From Myxococcota bacterium (GTDB taxonomy: Bacteria; Myxococcota_A; UBA9160; UBA6930), in the NCBI GenBank assembly GCA_965223415.1, contig OZ245002.1, positions 4,480,001 to 4,544,000 of the forward strand: DNA of 64,000 nucleotides, written 5' to 3'. Both the position numbers and the translations under genes were made by a program. The notes under the pieces are model-generated. The model was not told the DNA's origin. It made no database searches and saw nothing but the letters and a program-made list of their open reading frames with translations. Shown in pieces: positions 1-64,000 of the stretch. How positions within the stretch are numbered: the stretch's first letter is position 1; every line of letters begins with the position of its first letter.

Positions 1-93
1 CTCGCGAAGGCCGGCTTCACCGACCTCACCAACCTGGTGGGCGGGATCGAGGCCTGGTCCCTCACCGTCGACTCGTCCGTGCCCCGGTACTGA
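1..93 (+). CDS. Rhodanese-domain protein, 3' fragment (partial at window edge)
   Basis: Frame 1 reads LAKAGFTDLTNLVGGIEAWSLTVDSSVPRY*, a typical rhodanese/MoeZ C-terminal NLxGGIxAW...VPxY motif. Confidence 0.85.
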   Translation, partial: LAKAGFTDLTNLVGGIEAWSLTVDSSVPRY

Positions 94-95
94 CG

Positions 96-437
96 ATGGC
101 GACCCGCATTCCCGACCCGCTGAAACGCCGTCACCTGGTGGAGGGGGACCTGGACCCGGCGAAGGCGCGGGCCGTGGCCGAGGCCTACCTGGCGGACGGT
201 CGCCACCAGGAAGCCATCGTCTTCCTGGCGCGTGCGGAAGCGACCGAAGAGCTGGAGACGCTCCTGGAGCAGGCGGTCGAGGCCGGCGACGCCTTTCTCG
301 TGCGGCAGGCCGCCGAGGCTCTGGAGCGTTCCGTCCCTTCCGAGACCTGGGCCCGCGTCGCCGAGCGGGCGCGCGCCCTCGGGAAGGATCGCTACGCTTC
401 GGAAGCGAGTCGCCAGGCCGGGCGGCCCGCAGACTGA
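96..437 (+). CDS. Hypothetical alpha-helical protein
   Basis: 113-aa ORF with GC3-rich codons; starts 2 nt after the previous stop. Confidence 0.75.
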   Translation: MATRIPDPLKRRHLVEGDLDPAKARAVAEAYLADGRHQEAIVFLARAEATEELETLLEQAVEAGDAFLVRQAAEALERSVPSETWARVAERARALGKDRYASEASRQAGRPAD

Positions 438-448
438 GGTCGCGATCG

Positions 449-616
449 ATGCCGTTGCGTTGTCTGGTGGTGCGGGGGCTGGTGAAGGAGGTCGAGGAGG
501 AGATCAACAAGTTCCTCGCCTCGGCCGAGGTAAACGTCCTGCACATGGCGCAGAGCGAGACCGGCGAGTACCTGAGCGTCACGCTCATCTACGACGAGCT
601 CACACCTGGCGCCTGA
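449..616 (+). CDS. Small 55-aa hypothetical protein (not in the ORF track)
   Basis: ATG at 449: MPLRCLVVRGLVKEVEEEINKFLASAEVNVLHMAQSETGEYLSVTLIYDELTPGA*; strongly coding-like codon usage. Confidence 0.7.
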   Translation: MPLRCLVVRGLVKEVEEEINKFLASAEVNVLHMAQSETGEYLSVTLIYDELTPGA

Positions 617-651
617 GTCCCTCCGCGACGGGCTGCGGTACTCTCCGTGCG

Positions 652-987
652 GTGCGCCCCCCGGTCCCCCGTTGCCTCGATGAGCTCGTCGAATGGCTGC
701 GTGCACGCTTCGACGCCAAGGCCGCGACGGACCTGTTCGCCGTGGTTCACCTGGACCTGGAGGGCCCGGACGGCGGCTCCGTGGTACTGCGCATCGAGCC
801 CGGACGCGCCGAGGTGGGGCGGGGCGCCGTCACCGAGCCGGACCTCCGGCTGCGGGCGGCGGCTGCGGACGTCTTCTCCATCCTCTCGGGCTGCGAGAGC
901 GCCGACGTATTGCACATGGAGGGCCGGCTCGAGCTCGACGGGGACCTGGGCCTCGCCATGAAGCTCCGCACGATCTTTCCCGCGTGA
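652..987 (+). CDS. SCP2 sterol/lipid-binding domain protein
   Basis: C-terminal MEGRLELDGDLGLAMKL and PDLRLR motifs. GTG start inferred, 7 nt after TACTCT. Confidence 0.8.
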   Translation: MRPPVPRCLDELVEWLRARFDAKAATDLFAVVHLDLEGPDGGSVVLRIEPGRAEVGRGAVTEPDLRLRAAAADVFSILSGCESADVLHMEGRLELDGDLGLAMKLRTIFPA

Positions 988-1009
988 GCCGCGCGGAGAC
1001 CGCGCCGCC

Positions 1010-3739
1010 ATGGACCTGCCCGCCATCCGCATCGAGAATGCCCGGACCCACAACCTCCGGAACGCATCCTGCACGATTCCGCTCCACAGCCTGACGGTGG
1101 TGAGCGGTGTGTCCGGCTCGGGCAAGTCGAGCCTCGCCTTCGACACCCTCTACGCGGAGGGCCAGCGGCGCTACGTGGCGTCGCTCTCCACCTACGCGCG
1201 TCAGTTCCTGGAGCGGCTCCCGCGGCCCGATGTCGACCTGGTGAGCAACCTGCCCCCGGCGATCGCGATCGAGCAGCACAACCGGGTGACGAACGCGCGC
1301 TCGACCGTCGGAACGGCCACGGAGATCCTGGATCACCTGCGCCTCCTCTACGCCAAGATCGGCGAGACCCGCTGCTGCGGCGCCCCGGTGCGGCCGGGCA
1401 CGGTGCAGGGCTGGACCGACCGCCTGCTCGCGCGCTTCGCCGGAACCCGCGGCAGCCTCGCGGTGGCGTTGCCCGCCGCCGACGCCGCGCCGGCCCTGCG
1501 CGAGCGGCTCGCCCGGGAGGGCTGGACCCGCCTGCTCGACGCCCGCGGCCGGCGCCTCGAGCTCGACGACGTGGACGACGCCCGTCTCGACCGCGAGCGC
1601 GCGCGGCTGCGCTCGGTGGTGGACCGCCTGGCCATCGCCGAGGACGCGCGCGCCCGGCTGGCCGAAGCCGTGGCAGCGGCCCTGGGCCGCGGCTTCGGGG
1701 AGGCGCTCTTCGTTCCCGAGGACCGCGAGCCGATGACGCTCCGCGAGGGATTCGTGTGCGAGCGCTGCGGCCGGCGGCATCCGACGCCGGAGCCCGCGCT
1801 CTTCTCCTTCAACAGCCCCCTCGGCGCCTGCGGCACCTGCCAGGGCTTCGGCCGCGTGTCCGCCCTCGACCTGGCGAAGGTGATCCCGGACCCGGAGGTC
1901 TCCCTGAAAGAAGGCGCGATCGCGCCCTTCGCGACGCCGAGCGGCCGCAGCTGCCAGCGCGACCTGATGCGCGCCTGCCGGGCCGTGGGCATCGATCCGG
2001 CGCGGCCCTGGAAGCGGCTCGGCTCGCGCCAGCGCGCGTGGGTCATCGAGGGAGACGACGAGTGGTACGGCGTGCGGGGCTACTTCGAATGGCTCGAGTC
2101 CCGTCGCTACAAGGTGCAGGCACGCATCGCCATCGCGCGCTACCGGCGCTTCGACCCGTGCCCGGCCTGCGCGGGCCACCGCCTGCGGAGCGAGGCCTTG
2201 GAGGTATGGGTCGGCGGTCGGCACCTGGGCGAGGCCTCGGCGCTCACGATCGAGGAGCTCGCGGCCTGGCTCGCCGGGCTCGACCTCGACGACGCCGCCC
2301 GCGAGCGGGGCGGTCGCCTGCTGGCGCTCGTGCGTGCGAGGGTGGGGACGGCCCTCGAGGTCGGCCTCGGCTACCTGAGCCTGGCCCGGCAGGTGCGCAC
2401 GCTCTCCGGCGGCGAGGCCCAGCGCATCCAGCTCGCCACCGCGCTCGGCGGCGCGCTCACCTCCGCTCTGTACGTGCTCGACGAGCCGTCCGTCGGCCTG
2501 CATCCGCGGGACGTGGGCCGGCTGCTCACGGTACTCCAGGCGATCCGCGACCAGGGCAACACGGTGGTGGTGGTCGAGCACGCGCCCGAGATCGTGGCGG
2601 CGGCGGACCACGTCGTCGATCTCGGTCCGGGCGCGGGTCGGGACGGCGGCCAGGTCGTGGCCGAGGGCAGCGTGAAGGAGGTGGCCGCCCAGGGCACCTC
2701 GCCGACCGGACGCATGCTGTCCGGAGAGCTGGCGCTCGCGCGCCGGCGGCGGGCGCGAGCGAGTGGCGAGCTGCGCATCGAGGGTGCACGCGCCCAGAAC
2801 CTCCAGGATCTCGACGTGCGCATTCCGCTGGGCCAGCTGGTGGTCGTCACCGGGGTGTCCGGTGCCGGCAAGTCGACCCTCGTGCGCTCGGTCCTCGTCG
2901 GCGAGCTCCAGGGAGACAGCGACCGGGGGCCCTGCGATCGTCTCGTCGGGGCGGACCAGGTCGACGAGGTGGTAGTGGTCGAGCCGACGCCGCCGGGTCG
3001 GAGCGCCCGCTCCAACCCCGCGACGGTCTCCAAGGCCTTCGACGGCATCCGCAAGCGCTTCGCGGGCACCGCCGCGGCGAAGCGCCGTGGCCTCGCGCCG
3101 GGCTGGTTCTCCTTCAACGTCCCCGGCGGTCGCTGCGAGCCCTGCGAAGGCAGCGGCGAGACCGTGGTCGACATGCAGTTCCTCGAGGACGTGCGCATCC
3201 CCTGCGAGCACTGCGACGGAGCCCGCTACAAGCCCGAGGCGCGGGACATCACGGTGAACGGCCTCTCGATCGTCGACGTGCTGGCGCTCTCCGTGCGCGA
3301 GGCGCGGCAGCGCTTCGCCGGGGAGAAGACCATCGGCCCGCGGCTCGAGCCCCTGTGCCGGGTGGGCCTCGGCTACCTCACCCTGGCCCAGCCCCTCTCG
3401 ACCCTCTCCGGCGGCGAGCTTCAGCGCCTGCGCATCGCCCAGGCCCTGGCCGCCGGAACGCCCGGCGCGCTGTACGTGATGGACGAGCCGACCACCGGGC
3501 TCCATGTGTCGGAGGTGCAGGTCCTCGTCTCGTGCCTCGACGCGCTGCTGGACGCCGGCTCGAGCGTGATCCTGGTGGAGCACAACCTGGACGTGATCCG
3601 CGCCGCCGACTGGATCCTCGATCTCGGGCCCGAGGGCGGGCCGGGCGGCGGGCGCCTCGTCGCCGAAGGAACGCCGGAAGCGATCGCGAAGGTCGACGCC
3701 TCGTTCACCGGAGCCGCCCTGCGCGGCGAGTTCGGCTGA
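1010..3739 (+). CDS. uvrA: Excinuclease ABC subunit A family (probably a UvrA paralog)
   Basis: Two ABC cassettes (GVSGSGKSS and [14 protein letters not shown] twice; DEPS/DEPT), [18 protein letters not shown] and CxxC zinc modules. Confidence 0.92.
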
Positions 3740-3743
3740 ACCG

Positions 3744-4115
3744 ATGGCCCGCGCGCCCGAACGCGCCGTTCCGCCCCCGGACATCCATCCGGAGGAGTTC
3801 TTCACCCGCTGGGTCCCCACCTCGGTCGCGTCGGACGAGGGCCGCCGGCTACGCCTCGCCGAAACCGAGGCGGTGCTCGAGTTCACGCTGACCGACCACG
3901 TAGAGGGGACCTATCACCTGCGCGTCGAGCGCGGCCTCGTGGTCGGCGTCACCGGCCGCGCCCTCGCCCCCGATCTGCGCATCGAGCTGGACGTCGCCAC
4001 CTGGAAGAGCCTGAACGCCGGCGAGCTCTCGGCTCCGGAGGCGTTCCTGAAGCGGAGGGTACGGCTCGAGGGCAACCTGGCCCTGGCGGTGAAGCTGCAT
4101 CTGATTCTCGGGTGA
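3744..4115 (+). CDS. SCP2 sterol/lipid-binding domain protein
   Basis: GELSAPEAFLKRRVRLEGNLALAVKL, an SCP2-like C-terminus. Confidence 0.82.
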   Translation: MARAPERAVPPPDIHPEEFFTRWVPTSVASDEGRRLRLAETEAVLEFTLTDHVEGTYHLRVERGLVVGVTGRALAPDLRIELDVATWKSLNAGELSAPEAFLKRRVRLEGNLALAVKLHLILG

Positions 4116-4221
4116 GGCTCGATCCGGAATCGCACTCGGGAGGCCCGCTCGGGCCGTGAGGGACGGCGCCCGTGAAGCAGGTCGCACCTCTCCACCGCGG
4201 GCCCGCGGTACGCTGCCGTGG

Positions 4222-6351
4222 ATGGCAGCGAGCCCGTCCTTCTTCGATCTGGTCCGCTCCGCCGGCTGGGAGGTCGCCGACGACCTGGTCGAGCTCGTGC
4301 GGCTGGCCTGGTGGATCCATGGCGAACGCGTGCAGGGCGAGGTGCGGGACGGCGATACGGTCTCGCGCTCGACCTGGATGCACGCCGGCTGTCTGCAGAG
4401 TGGCCGCGTGCGCGAGGCCTTCGATGGGTCCGGGCTCGACTGGGACGCCTGGGTGGAGGGCCTGGGCCTGGCGTCGCACGGGGTGCCGTCCAAGCTCGCA
4501 GGCCGCGAGGACGTGCAGGTCAACCCGGCCTACGTGGGAGCGGCGCTCGATGCGTTGGCTCGTGAGGGGATCGAGCGACCCCTGACGTCCGCAGGCTTCC
4601 TATACGGCATCGCGCTCAGCCTCCGCGATGGGAAGGGCGGCGGACGCATCGCAAAGCGTCTCGAGGCCGCCGGAGCGGACCTCAAGAGGCTGGCCTTTCA
4701 TCTGGAGGAGGCATGGCAGGGGCGCGAGCCGGCCCCGTCGGCTTCGACCGCTCCGCGTTCGTCGCGGAAGCCGGCCCCGTCGGCCAAGACCTCTCCGCGT
4801 TCGTCGCGGAAGCCGGGTCTGTCGGTATCGACCGCTTCGGGTCCGACGCGGCAGGACGTAGCGGCCTACGCCGCCGACGCCGTCGCCGAGCGCGACGCAC
4901 TCGGCCGGCGCGGGTTCGCCCGTGCCCTGGCCTTGCGCATGGGCGCGGTGTGGCGTGCCGAGAATCCGGAGGGCCGGGAGTCGGGGGAGTACGGGTACGC
5001 CGTGCAGCTGGATGGTCCGTGGGGCTCCGGCAAGACCACTCTGCTCGAGTTCGTGGCCCGCGAGCTGGCGGGAGCGCCGGAGCCCTGGGCGATCGTCCGC
5101 TTCAACGCATGGAAGCACCAGCGACTCGATCCGCCGTGGTGGGCGCTCTACCGGGCAGTCCTGTCGGGCGGCCTGCCCACCGAGCCCGGGCCCATGCGCC
5201 GGATCCTGTGGCGCGACTTCTGGTGGCGCGTCTGGCATCTGCCCGGGAGCCAGCCTGCCCGCGCACTGGCGTTGGTCGGGGCGGCACTGGTGCTGATCCT
5301 GATCGTTCTAGGTACCTGGAACCAGCTCGGACCCAGCAACTGGGCGACCGCCGCCAAGGCCGGGTCGGCCGTTCTCGCCCTGGGCATGACGCTCTTCGCC
5401 CTGCTCGGCTCCCGCTCGTCTCCTGCCTCGGCGAAGCGCTTCGAAGACCTGGCCAACGACTCGATGGGTGAGCTCCGCGATCACTATCGCCGGCTCGTCA
5501 AGGAAATGGATCGTCCCATTCTCGTTCTCGTTGACGACCTGGACCGCTGCGAGCCCGGCTACGTCGTGCGCCTGGTGGAGGGCATCCAGACCCTGTTCTC
5601 CCACTCCCGCGTCTTCTGGATCATGGCCGCGGACCGGCGCTGGCTGACCGCCTGCTTCGAGGAGGGCTTCGCGAAGATCCAGGGCGTCGCCGAGCCGGGC
5701 CGGCCGCTGGGCCGGCTGTTCCTCGCCAAGGCGTTCCAGCTCGAGGTGTCGGTGCCGGGCATGCACCCGGAGCTGAAGCTCCAGTTCCTGAACGAGTTCC
5801 TGGGCGGGAAGCTCGGCAGCTTTGCCCAGCGCCTGCAGGAGGCCGAGGGACGCGCCCATCGGGAGTTCTCCGCCGGCGGAGTGACCGAGACCCTGGGGCG
5901 CCTGGTCGACGACGACGCCGGAGCCGACGACGTTGTCGAGGAGATGGCGCGCCGCCAGGCGGCGATCGTGCACCTGGCCGGCCAGGAGCCCGAGGAGGAG
6001 ACGGAGCACTACTTGTCGGGCTTCGTCGGCCTCATGGAGTCCAACCCCCGCTCGATCAAGCGGCTGACCCAGGCCTACGGGATGAACCTGGCGGTGGTGA
6101 CCCTCTACGACCCGACGCTCGTGCAGGACGACGCGCAGCGCGACCAGCTCGTGCGCTGGACGATCCTCGGCATGCGCTGGCCCGCCCTCGCGGACGCGTT
6201 CGCCGGTGCGCTCGGCGAGCTGGACACCTTGAGTCCAGCGGCCGTGGGATTCGAGGACCTCGAAGACGACCCCGAGGTGATGAGCGTCCTCGAGGGCGTC
6301 GACGAGGAGACCGTCAAGGAGCTGGTGGCGGCGCTGAGCCCCCGAAACTGA
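4222..6351 (+). CDS. KAP family P-loop NTPase with two TM helices and an N-terminal extension
   Basis: Walker A GPWGSGKT, FNAWKH, two hydrophobic helices, Walker B LVLVDDLDRC and NPRSIKR. Start at ATG 4222 is inferred. Confidence 0.88.
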   Translation: MAASPSFFDLVRSAGWEVADDLVELVRLAWWIHGERVQGEVRDGDTVSRSTWMHAGCLQSGRVREAFDGSGLDWDAWVEGLGLASHGVPSKLAGREDVQVNPAYVGAALDALAREGIERPLTSAGFLYGIALSLRDGKGGGRIAKRLEAAGADLKRLAFHLEEAWQGREPAPSASTAPRSSRKPAPSAKTSPRSSRKPGLSVSTASGPTRQDVAAYAADAVAERDALGRRGFARALALRMGAVWRAENPEGRESGEYGYAVQLDGPWGSGKTTLLEFVARELAGAPEPWAIVRFNAWKHQRLDPPWWALYRAVLSGGLPTEPGPMRRILWRDFWWRVWHLPGSQPARALALVGAALVLILIVLGTWNQLGPSNWATAAKAGSAVLALGMTLFALLGSRSSPASAKRFEDLANDSMGELRDHYRRLVKEMDRPILVLVDDLDRCEPGYVVRLVEGIQTLFSHSRVFWIMAADRRWLTACFEEGFAKIQGVAEPGRPLGRLFLAKAFQLEVSVPGMHPELKLQFLNEFLGGKLGSFAQRLQEAEGRAHREFSAGGVTETLGRLVDDDAGADDVVEEMARRQAAIVHLAGQEPEEETEHYLSGFVGLMESNPRSIKRLTQAYGMNLAVVTLYDPTLVQDDAQRDQLVRWTILGMRWPALADAFAGALGELDTLSPAAVGFEDLEDDPEVMSVLEGVDEETVKELVAALSPRN
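4729..4840 (+). repeat. 42-bp in-frame tandem repeat (about 2.6 copies) in the KAP NTPase linker
   Basis: gccggccccgtcggc...ctccgcgttcgtcgcggaa repeated; encodes PAPSAxTxPRSSRK. Confidence 0.8.
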
Positions 6352-6726
6352 ACGCGGAGAGGCGGGCTAGGTCGCCGGCATCTCGGCTGGGTCGAACCCT
6401 GGCCCTGCCTTGCGCCAGGCCGTGCCGAGGAGCCAGGTGTGAGGGTCCGCGGTGGCCCGGAGGTGGCCTCCGAGCCGGGCCCGGGCTTCGGCGACGAGGA
6501 CCCGGTTCCTGGCGGTGCGCTTCCACCCCTCGAACCCGCGGCCGGAGGAGGCCGGATCGATCCGCACGGGGCCGGGACGCCCCGGCGTCCCGCAGGAGAG
6601 AAGGAAGCCGCGAAACACCCCGAAAGCGCCCCATCCCAACCGAACCCAAGCCCGCACTCCCTCGAAATCCGCGTAGGCTCCCCACCGGTCGCCCCCGGGC
6701 CTCGCAAGGGCTCCGCGCGAGCCCGC

Positions 6727-7062
6727 CTACGCGCGCTTGGGATGATGCTGCCGGACCTCGCGTCGCTGGGCGAAGATCCGCTTGTCGTGCACGCGTCGCA
6801 GCTGGTGCTCGAGCTTGTGCAGGACCTGGTCGGCGACCTGGGCGGCCTGCTCCCCGGTCGCATGGCTGGCGGCCTCGGTGCGCTTGCCGGTGGCGTGGGC
6901 GCTGGCGGTGTGGCCCAGGCCGTCAGGGGCGAGAGTGACTTCGAGCCGGTTCAGCTCCGGGAACTCCTCTACGATCGCCTGGCAGCGCGCCTCGAGGCGG
7001 CGCCGGGCCTCGTCGGAGAGATCGGTTTCCCTGACGTGCAGTGCGACGGATTCGTTCGCCAT
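6727..7062 (-). CDS. hpf: Ribosome hibernation factor, HPF/RaiA family
   Basis: 111-aa protein with HPF-like pattern (…ADQVLHKLEHQLRRVHDK); TAGAAT -10 box and GGGG SD-like element upstream. Confidence 0.75.
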   Translation of the reverse strand: MANESVALHVRETDLSDEARRRLEARCQAIVEEFPELNRLEVTLAPDGLGHTASAHATGKRTEAASHATGEQAAQVADQVLHKLEHQLRRVHDKRIFAQRREVRQHHPKRA

Positions 7063-7268
7063 GGATCCCCCGTGATCGGTCGTTTCGATTCTATCACGGG
7101 GCCCCGCCCCGGGGGGCGTCAGAGGCCGAGGCCGATCGGCGGCGGCGGCCTCGGCCAGATGGCCGAGTCCGGGGGCGGGGTGGCCGTGGTATCCGCGTTG
7201 CCTGCCCCGGGGGGCACCACCGACCCGGAAAGCCCAGAGGACCCTTCCTGCGCGACACCGTGGCCGCC

Positions 7269-7376
7269 CTGCTGAGCTGCCTGTCCGGCTTCCTCGGCGA
7301 CGACGAGCGCATCATCGTGCGCGAGGACTCGTCGGAGCTGCCGCTCCAGCATCGGCACGTGCCGCCCTTCGAGGCC
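7269..7376 (+). pseudogene. Fragment of a CpaF/TadA-type secretion ATPase
   Basis: LLSCLSGFLGDDERIIVREDSSELPLQHRHV matches the CpaF segment after Walker A (LLNALS..I..dERIvtiEDaaELqLq). Walker A and the rest of the gene are absent. Confidence 0.6.
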
Positions 7377-7764
7377 GGTCTCGACCTTCGGCTCGCCGAA
7401 GAGCCATCCCGACGCCGGAGCCCAGCTCTCGGATCGGCTCGTCAACCATCTCTTCGGTCCGCGACCCGAACAGCCTCCGCCGCCCAAGCTGATCGACGTG
7501 CCGATCCACGAATCCGTGCGCGACCCGCTCGGCTCGATCACGACGAAGGGCTTCGCCACGGTCTCGCTGCGCATCTTCGACTCGAACCGCCCGGCGATCG
7601 TGGAGGAATGAGTTCAGCGCCCGCTACGCGCCGGCGCGAAGCTGCCCGAGGACAACGCGGATTGCCGCACCCTGCGCGAGCTGATGCTGGAGCACTCCGA
7701 GCGGGGATTTCTCCCGTCGGGCGGTGGCGCCTGAGCCCGGCGCATCGCGAGGAGCGCGGCAGGT

Positions 7765-7863
7765 TGGCGGAAGCGGACGGGAATCGAACCCGCCGGAACC
7801 GTGTCGCCACGATTCCCACCGGATTTGAAGTCCGGGCGAGGCACCAGCGCTCGAAACGCTTCC
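7765..7863 (-). tRNA. selC: tRNA-Sec (anticodon UCA)
   Basis: Reverse complement GGAAGCGTTTCGAGCGCTGGTGCCTCGCCCGGACTTCAAATCCGG...GGTTCGATTCCCGTCCGCTTCCGCCA: UCA anticodon, long variable arm, TGGT D-loop, G discriminator and encoded CCA; 99 nt. Confidence 0.95.
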
Positions 7864-7990
7864 GCCGCGCAGGATAGCCCCGATCCGACGCTGCCAGCTC
7901 TGCGGAACGCCGCCGGATCGGGCAAGAAAACGGTTTTCCCCCGCGCGAAGGGCGTTACAATTCCGTTCGGGCCTTACCGGGGGGGAGGCA

Positions 7991-8851
7991 GTGTACTCAC
8001 GGGCGGATACCGCCAAGATCCTGCGCGTGACACCGGCGCGCCTGCGCTACTGGGAGAGCCAGGACCTGGTGCGCCGTTCGGCCGACGACGGCGGCCGGAG
8101 CGCCTTCGCGTTCGAAGACCTGCTGCAGGTGCGCTCCCTCGTGTCGCTGGTCGAGGACGGGGTTCCGGCCCAGCGCATCCGTCGCAGCCTCGACGCCCTG
8201 CGCGCGCGCCTGCCGGAGCTCGAGCGTCCGCTGCGCGCCCTGCGCCTCTCCACAGCCGGAGCCGGCCGGGTCGCGGTGCGCCACGCCGGCGTCCTGATCG
8301 AGCCCGACGGCCAGCTCGCCCTCGACTTCGAGCGGACGGACGCCGGTGCTGCCGACCGCCCCACGCCGCTGGAGCGAGAGGGGGAGCCCAACTCCGGGGC
8401 CCTCGGGTGGTTCGAACGGGGCTGCGAGCTCGACGCGGAGCCGGCACGGCTGGACGAGGCCATCGAGGCCTACCGGCGGGCCATCGCCCTCGATCCGGAC
8501 TTTGCCGACGCCTACTGCAACCTCGGCACGGTGTACTTCAATCGGGGCGATCGGGAGGAGACGCGCCGCTGGTACGAAGCGGCCCTGGAGCGGGACCCGG
8601 GCCACCTGGAGGCCCACTTCAACCTGGCGAACCTCTTCGAGGAGGCGGGGCGGCGGGAGTCGGCGGTGCACCACTACAAGGCCGCCCTCGAGAGCGACCC
8701 GCTCTTCCCGGACGCGCACCTCAACCTGGCGTTGCTCTACGAGAAGCTCGAGCTGCGTCGCACGGCCCGGGAGCACTGGCGCCGCTACCTCCAGCGGGTG
8801 CCGGACGGCAACTGGTCGGAGATCGCGCGCCAGCGCGTCGACGAGGAGTAG
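7991..8851 (+). CDS. MerR-type HTH plus TPR repeat protein
   Basis: N-terminal YSRADTAKILRVTPARLRYWE (MerR HTH); C-terminal TPRs (DPDFADAYCNLG, AHFNLA, DAHLNLA); GGAGG SD. Confidence 0.85.
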   Translation: MYSRADTAKILRVTPARLRYWESQDLVRRSADDGGRSAFAFEDLLQVRSLVSLVEDGVPAQRIRRSLDALRARLPELERPLRALRLSTAGAGRVAVRHAGVLIEPDGQLALDFERTDAGAADRPTPLEREGEPNSGALGWFERGCELDAEPARLDEAIEAYRRAIALDPDFADAYCNLGTVYFNRGDREETRRWYEAALERDPGHLEAHFNLANLFEEAGRRESAVHHYKAALESDPLFPDAHLNLALLYEKLELRRTAREHWRRYLQRVPDGNWSEIARQRVDEE

Positions 8852-8861
8852 CTCTCCTCTC

Positions 8862-10463
8862 CTAGGGGCGCGGCACCGGTGTCATGCGGAAGGTGCGGCG
8901 ATCGACGACCTCGTCGTCCAGGCTCGCCTCGACCCGCCAGATGCCGTGACGCCTGGTGAGCTCCGGCGTGAGCAGGAGCTCCGCGCTCGCTTGGGGTCGT
9001 CGGAGACGCGCGGCGGTGCCTTCGTCGACGACGCTTCCGCTGGGATCGATCCAGCGCACCTGGATCTCGTCGCGGCGGTCGATGTAGTCTGGTTCGACCC
9101 ACGCCCACCAGGTGACCCGATCGTCCCGGGCGTCGAAGGCCTCACGGGAGCGGCCGGCGGGCGTGTCGGCGGACGCGGTCCGGGCGCCGTCGGCGAGGCC
9201 CGCGCGCCCGACGACGGGGAAGATCAATCTGCGCACCGTCGCCTGGGCGCGCTGGGGGAGGTTGCCGCGGCCCTCGAAGCGCCGGGCCGCCTGTTCGAGG
9301 TAGAAGGTCGCCTGCACCGTGTGGCCGAGCTCCTTGTGGGCGAGGCCGAGGTGGTAGTAGTTGAGGGCGACCTCGGGGTCGAGGCGCAGGGCGCGGCGGA
9401 AGGCGACGACCGCCTCCTCGTGCCGCTCCTGCTTCGCCAGCAGCTCGCCCTGCCGGAACCAGATGCGCGGATCCGCCGGGTGGGCCAGGCCCGCCTGCTC
9501 GAGGTTCGCCAGGGCCGCGGCCGTGTCGCCTTGGTCGGCCGCTGCCGCGGCCCGGGCGAGCAGCGCGTCGGCGGCGGGATCGCGGGCGCCGACGGTCTCC
9601 TTCAGCTCCGTGCGGCGCAGCTCGACCATCTGGGCGAGGCGGAACTGGGCTGCGCGAAAGGCGCGATCGAGGTCCGGCGGCCGCGTGCCGGTGACGGTGA
9701 GCCGCTCGGCGCGCTCGATGCCCACCTCGATCCGACTCTCCACCGCCGGATGGCTATAGAGATAGGGCGGCAGCTCGATGCTGGGCAGGTTCCGGGTCGC
9801 CATCAGGCGCTCGAAAAAGCGCACGGCACCGAGCGGGTCGTAGCCGGCCCGCGCCATGAAGGTGGCGCCCAGGGTATCGGCCTCGGCCTCGTGCTCGCGG
9901 GTGTAGGAGAGCTGCAGGGCAACGTTCACGCCCTGGGCGATCACCAACGGCTCGGCCTGGCCGGTGGCCGCCGTGGCGAGGACGCCGGCGAGCTGGGCCA
10001 GCAGGCCGGGGATCGCTGCAGCCTCGGCCCGGCGCGCGTAGTGGTGCGCCTTCACGTGGGCGATCTCGTGGGCCATCACCCCGGCGAGCTCGTCGAGGCT
10101 GCCGGCGTTCAGGATCGTGCCGGTGTGGAAGTAGATCGCGCCGCCCGGCAGGGCGAAGGCGTTCAGGGAGGGATCGACCAGCACCCGGAAGCGGTAGGTG
10201 AACGGCTGCTCGCCGAGCGTGGCCACCAGCGATTGGCCCAGGTCGTTCAGCATCGAGAGCACGAGGGCGTCCTCGATCAGGACCAGGTTGTCTTGGAGCG
10301 TCTGGTCGGCCTCGTAGCCGAGGCTGCGCTCGTCGTAGACGCTGACCTTGCCGAAATTCCCGAGCGGGTTACGGCTGCCGTCGTTCTGGATGCAGGCGGC
10401 GGGACCGAGCGCCAGGCAGAGGGCGAGGGCCCCGACAGGGACGCGAAGCCCGGCCGGCCTCAC
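8862..10463 (-). CDS. M48 family zinc metalloprotease with TPRs (BepA-like), probable lipoprotein
   Basis: NAFALPGG, HEIAH, EAEAD, SHP; signal peptide ending PAAC; GTG start overlaps the gcvPB stop. Confidence 0.87.
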   Translation of the reverse strand: MRPAGLRVPVGALALCLALGPAACIQNDGSRNPLGNFGKVSVYDERSLGYEADQTLQDNLVLIEDALVLSMLNDLGQSLVATLGEQPFTYRFRVLVDPSLNAFALPGGAIYFHTGTILNAGSLDELAGVMAHEIAHVKAHHYARRAEAAAIPGLLAQLAGVLATAATGQAEPLVIAQGVNVALQLSYTREHEAEADTLGATFMARAGYDPLGAVRFFERLMATRNLPSIELPPYLYSHPAVESRIEVGIERAERLTVTGTRPPDLDRAFRAAQFRLAQMVELRRTELKETVGARDPAADALLARAAAAADQGDTAAALANLEQAGLAHPADPRIWFRQGELLAKQERHEEAVVAFRRALRLDPEVALNYYHLGLAHKELGHTVQATFYLEQAARRFEGRGNLPQRAQATVRRLIFPVVGRAGLADGARTASADTPAGRSREAFDARDDRVTWWAWVEPDYIDRRDEIQVRWIDPSGSVVDEGTAARLRRPQASAELLLTPELTRRHGIWRVEASLDDEVVDRRTFRMTPVPRP

Positions 10464-11943
10464 GGGCCGTCGCCGGGCTGCCACCGGAGCACCGGCTTGC
10501 GCGCGGCCCGGGTCTCGTCGAGACGGGTGAGCCGCGTGCGCTGGGGCGCGCTGCGCACGGCCTCCGGATCCTCCCGGGCCTCCCGTGCGATCTCGATCAG
10601 GGTGTCGGCGAAGCGGTCGAGGCCCTCCCGATCCTCGCTCTCGGTGGGCTCGATCATCAGGGCTCCGGGAACGATCAAGGGGAAATAGATCGTCGGCGGG
10701 TGGTAGCCGTGATCGATCAGGCGCTTGGCGACGTCCAGGGTGGTCACGCCGGACTCGGCGAAGCGGCGATCCGAGAGAACGCACTCGTGCATGACGCTGC
10801 CGGCGAAGGGCACGTGGTAGTGCTCCCGCAGGCGCTCGAGCAGGTAGTTCGCATTGAGCACGGCCATTTCGGAGCTGCGCCGAAGCCCCTCCGCACCGAG
10901 GGAGAGGATGTAGGCGTAGGCGCGCACCATCATGCCCACGTTGCCGTGGTTACCGTGGAGCCGGCCGATCGCCTGGGGGCGATCGTGGTCCCAGCGGTAG
11001 CGGCCCGCCTCGCTCCGCTCGACCACGGGAACCGGCAGGAAGGGCTCGAGGGCGTCGACGACGCCTACCGGCCCGGCGCCGGGCCCGCCGCCGCCGTGGG
11101 GCGTCGAGAAGGTCTTGTGCAGGTTGAAGTGCATCACGTCGATGCCTTGGTCCCCGGGGCGGGACAGGCCGAGCATCGCGTTCAGGTTGGCGCCGTCGCC
11201 GTAGACCATGCCGCCGCCGGCGTGCACGATCTCGCAGATGCGGCCGATGTGGGTCTCGAACAGGCCGAGGGTGTTGGGGTTCGTGATCATCAGCGCCGCG
11301 ATCTCGTCGCTCATGGCGGCCTCGACCGCCTCCGGGTGGAGGAGACCGTCGTCGCCCGAGGGCACGGCCACCACGTCGTAGCCGTTCAGGGCCGCGCTGG
11401 CCGGGTTCGTGCCGTGGGCGGAATCCGGGATCATCACCTTGCGGCGACGGCTGTCCCCGCGGCTCTCGTGGTAGGCGCGGATCATCATGATGCCGGCCAG
11501 CTCGCCCTGGGCTCCCGCCGCCGGCTGCAGCGAGACCCGCGCCATGCCGCTGACGGTCGCGAGCAGCGCCTCGAGCTCGTGCATGAGCTCGAGCAGTCCC
11601 TGCACGTCCTCCTCCGGAGCGAAGGGATGGGCGAGGGCGAAGCCCGCCAGCCGCGCGACCCGCTCGTTCAGCTTCGGGTTGTACTTCATGGTGCAGGAGC
11701 CGAGCGGGTAGAGCCCCAGGTCGACCGCCACATTCCAGGTGGAGAGCCGCGTGAAGTGACGCACCACGTCGACCTCGGAGAGCTCCGGCAGGACTGACGG
11801 CTCTTCGCGATGGGCCGGGCCGAGCAGGGCCGCCGCGTCGACCGGCGGCACGTCGAGAGGCGGTAGGTCCACCCCGCGGCGGCCCGGCCGGCTGCGCTCG
11901 AAGACGAGGGGCTCCTCGTAGGAGAGGCCGCGGGTGGCGTTGC

Positions 11944-11947
<4 letters not shown>
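10460..11947 (-). CDS. gcvPB: Glycine dehydrogenase (decarboxylating) subunit 2
   Basis: PLGSCTMKYNP, SAHGTNPASA, FNLHKTFSTPHGGGGPG. Confidence 0.95.
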
Positions 11948-13278
<1,331 letters not shown>

Positions 13279-13279
13279 G

Positions 13280-13687
13280 CTAGGAGCCCTGGTCCTCGCG
13301 ATCCCGGATGTGCTTGCCGTAGGCGGCGGCGTCGAGCAGGCCGTCGAGCTCGCTGGCGTCGGCGATGGAGATCACGACCATCCATCCCTCGCCGTAGCAG
13401 TCCTCGTTCACCGACTCGGGGGCTTCGGCGAGGGCTTCGTTCACCTCGACCACTTCGCCGGAGATCGGCGCGTAGAGGTCGGCGACGGTCTTGACGGATT
13501 CGATCACACCGAAGGGCTCGCCCTTCTCGAGGTTGCGCCCGGCTTCCGGCAGCTCGACGAAGACCACGTCCCCGAGCTGCTGCTGGGCGTAGTCGGTGAC
13601 GCCGATCGTCACCCGGCCCCCTTCGTTCCGCGTCCACTCGTCCTCGGCGGAATAGCGCAGCCCGTCGCGAATGTCGTAGTCGCCCAC
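13280..13687 (-). CDS. gcvH: Glycine cleavage system H protein
   Basis: IGVTDYAQQQLGDVVFVELP and the ESVKT lipoyl-lysine motif. Confidence 0.95.
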   Translation of the reverse strand: MGDYDIRDGLRYSAEDEWTRNEGGRVTIGVTDYAQQQLGDVVFVELPEAGRNLEKGEPFGVIESVKTVADLYAPISGEVVEVNEALAEAPESVNEDCYGEGWMVVISIADASELDGLLDAAAYGKHIRDREDQGS

Positions 13688-13697
13688 CGATTCCCCC

Positions 13698-14771
13698 TCA
13701 GCCCACGAACGGCGTCTCGACCACCCGAGCCGCCACGGGCTTGCCGCGGATCACGACGTCGAAGGTCTCGCCCGGCTCGCCCAGCGCCGGCGGAACGTAG
13801 CCGAGGCCGATGGATTTTCCGAGCGTCGGCGAGGGTGCGCCGGAGGTCACCTCGCCGACGCTCTCACCGTCGCGGGCGATCGGGTAGCCGGCGCGTGCGA
13901 TTCCGCGGCCCGTCATCTCGAAGCCTGCCAGCCGCCGCGTGTGGCCGGCACGGGCTCGCGCACGAATCGCCTCCGCGCCCAGGAAGCCGCCTTCGTCGAG
14001 CTTGACGAAGCGGGCGAGGCCGGCCTCCAGCGGCGAGGTGCGGTCGTCCAGCTCGTGGCCGTAGAGGGGCAGGGCGGCTTCGAGGCGAAGGGTGTCCCGG
14101 GCGCCAAGGCCGCAGGGGCGCGCGCCCGCCCCGGTGAGGGCCTGCCAGAGGTCCCGGGCGGCGCCGGCCGGCCCGTAGATCTCGAAGCCGTCGGAGCCGG
14201 TGTAGCCGGTGCGCGAGAGCAGCACCTTCGCTCCGGCGAACTCGGCCTCGAGGAAGCGGAAGCGGCGGAGGCCGCCCGGAAGCGGGCCGCACAGGCCGGA
14301 CAGGATGGCCGCGCTCTCCGGGCCCTGCAGGGCGAGGAGCGCGGTCTCCGCGCTGCGGTTGCGCACGCCGGCCGCCTCGGGCGCGTGTCGGACGCACCAG
14401 CGATAGTCCTTCTCGACGTTGGCCGCGTTGACGCAGAGGAAGAGGGCGTCCTCCGCGGTGCGGTAGACGGTGACGTCGTCGACGACGCCGCCCTCCTCGT
14501 TGCAGAGGAGTCCGTAGCGGACCCGGCCGATCCGCAAGCTCGCTACCCTGCAGGTGACCAATCGCTCGACCGCGGACACCGCCTCCGGCCCGCCGAAGTG
14601 GAGCTGGCCCATGTGGGAGATGTCGAACACGCCGGCGCCCTCCCGCACCGCCGCATGCTCCTCCTTGATGGAGGTGTACTGGACGGGCATGTCGAAGCCA
14701 GCGAACGCGACCATGCGGGCACCGAGGGCCACGTGGGTGTCGTGCAGGGGCGTGTGCTGGAGCTGGGTCAA
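13698..14771 (-). CDS. gcvT: Aminomethyltransferase (glycine cleavage T protein)
   Basis: TPLH, FDISHMG, SRTGYTG, GLGARDTLRLEA; TTG start overlaps the folD stop. Confidence 0.95.
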   Translation of the reverse strand: MTQLQHTPLHDTHVALGARMVAFAGFDMPVQYTSIKEEHAAVREGAGVFDISHMGQLHFGGPEAVSAVERLVTCRVASLRIGRVRYGLLCNEEGGVVDDVTVYRTAEDALFLCVNAANVEKDYRWCVRHAPEAAGVRNRSAETALLALQGPESAAILSGLCGPLPGGLRRFRFLEAEFAGAKVLLSRTGYTGSDGFEIYGPAGAARDLWQALTGAGARPCGLGARDTLRLEAALPLYGHELDDRTSPLEAGLARFVKLDEGGFLGAEAIRARARAGHTRRLAGFEMTGRGIARAGYPIARDGESVGEVTSGAPSPTLGKSIGLGYVPPALGEPGETFDVVIRGKPVAARVVETPFVG

Positions 14772-15628
14772 GCGCCCGTCCGCGAACGATAGGCCCGCAG
14801 GGTGTTGTGCAGCAGCATCGTGATCGTCATCGGGCCGACGCCCCGGCGATGGGGGGTAACGAGGGCGGCGATGCCCTGCACGCCCTCGAAGTCCACGTCG
14901 CCCACCAGCTCGCCGTCGACCTCGGTCACGCCCACGTCGATCACCACGGCGCCGGGGCGGATCCAATCCGGCTGTACCATGCGCGGCCGCCCGGTCGCGG
15001 CGACCAGGATGTCAGCGCTGCGGCAGATCCCGGCGAGGTCGCGGGTGCGCGAGTGGCACATGGTCACCGTCGCGTTGCGGCGTTGGAGGAGGAGCGAGAT
15101 CGGCTTGCCCACGATCATGCTGCGGCCGATCACCACAGCGTGGGCGCCCTCCACCTCGACGCCGTGATGGTCGAGGATCTCGAGGATCCCGAGGGGCGTG
15201 CACGAGAAGAGGCCGTCCTCGCCCATCACGAGCCGCCCGGCGTTGATCGGGCCGACTCCGTCCACGTCCTTGGCCGGCTCGATCGCCTCGGCCACGGCAT
15301 TGGCCCGGATCTGCGCCGGCACCGGCAGCTGGACCAGGATGCCGTCGATGCCCTGGTCGGCGTTCAGCTCCGCGACGAGCTCGAGCAGCGCTTCCTCCGA
15401 GGTCTCCTCGGGAAGATGGTGCTCGACCGACTCCATCCCGATGCGCCCCGCTGCGCGGCGCTTGCCCTTGATGTACGAGGCGCTGGCGGGATCGTCTCCC
15501 ACGCGCACCACGCACAGGCACGGTGCACGACCGCCGCCTGCGACGAGCTTCTCGATCTCCTCGCGCATCTGCTCGCGGAGCTTGCGGGCCAGGGCCAGGC
15601 CGTCGACGACGACGGTCTCGATGGGCAC
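14768..15628 (-). CDS. folD: Bifunctional methylene-THF dehydrogenase/cyclohydrolase
   Basis: GILVQLP, KDVDG, GRSMIVGKP, GVGPMT; GGAGG SD upstream of the GTG. Confidence 0.95.
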   Translation of the reverse strand: MPIETVVVDGLALARKLREQMREEIEKLVAGGGRAPCLCVVRVGDDPASASYIKGKRRAAGRIGMESVEHHLPEETSEEALLELVAELNADQGIDGILVQLPVPAQIRANAVAEAIEPAKDVDGVGPINAGRLVMGEDGLFSCTPLGILEILDHHGVEVEGAHAVVIGRSMIVGKPISLLLQRRNATVTMCHSRTRDLAGICRSADILVAATGRPRMVQPDWIRPGAVVIDVGVTEVDGELVGDVDFEGVQGIAALVTPHRRGVGPMTITMLLHNTLRAYRSRTGA

Positions 15629-15678
15629 GGGGGGCGTCCCTCCTCTGATGGCCGCGCAGGGTACCAATCCGCCCGGGC

Positions 15679-16023
15679 TCAGGCTGCGCTCTTGCCCTTC
15701 TTCGAGCCGCCTTGGCCTTTGCCCTTGCCCTTGCTCTCGCTCTTGCCGCCGCCCTTGGGCTCGTCCTTCGACTCGCTCTTGCCCGTGTCCTTGCTCTCGG
15801 AAGTCTCCTTGCCGGAGCCTTCGTCGTTCTTGGCGGGCTGGTTCGACGCGTAGAGATCGTTGTACCAGCCGCTGCCCTTCAGCACGAACGACGTTTGGGA
15901 GATCAGCCGCTTCGCCTTCATGGCCCCGCACTCCGGGCACTTCTTCACCGGGTTCGCGGTGATGCGCTGCTCCCTCTGGAACTCGTGGCCGCAGCCCTTG
16001 CACTCGTAGTCGTACACCGGCAT
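15679..16023 (-). CDS. FmdB family zinc-ribbon protein
   Basis: MPVYDYECKGCGHEF...CPECG...KGSGWY with a low-complexity K/S/G tail. Confidence 0.9.
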   Translation of the reverse strand: MPVYDYECKGCGHEFQREQRITANPVKKCPECGAMKAKRLISQTSFVLKGSGWYNDLYASNQPAKNDEGSGKETSESKDTGKSESKDEPKGGGKSESKGKGKGQGGSKKGKSAA

Positions 16024-16167
16024 GGAGATTCCTCAGCAGACGGGCGGGGTTCCACGGATGGGGCGAACCGGGACGGTGGGTAGCCGAGTCACGGCGCCCC
16101 TGCCAGCTCGCCGAAGCGCGGGGCCGGACGCGCGGTCGCGGCCCGCGTCGAGGGCGACCTCGCTGCG

Positions 16168-16683
16168 CTAGCGGTCGCTCCCGGGACGCGCCGCGCCGTA
16201 GGCCGGCGGCATGGGCTCTCCTTCTCCCGTCTCGTCCACGGCCGTGATGGTCTCGACCAGGGCCATGTGGGTCTCCAGGGTCTGGCGCAGGGCGGCGCCC
16301 AGGCGGCCGCGCAGGGCCTTCATCTCGCGGATGTCCTCGGCGATCCGGGCCGCCCGCCGGTGGGACGCCTCCAGCACCTTCTCGGCCTGGAGCTCGGCCT
16401 CGGTCACCCGTACCTCCGCCTCGCGCATCGCCGTCTTCTTCAGGTCCTCACTCAAGGCTTGGGCTGTAACCAGCGTTTCCTGAAGGGTTTTCTCCTTGTC
16501 TCCCAGCACCTTGACCCGCTCCTCCAGATGCTGCACCCGCTCCATCAGCTGGTCGCGCTCGCGCATCAGGGCCTCGTAGTCCTCGCTGACGAGCTGGAGG
16601 AAGCCCTCCACCTCCATCGCGTCGACGCCGCGCATGCGCTGGGTGAAGGTGTGCTTCTGGATGTCGAGCGGAGTGAGCTTCAC
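16168..16683 (-). CDS. divIVA: DivIVA domain protein
   Basis: LTPLDIQKHTF...RG.D..EV..FL followed by coiled coil; alternative start at 16737. Confidence 0.88.
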   Translation of the reverse strand: MKLTPLDIQKHTFTQRMRGVDAMEVEGFLQLVSEDYEALMRERDQLMERVQHLEERVKVLGDKEKTLQETLVTAQALSEDLKKTAMREAEVRVTEAELQAEKVLEASHRRAARIAEDIREMKALRGRLGAALRQTLETHMALVETITAVDETGEGEPMPPAYGAARPGSDR

Positions 16684-16755
16684 GCGGATCCCCCTCAGCG
16701 CGGTCACGCCGCTGCGCAGGAGATCGGCCCAAGCCATGGAAGACTTGAGCGTTTC

Positions 16756-17571
16756 TCAGCCGCGCCCGAGCTCCTTGGAGCGGGCCGTGGCCGCCCCGAC
16801 CGCGGCGTAGACGGCCGCGCGAAGGCCGCTGCGCTCGAGGGCTTCGAGGCCGGCGATCGTCGTTCCGCCTGGCGAGGCGACCTGGTCCTTCAGGACCGCC
16901 GGGTGTCGCCCGCTCTCCAGGGCCAGCTTGGCCGCCCCGTAGACGGTCTGGGTGGCGAGGGCGGAGGCGGCGTCCCGCGGTAGCCCCATGCGCACGCCCG
17001 CATCCGCCAGGGCCTCGAGCAGCACGAACACGTAGGCGGGCCCACTGCCCGACAGGCCGGTGACGGCGTCGAGCAGGCTCTCGGACGGCGCCTCCCACGC
17101 CAGACCCACCGCCTCGAAGAGCGCCAGGGCCCGGGCGCGATCCTCGTCGCCGCAGGCCTCGTTGGCGACGAAGGCGGTGGCGCCGGCGCCGGCGAGAGAA
17201 GGCGTGTTGGGCATGGCGCGTACGATCCGCGCGCCGGCGGGCAGCCCGGCCTCGAGGGTCGCCAGGGGAACGCCGGCCGCGATCGAGATCCAGAGCGCAT
17301 CGGCGGCGCCGGCCGCGGCGCGCACGCCCTCCAGCACCGCCGGCACCAGGCCCGGCTTGACGGCCAGGACCACGACGTTGCTTTCGGCCACGACCTCCCG
17401 ATTGTCGGTGCTGCCGCGCAGGCCGTGGCGGGCCTCCAGCTCTTTCACCCGGTCGGCGAGGGGGTCGGCGACCCGGACGCGTTCCGGGGCGCCGCCCGCC
17501 GCGATCCAGCCGGCGGCGAGGGCCTCGCCCATGGCGCCGGCGCCGAGGAAGCCGGTCTTGGGGTCCGTCAT
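16756..17571 (-). CDS. proC: Pyrroline-5-carboxylate reductase
   Basis: GFLGAGAMG, RAMPNTP, LSGSGPAY, SPGGTT. Confidence 0.95.
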   Translation of the reverse strand: MTDPKTGFLGAGAMGEALAAGWIAAGGAPERVRVADPLADRVKELEARHGLRGSTDNREVVAESNVVVLAVKPGLVPAVLEGVRAAAGAADALWISIAAGVPLATLEAGLPAGARIVRAMPNTPSLAGAGATAFVANEACGDEDRARALALFEAVGLAWEAPSESLLDAVTGLSGSGPAYVFVLLEALADAGVRMGLPRDAASALATQTVYGAAKLALESGRHPAVLKDQVASPGGTTIAGLEALERSGLRAAVYAAVGAATARSKELGRG

Positions 17572-17574
17572 GAT

Positions 17575-18297
17575 TCAACGCTCCCGGGGTCCGAAGATCG
17601 CGGTACCGACCCGCACGATCGTGGCGCCCTCCTCGATGGCGACTTCGAAGTCGGAAGACATGCCCATGGAGAGCTCTCGCAGGGTCCCGCCTTCGGGCCG
17701 CGAAGACAAGTCGTCGCGCAGGGCCCGCAGCCGGGCGAAGGCCGGGCGCACCGCCTCGGGATCGTCGGAAGCGGCCGGGATCGCCATCAGGCCGACGGCC
17801 CGCAGGTGGGGGAGGGCCGCCGTCTCGGCGAGCAGCTCGGGCACGGCTTCCGGCGCCGCGCCGCCCTTTCGGCCGGCGGCCGCCTCGCCGCTCACGTCCA
17901 CCTGCAGCAGCACGTCGAGGACGCGGCCGGCGGCGCCGGTCCGATGGTCGAGCTCGGTCGCGAGGGAGCTTCGGTCCACGGTCTCCACGATGTCGAACAG
18001 GGGCACGACGAGCCGCGCCTTGTTGCGTTGCAGCTGGCCGACGAAGTGCCAGCGCGGCGCCGGCAGGCCGAGTCGCTCGCGCTCCGCATCGAAGCCCGGG
18101 CGCTCGTCGCGGGCCTCCTGGGCGTAGTTCTCCCCGAGGTCGCCGAGCCCCGCCGCCAGGGCGGCGAGCACGCGCTCCCGGGGCTGGCGCTTGCTGACAC
18201 CGACGAGGGTCACCTCCGCCGGGTCCCGTTCGGCCCGGGCGGCGGCGGCAGCGATGCGCTCGCGGACCCGGGCGAGGCGCTCCGCGGCGCCGCTCAC
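17575..18297 (-). CDS. yggS: PLP homeostasis protein YggS
   Basis: [41 protein letters not shown]. Confidence 0.93.
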
Positions 18298-18890
18298 GGG
18301 GCTTCCGCCTCGAAGCCGGCCTCGCGGAGGAGGGCGGCGGTCTCGTCGAGCGGCAGGCCGATCACGTTCGTCTCGCTGCCGACGACGCGCTCGACGAAGC
18401 GCCGCCCCTCGCCCTGGAGGGCGTAGCCACCCGCCTTGTCGAGGCTCTCGCCGGTCGCGACGTAGGCACGCAGCTCGTCGGCCTCCGCTGCGCGCATCAC
18501 CACGACGCTCTCGACCGAGAGCGCCCGGGAGACGGCGCCGCCCTCGCGAACCAGGGCCACCCCGGTCAGGACCCGATGGGTGCGCCCCACCAGCCGCCCG
18601 ATCAGCTCCAAGGCGTGGTCCGGATCCCGGGGCTTCCCCAGCACCTCCTCGCCGAGGACGACGACCGTGTCCGAGCCGAGCACTGCTGCCGCGGGCTCCG
18701 CGGTCGCCACCGCCGAGGCCTTGTCCAGGGCCAGCCGCTCCACCAGCTCGCGCGGTGTCTCCCCGGGCAGGCCCCGTTCGTCGACGTCCGGGGGCCGGAC
18801 CTCGAAGGGGAGCCCCGTCTTGGCAAGCAGCTCCCGGCGGCGCGGCGAGCCGCTCGCGAGGATCAGCCGCGGCAGAGGACGTTCGGCCAT
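18294..18890 (-). CDS. maf: Maf family nucleotide pyrophosphatase
   Basis: [33 protein letters not shown]. Confidence 0.93.
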
Positions 18891-18897
18891 GCGGGCC

Positions 18898-18926
18898 GGG
18901 GTACCGGCCGCCCGGGCCCGAGTCAA
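18898..18926 (-). promoter_or_regulatory. Putative sigma70-type promoter for maf
   Basis: Minus strand TTGACT-17 nt-TACCCC, 7 nt before the maf ATG. Confidence 0.55.
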
Positions 18927-18955
18927 GCACCGGAGCAACAGCTAGCTTCGAGGCG

Positions 18956-19696
18956 ATGTCCCGTCGGCGACCGGCACGATCCCGGCCAATGTCCGGTTGG
19001 CGCCCCGTGCGGTCCCAGCCGACGTCCGGTCGGTGCTCTTCGCGGTCTCAGCCGACGTCCGGTCGGTGCCCTTCGTGGTCCCAGCCGACGTCCGGTCGGT
19101 GCCCTTCGCGGTCCGGGCCGGTGTCGGGTCGGCGGGCCGCGCGGTTCCGGGGAATCCCGGCCGGCTGGGTGCGCGGCACGGCGCTCGGCCTGCTCGCCTG
19201 GCTCGGCAGTGGGTGTGCCACCGGCTGGGTGGAGCGGGGTGGGCGCTTCGTCCACGAGGGACGCGGGCTCTCCATCTCGGCGCCGCCCGGCGGACCCTGG
19301 CGCGAGGTCTCCGTCGAGGGCGCGACGCTCACCCTGCAGGGCCCGTCCGGCGCGACCTTCAGCTGGCTCCGCGCCTGCGAGGAGCACCCGCCGTCGGCCC
19401 GCAACGCCGCCCGGGCGCTCCTCCGCAGCATCGACGGGCTGGTGGTCGACGCGGAAGGGCCGCTCGACGCCGGGCCGGGCAGCGCCTGGCGGGTCGAAGC
19501 CCGTGTGCGGGAGGGCCGCCGCGAGCTCGCCGTGCACACGGTCACCCGCGTCGTCGGCGACTGCACCGACGACTGGGTGCTGGTCGCGTCCCGGGAGCTC
19601 GCCCTGGCCGACGCCTTCGAGGCCTGGTGGGGCTCGGTCCGCGCCTCCGAGGTGGCGGCCGGGGCGCCGCCCGGGGCCCAGGGAGAGGCGCCGTGA
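18956..19696 (+). CDS. Hypothetical lipoprotein upstream of mlaEFD
   Basis: Lipobox-like LLAWLGSGC after a repeat-expanded N-terminus; stop overlaps the mlaE GTG. Start uncertain. Confidence 0.65.
   Translation: MSRRRPARSRPMSGWRPVRSQPTSGRCSSRSQPTSGRCPSWSQPTSGRCPSRSGPVSGRRAARFRGIPAGWVRGTALGLLAWLGSGCATGWVERGGRFVHEGRGLSISAPPGGPWREVSVEGATLTLQGPSGATFSWLRACEEHPPSARNAARALLRSIDGLVVDAEGPLDAGPGSAWRVEARVREGRRELAVHTVTRVVGDCTDDWVLVASRELALADAFEAWWGSVRASEVAAGAPPGAQGEAP
18975..19140 (+). repeat. 33-bp tandem repeat (3 near-identical plus 2 diverged copies)
   Basis: cggtcccagccgacgtccggtcggtgcccttcg repeated; encodes SQPTSGRCPSR. Confidence 0.85.
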
Positions 19697-20529
19697 GCCA
19701 GCCCTTGAGCCTCCCCAGCCCGGTCACCCGCCTCGGCGACCGGGTGCTCGGCGGCGTCGACACGATGGGGGAGTTCGGCCTGCTCTGCCTGGCCTCGCTG
19801 CGGGCGCTTCGCCGTCGGGGCCTTCCGCTGCAGGAGACGCTCCTGCAGTTCGAGCAGATCGCCGTCCGCTCGACGGCGATCGTCGCGATCACCGCGCTCT
19901 TCACCGGCATGGTGCTGGCGCTCCAGACCGCCTTCGCGCTGACCCGCTTCGGCGCCAAGCCCTACGTCGGCAGCATCGTGGGCCTCGCGATCGTCCGGGA
20001 GCTCGGTCCGGTGCTCGCGGCGCTCATGGTGGGTGGGCGGGTCGGCGCGGGCATCACCTCCGAGCTGGGCTCGATGAAGGTGACGGAGCAGGTCGACGCC
20101 ATCCGGGCGATGGGGGCCGACCCGGTGGAGAAGCTCGTCGTGCCGCGGGTCGTGGCGACGACCCTGGGTCTCCCGTTGCTCACCCTGTTCGCGATCGTGC
20201 TCGGCGTGCTGGGCGGGCTCATCGTTGCGGACCTGCAGTACCGGATCGCTCCCGACTTCTTCCTCCAGACCGTGACCACCACCGTGACCGTCGGTGACTT
20301 CTTCTCCGGTGTGGTCAAGACCTTCGTCTTCGGTTGGACGATCGCGATGGTCGGCTGCTTCGTCGGCCTGCGCGCCGAGGGCGGGACCGCGGGGGTCGGG
20401 CGAGCGACGACCCGCTCGGTCGTTACGGCCTCGATCGCCGTGCTCGTGTCGGACTTCTTCCTCACCAAGCTGCTCATGCTCGTGCCCGGAGAGCGGATCC
20501 TCGTGTGGCTCGGAAGGGCGCTTTCGTGA
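19693..20529 (+). CDS. mlaE: MlaE family ABC permease
   Basis: RELGPVLAALMVGGRVGA, ELGSMKVTEQVDA, VGRATT. Confidence 0.92.
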   Translation: MSQPLSLPSPVTRLGDRVLGGVDTMGEFGLLCLASLRALRRRGLPLQETLLQFEQIAVRSTAIVAITALFTGMVLALQTAFALTRFGAKPYVGSIVGLAIVRELGPVLAALMVGGRVGAGITSELGSMKVTEQVDAIRAMGADPVEKLVVPRVVATTLGLPLLTLFAIVLGVLGGLIVADLQYRIAPDFFLQTVTTTVTVGDFFSGVVKTFVFGWTIAMVGCFVGLRAEGGTAGVGRATTRSVVTASIAVLVSDFFLTKLLMLVPGERILVWLGRALS

Positions 20530-21344
20530 GCGCGCCCGCCGCCGTCGAGCTGCGGGACGTCCGCAAGGCCTTTCGTGGACAGCCGGTGCTGCGCGGGGTG
20601 AGCCTGGCGATCCCGCCCGGCGAGACCTTCACCATCCTCGGCGGCTCCGGTTCCGGGAAGTCGGTGTGTGTGAAGCACATGATCGGGCTCCTCGAAGCCG
20701 ACACCGGCGAGGTGCGGATCGACGGCCGGGACGTCACGCACCTCTCCGAGCGGGGCTGGGTCGACGAGAGGAAGCGTTTCGGCATGGTCTTCCAGGGGGC
20801 GGCGCTGTTCGACTCCCTGAGCGTGTACGAGAACGTCGCCTACCCGATCCGCGAACACCGCCCGGACCCGGAGGCCGAGGTGCGTGCGCGAGTGCGCTGG
20901 TGCCTGGCGGAGGTGGGGCTCCCGGGTATCGAGGAGCTCTTCCCGGCCGAGCTCTCCGGCGGCATGCGCAAGCGGGTCGGCGTGGCTCGGGCGATCGCCC
21001 TCGAGCCCTCGGTGATCCTGTACGACGAGCCCACCACCGGGCTGGACCCGGCGAACTCCCGGCGCATCGGCCGGGTAATCCGCCAGCTCCAACGGGAGCT
21101 CGGGGTCACCTCCGTGGTGGTGACCCACGACATGGAGCTGTGTCACGCGGTCTCGGACCGCATTGCCCTGCTGCGGGACGGGCGCATCGTGGTGGACGGT
21201 CCGGCCGCGGAGCTGGCCGACGGCCGGCACCCCGAGATGCGCGAGTTCCTCGAGGGCACGGGCGATCCCGACGACGGGAGTGACGAGCCGACGCCTCCGG
21301 CCCGCGCGGGCCGGCATCAGGGAGAGGACGCCTCGCATGCCTGA
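20526..21344 (+). CDS. mlaF: MlaF family ABC ATPase
   Basis: GGSGSGKS, FQGAALFDS, LSGGMRKRV, YDEPTTGLDP. Confidence 0.92.
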   Translation: MSAPAAVELRDVRKAFRGQPVLRGVSLAIPPGETFTILGGSGSGKSVCVKHMIGLLEADTGEVRIDGRDVTHLSERGWVDERKRFGMVFQGAALFDSLSVYENVAYPIREHRPDPEAEVRARVRWCLAEVGLPGIEELFPAELSGGMRKRVGVARAIALEPSVILYDEPTTGLDPANSRRIGRVIRQLQRELGVTSVVVTHDMELCHAVSDRIALLRDGRIVVDGPAAELADGRHPEMREFLEGTGDPDDGSDEPTPPARAGRHQGEDASHA

Positions 21345-22281
21345 TCGACGACGCCTGAGCCTGATCGTCGGGACCTTCGTGGTCGCGGCCCTCGTGGTGG
21401 GTGCCCTCGCGGTGCTCTTCCTCGGCGCCCGGGGCGGGATCCTGAACCCGCGCTACCGGCTCGTCACCTACTTCGACGACGTGCAGGGCCTGGTGTCCGG
21501 CGCACCGGTGCGCCTGGCGGGCCGGGACATCGGCTCGGTGGAGTTCGTGAACTTCGCGCCCCTCGGCGGCGACCTGCCGCCGGTCCGGGTGGTGATGCAG
21601 GTGGACGAGTCGGTGCAGGACCGGGTGCGCAGCGATTCGGTGGCTCGCATTGCGACCATCGGGTTGCTCGGCGACAAGTACGTCGAAGTCTCCATGGGCA
21701 CGGCCTTCGGCCGCGTGCTCGAGGACGGCGACGAGCTGGCTTCCGTGAGTCCCCTCGATCTGGGGATGGCGGTGGCGCGCGGCAGCGAGGCCATCGACAA
21801 CATCGCCACCCTGGCGGAGAACGTGAACCGGGTGGTCGAGGAGTTCGGCACGGCCATGGGCGGGCAGAAGGTCGCCGAGGCCACCGGCTCCCTCACCGCG
21901 ATCGTGAGCGAAATCCAGGAGGGAGAGGGCCTGCTCCACAGCCTGATCTACGACTCCTACGAAGGCAGCGGCGTCGAGAGCATCGAGAACTCGCTCGCCA
22001 CCCTCGAGGACATCCTGAACGAGATCGCCAAGGGCGACGGAACGCTCCACCGCCTGATCTACGGCGACGGCGAGGATTCCGACGTGCTCTCGGAGGCACT
22101 GGTGGCGATCCATCAGTTGAACACGATCCTCGGCAAGGTCGATGCGGGAAACGGGACCCTGGGGCTCCTGGTCAACGACCCCGGCCTCTACCACGACCTG
22201 CAGGAGCTGGTCGGCGGCGCCCAACGCAGCCTGGTCGTGCGCTCGTTGATCCGCCTCTCCACCGACGGCGAGGGGGAGTAG
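21337..22281 (+). CDS. mlaD: MlaD/MCE family protein
   Basis: N-terminal TM helix, F.DVQGL..GAPVRLAG, GLLGDKYV, helical tail with GTLGLLVND. Confidence 0.9.
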   Translation: MPDRRRLSLIVGTFVVAALVVGALAVLFLGARGGILNPRYRLVTYFDDVQGLVSGAPVRLAGRDIGSVEFVNFAPLGGDLPPVRVVMQVDESVQDRVRSDSVARIATIGLLGDKYVEVSMGTAFGRVLEDGDELASVSPLDLGMAVARGSEAIDNIATLAENVNRVVEEFGTAMGGQKVAEATGSLTAIVSEIQEGEGLLHSLIYDSYEGSGVESIENSLATLEDILNEIAKGDGTLHRLIYGDGEDSDVLSEALVAIHQLNTILGKVDAGNGTLGLLVNDPGLYHDLQELVGGAQRSLVVRSLIRLSTDGEGE

Positions 22282-22289
22282 CCCCCGCG

Positions 22290-22625
22290 ATGGCGAAGCG
22301 ATGGACTCTCGCCTCGGCCCAGGCCCTCTTCCCGGACGTAAGGGAACGGACCGCCCGCGCCGTCGAAGCGACCGAGGCCCTCGTCGCCCGCCGCGAGCGC
22401 ATCGCCGCGAACACCCCGGAGCGTCGCGCCCTCGAGGAGCAGATCGACGGCGAGGTCTCCCGCTGGGTCCGCGAGATGGAAGCCCTGGGCCTCGAGATCA
22501 AGGGCCTCTGGCTCGTCGACTTCGACACCGGTGGCGGCTACCTCTGCTGGAAGTGGCCCGAAGAACGCCTCGCCTACTTCCACACCTACGAGCAGGGCTA
22601 CGCCGGCCGCACCCCCATCCAATGA
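22290..22625 (+). CDS. DUF2203 family protein
   Basis: G.EIKG..LVDF...YLCWK.PE..L.YFH...GYAGR.P pattern. Confidence 0.85.
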   Translation: MAKRWTLASAQALFPDVRERTARAVEATEALVARRERIAANTPERRALEEQIDGEVSRWVREMEALGLEIKGLWLVDFDTGGGYLCWKWPEERLAYFHTYEQGYAGRTPIQ

Positions 22626-22653
22626 CCGTCAAGTCAGGGGTCGGTTCCGTTTG

Positions 22654-23538
22654 TTAAGTTGTCGGGGCGTAGACGTCGATTCGTAGGGGCGTGGTCGCGT
22701 CGGTGGAGACACGGCAGCTGCCGTGCTTGGCCTCGACGCCGCGGGCCACGTCCTGGGCGAGGGCGAAGAGGGCGGCCAGGAGCTCGGCGGGCGCATCCGG
22801 GAAGGGCGGAGCCGGCTCCGCCGGCTCGACGATCCGGTGGCCCGGTGCGCGAGGCCGGGCCGGGCGCACGACCCGGACCGCGCCACGGGTCTCGAGCACC
22901 TGGTCGCGACTGCCCTCGTCGGCCCGCGGGACATCGCCTGCCGGTACGAGCTCTCCCGCACCGCCGGCGAGATCGCGCAGGAGCTGCTCGCGGATCCCGC
23001 CGCGGAGCTCGGCGCGGGCGCCATAGGCCGGGTGGTCGATCTCGATCGCCGCCTCGGTGCCCGCCTCCGCCAGCGCTGCCGCTGCGTCGCCCGGCACTGG
23101 GAAGCGGACGTAGTGGACCGCGCTGATGCGGTCCTCCTCCATCTGCTTCTCGTCGAAGCTCGCCCGGAGGCGATGGGGGCCGATCTGCAGGTGCAGGGCC
23201 TCGTCGATCCCGACCAGCCGGTCCAGCTCCGGGCGGATCTCGGCCAGGTCGGTGATCTCGATGAAGAGGGTGGCCGAGAGCTCGCCCTCGCCGGGCACGA
23301 GCTCGTTGTAGACGTCGAGCTCGTGCTGGACGGCGGCGGGCTCCCCTAACCCCTCGACACGGCACATCTCCAGCACCTGCCAGCGCACGGTCTCGCGATC
23401 CTCGAAGAGGAGCGTCACGCGATTCCCCACGGCCAGCCGCCGCGCCGCCTTGTGCGCCAGGATCGCCTGGCGGAGGGCGGGACGCAGGCGCTCGAAGCCG
23501 GCGGGGGAGGGCAGCTCCCGGAGCGCGAGCCGCTTCAC
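22654..23538 (-). CDS. DUF3501 family protein with a HIT-like C-terminal extension
   Basis: [40 protein letters not shown]; about 90 extra C-terminal residues with PRAPGH.IV.P. Confidence 0.82.
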
Positions 23539-24821
23539 TCGGCGGAGATCCCGTAGGCGTGGCGCAGCAGCACCACAGGATGGACCGCCTTGCGCCCGAG
23601 CCCTTCCTCGATCCGCAGGGCCGAGAGCGGGCAGTCCGTCGCCACGTGGTCCGCGCCGGCCTCCTCGATGCCGCCCAGCATCTTCTCGGCCACCTTCAAC
23701 GATTCGGCGTGGAAGCGGGCCTGCATCCCCCAGGTGCCGTCGACCCCGGAGCAGGCGTCCACCAGCACCACCTCGTCGGCGGCGAGCTTCAAGAGATCCC
23801 GGGAGCGGAAGCCGATGTTCTGGGCGCGCAGGTGACACGGAGCGTGGTAGGCCACCGTGCCCAGCGGCACCGAGAAGTCGCGCTGCATCTTCTTGGCCCG
23901 GGCCAGGTGGTAGAGGAACTCCATCAGGTCCTGGGTGTGCTCGGCCACCTTCCGGGCCGCGTCGGTTCCCAGCAGCCGGGGGTACTCCTCCTTCAGCATC
24001 AGCGAGCAGGAAGGCCCGGGCACCACCACCGTCGCGCCGGCCTCCACGTGGGGCAGGAGATCGGTGACGTTGCGCTCCGCGTTGCGGCGGGCCGCGTCCA
24101 GGTCGCCGGTATCCGTGTAGGGCATCCCGCAGCAGCGGTCGTAGGCCAGCTCGACGCGCACGTCGCTGTGCTCCAGCACGAGCACCGCCGAGCGCCCGGC
24201 GATCGGATCGCTGTAGTTGACCGAGCAGGTGGTGAAGAGCACCGCCCGCCCGTTCGCGCCCTCCACCTGGGGGCCGCCCCGCTTGGAGAACCAACGCTCT
24301 ACGGTCTGGAAGCCGTAGCTAGGCTGGACCCAGTCCCGGTGGATGCCGACGGTCTTCTCCATCAGCACCCGGCTGGCCCGGTTGCGATTGGCGAAGTTCA
24401 TGAGCGGCGCCGCGAGGGAGCCCACCTTGCCGATCAGGTCCGTCTGGGTGGTGAGCTTGCGCGACAGGGGCACGCCATGGTGCTTCGCCCGGGCCAGCTG
24501 GTGGCGCCGCATCAGCGCCGGGAAATCCACGTCCCACTCGTGGGGTGGATGGTAGGGACAGTGGTTGAAGCAGAGCTTGCAGTGGTAGCAGAGCTCGTTC
24601 ACCCGATCGAAGCCGTCCATCGTGACGCCCTCGATCTCGCTCTCCGTCGCGTCGACCAGGTCGAAGAGGGTCGGGAACGACGGGCACAACGGCAGACACC
24701 GCCGACACTGGTGGCAGATCTCGCCGACCCGCCGCAGCTCGCGCTCGATCTCCGCGAGGTCGAGGTAGTCCGGGTCGTCGTATCCGATGGTGCTCGGATG
24801 CTCGGGGAGCTCGACCTTCAT
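23535..24821 (-). CDS. Fe-S oxidoreductase (GlpC/CCG-domain, rubrerythrin-associated)
   Basis: [39 protein letters not shown]. Confidence 0.9.
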
Positions 24822-24874
24822 GGGGGTCCGTCGGGGCGCCGCCGCGCGGGCGGCGCCCCCGGGAAACGGGTCGC

Positions 24875-25300
24875 CTAGAGGGCCTCGAGCTCGTCCAGGG
24901 CCTTCTGGAACCGCCCGGCGTGGCTCTTCTCGGCCTTCGCCAGGGTCTCGAACCACTCGGCGACGTCGCCGTGGCCCTCGTCCCGGGCGGTCTTGGCCAT
25001 CCCCGGGTACATCTCCGTGTACTCGTAGGTCTCGCCGGCCACCGCCGCCTCGAGATTCTTGTCCGTCGAGCCGATCGGCTTGTCCGTCGCCGGATCGCCG
25101 GCGGCCTTCAGGTAGTCCAGGTGGCCGTGGGCATGGCCCGTCTCGGCCTCGGCCGTGTCGCGGAACAGCCCGCCGACGTCCGGGTAGCCCTCGATGTCCG
25201 CCTGCTTGGCGAAGTACAGATAGCGGCGGTTCGCCTGGGACTCGCCCGCGAACGCGTCCTTGAGATTCTGGTGGGTCTTGCTGCCCTTGAGATCGCCCAT
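24875..25300 (-). CDS. Rubrerythrin (ferritin-like, no rubredoxin domain)
   Basis: [52 protein letters not shown]. Confidence 0.95.
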
Positions 25301-25377
25301 GGTCCCTCCGTCGGTTGAAGCGAGGGGCCATGGTAGACACGAGACCTCCGAGCGGCCAGTCGCGCGGGGACGCCCCG

Positions 25378-26616
25378 TCAGACGATCCTCTTCCGGCGCA
25401 GCGCCGCCCGCTCCTCCGCCTCGAATCCCAGCTCGTCCAGGATCTCGTCCGTCTGGGCGCCCAGGGCCGGCGCACCGTGGCGCACCCGGGTGGGTGTTCG
25501 GGAGAACTTCGCGGCCGGGCCCACGACCGGCACGCGCGGGTTCCCTTCCACCTCGGTGGGCTGGAGCATGTCCCGCTCGGTCGTGTGGGGGTCCTGGGCG
25601 GCCTCGGCGTAGGTGCGCACCTTCGCGATCGGCAGGCCCTCGGCCTGGAACGCCCGCTCCGCCTCTTCGCAGGTGCGCCCGGCGCACCAGTCGCGCATCA
25701 GGCCGTCCACGATCTCCCGGCGCTCGAGCCGAGCGGCGGTCGTGGCGTAGCCCGGGTCGTCGGCGAGCTCGGGGCGGCCGATCAGCCGGGCGAGCTTCTT
25801 CCAGTGGGCGTCGACCAGCACGCCGGCCATCACGAGCCCGTTGCTGCACGGGTAGGTGTTCGCCGGGGCGGCGACGCGGAAGGAGTTGCCGAGCCGCGGC
25901 AGGTCGGCGCCCATGGCACCGAGGGTGAGGTAGCCGGTGGACTGGAACAGCATCGCGTCGAGGAGCGCCACGTCCACGTGCTGGCCTTCGCCGGTCCGGT
26001 CCCGGTGGTGGAGGGCCGCCAGGGCGGCCAGTGCACCGTGGAGGCCGCCCAGGTCGTCGCCCAGGAAGGTGGGGGACTTCACCGGCTCGCCGTCGGGGCT
26101 GCCGTTCAGGGAGAGGAAGCCGCTGGCTGCCTGGGCCAGCGGGTCGTAGCCGGCGCGATCGTGGTCCCGGCCGAACTGGCCGAAGCCGCTGATCGACACC
26201 AGGATGAGGTCGTGCTTCATCGCGCGGAGCTCGTTCCAGCCGATGCCCCAGCCCTCGAGGGTGCCGGGCCGGAAGTTCTCGACGACGACGTCCGCCGAGG
26301 CGGCGAGCCGGCGGAAGACGTCCCGGCCCTCCGGGTGGTGCAGATCGAGGGTGAGACTTCGCTTGTTGCGGTTGACCGTCGCCTGCATGAACGAGATCGG
26401 CGGCTCGGTATCGGGAAGGAAGGGAGGCGAGCGCCGCGCCACCTCGCCGCCCGGATGCTCGATCTTGATCACGTCGGCGCCGAAGTCGGCGAGCAGGCAG
26501 GCGCACATCGGCCCCGCCCAGGTCGTGGTCAGCTCGACCACCCGCACGCCGGAGAGGGGCCCGCCGGCGTCGGGCCGGGCTTCCCGGTAGAAGGCGGACT
26601 TCGAGGGGGGGCTCAC
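25378..26616 (-). CDS. CaiB/BaiF family III CoA-transferase
   Basis: AGPMC...[24 protein letters not shown], catalytic GYD. Confidence 0.93.
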
Positions 26617-27440
26617 GGCCGGGGCTGGCCCGCCCGGAGCCGCGCCAGCGCGCGGTCGACGGCCCGGACGAGGTCCGGATCGTCCGCCGCCCGGGCCCGG
26701 GCCTCCTCGAGCTCCGCGTTCGTGCGGTCCGGCAGGCGGCCTGGATCCTGGGCACCGATCTCGCCCAGGGCGAGGGCGGCCAGGCGGCGGGCCGGTGCGT
26801 CCGTGTCGGTCCGCAGGGTTTCGAGCAGGCGCTCGCCGATCTTGGGCGGGGGCGCCATCAGGGACGCCATCGCCGTGAAGGCGGCGCGGCGCACGCCGTG
26901 GTCGAGGTCCTCGGTCGCCTCCAGCAGCACCTCGGCGGCCTCGGCACGGTCCGGCGCCAGCTCGCGCAGGGCGAAGGTGGCCATGCGCCGCACGACCGGG
27001 CTCTCGTCCGAGCGCACGAGGCCGACCAGCACGCTCAGCACCTCGGCGTGGATGTGCCCCATTTCCACCATCACCCGGGCCGCCGCCCAGCGGACGTCAC
27101 TGTCCGAGCTGGCGAAGGCCTCGACCAGGGCCGGGAGCAGGCGCGGCGTGGGCGGCTCGAGGCGCGCGGCGGTGAAGGCGGCGCGCCAGCGTCGCGCGGG
27201 GTCGTCGCTGTGGAGGGCCGTGCGCACGGCGTCGAGTGCGCTCGGATCGCCGGACTGGTCGGCGATCGCGACCAGCGCGTCCGAGGCGGCGCGGCCCACT
27301 GCCTTGACCGGATCTCCGAGCGCAGCGCCGAGCGCCTCGGTGAGCAGCGGGCCGGAGGGGTCCTCGGCCGCGGAGCGGCAGGCCTCGCGGCGCTCCATCG
27401 GGTCGCGGCTGCCCAGGCGCAGGAGGATCGGGTGCGTCAC
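26613..27440 (-). CDS. HEAT repeat protein
   Basis: Repeated D..VR..AA..L helical motifs; GTG start overlaps the upstream stop. Confidence 0.8.
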   Translation of the reverse strand: MTHPILLRLGSRDPMERREACRSAAEDPSGPLLTEALGAALGDPVKAVGRAASDALVAIADQSGDPSALDAVRTALHSDDPARRWRAAFTAARLEPPTPRLLPALVEAFASSDSDVRWAAARVMVEMGHIHAEVLSVLVGLVRSDESPVVRRMATFALRELAPDRAEAAEVLLEATEDLDHGVRRAAFTAMASLMAPPPKIGERLLETLRTDTDAPARRLAALALGEIGAQDPGRLPDRTNAELEEARARAADDPDLVRAVDRALARLRAGQPRP

Positions 27441-28315
27441 GACTGGAGGCTCCAGGTCGCCGCCGTCGGTGCCGCCCCTTCGCGGGCGACCCGCCCCTCG
27501 CCCTCGAGCTTCATCAGGTGCTGGGTCACGGACTGGGACGCGGCCGCGTGGAGCGCCTCCGGGTAGGCGGCGTAGACGACCTTGACGATCTCCATCGGTC
27601 GCGCCGGCCCCCTCTCCAGCACGGCCACGATCTGGCGCTCTCGCTCGTGGCGGTGGGCGATGTACTCGTCGAGCTTCGCCTTGCCGTCCTCGATCTTCGG
27701 ACCGTGGGCGGGGTAGATGCAGGCGGGCTGCTCGGCGCGCAGGCGCTCGAGGGAGGCCATGTACTGGCCGAGGTCGCCGCTCTCCGCCGGGATCACCGTG
27801 GTACCGACGCCCAGCACGTTGTCGCCGGAGATGAGCGCGCGCTCCTCTTCGAGCATGAAGCACAGATGGTCCGGTGCGTGCCCCGGCGTGTGCAGGGCGC
27901 GAAGGGTGGCGCCCTCGGTCTCGATCACCGAGCCGTCGTCGATCGCCGTGAGCTCCACCTCGAAGCGTTCGTCCACACCGGGCCAGGGCCGCTTGGAGAC
28001 CCGCAGGGGGCCGAAGCGGTCGAGCACCTGGCGCACGCCGCCGATGTGGTCCGGATGCCCGTGGGTGAGCACGATCTCCTGGAAGCCCTCGCAGCCGGAG
28101 CGCTCCATGGCTTGCTCGAGGATCGGCAGGTACGCGTCGACCCCTTGGCCCGGGTCCAGCAGGATCCTCCGCGGGCCGGTGCCGATCAGGTAGGTGTTCG
28201 TCCCGGGGCCGGAGAACGGGCTCGGGTTCTGGCCCAACGCCACGGCGACCCGTTCCGACCAGACGTCCACGTCCGGCAGGGTCATTCCGAGCATGACGGG
28301 GGCGTCGTTCGACAT
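27437..28315 (-). CDS. MBL-fold hydrolase (LACTB2-like)
   Basis: NPSPFSGPGTNTY, THGHPDH, TPGHAPDH, GDNVLG, PAHG; alternative start at 28285. Confidence 0.9.
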   Translation of the reverse strand: MSNDAPVMLGMTLPDVDVWSERVAVALGQNPSPFSGPGTNTYLIGTGPRRILLDPGQGVDAYLPILEQAMERSGCEGFQEIVLTHGHPDHIGGVRQVLDRFGPLRVSKRPWPGVDERFEVELTAIDDGSVIETEGATLRALHTPGHAPDHLCFMLEEERALISGDNVLGVGTTVIPAESGDLGQYMASLERLRAEQPACIYPAHGPKIEDGKAKLDEYIAHRHERERQIVAVLERGPARPMEIVKVVYAAYPEALHAAASQSVTQHLMKLEGEGRVAREGAAPTAATWSLQS

Positions 28316-28352
28316 CAGGCTCTCGGCATGACGGGAGTGTCGTTCGACAGGG

Positions 28353-29720
28353 TCATTCTCCAGCGACGGTCATCTTCGCCACGCGCAGGGCCGGTGCCGC
28401 CACGTTGCCCAGCCACATCAGCTCGTCGCCGATCGCATCCACGTCACAGAGCATATCGCCAAGGTTGCCCGCGATGGTGATCTCCTCCACGGGAAAGGCG
28501 GGCTGGCCGTCCTCGATCCAGAAGCCCTTGGCCCCCCGGGAAAAGTCCCCCGTCACCGGGTTGAATCCGTGGCCGAACATGCCCGTCACGAGCAGCCCTT
28601 TTCCCGTGTCGGCGACGATGTCGTCCAGGCTCCCGGCGGAGCCCGGCTCGAGCCAGAGGTTGGTGGAGCCCACTCCCGGCGCGCTTCCGGCGCTGCGGGT
28701 GGCGTTGCCGGTGCTGGCCAGGCCGAGCTTGCGCGCGGCATAGCAGTCGAGCAGGTACGAGCGCAGCTCGCCTGCCTCCACCAGCACGTTGCGGCGCGTC
28801 GCTTGGCCCTCGCCGTCGAAGGGGCGACTGCCGAGGCCGGCCGGGAGGCGGCCGTCGTCGACGATGTGGATCTCCGGGGCGGCGATGCGTTCGCCCTGCC
28901 GGCCGGCCAGGAAGGAGCTCTTGCGGTAGACGGCGTAGCCGGAGAGGCAGCCGACCAAGCCGCCCAGCAGGCTCCGGGCGGAGGGGCTGTCGAACACCAC
29001 CGGGAACTCGCCGGTCGCCACGCGTCGCGCGCCCAGGTGGCCGAGCGCGCGCTCGGCCGCCCGCGTGCCCACCTTGGCCGGGTCCTCCAGCTGGTCCAGG
29101 GCCCGCGACACCGTGAACCAGTAGTCGGTCTGCATGGCGCCGTCCTCGGAGGCGGCGATCGGCGAGCAGCTGAGCGAGTGGGAGGCGCTCTCGTAGCGGC
29201 CCTCGAAGCCGGCGCTGTTGGCGTAGTGGACGCGCCGGAAGGTCGAGCCCGCGTCGGAGCCCTCGGAGTTGACGATGCGCGGGTCGACCTGGCGCGCGGC
29301 CGCCTCGGCGGCCCGGCCAGCCTCCACGTGGCGCTCGAGGCCCACCTCGCGGTCCCGCGCCTCGAGGAGCGCCAGGTCCGGCGAATCGGCGGCGAAGCCG
29401 CCCTCGGGAAGGCCCGCGTCCGGATCCGGCGCCGTCTCTCGCGCCAGGGCCACGGCTTCCTCGGCCATGCGGGCGATCGCCTCGTCGGAGAGGTCGCTCG
29501 TCGAGGTGATCGCCTGGCGGAGCCCGGAGCCCGGCCCGCCGCCGTTCACGAACACGCGCAGCCCCAGGGTGCGCTCGCGGGCCTGCTTCACGTGCTCGAT
29601 GTCGTCGTCCCGCACGCGCACCTCGGTGGCATCGCTCTCGATGCAGACCGCGTCGGCGCTGTGGGCACCGGCGCGGCCGGCGGCGGCGAGGGCGCGCTCG
29701 GAAGCCGATTCGGCGCTCAT
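28353..29720 (-). CDS. pmbA: Metalloprotease subunit PmbA/TldE
   Basis: FDGEG, NPVTGDFSRGA.GFWIE, EITIAGNL. Confidence 0.9.
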   Translation of the reverse strand: MSAESASERALAAAGRAGAHSADAVCIESDATEVRVRDDDIEHVKQARERTLGLRVFVNGGGPGSGLRQAITSTSDLSDEAIARMAEEAVALARETAPDPDAGLPEGGFAADSPDLALLEARDREVGLERHVEAGRAAEAAARQVDPRIVNSEGSDAGSTFRRVHYANSAGFEGRYESASHSLSCSPIAASEDGAMQTDYWFTVSRALDQLEDPAKVGTRAAERALGHLGARRVATGEFPVVFDSPSARSLLGGLVGCLSGYAVYRKSSFLAGRQGERIAAPEIHIVDDGRLPAGLGSRPFDGEGQATRRNVLVEAGELRSYLLDCYAARKLGLASTGNATRSAGSAPGVGSTNLWLEPGSAGSLDDIVADTGKGLLVTGMFGHGFNPVTGDFSRGAKGFWIEDGQPAFPVEEITIAGNLGDMLCDVDAIGDELMWLGNVAAPALRVAKMTVAGE

Positions 29721-31156
29721 CCCTCGGTGCCCCCCACGGTGAGCTCGTCGACGCGGATCGTCGGGAGCCCGACGCCGACCGGGACGCCCTGGCCGTCCTT
29801 GCCGCAGGTGCCCACGCCCTGGTCGAGCTCGAGGTCGTGGCCGATGCGGCTCACCCGCGTGAGCACGTCGGGCCCATTGCCGATCAGGGTGGCGCCCTTC
29901 ACCGGCTGGGTGAGGCGGCCGTTCTCGATCTTGTAGGCCTCGCTCGCGCTGAACACGAACTTGCCGCTCGTGATGTCGACCTGGCCGCCGCCGAAGGTCA
30001 CCGCGTAGAGGCCGCGCTCGACCGAGCGAAGGATGTCCTCCGGGTCGTCCTCGCCGGCGAGCATGAAGGTGTTGGTCATGCGCGGCATCGGCAGGTGGGC
30101 GTAGCTCTCCCGCCGGCCGTTGCCCGTGGGCGCGTGGCCCATCAGCCGGGCGTTCAGCCGGTCGTGCATGTAGCCCTTCAGGATGCCGTCCTCGATCAGC
30201 ACCGTCCGGCCGGTGGGCGTGCCCTCGTCGTCGACGTTGAGCGAGCCCCGCCGGCCGGGCAGGGTGCCGTCGTCCACCACCGTGACGCCCGGGGCCGCCA
30301 CCCGCTCGCCGATGCGGCCGGCGAAGGCGGAGGTCTCCTTCCGGTTGAAGTCACCCTCGAGGCCGTGTCCCACCGCCTCGTGGAGAAGCACGCCGGGCCA
30401 GCCCGGGCCCAGCACCACGTCGAGGGTGCCGGCGGGGCAGGGCCCCGCCTCCAGGTTCACCAGGGCCAGTCGCACCGCTTCGTCCACGAGCGGCGTCCAG
30501 CCATCGGGCGAGAGCCAGGCGTCCAGGCCCGCCCGTCCGCCGGCGCCCTGGTAGCCCACCTCCCGGCGCCCGTCCTCGTCCTCGGCGATGACCTGCACGT
30601 TCAGCCGGACGAGCGGCTGGACGTCGGTCACCCAGGTGCCGTCGCTGGCCGCGATCATCACGTTGCGGTTCTGGGAGACGACGCTCGCCATCACCTGGCG
30701 GATGCGGGCGTCCTTGGCCCGGGCGTAGGCGTCGATCTCGCCGAGCAGGCCCACCTTCCGGGTCACCGGCACGTCGGTGGGGCTCACGACGACCGGGTAG
30801 AGATCGTGGGTCGGCGCACCGCTCCCGGCGACGGCCACCGGGCCGGCTTCGCGGCCGCCCTCGGAGATGGCCCGCGCGGTCCCCGCCGCGAGCTCCAGGC
30901 TCTCCACCGTGATCTCGTCCGAGTGGGCGTAGCCCTGCCGCTCGCCGGCCTGCACGCGCACGCCGGCCCCCTGCACCAGGTGACGGTCGCCGCTCTTGAC
31001 GATGCCCTCTTCGAGCACCACCGAGTCCTGGGAGGTGTACTCGAAGAAGACGTCCGCGTGGTCGACCCGACGCTCCAGGGCGGTGCCGAGGGTGCGGTCG
31101 AGGGCGCGCTCGTCGATTCCGAAGCGATCGCGGAAGAGCGCCGCCGTCTCGCTCAT
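29717..31156 (-). CDS. tldD: Metalloprotease TldD
   Basis: LLHEAVGHGLEGDFNRK, PRMTNT, GGGQVDITSGKF, CGKDGQ. Confidence 0.95.
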   Translation of the reverse strand: MSETAALFRDRFGIDERALDRTLGTALERRVDHADVFFEYTSQDSVVLEEGIVKSGDRHLVQGAGVRVQAGERQGYAHSDEITVESLELAAGTARAISEGGREAGPVAVAGSGAPTHDLYPVVVSPTDVPVTRKVGLLGEIDAYARAKDARIRQVMASVVSQNRNVMIAASDGTWVTDVQPLVRLNVQVIAEDEDGRREVGYQGAGGRAGLDAWLSPDGWTPLVDEAVRLALVNLEAGPCPAGTLDVVLGPGWPGVLLHEAVGHGLEGDFNRKETSAFAGRIGERVAAPGVTVVDDGTLPGRRGSLNVDDEGTPTGRTVLIEDGILKGYMHDRLNARLMGHAPTGNGRRESYAHLPMPRMTNTFMLAGEDDPEDILRSVERGLYAVTFGGGQVDITSGKFVFSASEAYKIENGRLTQPVKGATLIGNGPDVLTRVSRIGHDLELDQGVGTCGKDGQGVPVGVGLPTIRVDELTVGGTEG

Positions 31157-31860
31157 GAGAGCTCCTTCTCGAGAGCCTCCACCCGTTGGGGAAGCTCGGC
31201 GAGGGTAGCAAGGGAGGCGACGTCGATCGGATGCAGGCCGGCGGTCTTGGAGGCGACGAGGTCCTCTTCCGCCCGGTCCCCGACATAGACGCAGCGGTGA
31301 TTGGCCACGCCCAGGCGCTTCAGGCAGATGTCGAAGATCAACCGCTCCGGCTTCGCGGCGCCCGCATCGGCGGGCAGCGTCACGGCCTCGAAGAGATCGT
31401 GGACGCCGAGCTCTCGGAGGAGCGGACGCAGGCGCTGGTCGAAGTTCGACAGCACGGCGAGCAGGTAGCGGCGCTCGTGGAGGTCCTCGAGCCCCGCGCG
31501 GGCGCCCGGGGCCAGCTCCCATGCGGCCGCCGACGCGAAGTGGCGCCAGAGCGCTTCGAAGTAGGCGTCGAAGTCCTTGAAGCGCACCATCTGGTCCGCC
31601 GCGCGAAAGGTCTCCCGAACCCGCTCCCACCACCAACGCTTCTCGAGCCCGGCGGCGCGGGCCATGGGCTCTCCCGGATGCACGTTGGGAGGAGCGGCGG
31701 CGAAGACCCGATGGAAGGCCTCGTCCAGACGTCCGCCCGGCAGCTCCACGCCGTGCGCGGCGGCGATCCGGGCATAGCTGTCGCCCACCGGCTCGCGGGT
31801 GCGGATCAGGGTTTCGGCGGCGTCGAAGATCACCGCCTGGATCGGTCGCAGCACGGCCAT
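31153..31860 (-). CDS. HAD-superfamily hydrolase (REG-2/HDHD3-like)
   Basis: FDAAETL, SNFD, AKP, VGD...D. Confidence 0.85.
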   Translation of the reverse strand: MAVLRPIQAVIFDAAETLIRTREPVGDSYARIAAAHGVELPGGRLDEAFHRVFAAAPPNVHPGEPMARAAGLEKRWWWERVRETFRAADQMVRFKDFDAYFEALWRHFASAAAWELAPGARAGLEDLHERRYLLAVLSNFDQRLRPLLRELGVHDLFEAVTLPADAGAAKPERLIFDICLKRLGVANHRCVYVGDRAEEDLVASKTAGLHPIDVASLATLAELPQRVEALEKELS

Positions 31861-31870
31861 GGCCCCCCCC

Positions 31871-35547
<3,677 letters not shown>

Positions 35548-35551
<4 letters not shown>

Positions 35552-36507
35552 GGGGACGTCTCCTTGGCGCGGGCCGCGCTGGCGATGAAGGTCTCGGGGA
35601 GGTCGGCGCCCCGGGCGGCGGAGGCCTGCACCGAGACCTCGATCTGGCCCAGGCCCGCCGCGGAGAACGCGTCGCGGATCTCGTCGGGCGGGAAGCCGAG
35701 CCACTGCACGCCCAGCTCCTCCCGCATCCACTCCCGGTCGTGGCGCACGAAGTCGATCACGACCACCCAGCCGCCGGGCGCCACCACCCGCGCCATCTCG
35801 GCGAGGGCGTCGCCGGGGGAGGCCAGGTACTGGAGGACCATGTGGGCGAAGGCGGCGTCCACCTCGCCGTCGGCGAGGGGCAGCTGGGAGGCGTCGCCCT
35901 GCCGCAGCTCCACGCCGTGCAGGCCCTGCTCGTCGACCTTCGCCCGGGCGGCTTCGAGCATCGCCGGCGAGTGGTCGACGGCCACGACCTCGAGGCCGGC
36001 CTGGGCCAGCTCGAGGGCGAGCACGCCGGTGCCCGTGCCGATGTCCGCGACCCGCAGGCCCCGGGGCACGAGGCGGGTGAGGGCGCGGGCGCGCAGCAGC
36101 TCGTCGCCCCATACCTTGCGCAACGCGTCCCACTCCGGGCCGACCTCGTCGAAGAAGGAGCGGCTGCGGGCAGCGCGGGCGTCGATCACCCGGGCCACCG
36201 CCAGGGCGTCGCGCCGGGCGGCCGGGTCGTCGGCCAGGGCCCGCGCGACCAGCCCCCAGGCGTCGCGCCAAGTCGGATCCTCTGGCTCCGCGAAGCGGTA
36301 GAAGACGAAGGTGCCGTCGCGCCGATCGCCGAGCAGGCCCGCCTCCCGCAGGATGCCCAGGTGCCGGGAGACCCGGGACTGGGCCATGCCGAGCACCTCC
36401 ATCAGCTCCTGCACCGCCAGCTCCTCCCGGGCGAGCAGGCCCAGGATCCGCACACGGGTGGGATCGGACAGGGTCTTGAAGACCTTCTGGAGCTCGTCGC
36501 TGCTCAT
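35548..36507 (-). CDS. sahR: ArsR-family regulator fused to a SAM-binding methyltransferase domain (SahR-like)
   Basis: [13 protein letters not shown]...[11 protein letters not shown] plus DIGTGTG; lies directly upstream of metH. Confidence 0.85.
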
Positions 36508-36576
36508 GCTCGGGTCGCATCGGCCGGGGGAGTGCTCATGCTCGGGGTCGCATCGGCGGGAGGAGAGGGTTGCTTG

Positions 36577-36600
36577 ATCCGTCCATCAGGATAAACGGAT
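36577..36600 (-). promoter_or_regulatory. Putative SahR operator
   Basis: Minus strand ATCCGTTTATCCTGATGGACGGAT: terminal inverted repeat, two overlapping ATC-N10-GAT sites and a TATCCT -10-like hexamer. Confidence 0.5.
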
Positions 36601-36628
36601 GAGGACCGTGCCGGTACCCCCGGTCGGC

Positions 36629-37477
36629 TCAGCGGAGCTGGATCTGGGGCGCGGCGACCGTGCCCCCCACGGCGATCTCGGCGCCGCCCCCCGCGTCCAG
36701 GCGGAATCCCTGCTGCTCGAGCATGCCCCGCAGGGAGGGGTCGACGTCCCGCATGAGGACCGTGAGGTCCAGGGCACCGGGTCGGCCCGCGCCGTCGAGG
36801 GCGAGGCTGCCGGCGGCCTCGAAGGACGCCAGGGGGCCTTGCAGGCTGCCCTGGTCCAGCGCGACCTGTCCGTCCTCGCCGAGCCGGAGCTCGGCCAGGA
36901 GGGTGTCGTAAGGAAGGGCGATCGGCAGGCTCGGCAGCGCCAGGCTCCCGTCGTTGCCCTTCACCGAGACCTCCCCGACCCAGAGGTGGCCCTGGCGTCG
37001 CACGTCCGATGCGCCGGAGAGGACGCCGTCCACCGGAAGCCCGTCGGGAGCCAGGGCCTCGGGGAGCGCTGCCGTGTCGATGCCGTCGAAGCGCCCGTCG
37101 AAGCCCGCCTCGCCCACGGGCCACACGGTGCCCACCACGGAGCCGCCGGCCAGCGCCAGCTCCACGCCGAGGGCGGGCTCGCCGGCCAGCCAGGACGTCG
37201 AGAGTGCCGGCCGCACACGCAGCCGCTCGAAGGCCAGGGGGCCGCGGCCCGGCACATGGACCACCAGGCCGTGGAGCACCGCCGCCGGTCCGGTGGCCGA
37301 CCAGCTGCCCTCGAGCCTCGCCAGCTCCATGCGCGTGCCCGTGGCCTGCTCGATCCGGCCGACCAGCCAGGGCGCGAGGCGCTCCCAGGGGAACTGGGCG
37401 ACGGCGAACATCAGGGTGAGGACCAGGCAGCCGGCCGCGATCGCCAGGCGGCGCAGCCAGCCCCCGCGCGGGCTCAC
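36629..37477 (-). CDS. gspN: T2SS protein GspN
   Basis: N-terminal TM helix plus FP motif and a beta-rich body; last gene of the gsp cluster. Confidence 0.75.
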   Translation of the reverse strand: MSPRGGWLRRLAIAAGCLVLTLMFAVAQFPWERLAPWLVGRIEQATGTRMELARLEGSWSATGPAAVLHGLVVHVPGRGPLAFERLRVRPALSTSWLAGEPALGVELALAGGSVVGTVWPVGEAGFDGRFDGIDTAALPEALAPDGLPVDGVLSGASDVRRQGHLWVGEVSVKGNDGSLALPSLPIALPYDTLLAELRLGEDGQVALDQGSLQGPLASFEAAGSLALDGAGRPGALDLTVLMRDVDPSLRGMLEQQGFRLDAGGGAEIAVGGTVAAPQIQLR

Positions 37478-38028
37478 GACTCGATCGACTCGAAGGACGA
37501 GACCGTGAAGGTGACGTCCAGGAGCTCCGGCTTGTCGGCGCGGGTGCGAATGCGCAGGGTCTTGATGGAGAGCAGCTGGGCCGCCGACTCGATGCGGTGG
37601 AGGTAGTTCACGACCTGGGCGAGGGAGACGTTCTTCAGCACGACCTCGACCTTGGTCTCCTCGTAGGCATCGCTCGCCGCCGACTTGCGCGGCTCCATGG
37701 AGGCGACCTTGACGGCGCTCTCCCGCGCCAGCTCCTCCAGGGCGGTGAAGATCTCGCCGCGCGGCCCGGTGGTGATGCGGTCCCGCACCTGGCGCACCGG
37801 CGCCTCGATGCGGTCGTACTTGGCGCGCAAGGCGCGCACGGCCAGGAGCTGCTCCTCGGCCACCACGGCCCGGCGCCGGGCGTCGTCGGCCCAGCCGAGA
37901 GCCGGTGCGATCGCCAACAGGTAGAGGAGCGCCAGCGCCGCCGCGCCACCCGCGCCCCCGACCAGGAGCCGCTCCCGGCCCGAGAGCTCGCTCCAGGCGT
38001 CCTTCAACCGGTTCCACCAGGCCGTCAC
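37474..38028 (-). CDS. gspM: T2SS protein GspM
   Basis: LSGRERLL, TM helix and a ferredoxin-like C-terminus. Confidence 0.8.
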   Translation of the reverse strand: MTAWWNRLKDAWSELSGRERLLVGGAGGAAALALLYLLAIAPALGWADDARRRAVVAEEQLLAVRALRAKYDRIEAPVRQVRDRITTGPRGEIFTALEELARESAVKVASMEPRKSAASDAYEETKVEVVLKNVSLAQVVNYLHRIESAAQLLSIKTLRIRTRADKPELLDVTFTVSSFESIES

Positions 38029-39590
38029 GGGGCCGCCTCCGGGGGCGCCAGGGAGATGCGCACGCTGAAGTTCGTGCCGCCCCTGCGTGTGTCGGTGGAG
38101 GCGTCGCCTACGGTGAGCTCGCGGAACAGAGCGGATTCGGTGAGCGCCTTCTCCAGCCGGTCCACGCCGCCGTACTCCGGGAGGTGTCCCTTGATCTGGA
38201 TCACCTGGCGGTCGATCGAGAGCTCCTCGAACACCACGCCCAGGTCCGGGGGCACGCGGCGGGAGAGCTCGGTCAGGATGTCGAGGGCGGAGAGATGGCC
38301 GCCGAAGACGCCGAGGGTGTCGGCTTCCTTCTCCACCTCGCGCAGGGCGCCTTGCAGGGCGGCCACCGGGTTGGAGGGGACGGCCCCGGGAAAGGCCTGG
38401 CTGTAGAGCTGCTGGGCCTCTGCCTCGGCACGCTGGGCGCGGCGTTCCTGGAGGAAGGCGTCGGTGCCGAGGGAGGCGCAGGCCAGGAGCAGGGCCAGGC
38501 CCCCGAGCAGCGCCGTGGGGCGCATCTCGCGGCTCATCTTGCGCAGGTCGACGCGCCGGGCGAACTCGTCCTTGCGGAAGTTCATCCGCGAGACGGCCTG
38601 GGCGCTGCCGCGCAGCGCCAGGGCGATGGCCGGGCCGAAGACCACTGGGTCGCCGCCGGCGAGGAGCGACGCACCCATCTCGCCCTTCGGCAGCGGCAGC
38701 CGGACGGTCTGCACCGAGGTGCGCTCGGAGAGGAAGCGGTCGAGCTCGTGGAGCCGGGCCGAGCCGCCCATCAGCACGATCTGGGGCGGGGACGGCGCCT
38801 CGCCGCCCTGCTCGAGCATCTCCTCCACCGAGCCCAGGGTGCGCAGCATCTCCCGGGCCAGACGGTCGATCACCTCGACGGCGCCGGGGCACTCGGCACG
38901 GCCGGCGCCGCCGAAGATGCCCTGCTCGATCTTGAGGCGCTCCGCCTCCAGATCGCCCAGGCCCCGATCTTTGGCGACGGCCCGGGTGATCGCCTCGCCG
39001 CCGACGGGCAGCGTGCGCGCGGCCACCGGGTGGCCGTCCAGGCACAGGCAGAGGGTCGTCTTGCGGTGACCGAGGTCGACCAGCAGGCGCGGTCCGGGCA
39101 GCTCGAAGGCGCTGGCCAGATTGGCGAGCACCAGGCCCTCGGCCTCGACGACGCGCACCTCGACGCCGGCCTCGTGCAGCATCTCGAGCAGCAGCGTCAC
39201 CTCGCTGCGGGGCGCCAGGGTGGCCGCCACCTCCGCGCGCTCCCTGCGCTCGGCCACCACCTCCCAGTCGACCACGAACTCGTCCAGGTCGAAGGGCACC
39301 TGGGCCTCCAGCTCGAAGGGCACGGCCGGGCCGATCTTGCGCTTGTCGCGGAAGGGGAAGGTGAGGCGCCGGCTGGAGACCCGGTCGCCGGCCAGGGCCA
39401 CCACCGCGCCGGTCTCCGGCAGGTCGTGGAGCTGCAGGAACTCGCGAATCTCGACGGCGAGAGACGGCGACGGATCGTCCAGGGGCAGCGTGCGCAGCTG
39501 CACGACCTCGAGATCGCGGAGCGTCTGGCGCAGCTCCACGGCCTTGATCGCGTGGCTTCCCAGGTCGAGCCCCAGGATGCGCCTGGCCAT
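38025..39590 (-). CDS. gspL: T2SS protein GspL (PilM/PilN-like fusion)
   Basis: ILGLDLGSHAIK and DLGH actin-like motifs, NFRK, TM helix and PilN-like tail. Confidence 0.83.
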   Translation of the reverse strand: MARRILGLDLGSHAIKAVELRQTLRDLEVVQLRTLPLDDPSPSLAVEIREFLQLHDLPETGAVVALAGDRVSSRRLTFPFRDKRKIGPAVPFELEAQVPFDLDEFVVDWEVVAERRERAEVAATLAPRSEVTLLLEMLHEAGVEVRVVEAEGLVLANLASAFELPGPRLLVDLGHRKTTLCLCLDGHPVAARTLPVGGEAITRAVAKDRGLGDLEAERLKIEQGIFGGAGRAECPGAVEVIDRLAREMLRTLGSVEEMLEQGGEAPSPPQIVLMGGSARLHELDRFLSERTSVQTVRLPLPKGEMGASLLAGGDPVVFGPAIALALRGSAQAVSRMNFRKDEFARRVDLRKMSREMRPTALLGGLALLLACASLGTDAFLQERRAQRAEAEAQQLYSQAFPGAVPSNPVAALQGALREVEKEADTLGVFGGHLSALDILTELSRRVPPDLGVVFEELSIDRQVIQIKGHLPEYGGVDRLEKALTESALFRELTVGDASTDTRRGGTNFSVRISLAPPEAAP

Positions 39591-39644
39591 GGATCGTCCC
39601 CTTCCATCTTCACCTTCCGCGCGCCCGGCTCCGGCCTCTCCGCG

Positions 39645-40676
39645 TCATCGAACGTCCCAGGCGAGCCAACGGGGCTGGGCCGGCTCGCTGCGGTCCACCC
39701 ACGCCGTCACCGTGCGCTGGATGTCACCGTAGCGGGCGATGGACTCGACGCGAAAGACGTCGGTCTGGAAGGTCGCGGGGGGGAAGACCGTCCCCTCGAC
39801 CGCCTGCTCGAGGGCCGTGCAGCGGGGGTCGGTCCCCTCTTCGCACAGCAGATCGCCGTCCTCCCGCAGCTCCAGGACGTCGCGGACGGTATCGGACACC
39901 GCGAAGCGGTAGTCGTCGCTCGTGCCGTGGAAGAGGAGCGCCAGGATCCAGGGCGGGGCGGTGTTGGGGTTGATGCCGTCGGCAGACGTGAGGGGATGCA
40001 CCGACACGTAGGGGCGAAGGGCCTCCACCAGGCGCGCGTCGAAGTCCTCGACGAGCGCCAGCTCGTCCACGGAGAGGAGCGGGCGGTTCGCCGCCCGGTA
40101 CGGGGGATCCTGCAGCTGGTAGTAGTCGTCCTCGAGGCCGCCGAAGATCCGCACGTCGTCCTCGTCCAGGTAGTCGAGGAGATTTCGGGCCAGCTCCTCG
40201 GCATCGTAGCTCCTCTCTTCGGCGCCCCCCGGAATCTCCTGGATGACCCGGTCGAGGAGCTCGGTCAGGAAGGGCTCCGCCATCTCGTCGCGGACCGCGC
40301 CGTCGGCGACGAGGGCGTTCAGGTTGAGCCGCGAGCCGGCGTCCTCGATGCGCAGCCGCAGCTCGCCGCCGTCGGTCACCCGGAGCGGCGCGGCGGCGAC
40401 CCGGGCCCAGAGCTCGTCGCGGGTCTCGGCCCGCAGCTCGTTCGCGGTCTCGTCCAGGCGATCCTGGATCAGGAGTGCCATGGCCAGGCGCACGCCCCCC
40501 CGGGCCAGGGCCTCGCAGCGGGCGGCGTAGTCCCGGTTGCGGGCGACCATCCCGTCGACGGTGGCCTTGCGCAGGAAGGTCGCGATGCCGGTGACCGCCA
40601 GCAGCACGAAGAACATCACTGCCACGAGCGCCAGGCCGGCGCGCCGCCTGTCGGGAGCGTGGCTCCGCACCGTCAT
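39645..40676 (-). CDS. gspK: T2SS minor pseudopilin GspK
   Basis: G/LALVAV, DAGSRLNLN, LLDYLDED, INPNTAP. Confidence 0.9.
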   Translation of the reverse strand: MTVRSHAPDRRRAGLALVAVMFFVLLAVTGIATFLRKATVDGMVARNRDYAARCEALARGGVRLAMALLIQDRLDETANELRAETRDELWARVAAAPLRVTDGGELRLRIEDAGSRLNLNALVADGAVRDEMAEPFLTELLDRVIQEIPGGAEERSYDAEELARNLLDYLDEDDVRIFGGLEDDYYQLQDPPYRAANRPLLSVDELALVEDFDARLVEALRPYVSVHPLTSADGINPNTAPPWILALLFHGTSDDYRFAVSDTVRDVLELREDGDLLCEEGTDPRCTALEQAVEGTVFPPATFQTDVFRVESIARYGDIQRTVTAWVDRSEPAQPRWLAWDVR

Positions 40677-41635
40677 TCGCAGCCCACCACGACGCTGGCG
40701 TCGATCTCGAGGGTGTCGGCCACGTCCAGGAAGCACTCGTCGGCCACCTGGGCGAAGAGCTCCGGGAAGCCCAGCGGGTCGGCGGCCTCCGCGGCGGCGA
40801 AGACCGGCTCGTTCTGGCCGCGACACTCGGCGACCGTCACGCACTCCTCGTCGGCGTCGTCCTCCGACGCGAGCTCCTCCGGCGAGAGGTCGAGGGGTCG
40901 CACCGGCAGCACGACCCGCCGGATGCTCGGCTCGGGCTCGTCGCCAAAGCCGGGCTCCGGGGCGTCCGGACCCTGCAGGGCCAGGCGCAGCTCGACCTGC
41001 ACGGGCAGCTCCCCCGCCCGCTCCAGGCCGATGGCCGAGTCCCAGCGATCGGTCCAGCTGCCCTCCTCGTCCTGGAGCCGCACCCCGAAGGAGGCCACGT
41101 TCTCGGCCAGGACCTGGACGCCCGGGTCGCCCCGGCGCGGGAAGCGCTGGTCGAGGCTCTCCGGAAGATGGGCCTCGGACCAGCGCAGGAGCTCGAGGGC
41201 CCGGCCCTCGTCGTCCCGGGCGGTGAAGTAGGCGACCACCGCCAGGTCCGACTCGCGGCGGGTGCTCGAGCGGGGCCGGTGGGCGCGGGTCTGGAACTTC
41301 AGCCGGTCGGCGCCGTCGCCGCCGCGGCTCTCCTCGGCCAGGAAGAACCAGGGGTGGGCCAGTCGCTCCAGCTCCGCCGGCTTCTTCACGAGCACGGTCT
41401 CCTGGAGCTCCCGCGCCAGGCGATCGAGGGTCAGCGCCGCGCGCCGCTCGTTCTCCGTGAGCGCCACGGCGGCGGCGCTCTGGCGGGAGATCTGGAGGTA
41501 GAAGTTGATGGCGAGGGTCATCACGATCACGGTGAAGAGCATCACGAACATCATCTCGATGAGGGTGAAGGCCTCATCGCGGACCCGGCGGCCCCGCCCG
41601 GTGAGAGGGCTCACGCGCGGGGTGAGGGGCGTCAC
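40673..41635 (-). CDS. gspJ: T2SS minor pseudopilin GspJ
   Basis: A/FTLIEMM prepilin motif and W..RW...LP..V. Confidence 0.8.
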   Translation of the reverse strand: MTPLTPRVSPLTGRGRRVRDEAFTLIEMMFVMLFTVIVMTLAINFYLQISRQSAAAVALTENERRAALTLDRLARELQETVLVKKPAELERLAHPWFFLAEESRGGDGADRLKFQTRAHRPRSSTRRESDLAVVAYFTARDDEGRALELLRWSEAHLPESLDQRFPRRGDPGVQVLAENVASFGVRLQDEEGSWTDRWDSAIGLERAGELPVQVELRLALQGPDAPEPGFGDEPEPSIRRVVLPVRPLDLSPEELASEDDADEECVTVAECRGQNEPVFAAAEAADPLGFPELFAQVADECFLDVADTLEIDASVVVGCE

Positions 41636-42195
41636 TCGAGCTCTCCGGCGGGGTCGTCCGGGTCGACATCCGGATCGCCACCGGCCTGGGAGCTCGCGGT
41701 GGGCAGGTCCGCCGCGGCCGTCTGGGCGTCGAAGCCGAAGGTGGTGCGGCGCACCTCCTGGGTGTGGATGCCTTCCTTCCAGGTCACGGCGATCTCGATC
41801 TCGACTACCGGCGGCGTGGCGCCGAGCCCGTCGCCGGCGACCAGGCCCAGGGGAGGCCCCAGGTCCCGCCGATCGCCCAGCTCGAGGCCGAGGGTCGCCG
41901 GGTCGAGGGGGCGGGCTTCGAGCACAATGCCGAACTCCCCCTCGTCGAGGTTCTGCTGGCCGACCTGGGGAACGACGCCGCCCAGGAGCCCGGCCTCCAG
42001 GTCCGCCACGAGGCGGTCCGCCAGCAGCGAGGCGGCCAGGCGCCGGTGGGCGTCTCCCTCGAGCTGCATGCCGTCGACGGCGGCGCGGGTCAGCAGGGTC
42101 ACGACGATCCCGAGGGCGAGCACCGCCACCATCACTTCGAGCAGGGTGAAGCCCGGGTGCCGTACGTGGCCGGTTCTGCGCGCCGCCCTGCCCAT
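41632..42195 (-). CDS. gspI: T2SS minor pseudopilin GspI
   Basis: G/FTLLEVMVA prepilin motif; position in the cluster. Confidence 0.8.
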   Translation of the reverse strand: MGRAARRTGHVRHPGFTLLEVMVAVLALGIVVTLLTRAAVDGMQLEGDAHRRLAASLLADRLVADLEAGLLGGVVPQVGQQNLDEGEFGIVLEARPLDPATLGLELGDRRDLGPPLGLVAGDGLGATPPVVEIEIAVTWKEGIHTQEVRRTTFGFDAQTAAADLPTASSQAGGDPDVDPDDPAGELE

Positions 42196-42199
42196 CGCG

Positions 42200-42793
42200 T
42201 CAGCCGCCGAGCCGAGCGATGCGGATGCGATCGGCCATCGGCGAGAGCGAGAGCACGATTCGGTGGCCGGCCTCGGAGGTGAGCCAGACATCGGTGGCCT
42301 CGGAGCTGCCGTCCGCGGCGAAGGGCAGGGCCACCTGGCCCCGCTCCTCGCGGCCCGCTTCCGTCTCGATCGCTGCGAGCCAGACGCCGGCCGCGGGCGC
42401 ACGGGGGCGACCGGGCGGGCCCGGCGCCGGCAGGTAGAGGGCCTCGTCGCCGCGCGGCGCGGCCAGGGGCAGCTCCGAGAGCGCCGCCCAGCCCTCCACC
42501 GGCTCACCGGTCGCCACTTGCGGCGGGCTCAGGCTCTCCAGCCAGTAGCGCTGCGCGTCGAGGTCCACGACCACCCGCTGGGGCTGGCCGGTCATCACCG
42601 CGCGCTGGCGGCCGAACTCGAGCAGCGCCGCCAGGGATTCCGCTTCCTGGAGCGAGACGCGGCTGCCCCGCAGGCCCAGGTTCGGGATCGCCACGGCGGC
42701 GAGCAGCGCGATGAGCAGCGTCACCGCCACCAGCTCGATCAGCGTGAAGGCCCGCTCCAGGGCGCGGCGATGGCCGGAGCGGCGCGTCCTCAT
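42200..42793 (-). CDS. gspH: T2SS minor pseudopilin GspH
   Basis: A/FTLIELVAV and F..DGS. Confidence 0.8.
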   Translation of the reverse strand: MRTRRSGHRRALERAFTLIELVAVTLLIALLAAVAIPNLGLRGSRVSLQEAESLAALLEFGRQRAVMTGQPQRVVVDLDAQRYWLESLSPPQVATGEPVEGWAALSELPLAAPRGDEALYLPAPGPPGRPRAPAAGVWLAAIETEAGREERGQVALPFAADGSSEATDVWLTSEAGHRIVLSLSPMADRIRIARLGG

Positions 42794-43269
42794 CCGTTCT
42801 GGGACTCCCAGTTGCCGATGTCGGCGTTCGTGTCGCTGCCGCCGGGCTGGTTGTCCGCGCCGTAGGACCAGATGTCGTAGGTCTCCGGGTTGTGGGTCCC
42901 GGGCGCCTCGTACTGGAAGGCCTCGCCCCAGGCGTCCTTGGGCAGCGATTTGCTCGAGAGGTAGCCGCCGGGGCGGTAGTTGCGCGGCTCGGGCCCGGAG
43001 GCCGGGCGGGTCACCAGGGCCGAGAGGCCCTGCTCGCTGCTCGGGAAGCGGCCGTTGTCCATCTGGTAGAAGGCCAGGGCGCCCTCGATCTGCTTGATCT
43101 GGGTTCGGGTCGTCTCCATGCGGGCGACGTTGATGCGGTCGAACACGGCGGTTCCGACCAGGCCCATCAGCAGGGCCATGATCACGACCACCGCCATGAT
43201 CTCGATGAGCGAGAAGCCGCGCCGGCGCCGGGGGCGGGAGCGCTCGTGCGGGCGGAAGGGAGCGGGCAT
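42790..43269 (-). CDS. gspG: T2SS major pseudopilin GspG
   Basis: G/FSLIEIM, YQMDNGRFPSSEQGL, PKDAWG, YGADNQPGG..NADIGNW. Confidence 0.95.
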   Translation of the reverse strand: MPAPFRPHERSRPRRRRGFSLIEIMAVVVIMALLMGLVGTAVFDRINVARMETTRTQIKQIEGALAFYQMDNGRFPSSEQGLSALVTRPASGPEPRNYRPGGYLSSKSLPKDAWGEAFQYEAPGTHNPETYDIWSYGADNQPGGSDTNADIGNWESQNG

Positions 43270-43281
43270 GGGAAGTCTCCT

Positions 43282-44526
43282 CTACTGGATCGAGCTCGTG
43301 AGCTCGAGAAGGGGCATCAGGGTCGAGAGCATGATCACCAGCACGACACCCACCATGATGAGGATCAGGAAGGGCTCGAGCAGCGCGGTGATGCGGGTGA
43401 CCGTGTTCTCCACCTGCTCTTCGTAGGTGTCGGCGACCTTGGCCAGCATGCCCTGGAGGTCGCCGCTGCGTTCGCCCACGTCGACCATGTGGGTGACCAG
43501 CGGTGGGAAGTGGCCACTCGCGCGCAGCGGTGCCGAGATGGAGGCGCCCTCGGTGATCGAGTTGCGCGCCTGCTCCACCGCGTCGCCGATCACCGTGTTG
43601 GCGGCCACGTGGCGCGAGATGTCCAGGGAGCGCACGATCGGGATGCCGCCGGCGAGGAGTGTCGCCAGGGTGCGCGTGAAGCGGGAGATGGCGAGCTGGC
43701 GGAAGATCTTGCCCATCAGCGGGACGCGGAGCAGCAGGCCGTCCCAGACGTGGCGGCCGCGCTCGGTGGCGATGAACGCGCGCAGGCCCGCCACCCCGGC
43801 GAAGAGCGCGAGGCCCACCGCCCACCACCAGGAGCGCAGGAACTCGGACATGTCGATGACCACGCGGGTGTAGATGGGCAGCGGCCGGTCGAGGCTCTCG
43901 AGCAGCTGGGTGATCTGGGGCAGCACGATCGTCACCAGCACCACCACGACCGAGACCGCGACCATCATCATCACCGCGGGATAGAGCAGGATCGAGACGA
44001 CCTTGTTGCGGGTGCGCACCTGCCCCTCGAGGTAGTCGGCCAGGCGGTCGAGGACCGTCTCGAGGGCGCCGCCGGTCTCGCCTGCCCGCACCATGCTCAC
44101 GTAGAGGTTGTTGAAGGGGCCGGCGGAGGCGAGGGCGTCCGCCAGGGTGGCGCCTTCGTTCACCCGATCGCGCACGATGCCGAGCAGGCTCTTCAGCCGG
44201 GCGTTCTCCACCTGCTCGGTGAGGGCGCCCAGGGATTCGACCAGCGGGATGCCGGCGCCGAGCAGGGTCGCGAGCTGGCGGGTGGCGATGGCGAGATCGG
44301 TTCCCGAGACACGGCGGAAGCTGGCATTCGCCCACAGGGCCGAGGCCGTGGGCCGCTCTCCACTGCCGGCCGCGGCCTTGGGGGCCGCGGCGCTCTCGGT
44401 GAGCTCCGTCAGGAAGACGCCGTCGCGCCGCAGCTTCTGGCGGGCGGTCCGGTCGCTGTCCGCGTCGACGAAGCCCTTCGTCGCGCGGCCGCCGTCGGTG
44501 ACGCCCTTGTACGCATAGACCGGCAC
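43282..44526 (-). CDS. gspF: T2SS inner-membrane platform GspF
   Basis: TRQLATLLGAGIPL, GETGGALE, YP, GERSG, LEP. Confidence 0.95.
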   Translation of the reverse strand: MPVYAYKGVTDGGRATKGFVDADSDRTARQKLRRDGVFLTELTESAAAPKAAAGSGERPTASALWANASFRRVSGTDLAIATRQLATLLGAGIPLVESLGALTEQVENARLKSLLGIVRDRVNEGATLADALASAGPFNNLYVSMVRAGETGGALETVLDRLADYLEGQVRTRNKVVSILLYPAVMMMVAVSVVVVLVTIVLPQITQLLESLDRPLPIYTRVVIDMSEFLRSWWWAVGLALFAGVAGLRAFIATERGRHVWDGLLLRVPLMGKIFRQLAISRFTRTLATLLAGGIPIVRSLDISRHVAANTVIGDAVEQARNSITEGASISAPLRASGHFPPLVTHMVDVGERSGDLQGMLAKVADTYEEQVENTVTRITALLEPFLILIMVGVVLVIMLSTLMPLLELTSSIQ

Positions 44527-44572
44527 GCCGCTGGCCTCCCACTGGCTGGAGGGGGTGGTGTTGGAGGCGGCC

Positions 44573-46306
44573 TCAGGCCGCCGCCATCCCCTCCTCTTCC
44601 TCCGTGGCGCGCACCACCTCCTCGAGGGAGGTCACTCCCGCGAGCACCTTGCGCGCCCCGTCCATGCGCAGGGTCTGCATGCCCCCCTGCGCGGCCAGGC
44701 GCTTGATGGCCTTGGCGTCGACGTTCTGGGTCACGAGGTTGCGGATGGGGTCGTCCACGATCATCAGCTCGAAGATGCCGACCCGGCCCGCGTAGCCGGA
44801 GTCGTGGCACTGAGCGCAGCCGCCCGCGCGGTAGATCTCGACCGGTGCGTTCGCCTTGATGCCCACCTCCGCGAGCTCCTCGGGGGTGGGCTCGTAGGCC
44901 TGGCGGCAGTGCCGGCACAGCACGCGGACGAGACGCTGGGCGAGGACGGCGGAGAGGGACGAGGCCACGAGGTAGGCCTCGACGCCCATGTCGACGAGCC
45001 GGGTGATGGCGCTCGGCGCGTCGTTGGTGTGGAGGGTCGAGAAGACCAGGTGGCCGGTGAGCGAGGCCTGGATGGCGATCTCGGCGGTCTCGAGATCGCG
45101 GATCTCGCCGACCAGCACGATGTTCGGGTCCTGGCGCAGCACGGTGCGCAGGGCGCTGGCGAAGGTGAGGCCGATCTTCGGGCTCACCTCGATCTGGCTC
45201 ACGCCCGGCAGCTGGATCTCCACCGGGTCGTCGATGGTGATGATGTTGGACTCGGCGCTGTTCACCCGGGCCAGGGCGCCGTACAGGGTGGTCGTCTTGC
45301 CGCTGCCGGTCGGGCCGGTGACGAGGATGATCCCGTTGGGCCGCCGGATGAGGCGGTTCCAGATCTCGAGCTGCGCCTCGCCGAAGCCCAGGGCCTCGAG
45401 GTTGAGCATGTCGGAGGTGCGCGGCAGCAGCCGCAGCACCAGCCGCTCGCCGTGGGTGATCGGCACGGTCGAGAGCCGCACGTCGTAGTCGCGGCCGGCG
45501 ATCTTGAGGCGGATGCGGCCGTCCTGGGGCAGCCGCTTCTCGGCGATGTCGAGGCCGCCCATGATCTTGATGCGCGATACCACCGAGGGGAGCAGGGCCT
45601 TCGGCAGCGGGCTCACCGGCTCGTAGAGCACGTTGTCCACCCGGAACCGGACCCGGATCTCCTTCTCGTGGGGCTCGATGTGGATGTCGCTGGCGCGCTC
45701 CTTCACCGCCTGCTGCATCAGCGAGTCGACCAAGCGGATGATCGGCGCCTCGTCGTCGGAGTCGAGCAGGTCTTCCGGCTCCGCCGCGAGCTCGCTGGCC
45801 ACCGAGGCGAAATCGTCGGCGGCGTCCTCGAGGATCGCGTCGAGGGAGCCGGCGCCGCCGCGGTCGTAGACCTGGTTGATCGCGGTCATCACCGCGCGCT
45901 GGCCGACCAGCTCCGTCTCGATGGCAGCGCCGTCGAAGAGCAGCCGCAGGTCGTCGAGGCAGGCGGTGTCGTAGGGGTCCGACATGGCGACCCGCACCGA
46001 GCCGTCGTCGGCCCGGCCGATCGGCAGGAGGCCGTGGGCCTTGGCGAAGGAGATCGGCAGCTTCTCGACCAGGCCCTCGTCCACGTCGTCGGCGCTGATC
46101 GAGGGCCGCACCGGCAGGCCGAGCTGGGTGCCGATCGCCCCCAGCAGCTGATCCTCGCTGAGGAAGCCCAGCTCGAGCAGGTGCTCCGTGAGCTTGCCGC
46201 CCTCGTCCTGCTGGCGGCGCACCGCCTCCTCGAGCTGCTGGAGGGTGAGCGGGGTGGTCCGCAGCAGGACCTCCCGCAGCCCGAGGCGCTCGTCGATCGG
46301 ATTCAC
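44573..46306 (-). CDS. gspE: T2SS ATPase GspE
   Basis: ASDIHIEP, GPTGSGKTT, LRQDP, GEIRD, STLHTN, CxxC motifs. GTG 46306 chosen because of the GTGA overlap; alternative start at 46333. Confidence 0.95.
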   Translation of the reverse strand: MNPIDERLGLREVLLRTTPLTLQQLEEAVRRQQDEGGKLTEHLLELGFLSEDQLLGAIGTQLGLPVRPSISADDVDEGLVEKLPISFAKAHGLLPIGRADDGSVRVAMSDPYDTACLDDLRLLFDGAAIETELVGQRAVMTAINQVYDRGGAGSLDAILEDAADDFASVASELAAEPEDLLDSDDEAPIIRLVDSLMQQAVKERASDIHIEPHEKEIRVRFRVDNVLYEPVSPLPKALLPSVVSRIKIMGGLDIAEKRLPQDGRIRLKIAGRDYDVRLSTVPITHGERLVLRLLPRTSDMLNLEALGFGEAQLEIWNRLIRRPNGIILVTGPTGSGKTTTLYGALARVNSAESNIITIDDPVEIQLPGVSQIEVSPKIGLTFASALRTVLRQDPNIVLVGEIRDLETAEIAIQASLTGHLVFSTLHTNDAPSAITRLVDMGVEAYLVASSLSAVLAQRLVRVLCRHCRQAYEPTPEELAEVGIKANAPVEIYRAGGCAQCHDSGYAGRVGIFELMIVDDPIRNLVTQNVDAKAIKRLAAQGGMQTLRMDGARKVLAGVTSLEEVVRATEEEEGMAAA

Positions 46307-46967
46307 GCGGGCTTCTCCACGGTCGTTCGACACCGCCGGCTCACTCTCCGTTCTCCACGATCGTTCGAACTCCGCCGGTCACTCTCCGTTCTCCACGATC
46401 GTTCGAACTCCGCCGGTCACTCTCCGTTCTCCACGATCGTTCGAACTCCGCCGGTCACTCTCCGTTCTCCACGATCGTTCGAACTCCGCCGGTCACTCTC
46501 CGTTCTCCACGATCGTTCGAACTCCGCCGGTCACTCTCCGTTCTCCACGATCGTTCGAACTCCGCCGGTCACTCTCCGTTCTCCACGATCGTTCGAACTC
46601 CGCCGGTCACTCTCCGTTCTCCACGATCGTTCGAACTCCGCCGGTCACTCTCCGTTCTCCACGATCGTTCGAACTCCGCCGGTCACTCTCCGTTCTCCAC
46701 GATCGTTCGAACTCCGCCGGTCACTCTCCGTTCTCCACGATCGTTCGAACTCCGCCGGTCACTCTCCGTTCTCCACGATCGTTCGAACTCCGCCGGTCAC
46801 TCTCCGTTCTCCACGATCGTTCGAACTCCGCCGGTCACTCTCCGTTCTCCACGATCGTTCGAACTCCGCCGGTCACTCTCCGTTCTCCACGATCGTTCGA
46901 ACTCCGCCGGTCACTCTCCGTTCTCCACGATCGTTCGAACTCCGCCGGTCACTCTCCGTTCTCCACG
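46303..46967. repeat. 38-bp tandem array (16 perfect units plus partial and diverged units), no spacers
   Basis: actctccgttctccacgatcgttcgaactccgccggtc starts at 46343, 46381 ... 46913, with a partial copy at 46951. Confidence 0.97.
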
Positions 46968-49609
46968 GTGACGACCGGCGACATCTCGAAGCTCTGGCGC
47001 ATCACCTCCGCCGCCTCCTCGGCCTCCCCCAACTCGCCGAAGGGGCCGATCCGGATCTCGTAGAGCACGGTGCCGGAGCGGTCCTCGGTGACGAGGGCGC
47101 CGTCGTAGCCCGCGTCGATGAGCTGCTGGAGGGCGGCGGCGGCGGCACCTTCGTCGCCGAAGGTGGCGGCCAGCACCCCGTAGCGCTTGCCCCCGTCGAC
47201 CTGGGCCTGGGCGGCGGCCTGCTGGCGGGCCTCGCGCTCCCGGCGCTCGATCTCGCGCATCTGGTCCACGGGGTAGCGGTCGCGATGCTCGACGAGGCGC
47301 CCCCGCACCGGGTTCTTGCCCTTGAAGGGCGTCATCGAGATGCCCGCCGCCTCGGCCTCCTCGCGGCGCTCCTTCGCCTGGCGCTTCTCCTTGTCGGTGA
47401 GCCGCAGGGCCTTCTCGCTCGACTCCCAGAACTCCTCGCGCTTGCGGATCGTCTCGGTGGCGAGCTCGGCCTCGTTGCGGACGATGTGGGGCGTCAGGAA
47501 GACGAGCAGGTTCACCTTGCGCACGTCCTCGTCGGTGGTCTTGAACAGCCAGCCCAGGATCGGGATGTCGCCGAGCCAGGGCACCTTGGTCTCGATGTCG
47601 CCCTGGTTCTCGTCGATCAGCCCGCCGATCACGACCGTCTCGCCGTCGCCGACCACCACCACGTTCTCGATCTTCCGGTTCGAGAGCGCCACGCCGACCT
47701 CTTCCGCGGAGCCGGTCTGGGCGGTGAGGCCCGCGTTGATGTCCGTGATCTCCTGGAAGATCTTGAGGCGCAGGCTCTCGCCTTCGGAGATCTGGGGCGT
47801 CACCCGCAGGGTGATGCCGATGTCCTGGCGCTCGATGTTCTGGCTCGTGGCGAGGCCGCCGGTGCTCTGGCCCGCCGCCGACTCCACGCGACTGGTGACG
47901 ATCGGGATGTTGTTGCCGACCTTGATCTCCGCCTCCTCGTTGTCGAGGGTGAGCACGTGGGGGGCGGAGAGGATGTTCGTGCTGGTGAGGGAGGCGCTGG
48001 CGCGGATGATGCCCTGGATGAGGGAGCCGCTGAAGAGAGGATTGCCAAAGCCGTCTGTGGCCTGCTCGAGGGCGCCGGTCGCCAGGCCGGTCATCGGATC
48101 GAGGGCCGGCACCATGACCTGTGACACCGTGCTCCGGGTGGCTGCGGCAAAGAGGCTGCTCAGAATCGAGTTGCCCAGGGTTCCAGCGCCGGTATCCGTT
48201 GTGCCGCCGTTCCCGTCCGTCGTCGACGAACCGAAGACGTTCGGAACCGCTCCGCTATCCGTGACTGAACCCAGCGCATAGCTCGTGTTGCCCCGGAAGA
48301 TCCGACCGAAGCCGTTGAAGCCGAGGTCCCGCGCGTCGGTGACATCGACCTCCATGATCAGCGCCTCGACCAGCACCTGGGGCCGGGCGATGTCGAGCTG
48401 GGCGATCACCTGGGCGAGGGTGTCGTAGCCCTCCCGGGTCGCCTGGATGACGAGCGAGTTGGTCGGCGCGTCCGCCGTCACGGTGACGCCGTCGGCCAGC
48501 TCGGTGATGGCGGCCCGCAGGGCCGGGTTCGCCGCCACGCCGCCCACCGCCGCGGCGCCGCCCGGCGAGGCCGGCGGCTGGCCGCCGATCAGGGTGGAGA
48601 GGGTGGTCGCCAGCTCCTCGGCGTCCGCGTGCCTCAGGTAGTAGACGTGGATGCGCCCGCCGCCGGTCACCGGCACGTCGAGGCGCTGGATCACCTCGCG
48701 GATCTCCGCCACCCGCTGGCGGGAGGCGAGGACGATCAGCGAGTTCGTGCGCTCGTCGGTGATCAGCCGGACCCGACCCTTGGGGGCGCCGACGTTGGCG
48801 GCCGCCTGGACGGCCTGGGGAGTGCGCCGGGCGCGGGCCCGGGCCACGGGCTGGCCGGTAGCGCTGGTCACCTCGGCTTCGAAGATCTCGGAGAGCTGGG
48901 CCGCGAGGGTGGTCGCGTCCGCGTGCCGCACCTGGATGACCGTCAGCTCCTCCTTGTAGGTCTCCACGTCGATCGACTGGAGGATGGAGAGGATGCGCCG
49001 GATGTTGGAGGCCGAGTCCGTGAGGATCACCGTGTTGGTGGGCGGGTAGGCCACCATCGAGGCGTCCTTCGAGACCAGCGGCTTCACCGTGTTGGTGATG
49101 GCCTCGGCGTCGATGAAGCGAAGGGGGATGAGCCGCGTGATGAAGCGGTCGCTCTTCGGCGTGGCCGCGCGACCGCGAACGGTCTCGACGTTGCTCTCCT
49201 TGGCCTCGCGGATCGGAATCACCTTGATCGCGCCGCCCGGCGTCTCCACCGTGGTGAAGCCCTTCACCTGGAGGACGGACTCGAAAACCGCGTAGGCCTC
49301 CTCGCGGGTGATCTTGGTGGGCGAGACGATCGTGACGCGCCCGCGCACCCGATCGTCGTAGATGAAGTTCTTGTTCGTGAGGCGAGCGATGGTGTCGATC
49401 ACGACCGAGAGCTCGACGTCGGTGAAGTCGAGCTGCACGTGGCCGTTGTCGGTGGTGAGGCCGTCTTCCGGCGGGGCCTGGGCGGCGGCACCGCCGGCCA
49501 GGAGGATCAGGAGCAAGGCGACGACGCCACGGTGCAGCAGCGAACGCATCCGCCCGGGGCCTTCCATCTTCGAAACCAGCGGTCGCATCAGCGTGGGACT
49601 CCCCATCAT
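46949..49609 (-). CDS. gspD: T2SS secretin GspD with a C-terminal SPOR-like domain
   Basis: N0-N3 domains, QVLVEALIMEV, SAPHVLTLDNEEA, KVPWLGDIPILG, LLVFLTPHI; C-terminal Y.V..ATF....A...Y.IRIGPF. Start uncertain. Confidence 0.93.
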   Translation of the reverse strand: MMGSPTLMRPLVSKMEGPGRMRSLLHRGVVALLLILLAGGAAAQAPPEDGLTTDNGHVQLDFTDVELSVVIDTIARLTNKNFIYDDRVRGRVTIVSPTKITREEAYAVFESVLQVKGFTTVETPGGAIKVIPIREAKESNVETVRGRAATPKSDRFITRLIPLRFIDAEAITNTVKPLVSKDASMVAYPPTNTVILTDSASNIRRILSILQSIDVETYKEELTVIQVRHADATTLAAQLSEIFEAEVTSATGQPVARARARRTPQAVQAAANVGAPKGRVRLITDERTNSLIVLASRQRVAEIREVIQRLDVPVTGGGRIHVYYLRHADAEELATTLSTLIGGQPPASPGGAAAVGGVAANPALRAAITELADGVTVTADAPTNSLVIQATREGYDTLAQVIAQLDIARPQVLVEALIMEVDVTDARDLGFNGFGRIFRGNTSYALGSVTDSGAVPNVFGSSTTDGNGGTTDTGAGTLGNSILSSLFAAATRSTVSQVMVPALDPMTGLATGALEQATDGFGNPLFSGSLIQGIIRASASLTSTNILSAPHVLTLDNEEAEIKVGNNIPIVTSRVESAAGQSTGGLATSQNIERQDIGITLRVTPQISEGESLRLKIFQEITDINAGLTAQTGSAEEVGVALSNRKIENVVVVGDGETVVIGGLIDENQGDIETKVPWLGDIPILGWLFKTTDEDVRKVNLLVFLTPHIVRNEAELATETIRKREEFWESSEKALRLTDKEKRQAKERREEAEAAGISMTPFKGKNPVRGRLVEHRDRYPVDQMREIERREREARQQAAAQAQVDGGKRYGVLAATFGDEGAAAAALQQLIDAGYDGALVTEDRSGTVLYEIRIGPFGELGEAEEAAEVMRQSFEMSPVVTVENGE

Positions 49610-50490
49610 CGAATCTCGTACTGGAGCTGACGGACCTGCCCGTCGCGTCCCGTGACGGTGACGCTGAATTGCTGAGAGGTCGAGAGCTCGCTCAGCACCT
49701 GTGCACTCTCCTGCTGGCCCGTCACCTGGATTCCGTTGAACTCGGTGATGGTGTCGCCGTCCTGGATGCCGATCTGCTGGAAGAGGCTCCCCGCCTTGAT
49801 CGCGTTCAGCTGCACGCCCACCATCTGTCCGTTCTCATACTTCGGCAGGATGCGGGCCTGAGAGAAGAGGGCGGCGGGATTGTTCGCCACGCTGTTCACG
49901 TCCTGGCGCTCGACGGCGAAGCGGTTCTCGGCCAGCTGCTCGACCTGCGGGTTGCGGGCGGGCCGGGCGCGGGGTCGCGCGCGGGCGGTCCGGCGAGCCG
50001 GGCGCGTCGATTTGCCCCCGTTCTCCTCCTTGAGGGCGAGCTCCTCGCGGCGGGGCCCGTTCTGGAGGACGATGCGGCGGCGCTCGATGCGCAGCACGTC
50101 CGCGCGACCCTTGAGCCGGTCGCCCACCCGCACGACCAGATGGGTGCGGGTCTCCAGGTCCTCGACCGCGGCCCAGGAGAGTGCCGTGTCCTCGTGGGCG
50201 GCGGTGCCGAGGAGCTCCAGCGGGAGCTTCGTCTTGGCGTACTTCTCCTCCTCCGTCGGTGGCGGAGCCGTGGGCGCAAGGGTGGAGGCGTTGAAGGGGT
50301 TGCGGCTGATGATGATCTGGCGCGCGTCCCAGCTCCGGTCCGTCGGAGGGATCGGGATGGGCTGGACGTGGGCGGCGCCGGCCGCGGGCTCCAGCACCGA
50401 GCCGGACACGGCGGCGATCACCCGTGCCGCGAAGAAGCAGCAGGCCGCCACCAGGGCGACGTTGATGCCGAGGATCAGCGCGCGGCTCAC
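49606..50490 (-). CDS. gspC: T2SS protein GspC with PDZ domain
   Basis: TM helix, RNPF, LELLGT, ARILP...G.QL.AIKAGSLFQQIGIQDGD. Confidence 0.9.
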   Translation of the reverse strand: MSRALILGINVALVAACCFFAARVIAAVSGSVLEPAAGAAHVQPIPIPPTDRSWDARQIIISRNPFNASTLAPTAPPPTEEEKYAKTKLPLELLGTAAHEDTALSWAAVEDLETRTHLVVRVGDRLKGRADVLRIERRRIVLQNGPRREELALKEENGGKSTRPARRTARARPRARPARNPQVEQLAENRFAVERQDVNSVANNPAALFSQARILPKYENGQMVGVQLNAIKAGSLFQQIGIQDGDTITEFNGIQVTGQQESAQVLSELSTSQQFSVTVTGRDGQVRQLQYEIR

Positions 50491-50750
50491 GCGGCGCCCT
50501 CGTTCGTGCCGGTCATGCCCACGGTACCCCTCCGCTCGGCTCGGCCCGGGGCGGCGCTGCCACCCCCAGGGAACGGCCGAGTATATCGCCCCGGGCCGCC
50601 GTCTCCAAGCCGGTTTCCTCGCAATTCCGGGGGGTTATCGCGTCTACCGCGCGTGCTCTCGGTGATCGGGTTCACACCCTCGGCGATTCGATGCCCGCGC
50701 CACCCGGGAGGTTCCCCGGGCCACTTCCCGAGACGAGATCGACCGTGTCC

Positions 50751-51161
50751 ATGCCGCCTCTCCGCACCCTCCGTTGGCTCCTCCCCGCCTCCGCCGCGGG
50801 GCTGGCGGCGGGCGTCGGTTTGGGGGCGTTCCTGCTGCTGGGCCCGGTCCTGCTCGACGTCCAGGCGCCCGCCGGCGCCGCGACCGTGGGGCTCGAGGGG
50901 GTGGAGGTGTTCCTGCGCTTCGACGCGGAGCGCACCCGCCACGCCACCTTCCGGGCGCTCCTGAACGGCGCCGACGTCACCGACGAGCTGGAGGTGGCCC
51001 CGAACGGTGTCCACGGCTCCCTCCACGGCCTCCTCCACGGCGACAACGAGCTGCGTTTCGAGGTCTACGGCGAGGGCTACTGGCCCCCGGATCTCCTGGT
51101 CGAGGAGACCCGCAGCTACTCGATCCGCTACCGCCCACCCCTCGACCTCGACCGCGGATGA
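50751..51161 (+). CDS. Hypothetical membrane-anchored protein with a beta-sandwich-like domain
   Basis: N-terminal TM helix then LNGADVT...GDNELRFEV; coding-like codon usage. Confidence 0.65.
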
Positions 51162-51264
51162 AGTAAACGGGGCTGGCCCCCTTCTGTTCCCCCGGGGGCA
51201 TCTTGACGGGGGGCGGCTGGGGACCAGGCTTCGCGGGCACATCTGCGAGGAGGCCTGCAGGGAC

Positions 51265-53175
<1,911 letters not shown>

Positions 53176-53181
53176 GCCCCC

Positions 53182-55563
53182 TTGGACGAGCTCGAAGCCA
53201 CGAGCCCGGAGGTCGCGCAGGAGGTCGGCGAGCTGCCGGGCGACCTGCCCATCCTGCCGCTCAAGAACACGGTCATCTTCCCGCACCTGCTGGCACCGCT
53301 ACTGGTCAACACGGAGCGCTCGAAGACGTTGATCGACGCGGTCCTCGCCGACCCGGATCGGCTGATGATGAGCGTCGCGGTCAACCGGCCGCTCGAGGGA
53401 AGTCCGCGCACGGAGGATCTCCACCGCACCGGCACCGTGCTTCGCATCGTGAAGATGCTGAAGTTCCCGGACGACTCCTACCGGCTGCTGGTCCAGGGGG
53501 CGGGCCGGGCCCGCGTGACCGAGTTCCTCGACGAGGACCCGTTCTTCCGCGGCCGCATCGAGGACCTGAAGGACCACGGGGACGCGACCTCCGTCGAGGC
53601 CCTGGCGCTGACCCGCGAGGTGCGGGACCAGTTCGTGGGCCTGGTCTCCGAGTCGAGCCGGCTCTCGGACGAGCTCCAGGTGCTGGCGATGAACGTCGAG
53701 GAGCCGGCGCGGCTTGCGGACCTGGTCGCTTCGAACCTCGATCTCGACATCGCCGGCAAGCAGGCCTTCCTGGAAGAGCTCGACGTGGTGGCCCGCCTGC
53801 ACCGCGCCCGCGACGAGCTGCGCCGCGCCGGCGACGCGATCCAGATCGAGAGCGAGATCCGCGAGAAGGTCCAGAGCGAGATGGGGCGCAGCCAGCGGGA
53901 GTACATGCTGCGCCAGCAGCTCGACCACATCCGCAAGGAGCTGGGCGAGGCCGAGGACGAGGAGGCCGAGGCCGACGTCCTGCGCGACAAGATCGAGGCG
54001 GCGCGGATGCCCGAGGAGGCCGAGAAGCAGGCCCTCCGGGAGCTCGAGCGTCTGGAGCAGACCCCCACCGCCTCCGCCGAGCACGGCGTGATCCGCACCT
54101 ATCTCGAGTGGATGGTCGATCTCCCGTGGAGCCAGACCAGCGAAGACCAGCTCTCCGTCGAGGAGGCCCGGTGCGTCCTCGACGAGGACCACTTCGGCCT
54201 CGAGAAGGTGAAAGACCGCATCGTCGAGTACATCGCCGTGCTCTCCCTGAAGCGCGACCTGCGCGGGCCGATCCTGTGCTTCGTGGGCCCGCCGGGCACG
54301 GGCAAGACCTCACTCGGCCGGTCGATCGCCCGGGCGCTCGGCCGCCAGTTCGAGCGCATCTCCCTGGGCGGCGTGCGGGACGAGGCGGAGATCCGCGGCC
54401 ATCGCCGCACCTACGTGGGAGCGCTGCCCGGGCGGGTCGTCCAGGGCATGCGCCGCGCCGGGACGCGCAACCCGGTGTTCCTCCTCGACGAGGTGGACAA
54501 GGTGGGCGCCGACTACCGGGGCGATCCTTCGTCGGCGCTCCTCGAGGTGCTCGATCCGGAGCAGAACAGCACCTTCAGCGACCACTACCTGGAGGTCCCC
54601 TTCGACCTGTCCCAGGTGCTCTTCATCGCCACGGCCAACCAGATGGAGCCGGTGCCCGCCGCCCTCCAGGACCGCATGGAGGTGATCGAGCTGCCCGGCT
54701 ACACGGAGGAGGACAAGGTCGAGATCGCCCGCCGTTTCCTGATCCCCCGCCAGCGGGAGGCCAACGGCGTGGCGGAGATCGACCTGCGCATCAGCGACGA
54801 CGCCGTGCGCACGGTGATCCGCAGCTACACCCGCGAGGCTGGCGTGCGGAACCTGGAGCGCGAGCTCGGCAAGCTCTGCCGCAAGGTCGCGCGTCGGGTC
54901 GCCGAGGGCCAGCTGGCCGAGGGCGAGGCGTCGGTGATCGACGCCCCGGACCTGGCGGAGCTGCTCGGGCCGATCCGCTTCGAGCCGGAGCTGGCGGAGC
55001 GCACCGGGCAGCCCGGCGTGGCTGTGGGCCTGGCCTACACGCCGGCGGGAGGCGACATCCTGTTCGTCGAGAGCACCCAGATGCCCGGCCGCGGGGGGCT
55101 CAAGCTGACCGGCTCCCTCGGCGACGTGATGCGGGAGTCTGCCGAGGCCGCGCGCACCTGGCTCCAGGCCCGGGCCGAGCAGTTCGAGCTCGACCGGGAG
55201 GCCTTCGAGAAGCGCGACTTCCACCTGCACGTGCCCGCGGGCGCCGTGCCCAAGGACGGGCCCTCGGCCGGCGTCGCCATGGTCACCTCCCTGGCCTCCC
55301 TGATGCTCGGGCGGCCCGCCGCACCGGAAGTGGCGATGACCGGCGAGATCACCCTGCGCGGCAAGGTGCTGCCCGTGGGCGGCATCAAGGAGAAGGTGCT
55401 GGCGGCCAAGCGCTCGGGCATCCGCCGGGTCGTGCTCCCGGAGCGCAACCGGCGCGACGTGGAGGAGATCCAGCCGGAGCTGCTCAAGGGCCTCGAGTTC
55501 GACTACGTTTCGGCGATCGATGAGGCCCTCGATCGGATCCTGCTTCCCGCCGCGGCGGACTGA
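53182..55563 (+). CDS. lon: ATP-dependent protease Lon
   Basis: [33 protein letters not shown]. Confidence 0.96.
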
Positions 55564-56398
55564 GCGCCGGCACCCCACGGCGGCGCTGCTTGCCGCCTTC
55601 CTCGCTGCAGGCTGCGTGCTGCCCGGCACCCACGCCGAGGTGGTGGACGAGCGCGATGCGCTGCGCGGCGAGCGGGCCCGCCTCGAGAAGCGCGTCCAGC
55701 TCCTCGAGGCATCGAACGAGAGCCTGAGCGGCGAGCGCGTGACGCTCCTGGACCAGGTGGAGGACCTGCGGCTCACCGGCGAGGAGCTGGCGGCGCGCCG
55801 GGCCGACCTCGAGGGCCAGGTGGCCGAGCTCACGACCCGGCGGGACGAGCTGGCGGCGGATCTCGCGTCGCGGACCCGCGAGGTGGAGGAAGAGCAGCAG
55901 GAAGTGGACGAGCTGCGCTCCACCTACGACGAGCTCGTCACCGAGCTCCAGAGCGAGGTGGCCGCGGGCCGGATCGAGATCGAGCGGCTGCGCGAGGGCC
56001 TGCAGGTGAAGCTCTCCCAGGAGATCCTGTTTCCGAAGGGCTCCGCCCGGGTGTCTGCGGGAGGGCGGGGCGTGCTGGAGCGGGTGGCCGGGCGGCTGGG
56101 CGGGGAGGGGCACGCGGTCCAGGTGCTCGGGCACACCGATCCCCACGCGATTCGCGGGCGGCTGGCCCAGCAGTATCCCTCGAACTGGGAGCTCGGCGCC
56201 GCGCGGGCCGCCGCCGTGGTGCGGATCCTGGAGGGGGCGGGCGTGGCGTCGGCGCGCCTCTCCGCCATCTCCCACGGGCCCCACCGGCCGGTTGCGTCGA
56301 ACGACTCCGCCGAAGGGCGCGCGCGCAACCGGCGCATCGAGATCCGCCTGCAGCCGGAGCCCGGGACGGAGAGCCAGGCGCCCACCGCCGCCGAGTGA
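55520..56398 (+). CDS. OmpA/MotB-family coiled-coil lipoprotein
   Basis: Lipobox LAAGC, coiled coil, [20 protein letters not shown]. Start uncertain. Confidence 0.85.
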
Positions 56399-57705
56399 GC
56401 GCGGCCCGGGAGCGGCTGACGCGCACCCATCGCGCGGCCCGGGAGCGGCTGGCACGCATCCATCGCGCGGCCCTGGCGGGGGTCCAACCGGAAGCCTGCA
56501 CGGCGCCCGGGGCGGCGGAGCTGGCGGCGGGCCGCCCGCTGCGTCTCGTGGCAGCGGGCAAGGCAGCGGCGCCCATGGCGCGGGCGCTGGAGCGGGCCGC
56601 CGGCGCGCGCATCCGGGAAGGCCTCGTCGTCACGAAGGACGGCCACGGCCTTCCCCTCGAGCGATGCCTGCTCCTCGAGGCGGGGCACCCGGTTCCCGAC
56701 GGGCGCAGTGCGGCGGCGGGGCGGGAGGTGCTGGCCGTGGCCGAGCGCACCGCGCCCGACGAGGCCTTCGTGCTGCTGCTCTCCGGCGGCGCGTCCTCGC
56801 TGCTGTCCACGCCGACCGGCGCGCTCACGCCCGAGGACCTGGCCCAGGCGACCCGCGTGCTGCTCGCGGCGGGGGGCGACATCGCACAGCTCAACACCCT
56901 GCGCCGCCACCTGACCGCGGTGTCCGGGGGACGCCTGGCTCGCGCGGCCTCCCGGGCGGCGGAGATCCACGTGCTCGCGATCTCCGACGTGCCCGGCGGC
57001 GCGCCGGCGGACCTGGGCTCCGGGCCCTGCGCCGCGGACCCCACCACCTTTGGCGACGCCTGCGCGGCGGTTGCGTCCCTGGGCGCGTGGGACCGGCTGC
57101 CGACGGCGGTGCGCGCACACCTGGAGGCGGCGCAGGAGGAGAGCGTGAAGCCGGGCGACCCGGTCCTCGCGCGGGTGCACACCCGCATCGTCGCGTCGAA
57201 CCGGACGGCGCGCCGCGCGGCCCTCGACGCCGGCCGGGAGGAGGGCCTGCGGGCGGTCGACCTCGGGGGAGGCCTGCGGGGCGAGGCTCGGGTGGCCGGC
57301 CGGCGGTTGGTCCAGCTCGCGCGGAGCCTCGCCCCCGCCGAGCCCACGCTCCTGGTCATCGGCGGCGAGACCACCGTGGGCGTGCGGGGCAAGGGGAGGG
57401 GAGGGCGCTCCCAGGAGCTCGCCCTGGCGGCGGCCCTGGCGCTCGAGGATGCGCCGCACATCGTGCTCCTCGCCGCGGGCACCGACGGCACCGACGGCCC
57501 CACCGACGCCGCCGGCGCCTTCGCCGACGCCGGCAGCGTGGCGCGCGGCCGCACCGCCGGCGCCTCCGCCGAGGCCCACCTCGCCGACAACGACGCCTAC
57601 ACCTTCTTCGCCGCCGAGGGCGGCCTCCTCGTCACCGGCCCGACCCGCACGAACGTCATGGACCTCGTCCTGATCGAGGTCGGTGAGACAAGGGGACGTT
57701 CCTGA
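56395..57705 (+). CDS. Glycerate kinase type 2 (MOFRL family)
   Basis: AGKAA, GHPVPD, SGGASSL, GGETTV, GGRSQE, GTDGTDGP, TNVMD; carries a 33-bp in-frame N-terminal duplication. Confidence 0.92.
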   Translation: MSAARERLTRTHRAARERLARIHRAALAGVQPEACTAPGAAELAAGRPLRLVAAGKAAAPMARALERAAGARIREGLVVTKDGHGLPLERCLLLEAGHPVPDGRSAAAGREVLAVAERTAPDEAFVLLLSGGASSLLSTPTGALTPEDLAQATRVLLAAGGDIAQLNTLRRHLTAVSGGRLARAASRAAEIHVLAISDVPGGAPADLGSGPCAADPTTFGDACAAVASLGAWDRLPTAVRAHLEAAQEESVKPGDPVLARVHTRIVASNRTARRAALDAGREEGLRAVDLGGGLRGEARVAGRRLVQLARSLAPAEPTLLVIGGETTVGVRGKGRGGRSQELALAAALALEDAPHIVLLAAGTDGTDGPTDAAGAFADAGSVARGRTAGASAEAHLADNDAYTFFAAEGGLLVTGPTRTNVMDLVLIEVGETRGRS

Positions 57706-57778
57706 CTGTCTCACTCCCATTGGGGTGCCCTGGTTCGCATCGAGGAGTGAGACAGTCAGGAACGTCCCCTTGTCTCAC
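57683..57778. repeat. Perfect 35-bp inverted repeat pair (REP/REPIN-like) with a 26-bp spacer
   Basis: gtgagacaaggggacgttcctgactgtctcactcc at 57683-57717 and its exact reverse complement at 57744-57778. Confidence 0.85.
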
Positions 57779-57793
57779 TGCTAGGCTCCGGCG

Positions 57794-59167
57794 GTGCAAC
57801 CGGCTGGCTCTCCTTCGCTGCTCGCGCTGTCGACCCGCTTCCTGGTGCTGCTCGGCCTGATCGGGCGGGCGGCCGGCATCTGGCTGGCGATCGTGCTGGA
57901 CGGGCGGGGCGTCTGGCGGGCGGCGCCGGGGGCCCTGGACGCCCGGCAGGTCCGCTTCGCCCGGCGCTTCGTGGCGGTGGCGAACCGCTTCAAGGGTGGG
58001 CTGATCAAGCTCGGCCAGGTGGCGAGCCTGCGGGTGGACGTGTTCCCCGAGGAGGTGAGCGACGAGCTGGCCCGTCTCCAGGATCGGGTCGCGCCCCATC
58101 CGGTCGCGGAGATCCGCGGCCAGCTCCAGGCCCAGCTCGGTCGGCCCGTCGCGGAGGTCTTCCCCCGCTTCGACGACGAGCCCCTGGCCGCCGCCAGCCT
58201 CGGGCAGGTGCACGAGGCGGAGCTCGCGAGTGGCGAGCGGGTGGCGGTGAAGGTTCTCTACCCGGGCGTGGAACGCTCCGTGGCCATCGACCTGCTGGCC
58301 GCGCGCATCGGGCTCTGGCTCTTCGACTGGGTGACGGTGGCGGACCTCCGCCAGGTGCACCGGGAGCTCGCCGAGTCCATCCACGGCGAGATGGACTACG
58401 AGCGGGAAGGGCGAGCCGCCGAAGAGGTGGCGGCCAACCTGGGCCGGGATCCCGACGTGGTGGCACGCGTGCGCATCCCGGCGATCCACTGGGATGCGAC
58501 GGCGCCCCGGGTGCTCACCATGGAGTTCCTGGACGGCTGCAAGGTCAACGACCCGGCGGGCGTCCAGGCTCGCGGCGCCGACGGGGAGAGCCTGGTCCTG
58601 TGGGCGACCCGGGCCTTCCTCCACATGATGTTCCGCGACGGCTTCTTCCACTGTGATCCGCACCCGGGCAACCTGCTCGTCTGCGACGACGGGCGCCTCG
58701 GCATCATCGACTTCGGCATGAACAAGCGGATCGAGCCCGAGGTGATGGCGATGCTGCGGGAGACCCTGCTCTCCACCGTGAGCCGGGACGAGCGGCGCTA
58801 TGCGGCGGCGCTGCTGGCCGCCGACGTGATCGACGCCGCCGACCGGGACGCGGTGGAGGAGATCTTGCGTATCTCCTTCTCTCCCGAGTACTGGAATCTC
58901 ACCCCCAAGGAGGTGGCCGAGATCGACTTCACGGTCTACCTGCGGCGCATGCGTGCCCAGCTCAAGCGGGTGAAGAGCTTCCGCCTCCCCGACGGCCTGG
59001 TCATGTGGTCCCGGGCGCTCTCGCTGCTGCTCGGTCTCGCCACCGAGCTGGCCCCGGGCATCCGGCCCCTCGAGGTGGTGGGCCCCTATGTCGTGACCTT
59101 CCTGGCGGGGGAGCTCCCGGGACCCGCCTCCGGGCCCCGATCCGCGCCCGGGCTGGCGCCGGCATGA
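57794..59167 (+). CDS. ABC1/AarF/UbiB family atypical kinase
   Basis: IKLGQ, AAASLGQVH, AVKV, HCDPHPGN, DFG. Confidence 0.92.
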   Translation: MQPAGSPSLLALSTRFLVLLGLIGRAAGIWLAIVLDGRGVWRAAPGALDARQVRFARRFVAVANRFKGGLIKLGQVASLRVDVFPEEVSDELARLQDRVAPHPVAEIRGQLQAQLGRPVAEVFPRFDDEPLAAASLGQVHEAELASGERVAVKVLYPGVERSVAIDLLAARIGLWLFDWVTVADLRQVHRELAESIHGEMDYEREGRAAEEVAANLGRDPDVVARVRIPAIHWDATAPRVLTMEFLDGCKVNDPAGVQARGADGESLVLWATRAFLHMMFRDGFFHCDPHPGNLLVCDDGRLGIIDFGMNKRIEPEVMAMLRETLLSTVSRDERRYAAALLAADVIDAADRDAVEEILRISFSPEYWNLTPKEVAEIDFTVYLRRMRAQLKRVKSFRLPDGLVMWSRALSLLLGLATELAPGIRPLEVVGPYVVTFLAGELPGPASGPRSAPGLAPA

Positions 59168-59210
59168 GCTGGTCGGCAGGGCCGCACCGTCCGCGTTACT
59201 CTGCCCCGCC

Positions 59211-59696
59211 ATGCCCGTCGACGCGGAGCAGTACAAGCAGGCCATGGGATGCTGGGCGACCGGGGTGACGATCGTCACGGCTCGCGCCGGCGATCAGGTG
59301 CACGGCATGACCGTCTCGGACTTCGCGGGCCTGTCCCTCGATCCGCCGCTGGTGATCGTCTGCGCCGACCGGACCTCCAACACCCTCGGGGTCGTGGAGA
59401 AGGGCCGCTGCTTCGCGGTGAACGTGCTGGCGGCCGGCCAGGAGGCGCTCTCGAACAAGTTCGCGTCCAAGAAACAGGAATGGGAGCGCTTCGACGGCCT
59501 CGATTGCGCCACGGCCGCCACCGGCGCCCCCCTCCTCCCGGGAGCCCTGGTCGGCCTCGACTGCAGCCTGGAGGCGACCCACGAGGGCGGCGACCACGTG
59601 ATCCTGGTCGGCCGGGTCCAGGAAATCGTGAATCGCGAGGGCGATCCTCTCGTCTACTATGCTGGGGCCTATCGCGGCCTCTCAGCGGCCGGCTGA
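59211..59696 (+). CDS. Flavin reductase family protein
   Basis: ATGVTIVT, SLDPPL, GGDH. Confidence 0.93.
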   Translation: MPVDAEQYKQAMGCWATGVTIVTARAGDQVHGMTVSDFAGLSLDPPLVIVCADRTSNTLGVVEKGRCFAVNVLAAGQEALSNKFASKKQEWERFDGLDCATAATGAPLLPGALVGLDCSLEATHEGGDHVILVGRVQEIVNREGDPLVYYAGAYRGLSAAG

Positions 59697-59708
59697 TCCG
59701 GCTCCAAC

Positions 59709-59750
59709 CACCCACCACCCAAGACCCACCACCCAAGACCCACCACCCAA
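59709..59750 (+). repeat. 14-bp tandem repeat (3 copies) ending at the SD of the next gene
   Basis: cccaccacccaaga three times; the last copy runs into AAGGAG. Confidence 0.75.
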
Positions 59751-59759
59751 GGAGAAGTC

Positions 59760-60269
59760 ATGCGCTCCATCATGTTCGTTCTCGTGGCGGCGGTCCCGTT
59801 CCTCGCGGCGGCCCACGCCCAGGCGGCCAGCTGCTCGGCCTTCGGCAAGATCCTGTCCTACGACGCGGCAGGCAAGACCGTCGAGGTCGAGTTCACCAAA
59901 GGCAAGCCCACCAAGTTCTTCCCGCGGCCGGAAGGCGCCACCGGCGACATCACCAAGATCCCGAAGAAGTGCAAGCGCAGCGCGCTCAAGAACCCGACGC
60001 TGCCGGTCAAGCCCACCGGCGGTCGCATGAGCGTGACCCAGGTGCGGAACAACCTCACCGGCAAGATGCTGAACGACACCGAGAGCGCCGACTGGTTCAA
60101 GGCCGAGATCGACCGGCTGGTCGCCAGCGGCGACGAGCTGGCCCTGGTGCTGCGCCCCGGCAAGAAGCGGGGCGATCCGGCGCCGCTCACGACGATCTAC
60201 CTGCCCGCCACCGCCGAGGACATGGCGGAGATCGCTCGCATGGAGGCGCAGGTCTCCGACGTGGACTAG
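59760..60269 (+). CDS. Hypothetical secreted protein
   Basis: AAGGAG SD and a Sec signal peptide ending AHA/AQA. Confidence 0.8.
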   Translation: MRSIMFVLVAAVPFLAAAHAQAASCSAFGKILSYDAAGKTVEVEFTKGKPTKFFPRPEGATGDITKIPKKCKRSALKNPTLPVKPTGGRMSVTQVRNNLTGKMLNDTESADWFKAEIDRLVASGDELALVLRPGKKRGDPAPLTTIYLPATAEDMAEIARMEAQVSDVD

Positions 60270-60277
60270 GTCCGCGC

Positions 60278-60913
60278 TTGGACCCGGTCCGACTCGTCGT
60301 CTACTCGGACTACCTCTGCCCCTGGTGCTACCTGGCGTCCCACCGCCTGCACCAGGTGCAGGAGGAGCTCGGCGACGGGCTCGAGCTGGAGTGGCGCAGC
60401 TACCTGCTGCGCCCCCAGCCCGGGCCCGGCCGGGACCTCGAGAAGTTCATGCGATACACGCAGAGCTGGATGCGGCCGGCGTCGGAGCCGGACGCTCCAC
60501 GCTTCGTGGTGTGGGAGAGCAGCGAGGGTCCGCCCACGCACAGCGTTCCCGCCCACCTGGTGGCGAAGGCCGCCGCGCGGGTGTCCGAGGAGGCGTTCGG
60601 GCGCATGCACGAGCGCCTGCTCCGCGCCTACTTCGAGGAGAGCCGGGACATCAGCCGCGGCCCCGTGCTTCGCGAGCTCTGGGACGAGCTCGAGCTCCCC
60701 GCCGAGGGCATCGCCGTCCTCGCGGACGAGGCGCAGGAGCGCGCCTTGGTCCGGGAGGTGGCCCTCCAGCACAACGAGGCCCTCGAGGTGAGCATCACCG
60801 GGGTTCCCGCCGTGCGCGTCTCCGGCCACGACGCCTTCGTGATGGGCGCCCAGCCCGTCGAGACCTACCGCCGCTGGATCGGGCGGCTGCGCGACGGGGT
60901 GCTCGACGCTTGA
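60278..60913 (+). CDS. DsbA/FrnE-family thioredoxin-fold protein
   Basis: YSDYLCPWCY, GVPA, GAQP. TTG start inferred. Confidence 0.88.
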   Translation: MDPVRLVVYSDYLCPWCYLASHRLHQVQEELGDGLELEWRSYLLRPQPGPGRDLEKFMRYTQSWMRPASEPDAPRFVVWESSEGPPTHSVPAHLVAKAAARVSEEAFGRMHERLLRAYFEESRDISRGPVLRELWDELELPAEGIAVLADEAQERALVREVALQHNEALEVSITGVPAVRVSGHDAFVMGAQPVETYRRWIGRLRDGVLDA

Positions 60914-61686
60914 GCTTTCCTCTCGATCGCTTCTCCCTCGAAGGGAAGGTGGCCGTCGTGACCGGCGCCTCGTCGGGTATGGGCGTGACCTTCGCCCACG
61001 CCGTGTCCGCGGCCGGGGCCCGGGTGGTGATCGCCGCGCGGCGGGCCGACCGCCTGGCGGAGGTGGCCCGCACCATCGAGAAGCACGGCGGCACGGTCCA
61101 GGCCGTCGAGTGCGACGTCGCCCGGGACGAGGACGTGGACCGGCTGGTCGCCGAGACCGAGGCCGCCTTCGGTCCCGCCGACCTGCTCGTCAACAACGCC
61201 GGCTTCACCACCGTGGTGCCGGCGGAGGAGCAGAGCGCCGAGGACTTCCGCGCCCACATGGACGTGAACCTGACCGGCGCCTTCCTGTGCGCCCAGCGTT
61301 TCGGCCGCCGTATGATCGACCGGGACGGCGGGACGATCGTGAACGTCTCCTCGGTGCTGGGCTCGGTGGCCTCCGGCCAGATCAAGCAGGCCGCCTACGC
61401 CGCCTCCAAGGGCGGCCTCACCAACCTCACCCGCGAGCTTGCCGCCCAGTGGGCGCGCAAGGGCGTGCGCGTGAACGCGCTGGCCCCGGGCTGGTTCCCC
61501 ACGGAGATGACCGGCGAGATGTTCGGCGACGAGCGCTCCGAGAGCTGGATGCGCAGTCGCACGCCGATGGGTCGCGGCGGCGAGCTCGACGAGCTGGTGG
61601 GCCCGCTCCTGTTCCTCGCTTCCGACGCCTCCGCCTTCGTCACCGGCCATGTCCTGATGGTCGACGGCGGCTGGACCATCGTGTAG
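60910..61686 (+). CDS. SDR family oxidoreductase
   Basis: TGASSGMG, NNAG, YAASK, VDGG. Confidence 0.93.
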   Translation: MSFPLDRFSLEGKVAVVTGASSGMGVTFAHAVSAAGARVVIAARRADRLAEVARTIEKHGGTVQAVECDVARDEDVDRLVAETEAAFGPADLLVNNAGFTTVVPAEEQSAEDFRAHMDVNLTGAFLCAQRFGRRMIDRDGGTIVNVSSVLGSVASGQIKQAAYAASKGGLTNLTRELAAQWARKGVRVNALAPGWFPTEMTGEMFGDERSESWMRSRTPMGRGGELDELVGPLLFLASDASAFVTGHVLMVDGGWTIV

Positions 61687-61745
61687 CCCCGCGCTCGGCG
61701 GCTGGACCATCGTCTAGCCCGGCGCTCGGCGGCTGGACGATCGTT
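61665..61745 (+). repeat. 31-bp tandem duplication of the SDR 3' end (about 2.6 copies)
   Basis: ggcggctggaccatcgtStagcccSgcgctc twice plus ggcggctggacgatcgt. Confidence 0.8.
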
Positions 61746-61787
61746 TCGGAAGGGGTACGCTCCCCGACCCTGGCGACCCCAGGACGT

Positions 61788-61875
61788 GCGGCAGTGGCGG
61801 AACTGGTAGACGCACCAGCTTGAGGGGCTGGCGGGAGCATATCCCGTGGAGGTTCGAATCCTCTCTGCCGCACCA
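61788..61875 (+). tRNA. tRNA-Leu (anticodon GAG)
   Basis: GCGGCAG acceptor stem, CCAGC-TTGAGGG-GCTGG anticodon arm, long variable arm, GGTTCGAATCC and ACCA. Confidence 0.95.
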
Positions 61876-61884
61876 ACGCCGGGC

Positions 61885-62304
61885 CTACTCCGCGCCCGTG
61901 CCGGCCTCTGCGTTGCCTGCCCCGGCGTCCGGCTCCGGGCTGCTCTCGGCCGGGATCTCCTCGAACCCGCCGGCGGCCGGCGCCTCCGCCTCTTCCTCCG
62001 CCGGCACCGCCTCGAACGCGCCGCCCTCCTGGGATTCCGCCCCGGGCAGCTCCTCGAAGAGCGTCGAGTCCGCGCTCTCCCTCGCGAAGTAAGCCAGCAC
62101 CAGGCTCGTGCACATGAAGATGACCGCCGCGGCGGTGGTGAGGCGGCTCAGGAAGTTCCCTGCGCCGCGGGCGCCGAAGACCGTGCTGCCGCCGCCGCCG
62201 CCCAGGACGGCGCCCATCTCGGCGCCCTTGCCGCGCTGGAGCAGCACGACGACGATGAGGACGACGCACACGAGGATGTGCAGGACCGTGACGAAGAGGG
62301 TCAT
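61885..62304 (-). CDS. secG: Preprotein translocase subunit SecG
   Basis: VLLQRGKGAEMGA...FGARGAGNFLSRLT. Confidence 0.95.
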   Translation of the reverse strand: MTLFVTVLHILVCVVLIVVVLLQRGKGAEMGAVLGGGGGSTVFGARGAGNFLSRLTTAAAVIFMCTSLVLAYFARESADSTLFEELPGAESQEGGAFEAVPAEEEAEAPAAGGFEEIPAESSPEPDAGAGNAEAGTGAE

Positions 62305-62325
62305 GGGCGCTCCTTACGCGCGAGT

Positions 62326-63078
62326 CTAGCGGTCGAAGAGGACGATCTGCGAGAAGCTCTCGGGCTCGAGGCTCGCGCCGCCGACCAGGGCGCCGTCGAT
62401 GTCGGCCTGGCTCATCAGCTCGCGGACGTTGTCCGGTTTCACCGAGCCGCCGTACTGGATGCGGATGGCCTCGGCGTCGCCGCCGAAGAGCTCGCCGAGC
62501 ACGCCGCGGATCATGGCGTGGACCTCCTGGGCCATCTCGGGTGTGGCGGTCTTGCCCGTGCCGATGGCCCAAATCGGCTCGTAGGCCACGACGATCTCCG
62601 CAGCGCGGGCCCGGTCGACGCGGGCCAGACTCTGGCGGATCTGGCCGCCGACGAAGTCGAGGGTCTGGCTGGCCTCGCGCTGCTCCAGGGATTCGCCGAC
62701 GCACACGATGGGCAGGACGTCGCGGGCCAGGAGCGCCTCGGCCTTGGCGGCCACGAAGTCGTCGCCCTCGCCGTAGAGGGTGCGGCGCTCGCTGTGGCCG
62801 ACGATGGCGTAGGCACAGCCCACGTCCACGAGCATGTCCGGGGAGATCTCGCCGGTGAAGGCACCCTTGGCCTCCGGGTTCACGTTCTGGGCGGCGAGGG
62901 CCACGTTGCTCCCGGACAGCGCCTGGCCGAGCGGGTGCAGGGCGGTGGCGGCCGGCGCGAGCGCCACGTCCGCCGCCGCGTCCTTCACGAGGGGAAGGAA
63001 GGCCGCCGCGAAGTCGCAGGCCTCCGACACCGTCTTGTGCATCTTCCAGTTCGCCGCGAGGATCGGTCGGCGTGCCAT
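62326..63078 (-). CDS. tpiA: Triosephosphate isomerase
   Basis: ANWKMH, GHSERR, AYEPIWAIGTG, YGGSV, LVGGASL. Confidence 0.97.
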   Translation of the reverse strand: MARRPILAANWKMHKTVSEACDFAAAFLPLVKDAAADVALAPAATALHPLGQALSGSNVALAAQNVNPEAKGAFTGEISPDMLVDVGCAYAIVGHSERRTLYGEGDDFVAAKAEALLARDVLPIVCVGESLEQREASQTLDFVGGQIRQSLARVDRARAAEIVVAYEPIWAIGTGKTATPEMAQEVHAMIRGVLGELFGGDAEAIRIQYGGSVKPDNVRELMSQADIDGALVGGASLEPESFSQIVLFDR

Positions 63079-63089
63079 GGGGGTGCCTC

Positions 63090-64000
63090 CTAGTCTTCCA
63101 GGGCTGCCACGCCCGGCAGGGTCTTGCCCTGGACGAACTCCAGGGAGGCGCCGCCGCCGGTCGAGAGATGCCCGATCTGCTCGCCGAGGCCGAGCTTGTT
63201 GATGGCGGCCACCGAGTCCCCGCCGCCCACCACCGAGTGGGCGGGGGACCCGGCCACGGCCTTCGCCACGGCCTCGGTGCCCTTCGCGAACGCGTCCATC
63301 TCGAAGACGCCCATCGGGCCGTTCCAGAAGATCGTCTTCGCGCGAGCGGCCTCCGCGGCGTAGGCCGCGGCGGTCGCCGGGCCGACGTCCACGCCCATGC
63401 GCCCGTCGGGCACCCGGGCGACCACCTCCGCGGGCGCGCCCTGCTCGAGCTTCTCGACCACCACGTGATCGGTGGGCAGCAGGAGCTTCCGGCCCGCCTT
63501 CGCGGCGGCTTCCTCGACGCGCAGGGCGTCGTCGATCCGGTCCGGCTCGACCAGCGAGCTTCCCGTCGGCTCGCCCCGGGCGGCCAGGAACGTGTACGCC
63601 ATGGCTCCGCCGATCGCGAGCACGTCCGCGTGGGGTGCGAGGGCCTCCAACACCGCCAGCTTGTCCGAGACCTTGGCGCCGCCGAGCAGGCACAAGAGCG
63701 GTCGCTCCGGCTCCCGCACCGTCCTCAGCTGCTCGAGCTCCGCGCGCAGCAGGTCGCCGGCGGCACGCCGGGCCACGAGCGCCGCCACGCCCGCCGTGGA
63801 GGCGTGGGCGCGGTGGGCGGTGCCGAAGGCGTCGTTCACGTAGGCGTCGGCCAGCTCGGCGAAGCTTCGGGAGAGGGCCTCGTCGTTCTTCGTCTCGCCG
63901 GGCTCGAAGCGCACGTTCTCGAGCAGCAGCAGCTCGCCGTCGCCGAGGGCGTCGGCGGCGGCTCTCGCCGCCGGGCCGACGACCTCCGGGCAGAAGGCGA
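63090..64000 (-). CDS. pgk: Phosphoglycerate kinase (5' partial)
   Basis: LLENVRF, NDAFGTAHRAHAS, GGAKVSDK, WNGPMG, STGGGASLE. Confidence 0.97.
   Translation of the reverse strand, partial: AFCPEVVGPAARAAADALGDGELLLLENVRFEPGETKNDEALSRSFAELADAYVNDAFGTAHRAHASTAGVAALVARRAAGDLLRAELEQLRTVREPERPLLCLLGGAKVSDKLAVLEALAPHADVLAIGGAMAYTFLAARGEPTGSSLVEPDRIDDALRVEEAAAKAGRKLLLPTDHVVVEKLEQGAPAEVVARVPDGRMGVDVGPATAAAYAAEAARAKTIFWNGPMGVFEMDAFAKGTEAVAKAVAGSPAHSVVGGGDSVAAINKLGLGEQIGHLSTGGGASLEFVQGKTLPGVAALED

Follow-up and report, generated by a model that had tools for sequence, protein, structure and literature searches.

A recent 38-bp tandem repeat that bridges gspD and gspE in a Myxococcota type II secretion operon, probably tolerated because stop/start coupling is kept

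Type II secretion genes are here interrupted by an unusual stretch of DNA, and the question that it raises is how some 650 nt of near-identical 38-bp repeats can lie between the secretin gene gspD and the ATPase gene gspE, and whether the series of tiny reading frames that the repeats contain does anything for the operon. The locus was found in the window, a stretch of 64,000 nucleotides of contig OZ245002.1 (Myxococcota bacterium, assembly GCA_965223415.1) to which all coordinates given below refer. The operon is of the type II secretion kind by its gene content, with members of the GspC, D, E, F, G, J, K, L and M families clustered in the same orientation, and its features are as follows.

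49606..50490, minus strand: gspC (T2SSC and PDZ domains by Pfam), its stop overlapping the gspD ATG as ATGA
46949..49609, minus strand: gspD, secretin (N0, three Secretin_N, Secretin and a C-terminal SPOR domain by Pfam), its stop within GAGTGA
46345..46952, minus strand: 16 identical 38-bp units (exact-match positions, translations and TRF), with mini-ORFs from 46911-46952 down to 46341-46382
46303..46344, minus strand: diverged 17th unit, VSRRCRTTVEKPA and a stop, which contains the GGAG of gspE and by alignment is a homologue of the lone bridging mini-ORF of the sister species
44573..46306, minus strand: gspE, ATPase (MshEN and T2SSE by Pfam), starting at GTG 46306
37474..44526, minus strand: remainder of the operon, with gspF, gspG, N-methyl pseudopilins, gspJ, gspK, a gspL-like gene and gspM (Pfam)
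43282-44526, minus strand: gspF within this remainder (Pfam)
42790-43269, minus strand: gspG within this remainder (Pfam)

A single array is called by TRF in the gspD-gspE gap (46313-46967 of the window, period 38, 17.2 copies, 99% matches), and its extension to 46967 takes it into the last 22 nt of gspD (46949-46970), which are the 3′ half of the repeat unit. On the minus strand the 16 exact 38-nt units start at 46952, 46914 and so on to 46382 with a constant spacing of 38, and each carries a mini-ORF of 42 nt and 13 codons (VTGGVRTIVENGE and a stop) that opens on GTG and ends in a TGA overlapping the following GTG. The GTG of the first unit (46952) shares bases with the gspD stop (TGA 46951-46949), and the 17th frame (46344-46303) ends in a TGA that overlaps GTG 46306, the start of gspE, which is backed by the N-terminus VNPIDERLGL that is conserved in same-genus genomes. 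Every GTG, including that of gspE, has a GGAG 8 nt to its 5′ side, and the tail of the 16S rRNA has CCUCC. From gspD to gspE there are 18 GTGA overlaps in series between co-oriented ORFs, all in the -4 nt NTGA layout. The original prediction, made from the sequence alone, had described 16 identical 38-bp units and one diverged unit coupled from the gspD stop to the gspE start, with GGAG 8 nt before each start, and this anatomy proved to be exact. Two antisense ORFs that run through the array (46188-47063 and 44555-48124, both on the plus strand) were rejected as spurious, as their GC3 values are 0.71 and 0.68 versus 0.94-0.98 for the genes, and Pfam finds no family at E ≤ 0.1 in the first of them.

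The number of units was gauged from public sequencing runs by placing their contigs, too short to span the array, on a part of it with ~10 units. Contigs of the unit had depths of 200.7 and 190 versus 14.5 for the flank in run X1, 160.9 and 178.3 versus 16.8 in run X2, and 31.9 versus 3.8-6.4 in run X4, an overall unit/flank ratio of ~5-14x in three runs of two samples that possibly include the source sample of the genome. The original prediction had allowed for an artefact in which reads would contain only 1-2 units; these depths support a multi-copy array, the ~10-14 copies estimated in this way being below the 16-17 that were assembled. The alternative joint, in which the gspD tail leads straight into the diverged unit, was found in none of the public-run contigs.

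Within the 5.83-Mb genome the array ranks second by TRF score among 687 arrays and is the largest with a non-3n period. A two-unit query finds the 38-bp unit at a single locus in this genome, there were no exact matches elsewhere in the genome-contig and metagenome-contig collections (from which the genome's own records are possibly excluded), and the other tandem arrays of the genome have unrelated units, each derived locally. The palindrome GTTCGAAC is concentrated in the array, which has 16 of its 48 genome copies, while TTCGAA and CGATCG, considered as candidate targets of restriction or methylation, are widespread in the genome. With head-to-tail near-identical copies, none in relatives and a unit taken from flanking sequence, the array has the properties of a slippage-type VNTR or minisatellite. 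When a unit contains GTGA and has a 3n+2 period, a chain of mini-ORFs follows by arithmetic, and a chain of at least two is present on some strand in 8 of the 12 arrays with such a period, the gspD-gspE array included. The part that is not automatic is the anchoring of the chain on two real genes, one at each end.

The history of the junction can be read from relatives. gspD is directly 5′ of gspE at all 29 orthologous loci (relatives G001-G005 being fragmented assemblies), and the original prediction had pointed to these junctions as a place to look for arrays with 3n+2 periods, but none of the 29 has an array. In 24 of them the gspD stop and the gspE start overlap directly as RTGA, while three, the same-genus sister species, have a single bridging mini-ORF of 11, 12 and 11 codons that overlaps at both ends, with ATGA at gspD and TTGA or GTGA at gspE. 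One of the remaining two has a 2-codon bridge and the other an 8-nt overlap, and the coupling layout is kept in 29 of 29. The gspD-gspE spacers are 28, 31, 28 and 34 nt long, all 3n+1, so indels came in threes, and the diverged unit aligns with the sister-species spacers (L010-L012). From these alignments the array is very probably a recent, lineage-specific amplification of an older bridging module. If so, its 3n+2 period would be inherited (38 = 34 + 4) and is no independent sign of design.

The explanation that we favor, and consider probable, is that the array is a real and recent lineage-specific VNTR that arose from the bridging mini-ORF and is tolerated because stop/start coupling stays. 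From the order-level ancestral state, with the gspD stop on the gspE start (GTGA), a spacer of ~30 nt that was itself one mini-ORF with RTGA at both ends would have arisen before this species and its three sisters diverged. Slippage or unequal exchange would then have amplified a segment made up of the final 22 nt of gspD and the 16 nt of spacer that follow, perhaps starting from the similarity of the tails CCGTGGAGAA...GTGA, which are 38 nt from each other. Each new unit would recreate a GGAG and a GTG-initiated frame of 13 codons with its TGA on the GTG that follows, such that ribosomes ending gspD, or loading at the GGAG of any unit, would translate 13 codons and be released on the next start, the last release being on the gspE GTG, which retains its own GGAG. 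The array would persist since there is no long out-of-frame translation across the gspE start and the terminating ribosome is held at that start. We infer from the arrangement of the letters how the amplification came about, that the mini-ORFs are translated and that selection acts on ribosome release at the following start, and gspE may need no hand-over, as its own GGAG is 8 nt from its GTG. The 16 units are identical, so there has been no time yet for selection on the array itself, and on the best reading the repeat would be tolerated, not purpose-built.

Evidence that bears on this proposal from outside the locus was provided by a census of start-duplicating arrays in this one genome, with starts predicted from ORF length and GC3, in which, among 128 tandem arrays with a non-3n period, 14 copy the start codon of a coding-like ORF. 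The period is 3n+2 in 13 of these 14, compared with 62 of 128 in the background (binomial p = 7e-4). The frame of the copy stops within a few bases of the next start in 12 of the 13, and a -4 or -1 stop/start overlap is seen in 10 of the 13, versus 30.6% expected from 2214 SD-supported starts (p = 8e-4). The gsp array was itself missed by the census script owing to its diverged last unit. No in-frame (3n) start-duplicating arrays were found, under criteria stricter than those for non-3n arrays in that they added an SD-like motif and an in-frame stop ≤45 nt upstream to the requirements. Three further start-duplicating arrays, at ribE-like, purN-like and acyl-CoA-dehydrogenase-like starts, have no counterpart in same-genus genomes, where those three sites retain a single TGATG or ATGA junction; relative G007 has only two non-3n arrays in 400 kb, too few for a replicate census. 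Together, the census and the junctions of the relatives argue that ribosomes are likely to see the geometry, and the 3n+2 bias would be an indirect sign that the tiny frames are translated and that the position of their stops is under selection.

It is possible, if doubtful, that the array is a neutral passenger, a slippage product irrelevant to translation. In that case gspE would be translated from the GGAG and GTG that belong to it, and the chain would simply be left behind when a unit with a chance GTGA is copied. The combination of GTGA and a 3n+2 period suffices to generate the chain, as 8 of 12 such arrays illustrate, a GGAG is in place 8 nt upstream of the gspE GTG, and the identity of the copies makes the expansion a very recent one. 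However, irrelevance to translation does not lead one to expect that 13 of 14 start-duplicating arrays are 3n+2 or that 10 of 13 have the -4 or -1 overlap when ~31% is expected, nor does it fit well with sister spacers that differ by multiples of three with RTGA kept at both ends, or with a coupling layout that is found in all 29 relatives.

Tolerance through retained coupling, the reading preferred here, could be extended to a strict filter, whereby start-region duplications persist only if the frame of the copy ends on the next start and the array is a heritable copy-number dial on the stoichiometry of the type II secretion system. We consider this extension unlikely. If true, the array would be a natural termination-reinitiation ladder of 18 junctions that governs ribosome supply to gspE and the secretion genes after it, relative to the secretin, as well as a natural ruler of the efficiency of reinitiation per step. 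Less likely again is an adaptive rheostat, in which every reinitiation step hands on only part of the ribosomes and copy number has been selected to set the output of GspE and the downstream proteins relative to secretin. Geometric attenuation is to be expected from a multi-step chain, and the unit/flank depth ratio, ~10-14x in sample S1 and ~5-8x in S3, might reflect variation in copy number, but the ratio is noisy (the two runs of one sample gave 13-14x and ~10x), the array occurs in 0 of 29 relatives, independent loading at each unit would cancel the attenuation, and nothing links copy number to a phenotype. Output tuning by copy number, which the original prediction had raised, is unsupported, and no evidence for a tuning device was found. 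Its suggestion that one ribosome could be passed through 17 steps would require that each be near perfect, as an efficiency of 0.9 per step leaves 0.17 and one of 0.5 leaves 8e-6; with a GGAG in every unit, fresh loading of ribosomes is likelier than a single-ribosome relay.

Two further roles that had been put forward found no support. With little C on its mRNA strand (19%, versus 42% G), the array would be a poor substrate for Rho, which argues against a shield from Rho. Release of a small peptide was dropped because of a lack of conservation, the peptides of the sister species sharing 1-6 of 11-13 residues, and a low GC3 (0.64 for the mini-ORF versus 0.94-0.98 for the genes). The same divergence of the peptides, together with zero terminator-like sites and the lack of a privileged fold, led to the rejection of a leader-peptide attenuator or regulatory uORF.

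A function at the level of DNA or transcript, such as a structured RNA or, as has been reported of the senX3-regX3 spacer with its MIRUs, an internal promoter or a platform for protein binding, is very improbable. Such a role is suggested by the promoter activity reported for the senX3-regX3 spacer in the available part of that study (PMC4213456) and by the palindromes GTTCGAAC and CGATCG in each unit, but neither CGATCG nor TTCGAA is rare in the genome, and the region 45800-47500 contains no sigma-70-like promoters (by a consensus that may not fit this organism) and no terminators. In the same region Rfam gave only sub-threshold matches that were taken as chance (Clostridiales-1 at 26.7 bits versus a gathering threshold of 48, and mir-492 at 18 versus 76), and the fold of the array RNA barely beats shuffles (MFE -269.1 versus -256.3 +/- 5.7, z = -2.24), with a centroid that is unstructured over the array, and we propose no specific structure. 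That the array is an assembly artefact over a true locus of 1-2 units is scarcely credible, since, even though identical repeats assemble poorly and the runs exist as short contigs by which the array is not spannable, unit depth exceeds flank depth in all three runs from both samples, the genome is one 5.83-Mb contig and no contig links the gspD tail to the diverged unit.

If the array is tolerated because coupling is kept, then a junction with overlapping stop and start can accommodate 650 nt of additional sequence with the overlap maintained, and the same genome amounts to a small natural experiment in which 13 of 14 non-3n start duplications are in the period class that lets frames stop at the next start. 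Were this general across genomes, it would provide a rule that tells tolerable junction repeats from others, and a locally generated counterpart of the mycobacterial MIRUs, and this species with its sisters would offer natural constructs, with 0, 1 and 17 units, for measuring the efficiency of reinitiation.

How the chain relates to known systems depends on which of its properties is compared. The NTGA (-4 nt) arrangement is the commonest layout of coupled genes according to the available text of a review (PMC12548453), and the chain resembles ordinary coupling of this type in that every junction is GTGA, RTGA is found in 24 of 29 relatives and gspC and gspD overlap as ATGA. It departs from it in having eighteen serial overlaps with 17 non-conserved 13-codon frames between them in place of one overlap. 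Short upstream ORFs that merely deliver ribosomes to a downstream gene are described by Shell et al. (2015) and in bicistronic-design cassettes (both as cited in the available text of PMC12548453). The mini-ORFs are similar in having no conserved product and in ending on the start of a real gene, but differ in being multiplied in tandem and in also opening on the stop of the upstream gene. Among the titles and abstract openings returned by a literature search, there was no prior description of tandem-repeat coupling or of such an element in type II secretion operons. The original prediction knew of no described element like this, yet the array is not unprecedented: its closest precedent is MIRU-VNTR of the Mycobacterium tuberculosis complex, for example the intercistronic array of senX3-regX3 (PMC12548453, PMC3184786 and PMC4213456, citing Supply et al., 1997), in which tandem units have ORFs that are coupled at -4 nt. 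MIRUs, however, are dispersed over about 40-50 loci and apparently mobile (PMC12548453; PMC3184786, in the text available), while the 38-bp unit is at one locus. Strain-to-strain variation in copy number also marks MIRUs, and here the depth ratio differs between samples S1 and S3 but also between two runs of one sample. The unit also differs in having been made, as it appears, locally from the gspD tail and the spacer, and in being shorter and present in 17 copies. Its host is non-mycobacterial and diderm and has a type II secretion system, and to our knowledge a full gspC-M operon with a secretin is not expected in mycobacteria. In the published view, as given in the available text of the review, the MIRU layout lets the repeat sit where it does with little effect on the downstream gene (PMC12548453). 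The likeness to MIRUs, as far as the same sources describe them, lies in tandem units within an operon between co-oriented genes, a small ORF per unit, -4 nt overlaps with the neighbors, and unit lengths, 77 and 53 bp for MIRUs (PMC4213456), that are 3n+2, as is 38 here.

A tandem array of 38-bp units lies between gspD and gspE in a T2SS operon that, from Pfam assignments, is complete and co-oriented (gspC, gspD, array, gspE, gspF, gspG, pseudopilins, gspJ, gspK, a gspL-like gene and gspM). Its features, in window positions, are:

46949-49609, minus strand: gspD, the secretin (Pfam N0, three Secretin_N, Secretin and a C-terminal SPOR domain)
starts from 46952 down to 46382, minus strand: 16 identical units, period 38 nt throughout (exact matching, zero differences)
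46344-46303, minus strand: diverged 17th frame, whose TGA overlaps the GTG at 46306
opening at GTG 46306, minus strand: gspE (Pfam MshEN and T2SSE)

The gspD 3′ end reads ...GTG GAG AAC GGA GAG TGA, and at the G preceding this TGA begins the frame GTG ACC GGC GGA GTT CGA ACG ATC GTG GAG AAC GGA GAG TGA, the 13-codon mini-ORF found in each unit. GGAG is located 8 nt upstream of each array GTG and of the gspE GTG, and the 16S rRNA of the genome carries CCUCC in its tail. TRF reports the array at 46313-46967 (period 38, 17.2 copies, 99% matches) and, together with exact positions, translations and Pfam, demonstrates that the original prediction described it correctly to the base. The gspC-gspD junction is also a 4-nt stop/start overlap (ATGA; this and GTGA are termed RTGA here). 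The repeat unit is found at a single locus in the genome, a 5.83-Mb contig. The 8-nt palindrome GTTCGAAC has 16 of its 48 genomic copies within the array (46345-46952), and the SPOR (peptidoglycan-binding) domain occupies C-terminal residues 807-880 of GspD.

The stretch is present in four public sequencing runs, which represent three samples of one study and consist of short contigs, too short to span the array; the depth comparison covered the gspE flank and about ten units. Unit contigs had depths of 200.7 and 190 versus 14.5 for the flank in run X1, 160.9 and 178.3 versus 16.8 in X2, and 31.9 versus 3.8-6.4 in X4. The copy number of 17 is the count in the assembly, and depth supports a multi-copy state at about 5-14x the flank, a noisy ratio (13-14x versus about 10x in two runs of one sample) from runs that may include the assembly's own sample. 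In the runs examined no contig placed the diverged unit immediately after the gspD tail, and in one contig a unit is continuous with the gspD tail, matching the assembly. An assembly artefact concealing only one or two true units is very unlikely.

A search of 40 relatives with GspE yielded 29 orthologous loci; outside these are a same-genus genome, G002, with paralogue-level matches only, and two genomes with truncated matches that yielded no locus. In all 29 loci gspD immediately precedes gspE, and the junction carries an array in none of them. The last 199 residues of GspD match (tblastn) directly upstream of gspE in 29/29 relatives, several matches ending early. Stop and start overlap as GTGA or ATGA in 24 loci, including that of same-genus G001 (...GAGGAGTGAATCCG...), and by 8 nt in one (L022). 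Another (L023, genome G011) has a two-codon bridge, GTG ACG TGA, whose TGA overlaps the gspE GTG; this bridge resembles a 5-nt duplication of a GTGA junction. In three same-genus genomes, G004, G005 and G003, a spacer of 28, 31 and 28 nt, respectively, forms one mini-ORF of 11, 12 and 11 codons, with ATGA at the gspD stop and TTGA or GTGA at the gspE start.

These three spacers can be aligned to the diverged 17th unit (34-nt spacer), and all four are 3n+1 (lengths and periods are given modulo 3), hence their differences in length are multiples of three. The repeated unit joins the last 22 nt of gspD to the 16 nt that open the spacer, and the gspD tail (CCGTGGAGAACGGAGAGTGA) and spacer tail (CCGTGGAGAAGCCCGCGTGA) are similar and 38 nt apart, a likeness that may have triggered slippage or unequal exchange. 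The junction thus went from a direct GTGA overlap to a single bridging mini-ORF and finally to the 17-unit array, and the identity of the copies marks this expansion as very recent. With the array derived from a bridging mini-ORF, its 3n+2 period is inherited (34 + 4 = 38) and is not countable as independent evidence of shaping for a relay.

What is notable about the array is that it sits within a secretion operon and is accompanied by a census of start-duplicating arrays from the same genome, which is sequence-level evidence suggesting a selective filter on start-region duplications. The census covered one genome with predicted starts and comprised 128 non-3n arrays (period at least 12, at least 1.9 copies, at least 80% matches), of which 66 are 3n+1 and 62 are 3n+2. 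Criteria set in advance called for a duplicated start-like codon and a last copy opening a coding-like ORF (at least 100 codons, GC3 at least 0.85, GC2 at most 0.62). Fourteen arrays pass, 13 of them 3n+2 (binomial p = 7e-4 versus 62/128); the gspD-gspE array is outside the 14 because, with its last unit diverged, the script did not pick it up. In the 13 3n+2 arrays, the frame of the earlier copy ends in an RTGA overlap with the next start in seven and a TGATG-type overlap in three, and this 10/13 is well over the expectation of 30.6% (p = 8e-4), the share of 2214 SD-supported starts with A at +4 or a 1-nt stop overlap. One further stop is 4 nt past the next start, counted from its first base, one is 8 nt before the next start, and one is far away in an array (4845496, plus strand) that is probably a spurious call. 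The stop in the lone 3n+1 array is 23 nt beyond the next start. A unit with RTGA and a 3n+2 period gives an RTGA-linked frame chain by arithmetic, and among 63 strong arrays a chain on some strand occurs in 8/12 that are 3n+2, the gspD-gspE array counted, versus 1/9 that are 3n+1. No in-frame (3n) array duplicating an SD-preceded start at an ORF 5′ end was found in the genome under criteria stricter than those of the non-3n census.

Examples of duplicated gene starts in this genome are:

ribE-like start MFTGIVE..., period 35: two upstream copies MFTGTGSGGGT (stop), TGATG links
purN-like start MTLRVGVLLSG..., period 23: two upstream copies MTLHVGAE (stop), ATGA links
acyl-CoA-dehydrogenase-like start, period 38: two upstream copies MSLVLQDRREEPS (stop)
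further gene start, period 38: two upstream copies MTSVSGFAAEDPS (stop)

The first three arrays are missing from 5/5, 4/4 and 4/4 of the same-genus orthologous loci found, respectively, where the junction remains single (TGATG, ATGA or a plain start). In G004 (L053) and G003 (L054), but not in G005 or G002, a 9-codon ORF (ATGA...ATGA, spacing 26 nt, 3n+2) upstream of the acyl-CoA-dehydrogenase-like gene ends on the gene start.

Start-region duplications on this contig are located at 5596730-5596833 (L039), 3939370-3939437 (L040), 3107299-3107399 (L041) and 2732023-2732137 (L042), with more at 2151383, 3225731, 3508470, 5195164, 5291135 and 5739257; all are outside the window and have 2-3 copies and periods of 23-38, all 3n+2, and their copies give mini-ORFs that close on the following start through ATGA, GTGA or TGATG. 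The long non-3n arrays (period at least 28, 25 3n+2 versus 9 3n+1) show an excess of the periods 32, 35 and 38. Non-3n arrays number about 22 per Mb (128 in 5.83 Mb), against 2 in the 400 kb covered in G007, a well-assembled relative of the same family, too few for a replicate census. The largest tandem array (1168531-1174241, period 288 bp, 19.8 copies, 94% matches) is presumably part of a repeat-domain protein gene, and three further arrays of this period occur elsewhere. Short non-3n arrays with CTAGA/GCTAGAAGCG-like motifs, which possibly duplicate gene 3′ ends (reverse strand ...TTCTAG), are at window 61665-61744 (genome 4541665-4541744) and genome 4550679 and 5743588, as well as at 14203 and 46238 in G007.

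A mutational process is blind to reading frame, so the 3n+2 bias points to selection, and it seems that duplication of a start is tolerated only where the resulting frame closes on the start that follows. The bias can be read in two ways: release at a start may feed reinitiation, or an early stop may spare the cell long out-of-frame products and blocking of the true start. Out-of-frame stops are rare in this genome. By either reading, the small frames would be translated. Each unit would be a self-sufficient translation module (GGAG, 8-nt spacer, GTG, 13 codons and TGA on the next GTG), where ribosomes leaving gspD or loading afresh at any unit would translate 13 codons and be released on the next start, the final release being on the gspE GTG, which retains its own GGAG.

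The original prediction proposed that a ribosome finishing gspD could be handed to gspE through 17 reinitiation steps. A strict relay of this kind is unlikely because these steps are computed to leave 0.17 of the ribosomes at 0.9 each or 8e-6 at 0.5 each; the final step and a lack of run-on frames are probably what counts. The layout is real, and its importance is probably as a condition of tolerance, but it is inherited and has precedent. We consider it somewhat probable, judging from sequence, that the array is tolerated because stop/start coupling is preserved. That it is a pure passenger repeat is a good deal less likely, and a copy-number rheostat is improbable; there is no evidence that the layout tunes anything, including the proposed balance of secretin versus ATPase output.

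None of the other proposed roles is supported. Bridging peptides share just 1-6 of 11-13 residues and the mini-ORF has a GC3 of 0.64 versus 0.94 for gspD and 0.98 for gspE, which argues against a functional peptide. Rho loading (rut) sites have a composition opposite to G-rich and C-poor; the mRNA strand of the array, with 42% G and 19% C, is the reverse of such a site, contrary to the suggested shielding from Rho. A structured RNA lacks support (fold z = −2.24, open centroid, no privileged fold), as does an antisense gene, the antisense ORFs through the array looking non-coding. No Rfam family reached threshold over the array region.

A literature search at the level of listings found nothing relevant on such an array in T2SS operons, yet the claim that no element of this type had been described does not stand, since MIRUs that overlap polycistron neighbours are a clear precedent (PMC12548453, PMC3184786, PMC4213456). 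A 2025 review presents NTGA (−4 nt) as the commonest layout for translational coupling (PMC12548453), and MIRUs are described as ORF-bearing elements of 40-100 bp overlapping adjacent genes of polycistrons (PMC3184786). The senX3-regX3 spacer is reported to contain three 77-bp units, or two of 77 bp and one of 53 bp, and to have promoter activity (PMC4213456). An internal promoter in the gspD-gspE array, after that report, is a minor alternative, and a simple scan of the array region gave no internal promoter or terminator. By our arithmetic, the MIRU lengths of 77 and 53 bp are 3n+2, as is the 38 of the array. The gspD-gspE array behaves as a MIRU-VNTR does but falls outside the MIRU family, in that its unit is not dispersed, its sequence is locally made and its host carries a T2SS.
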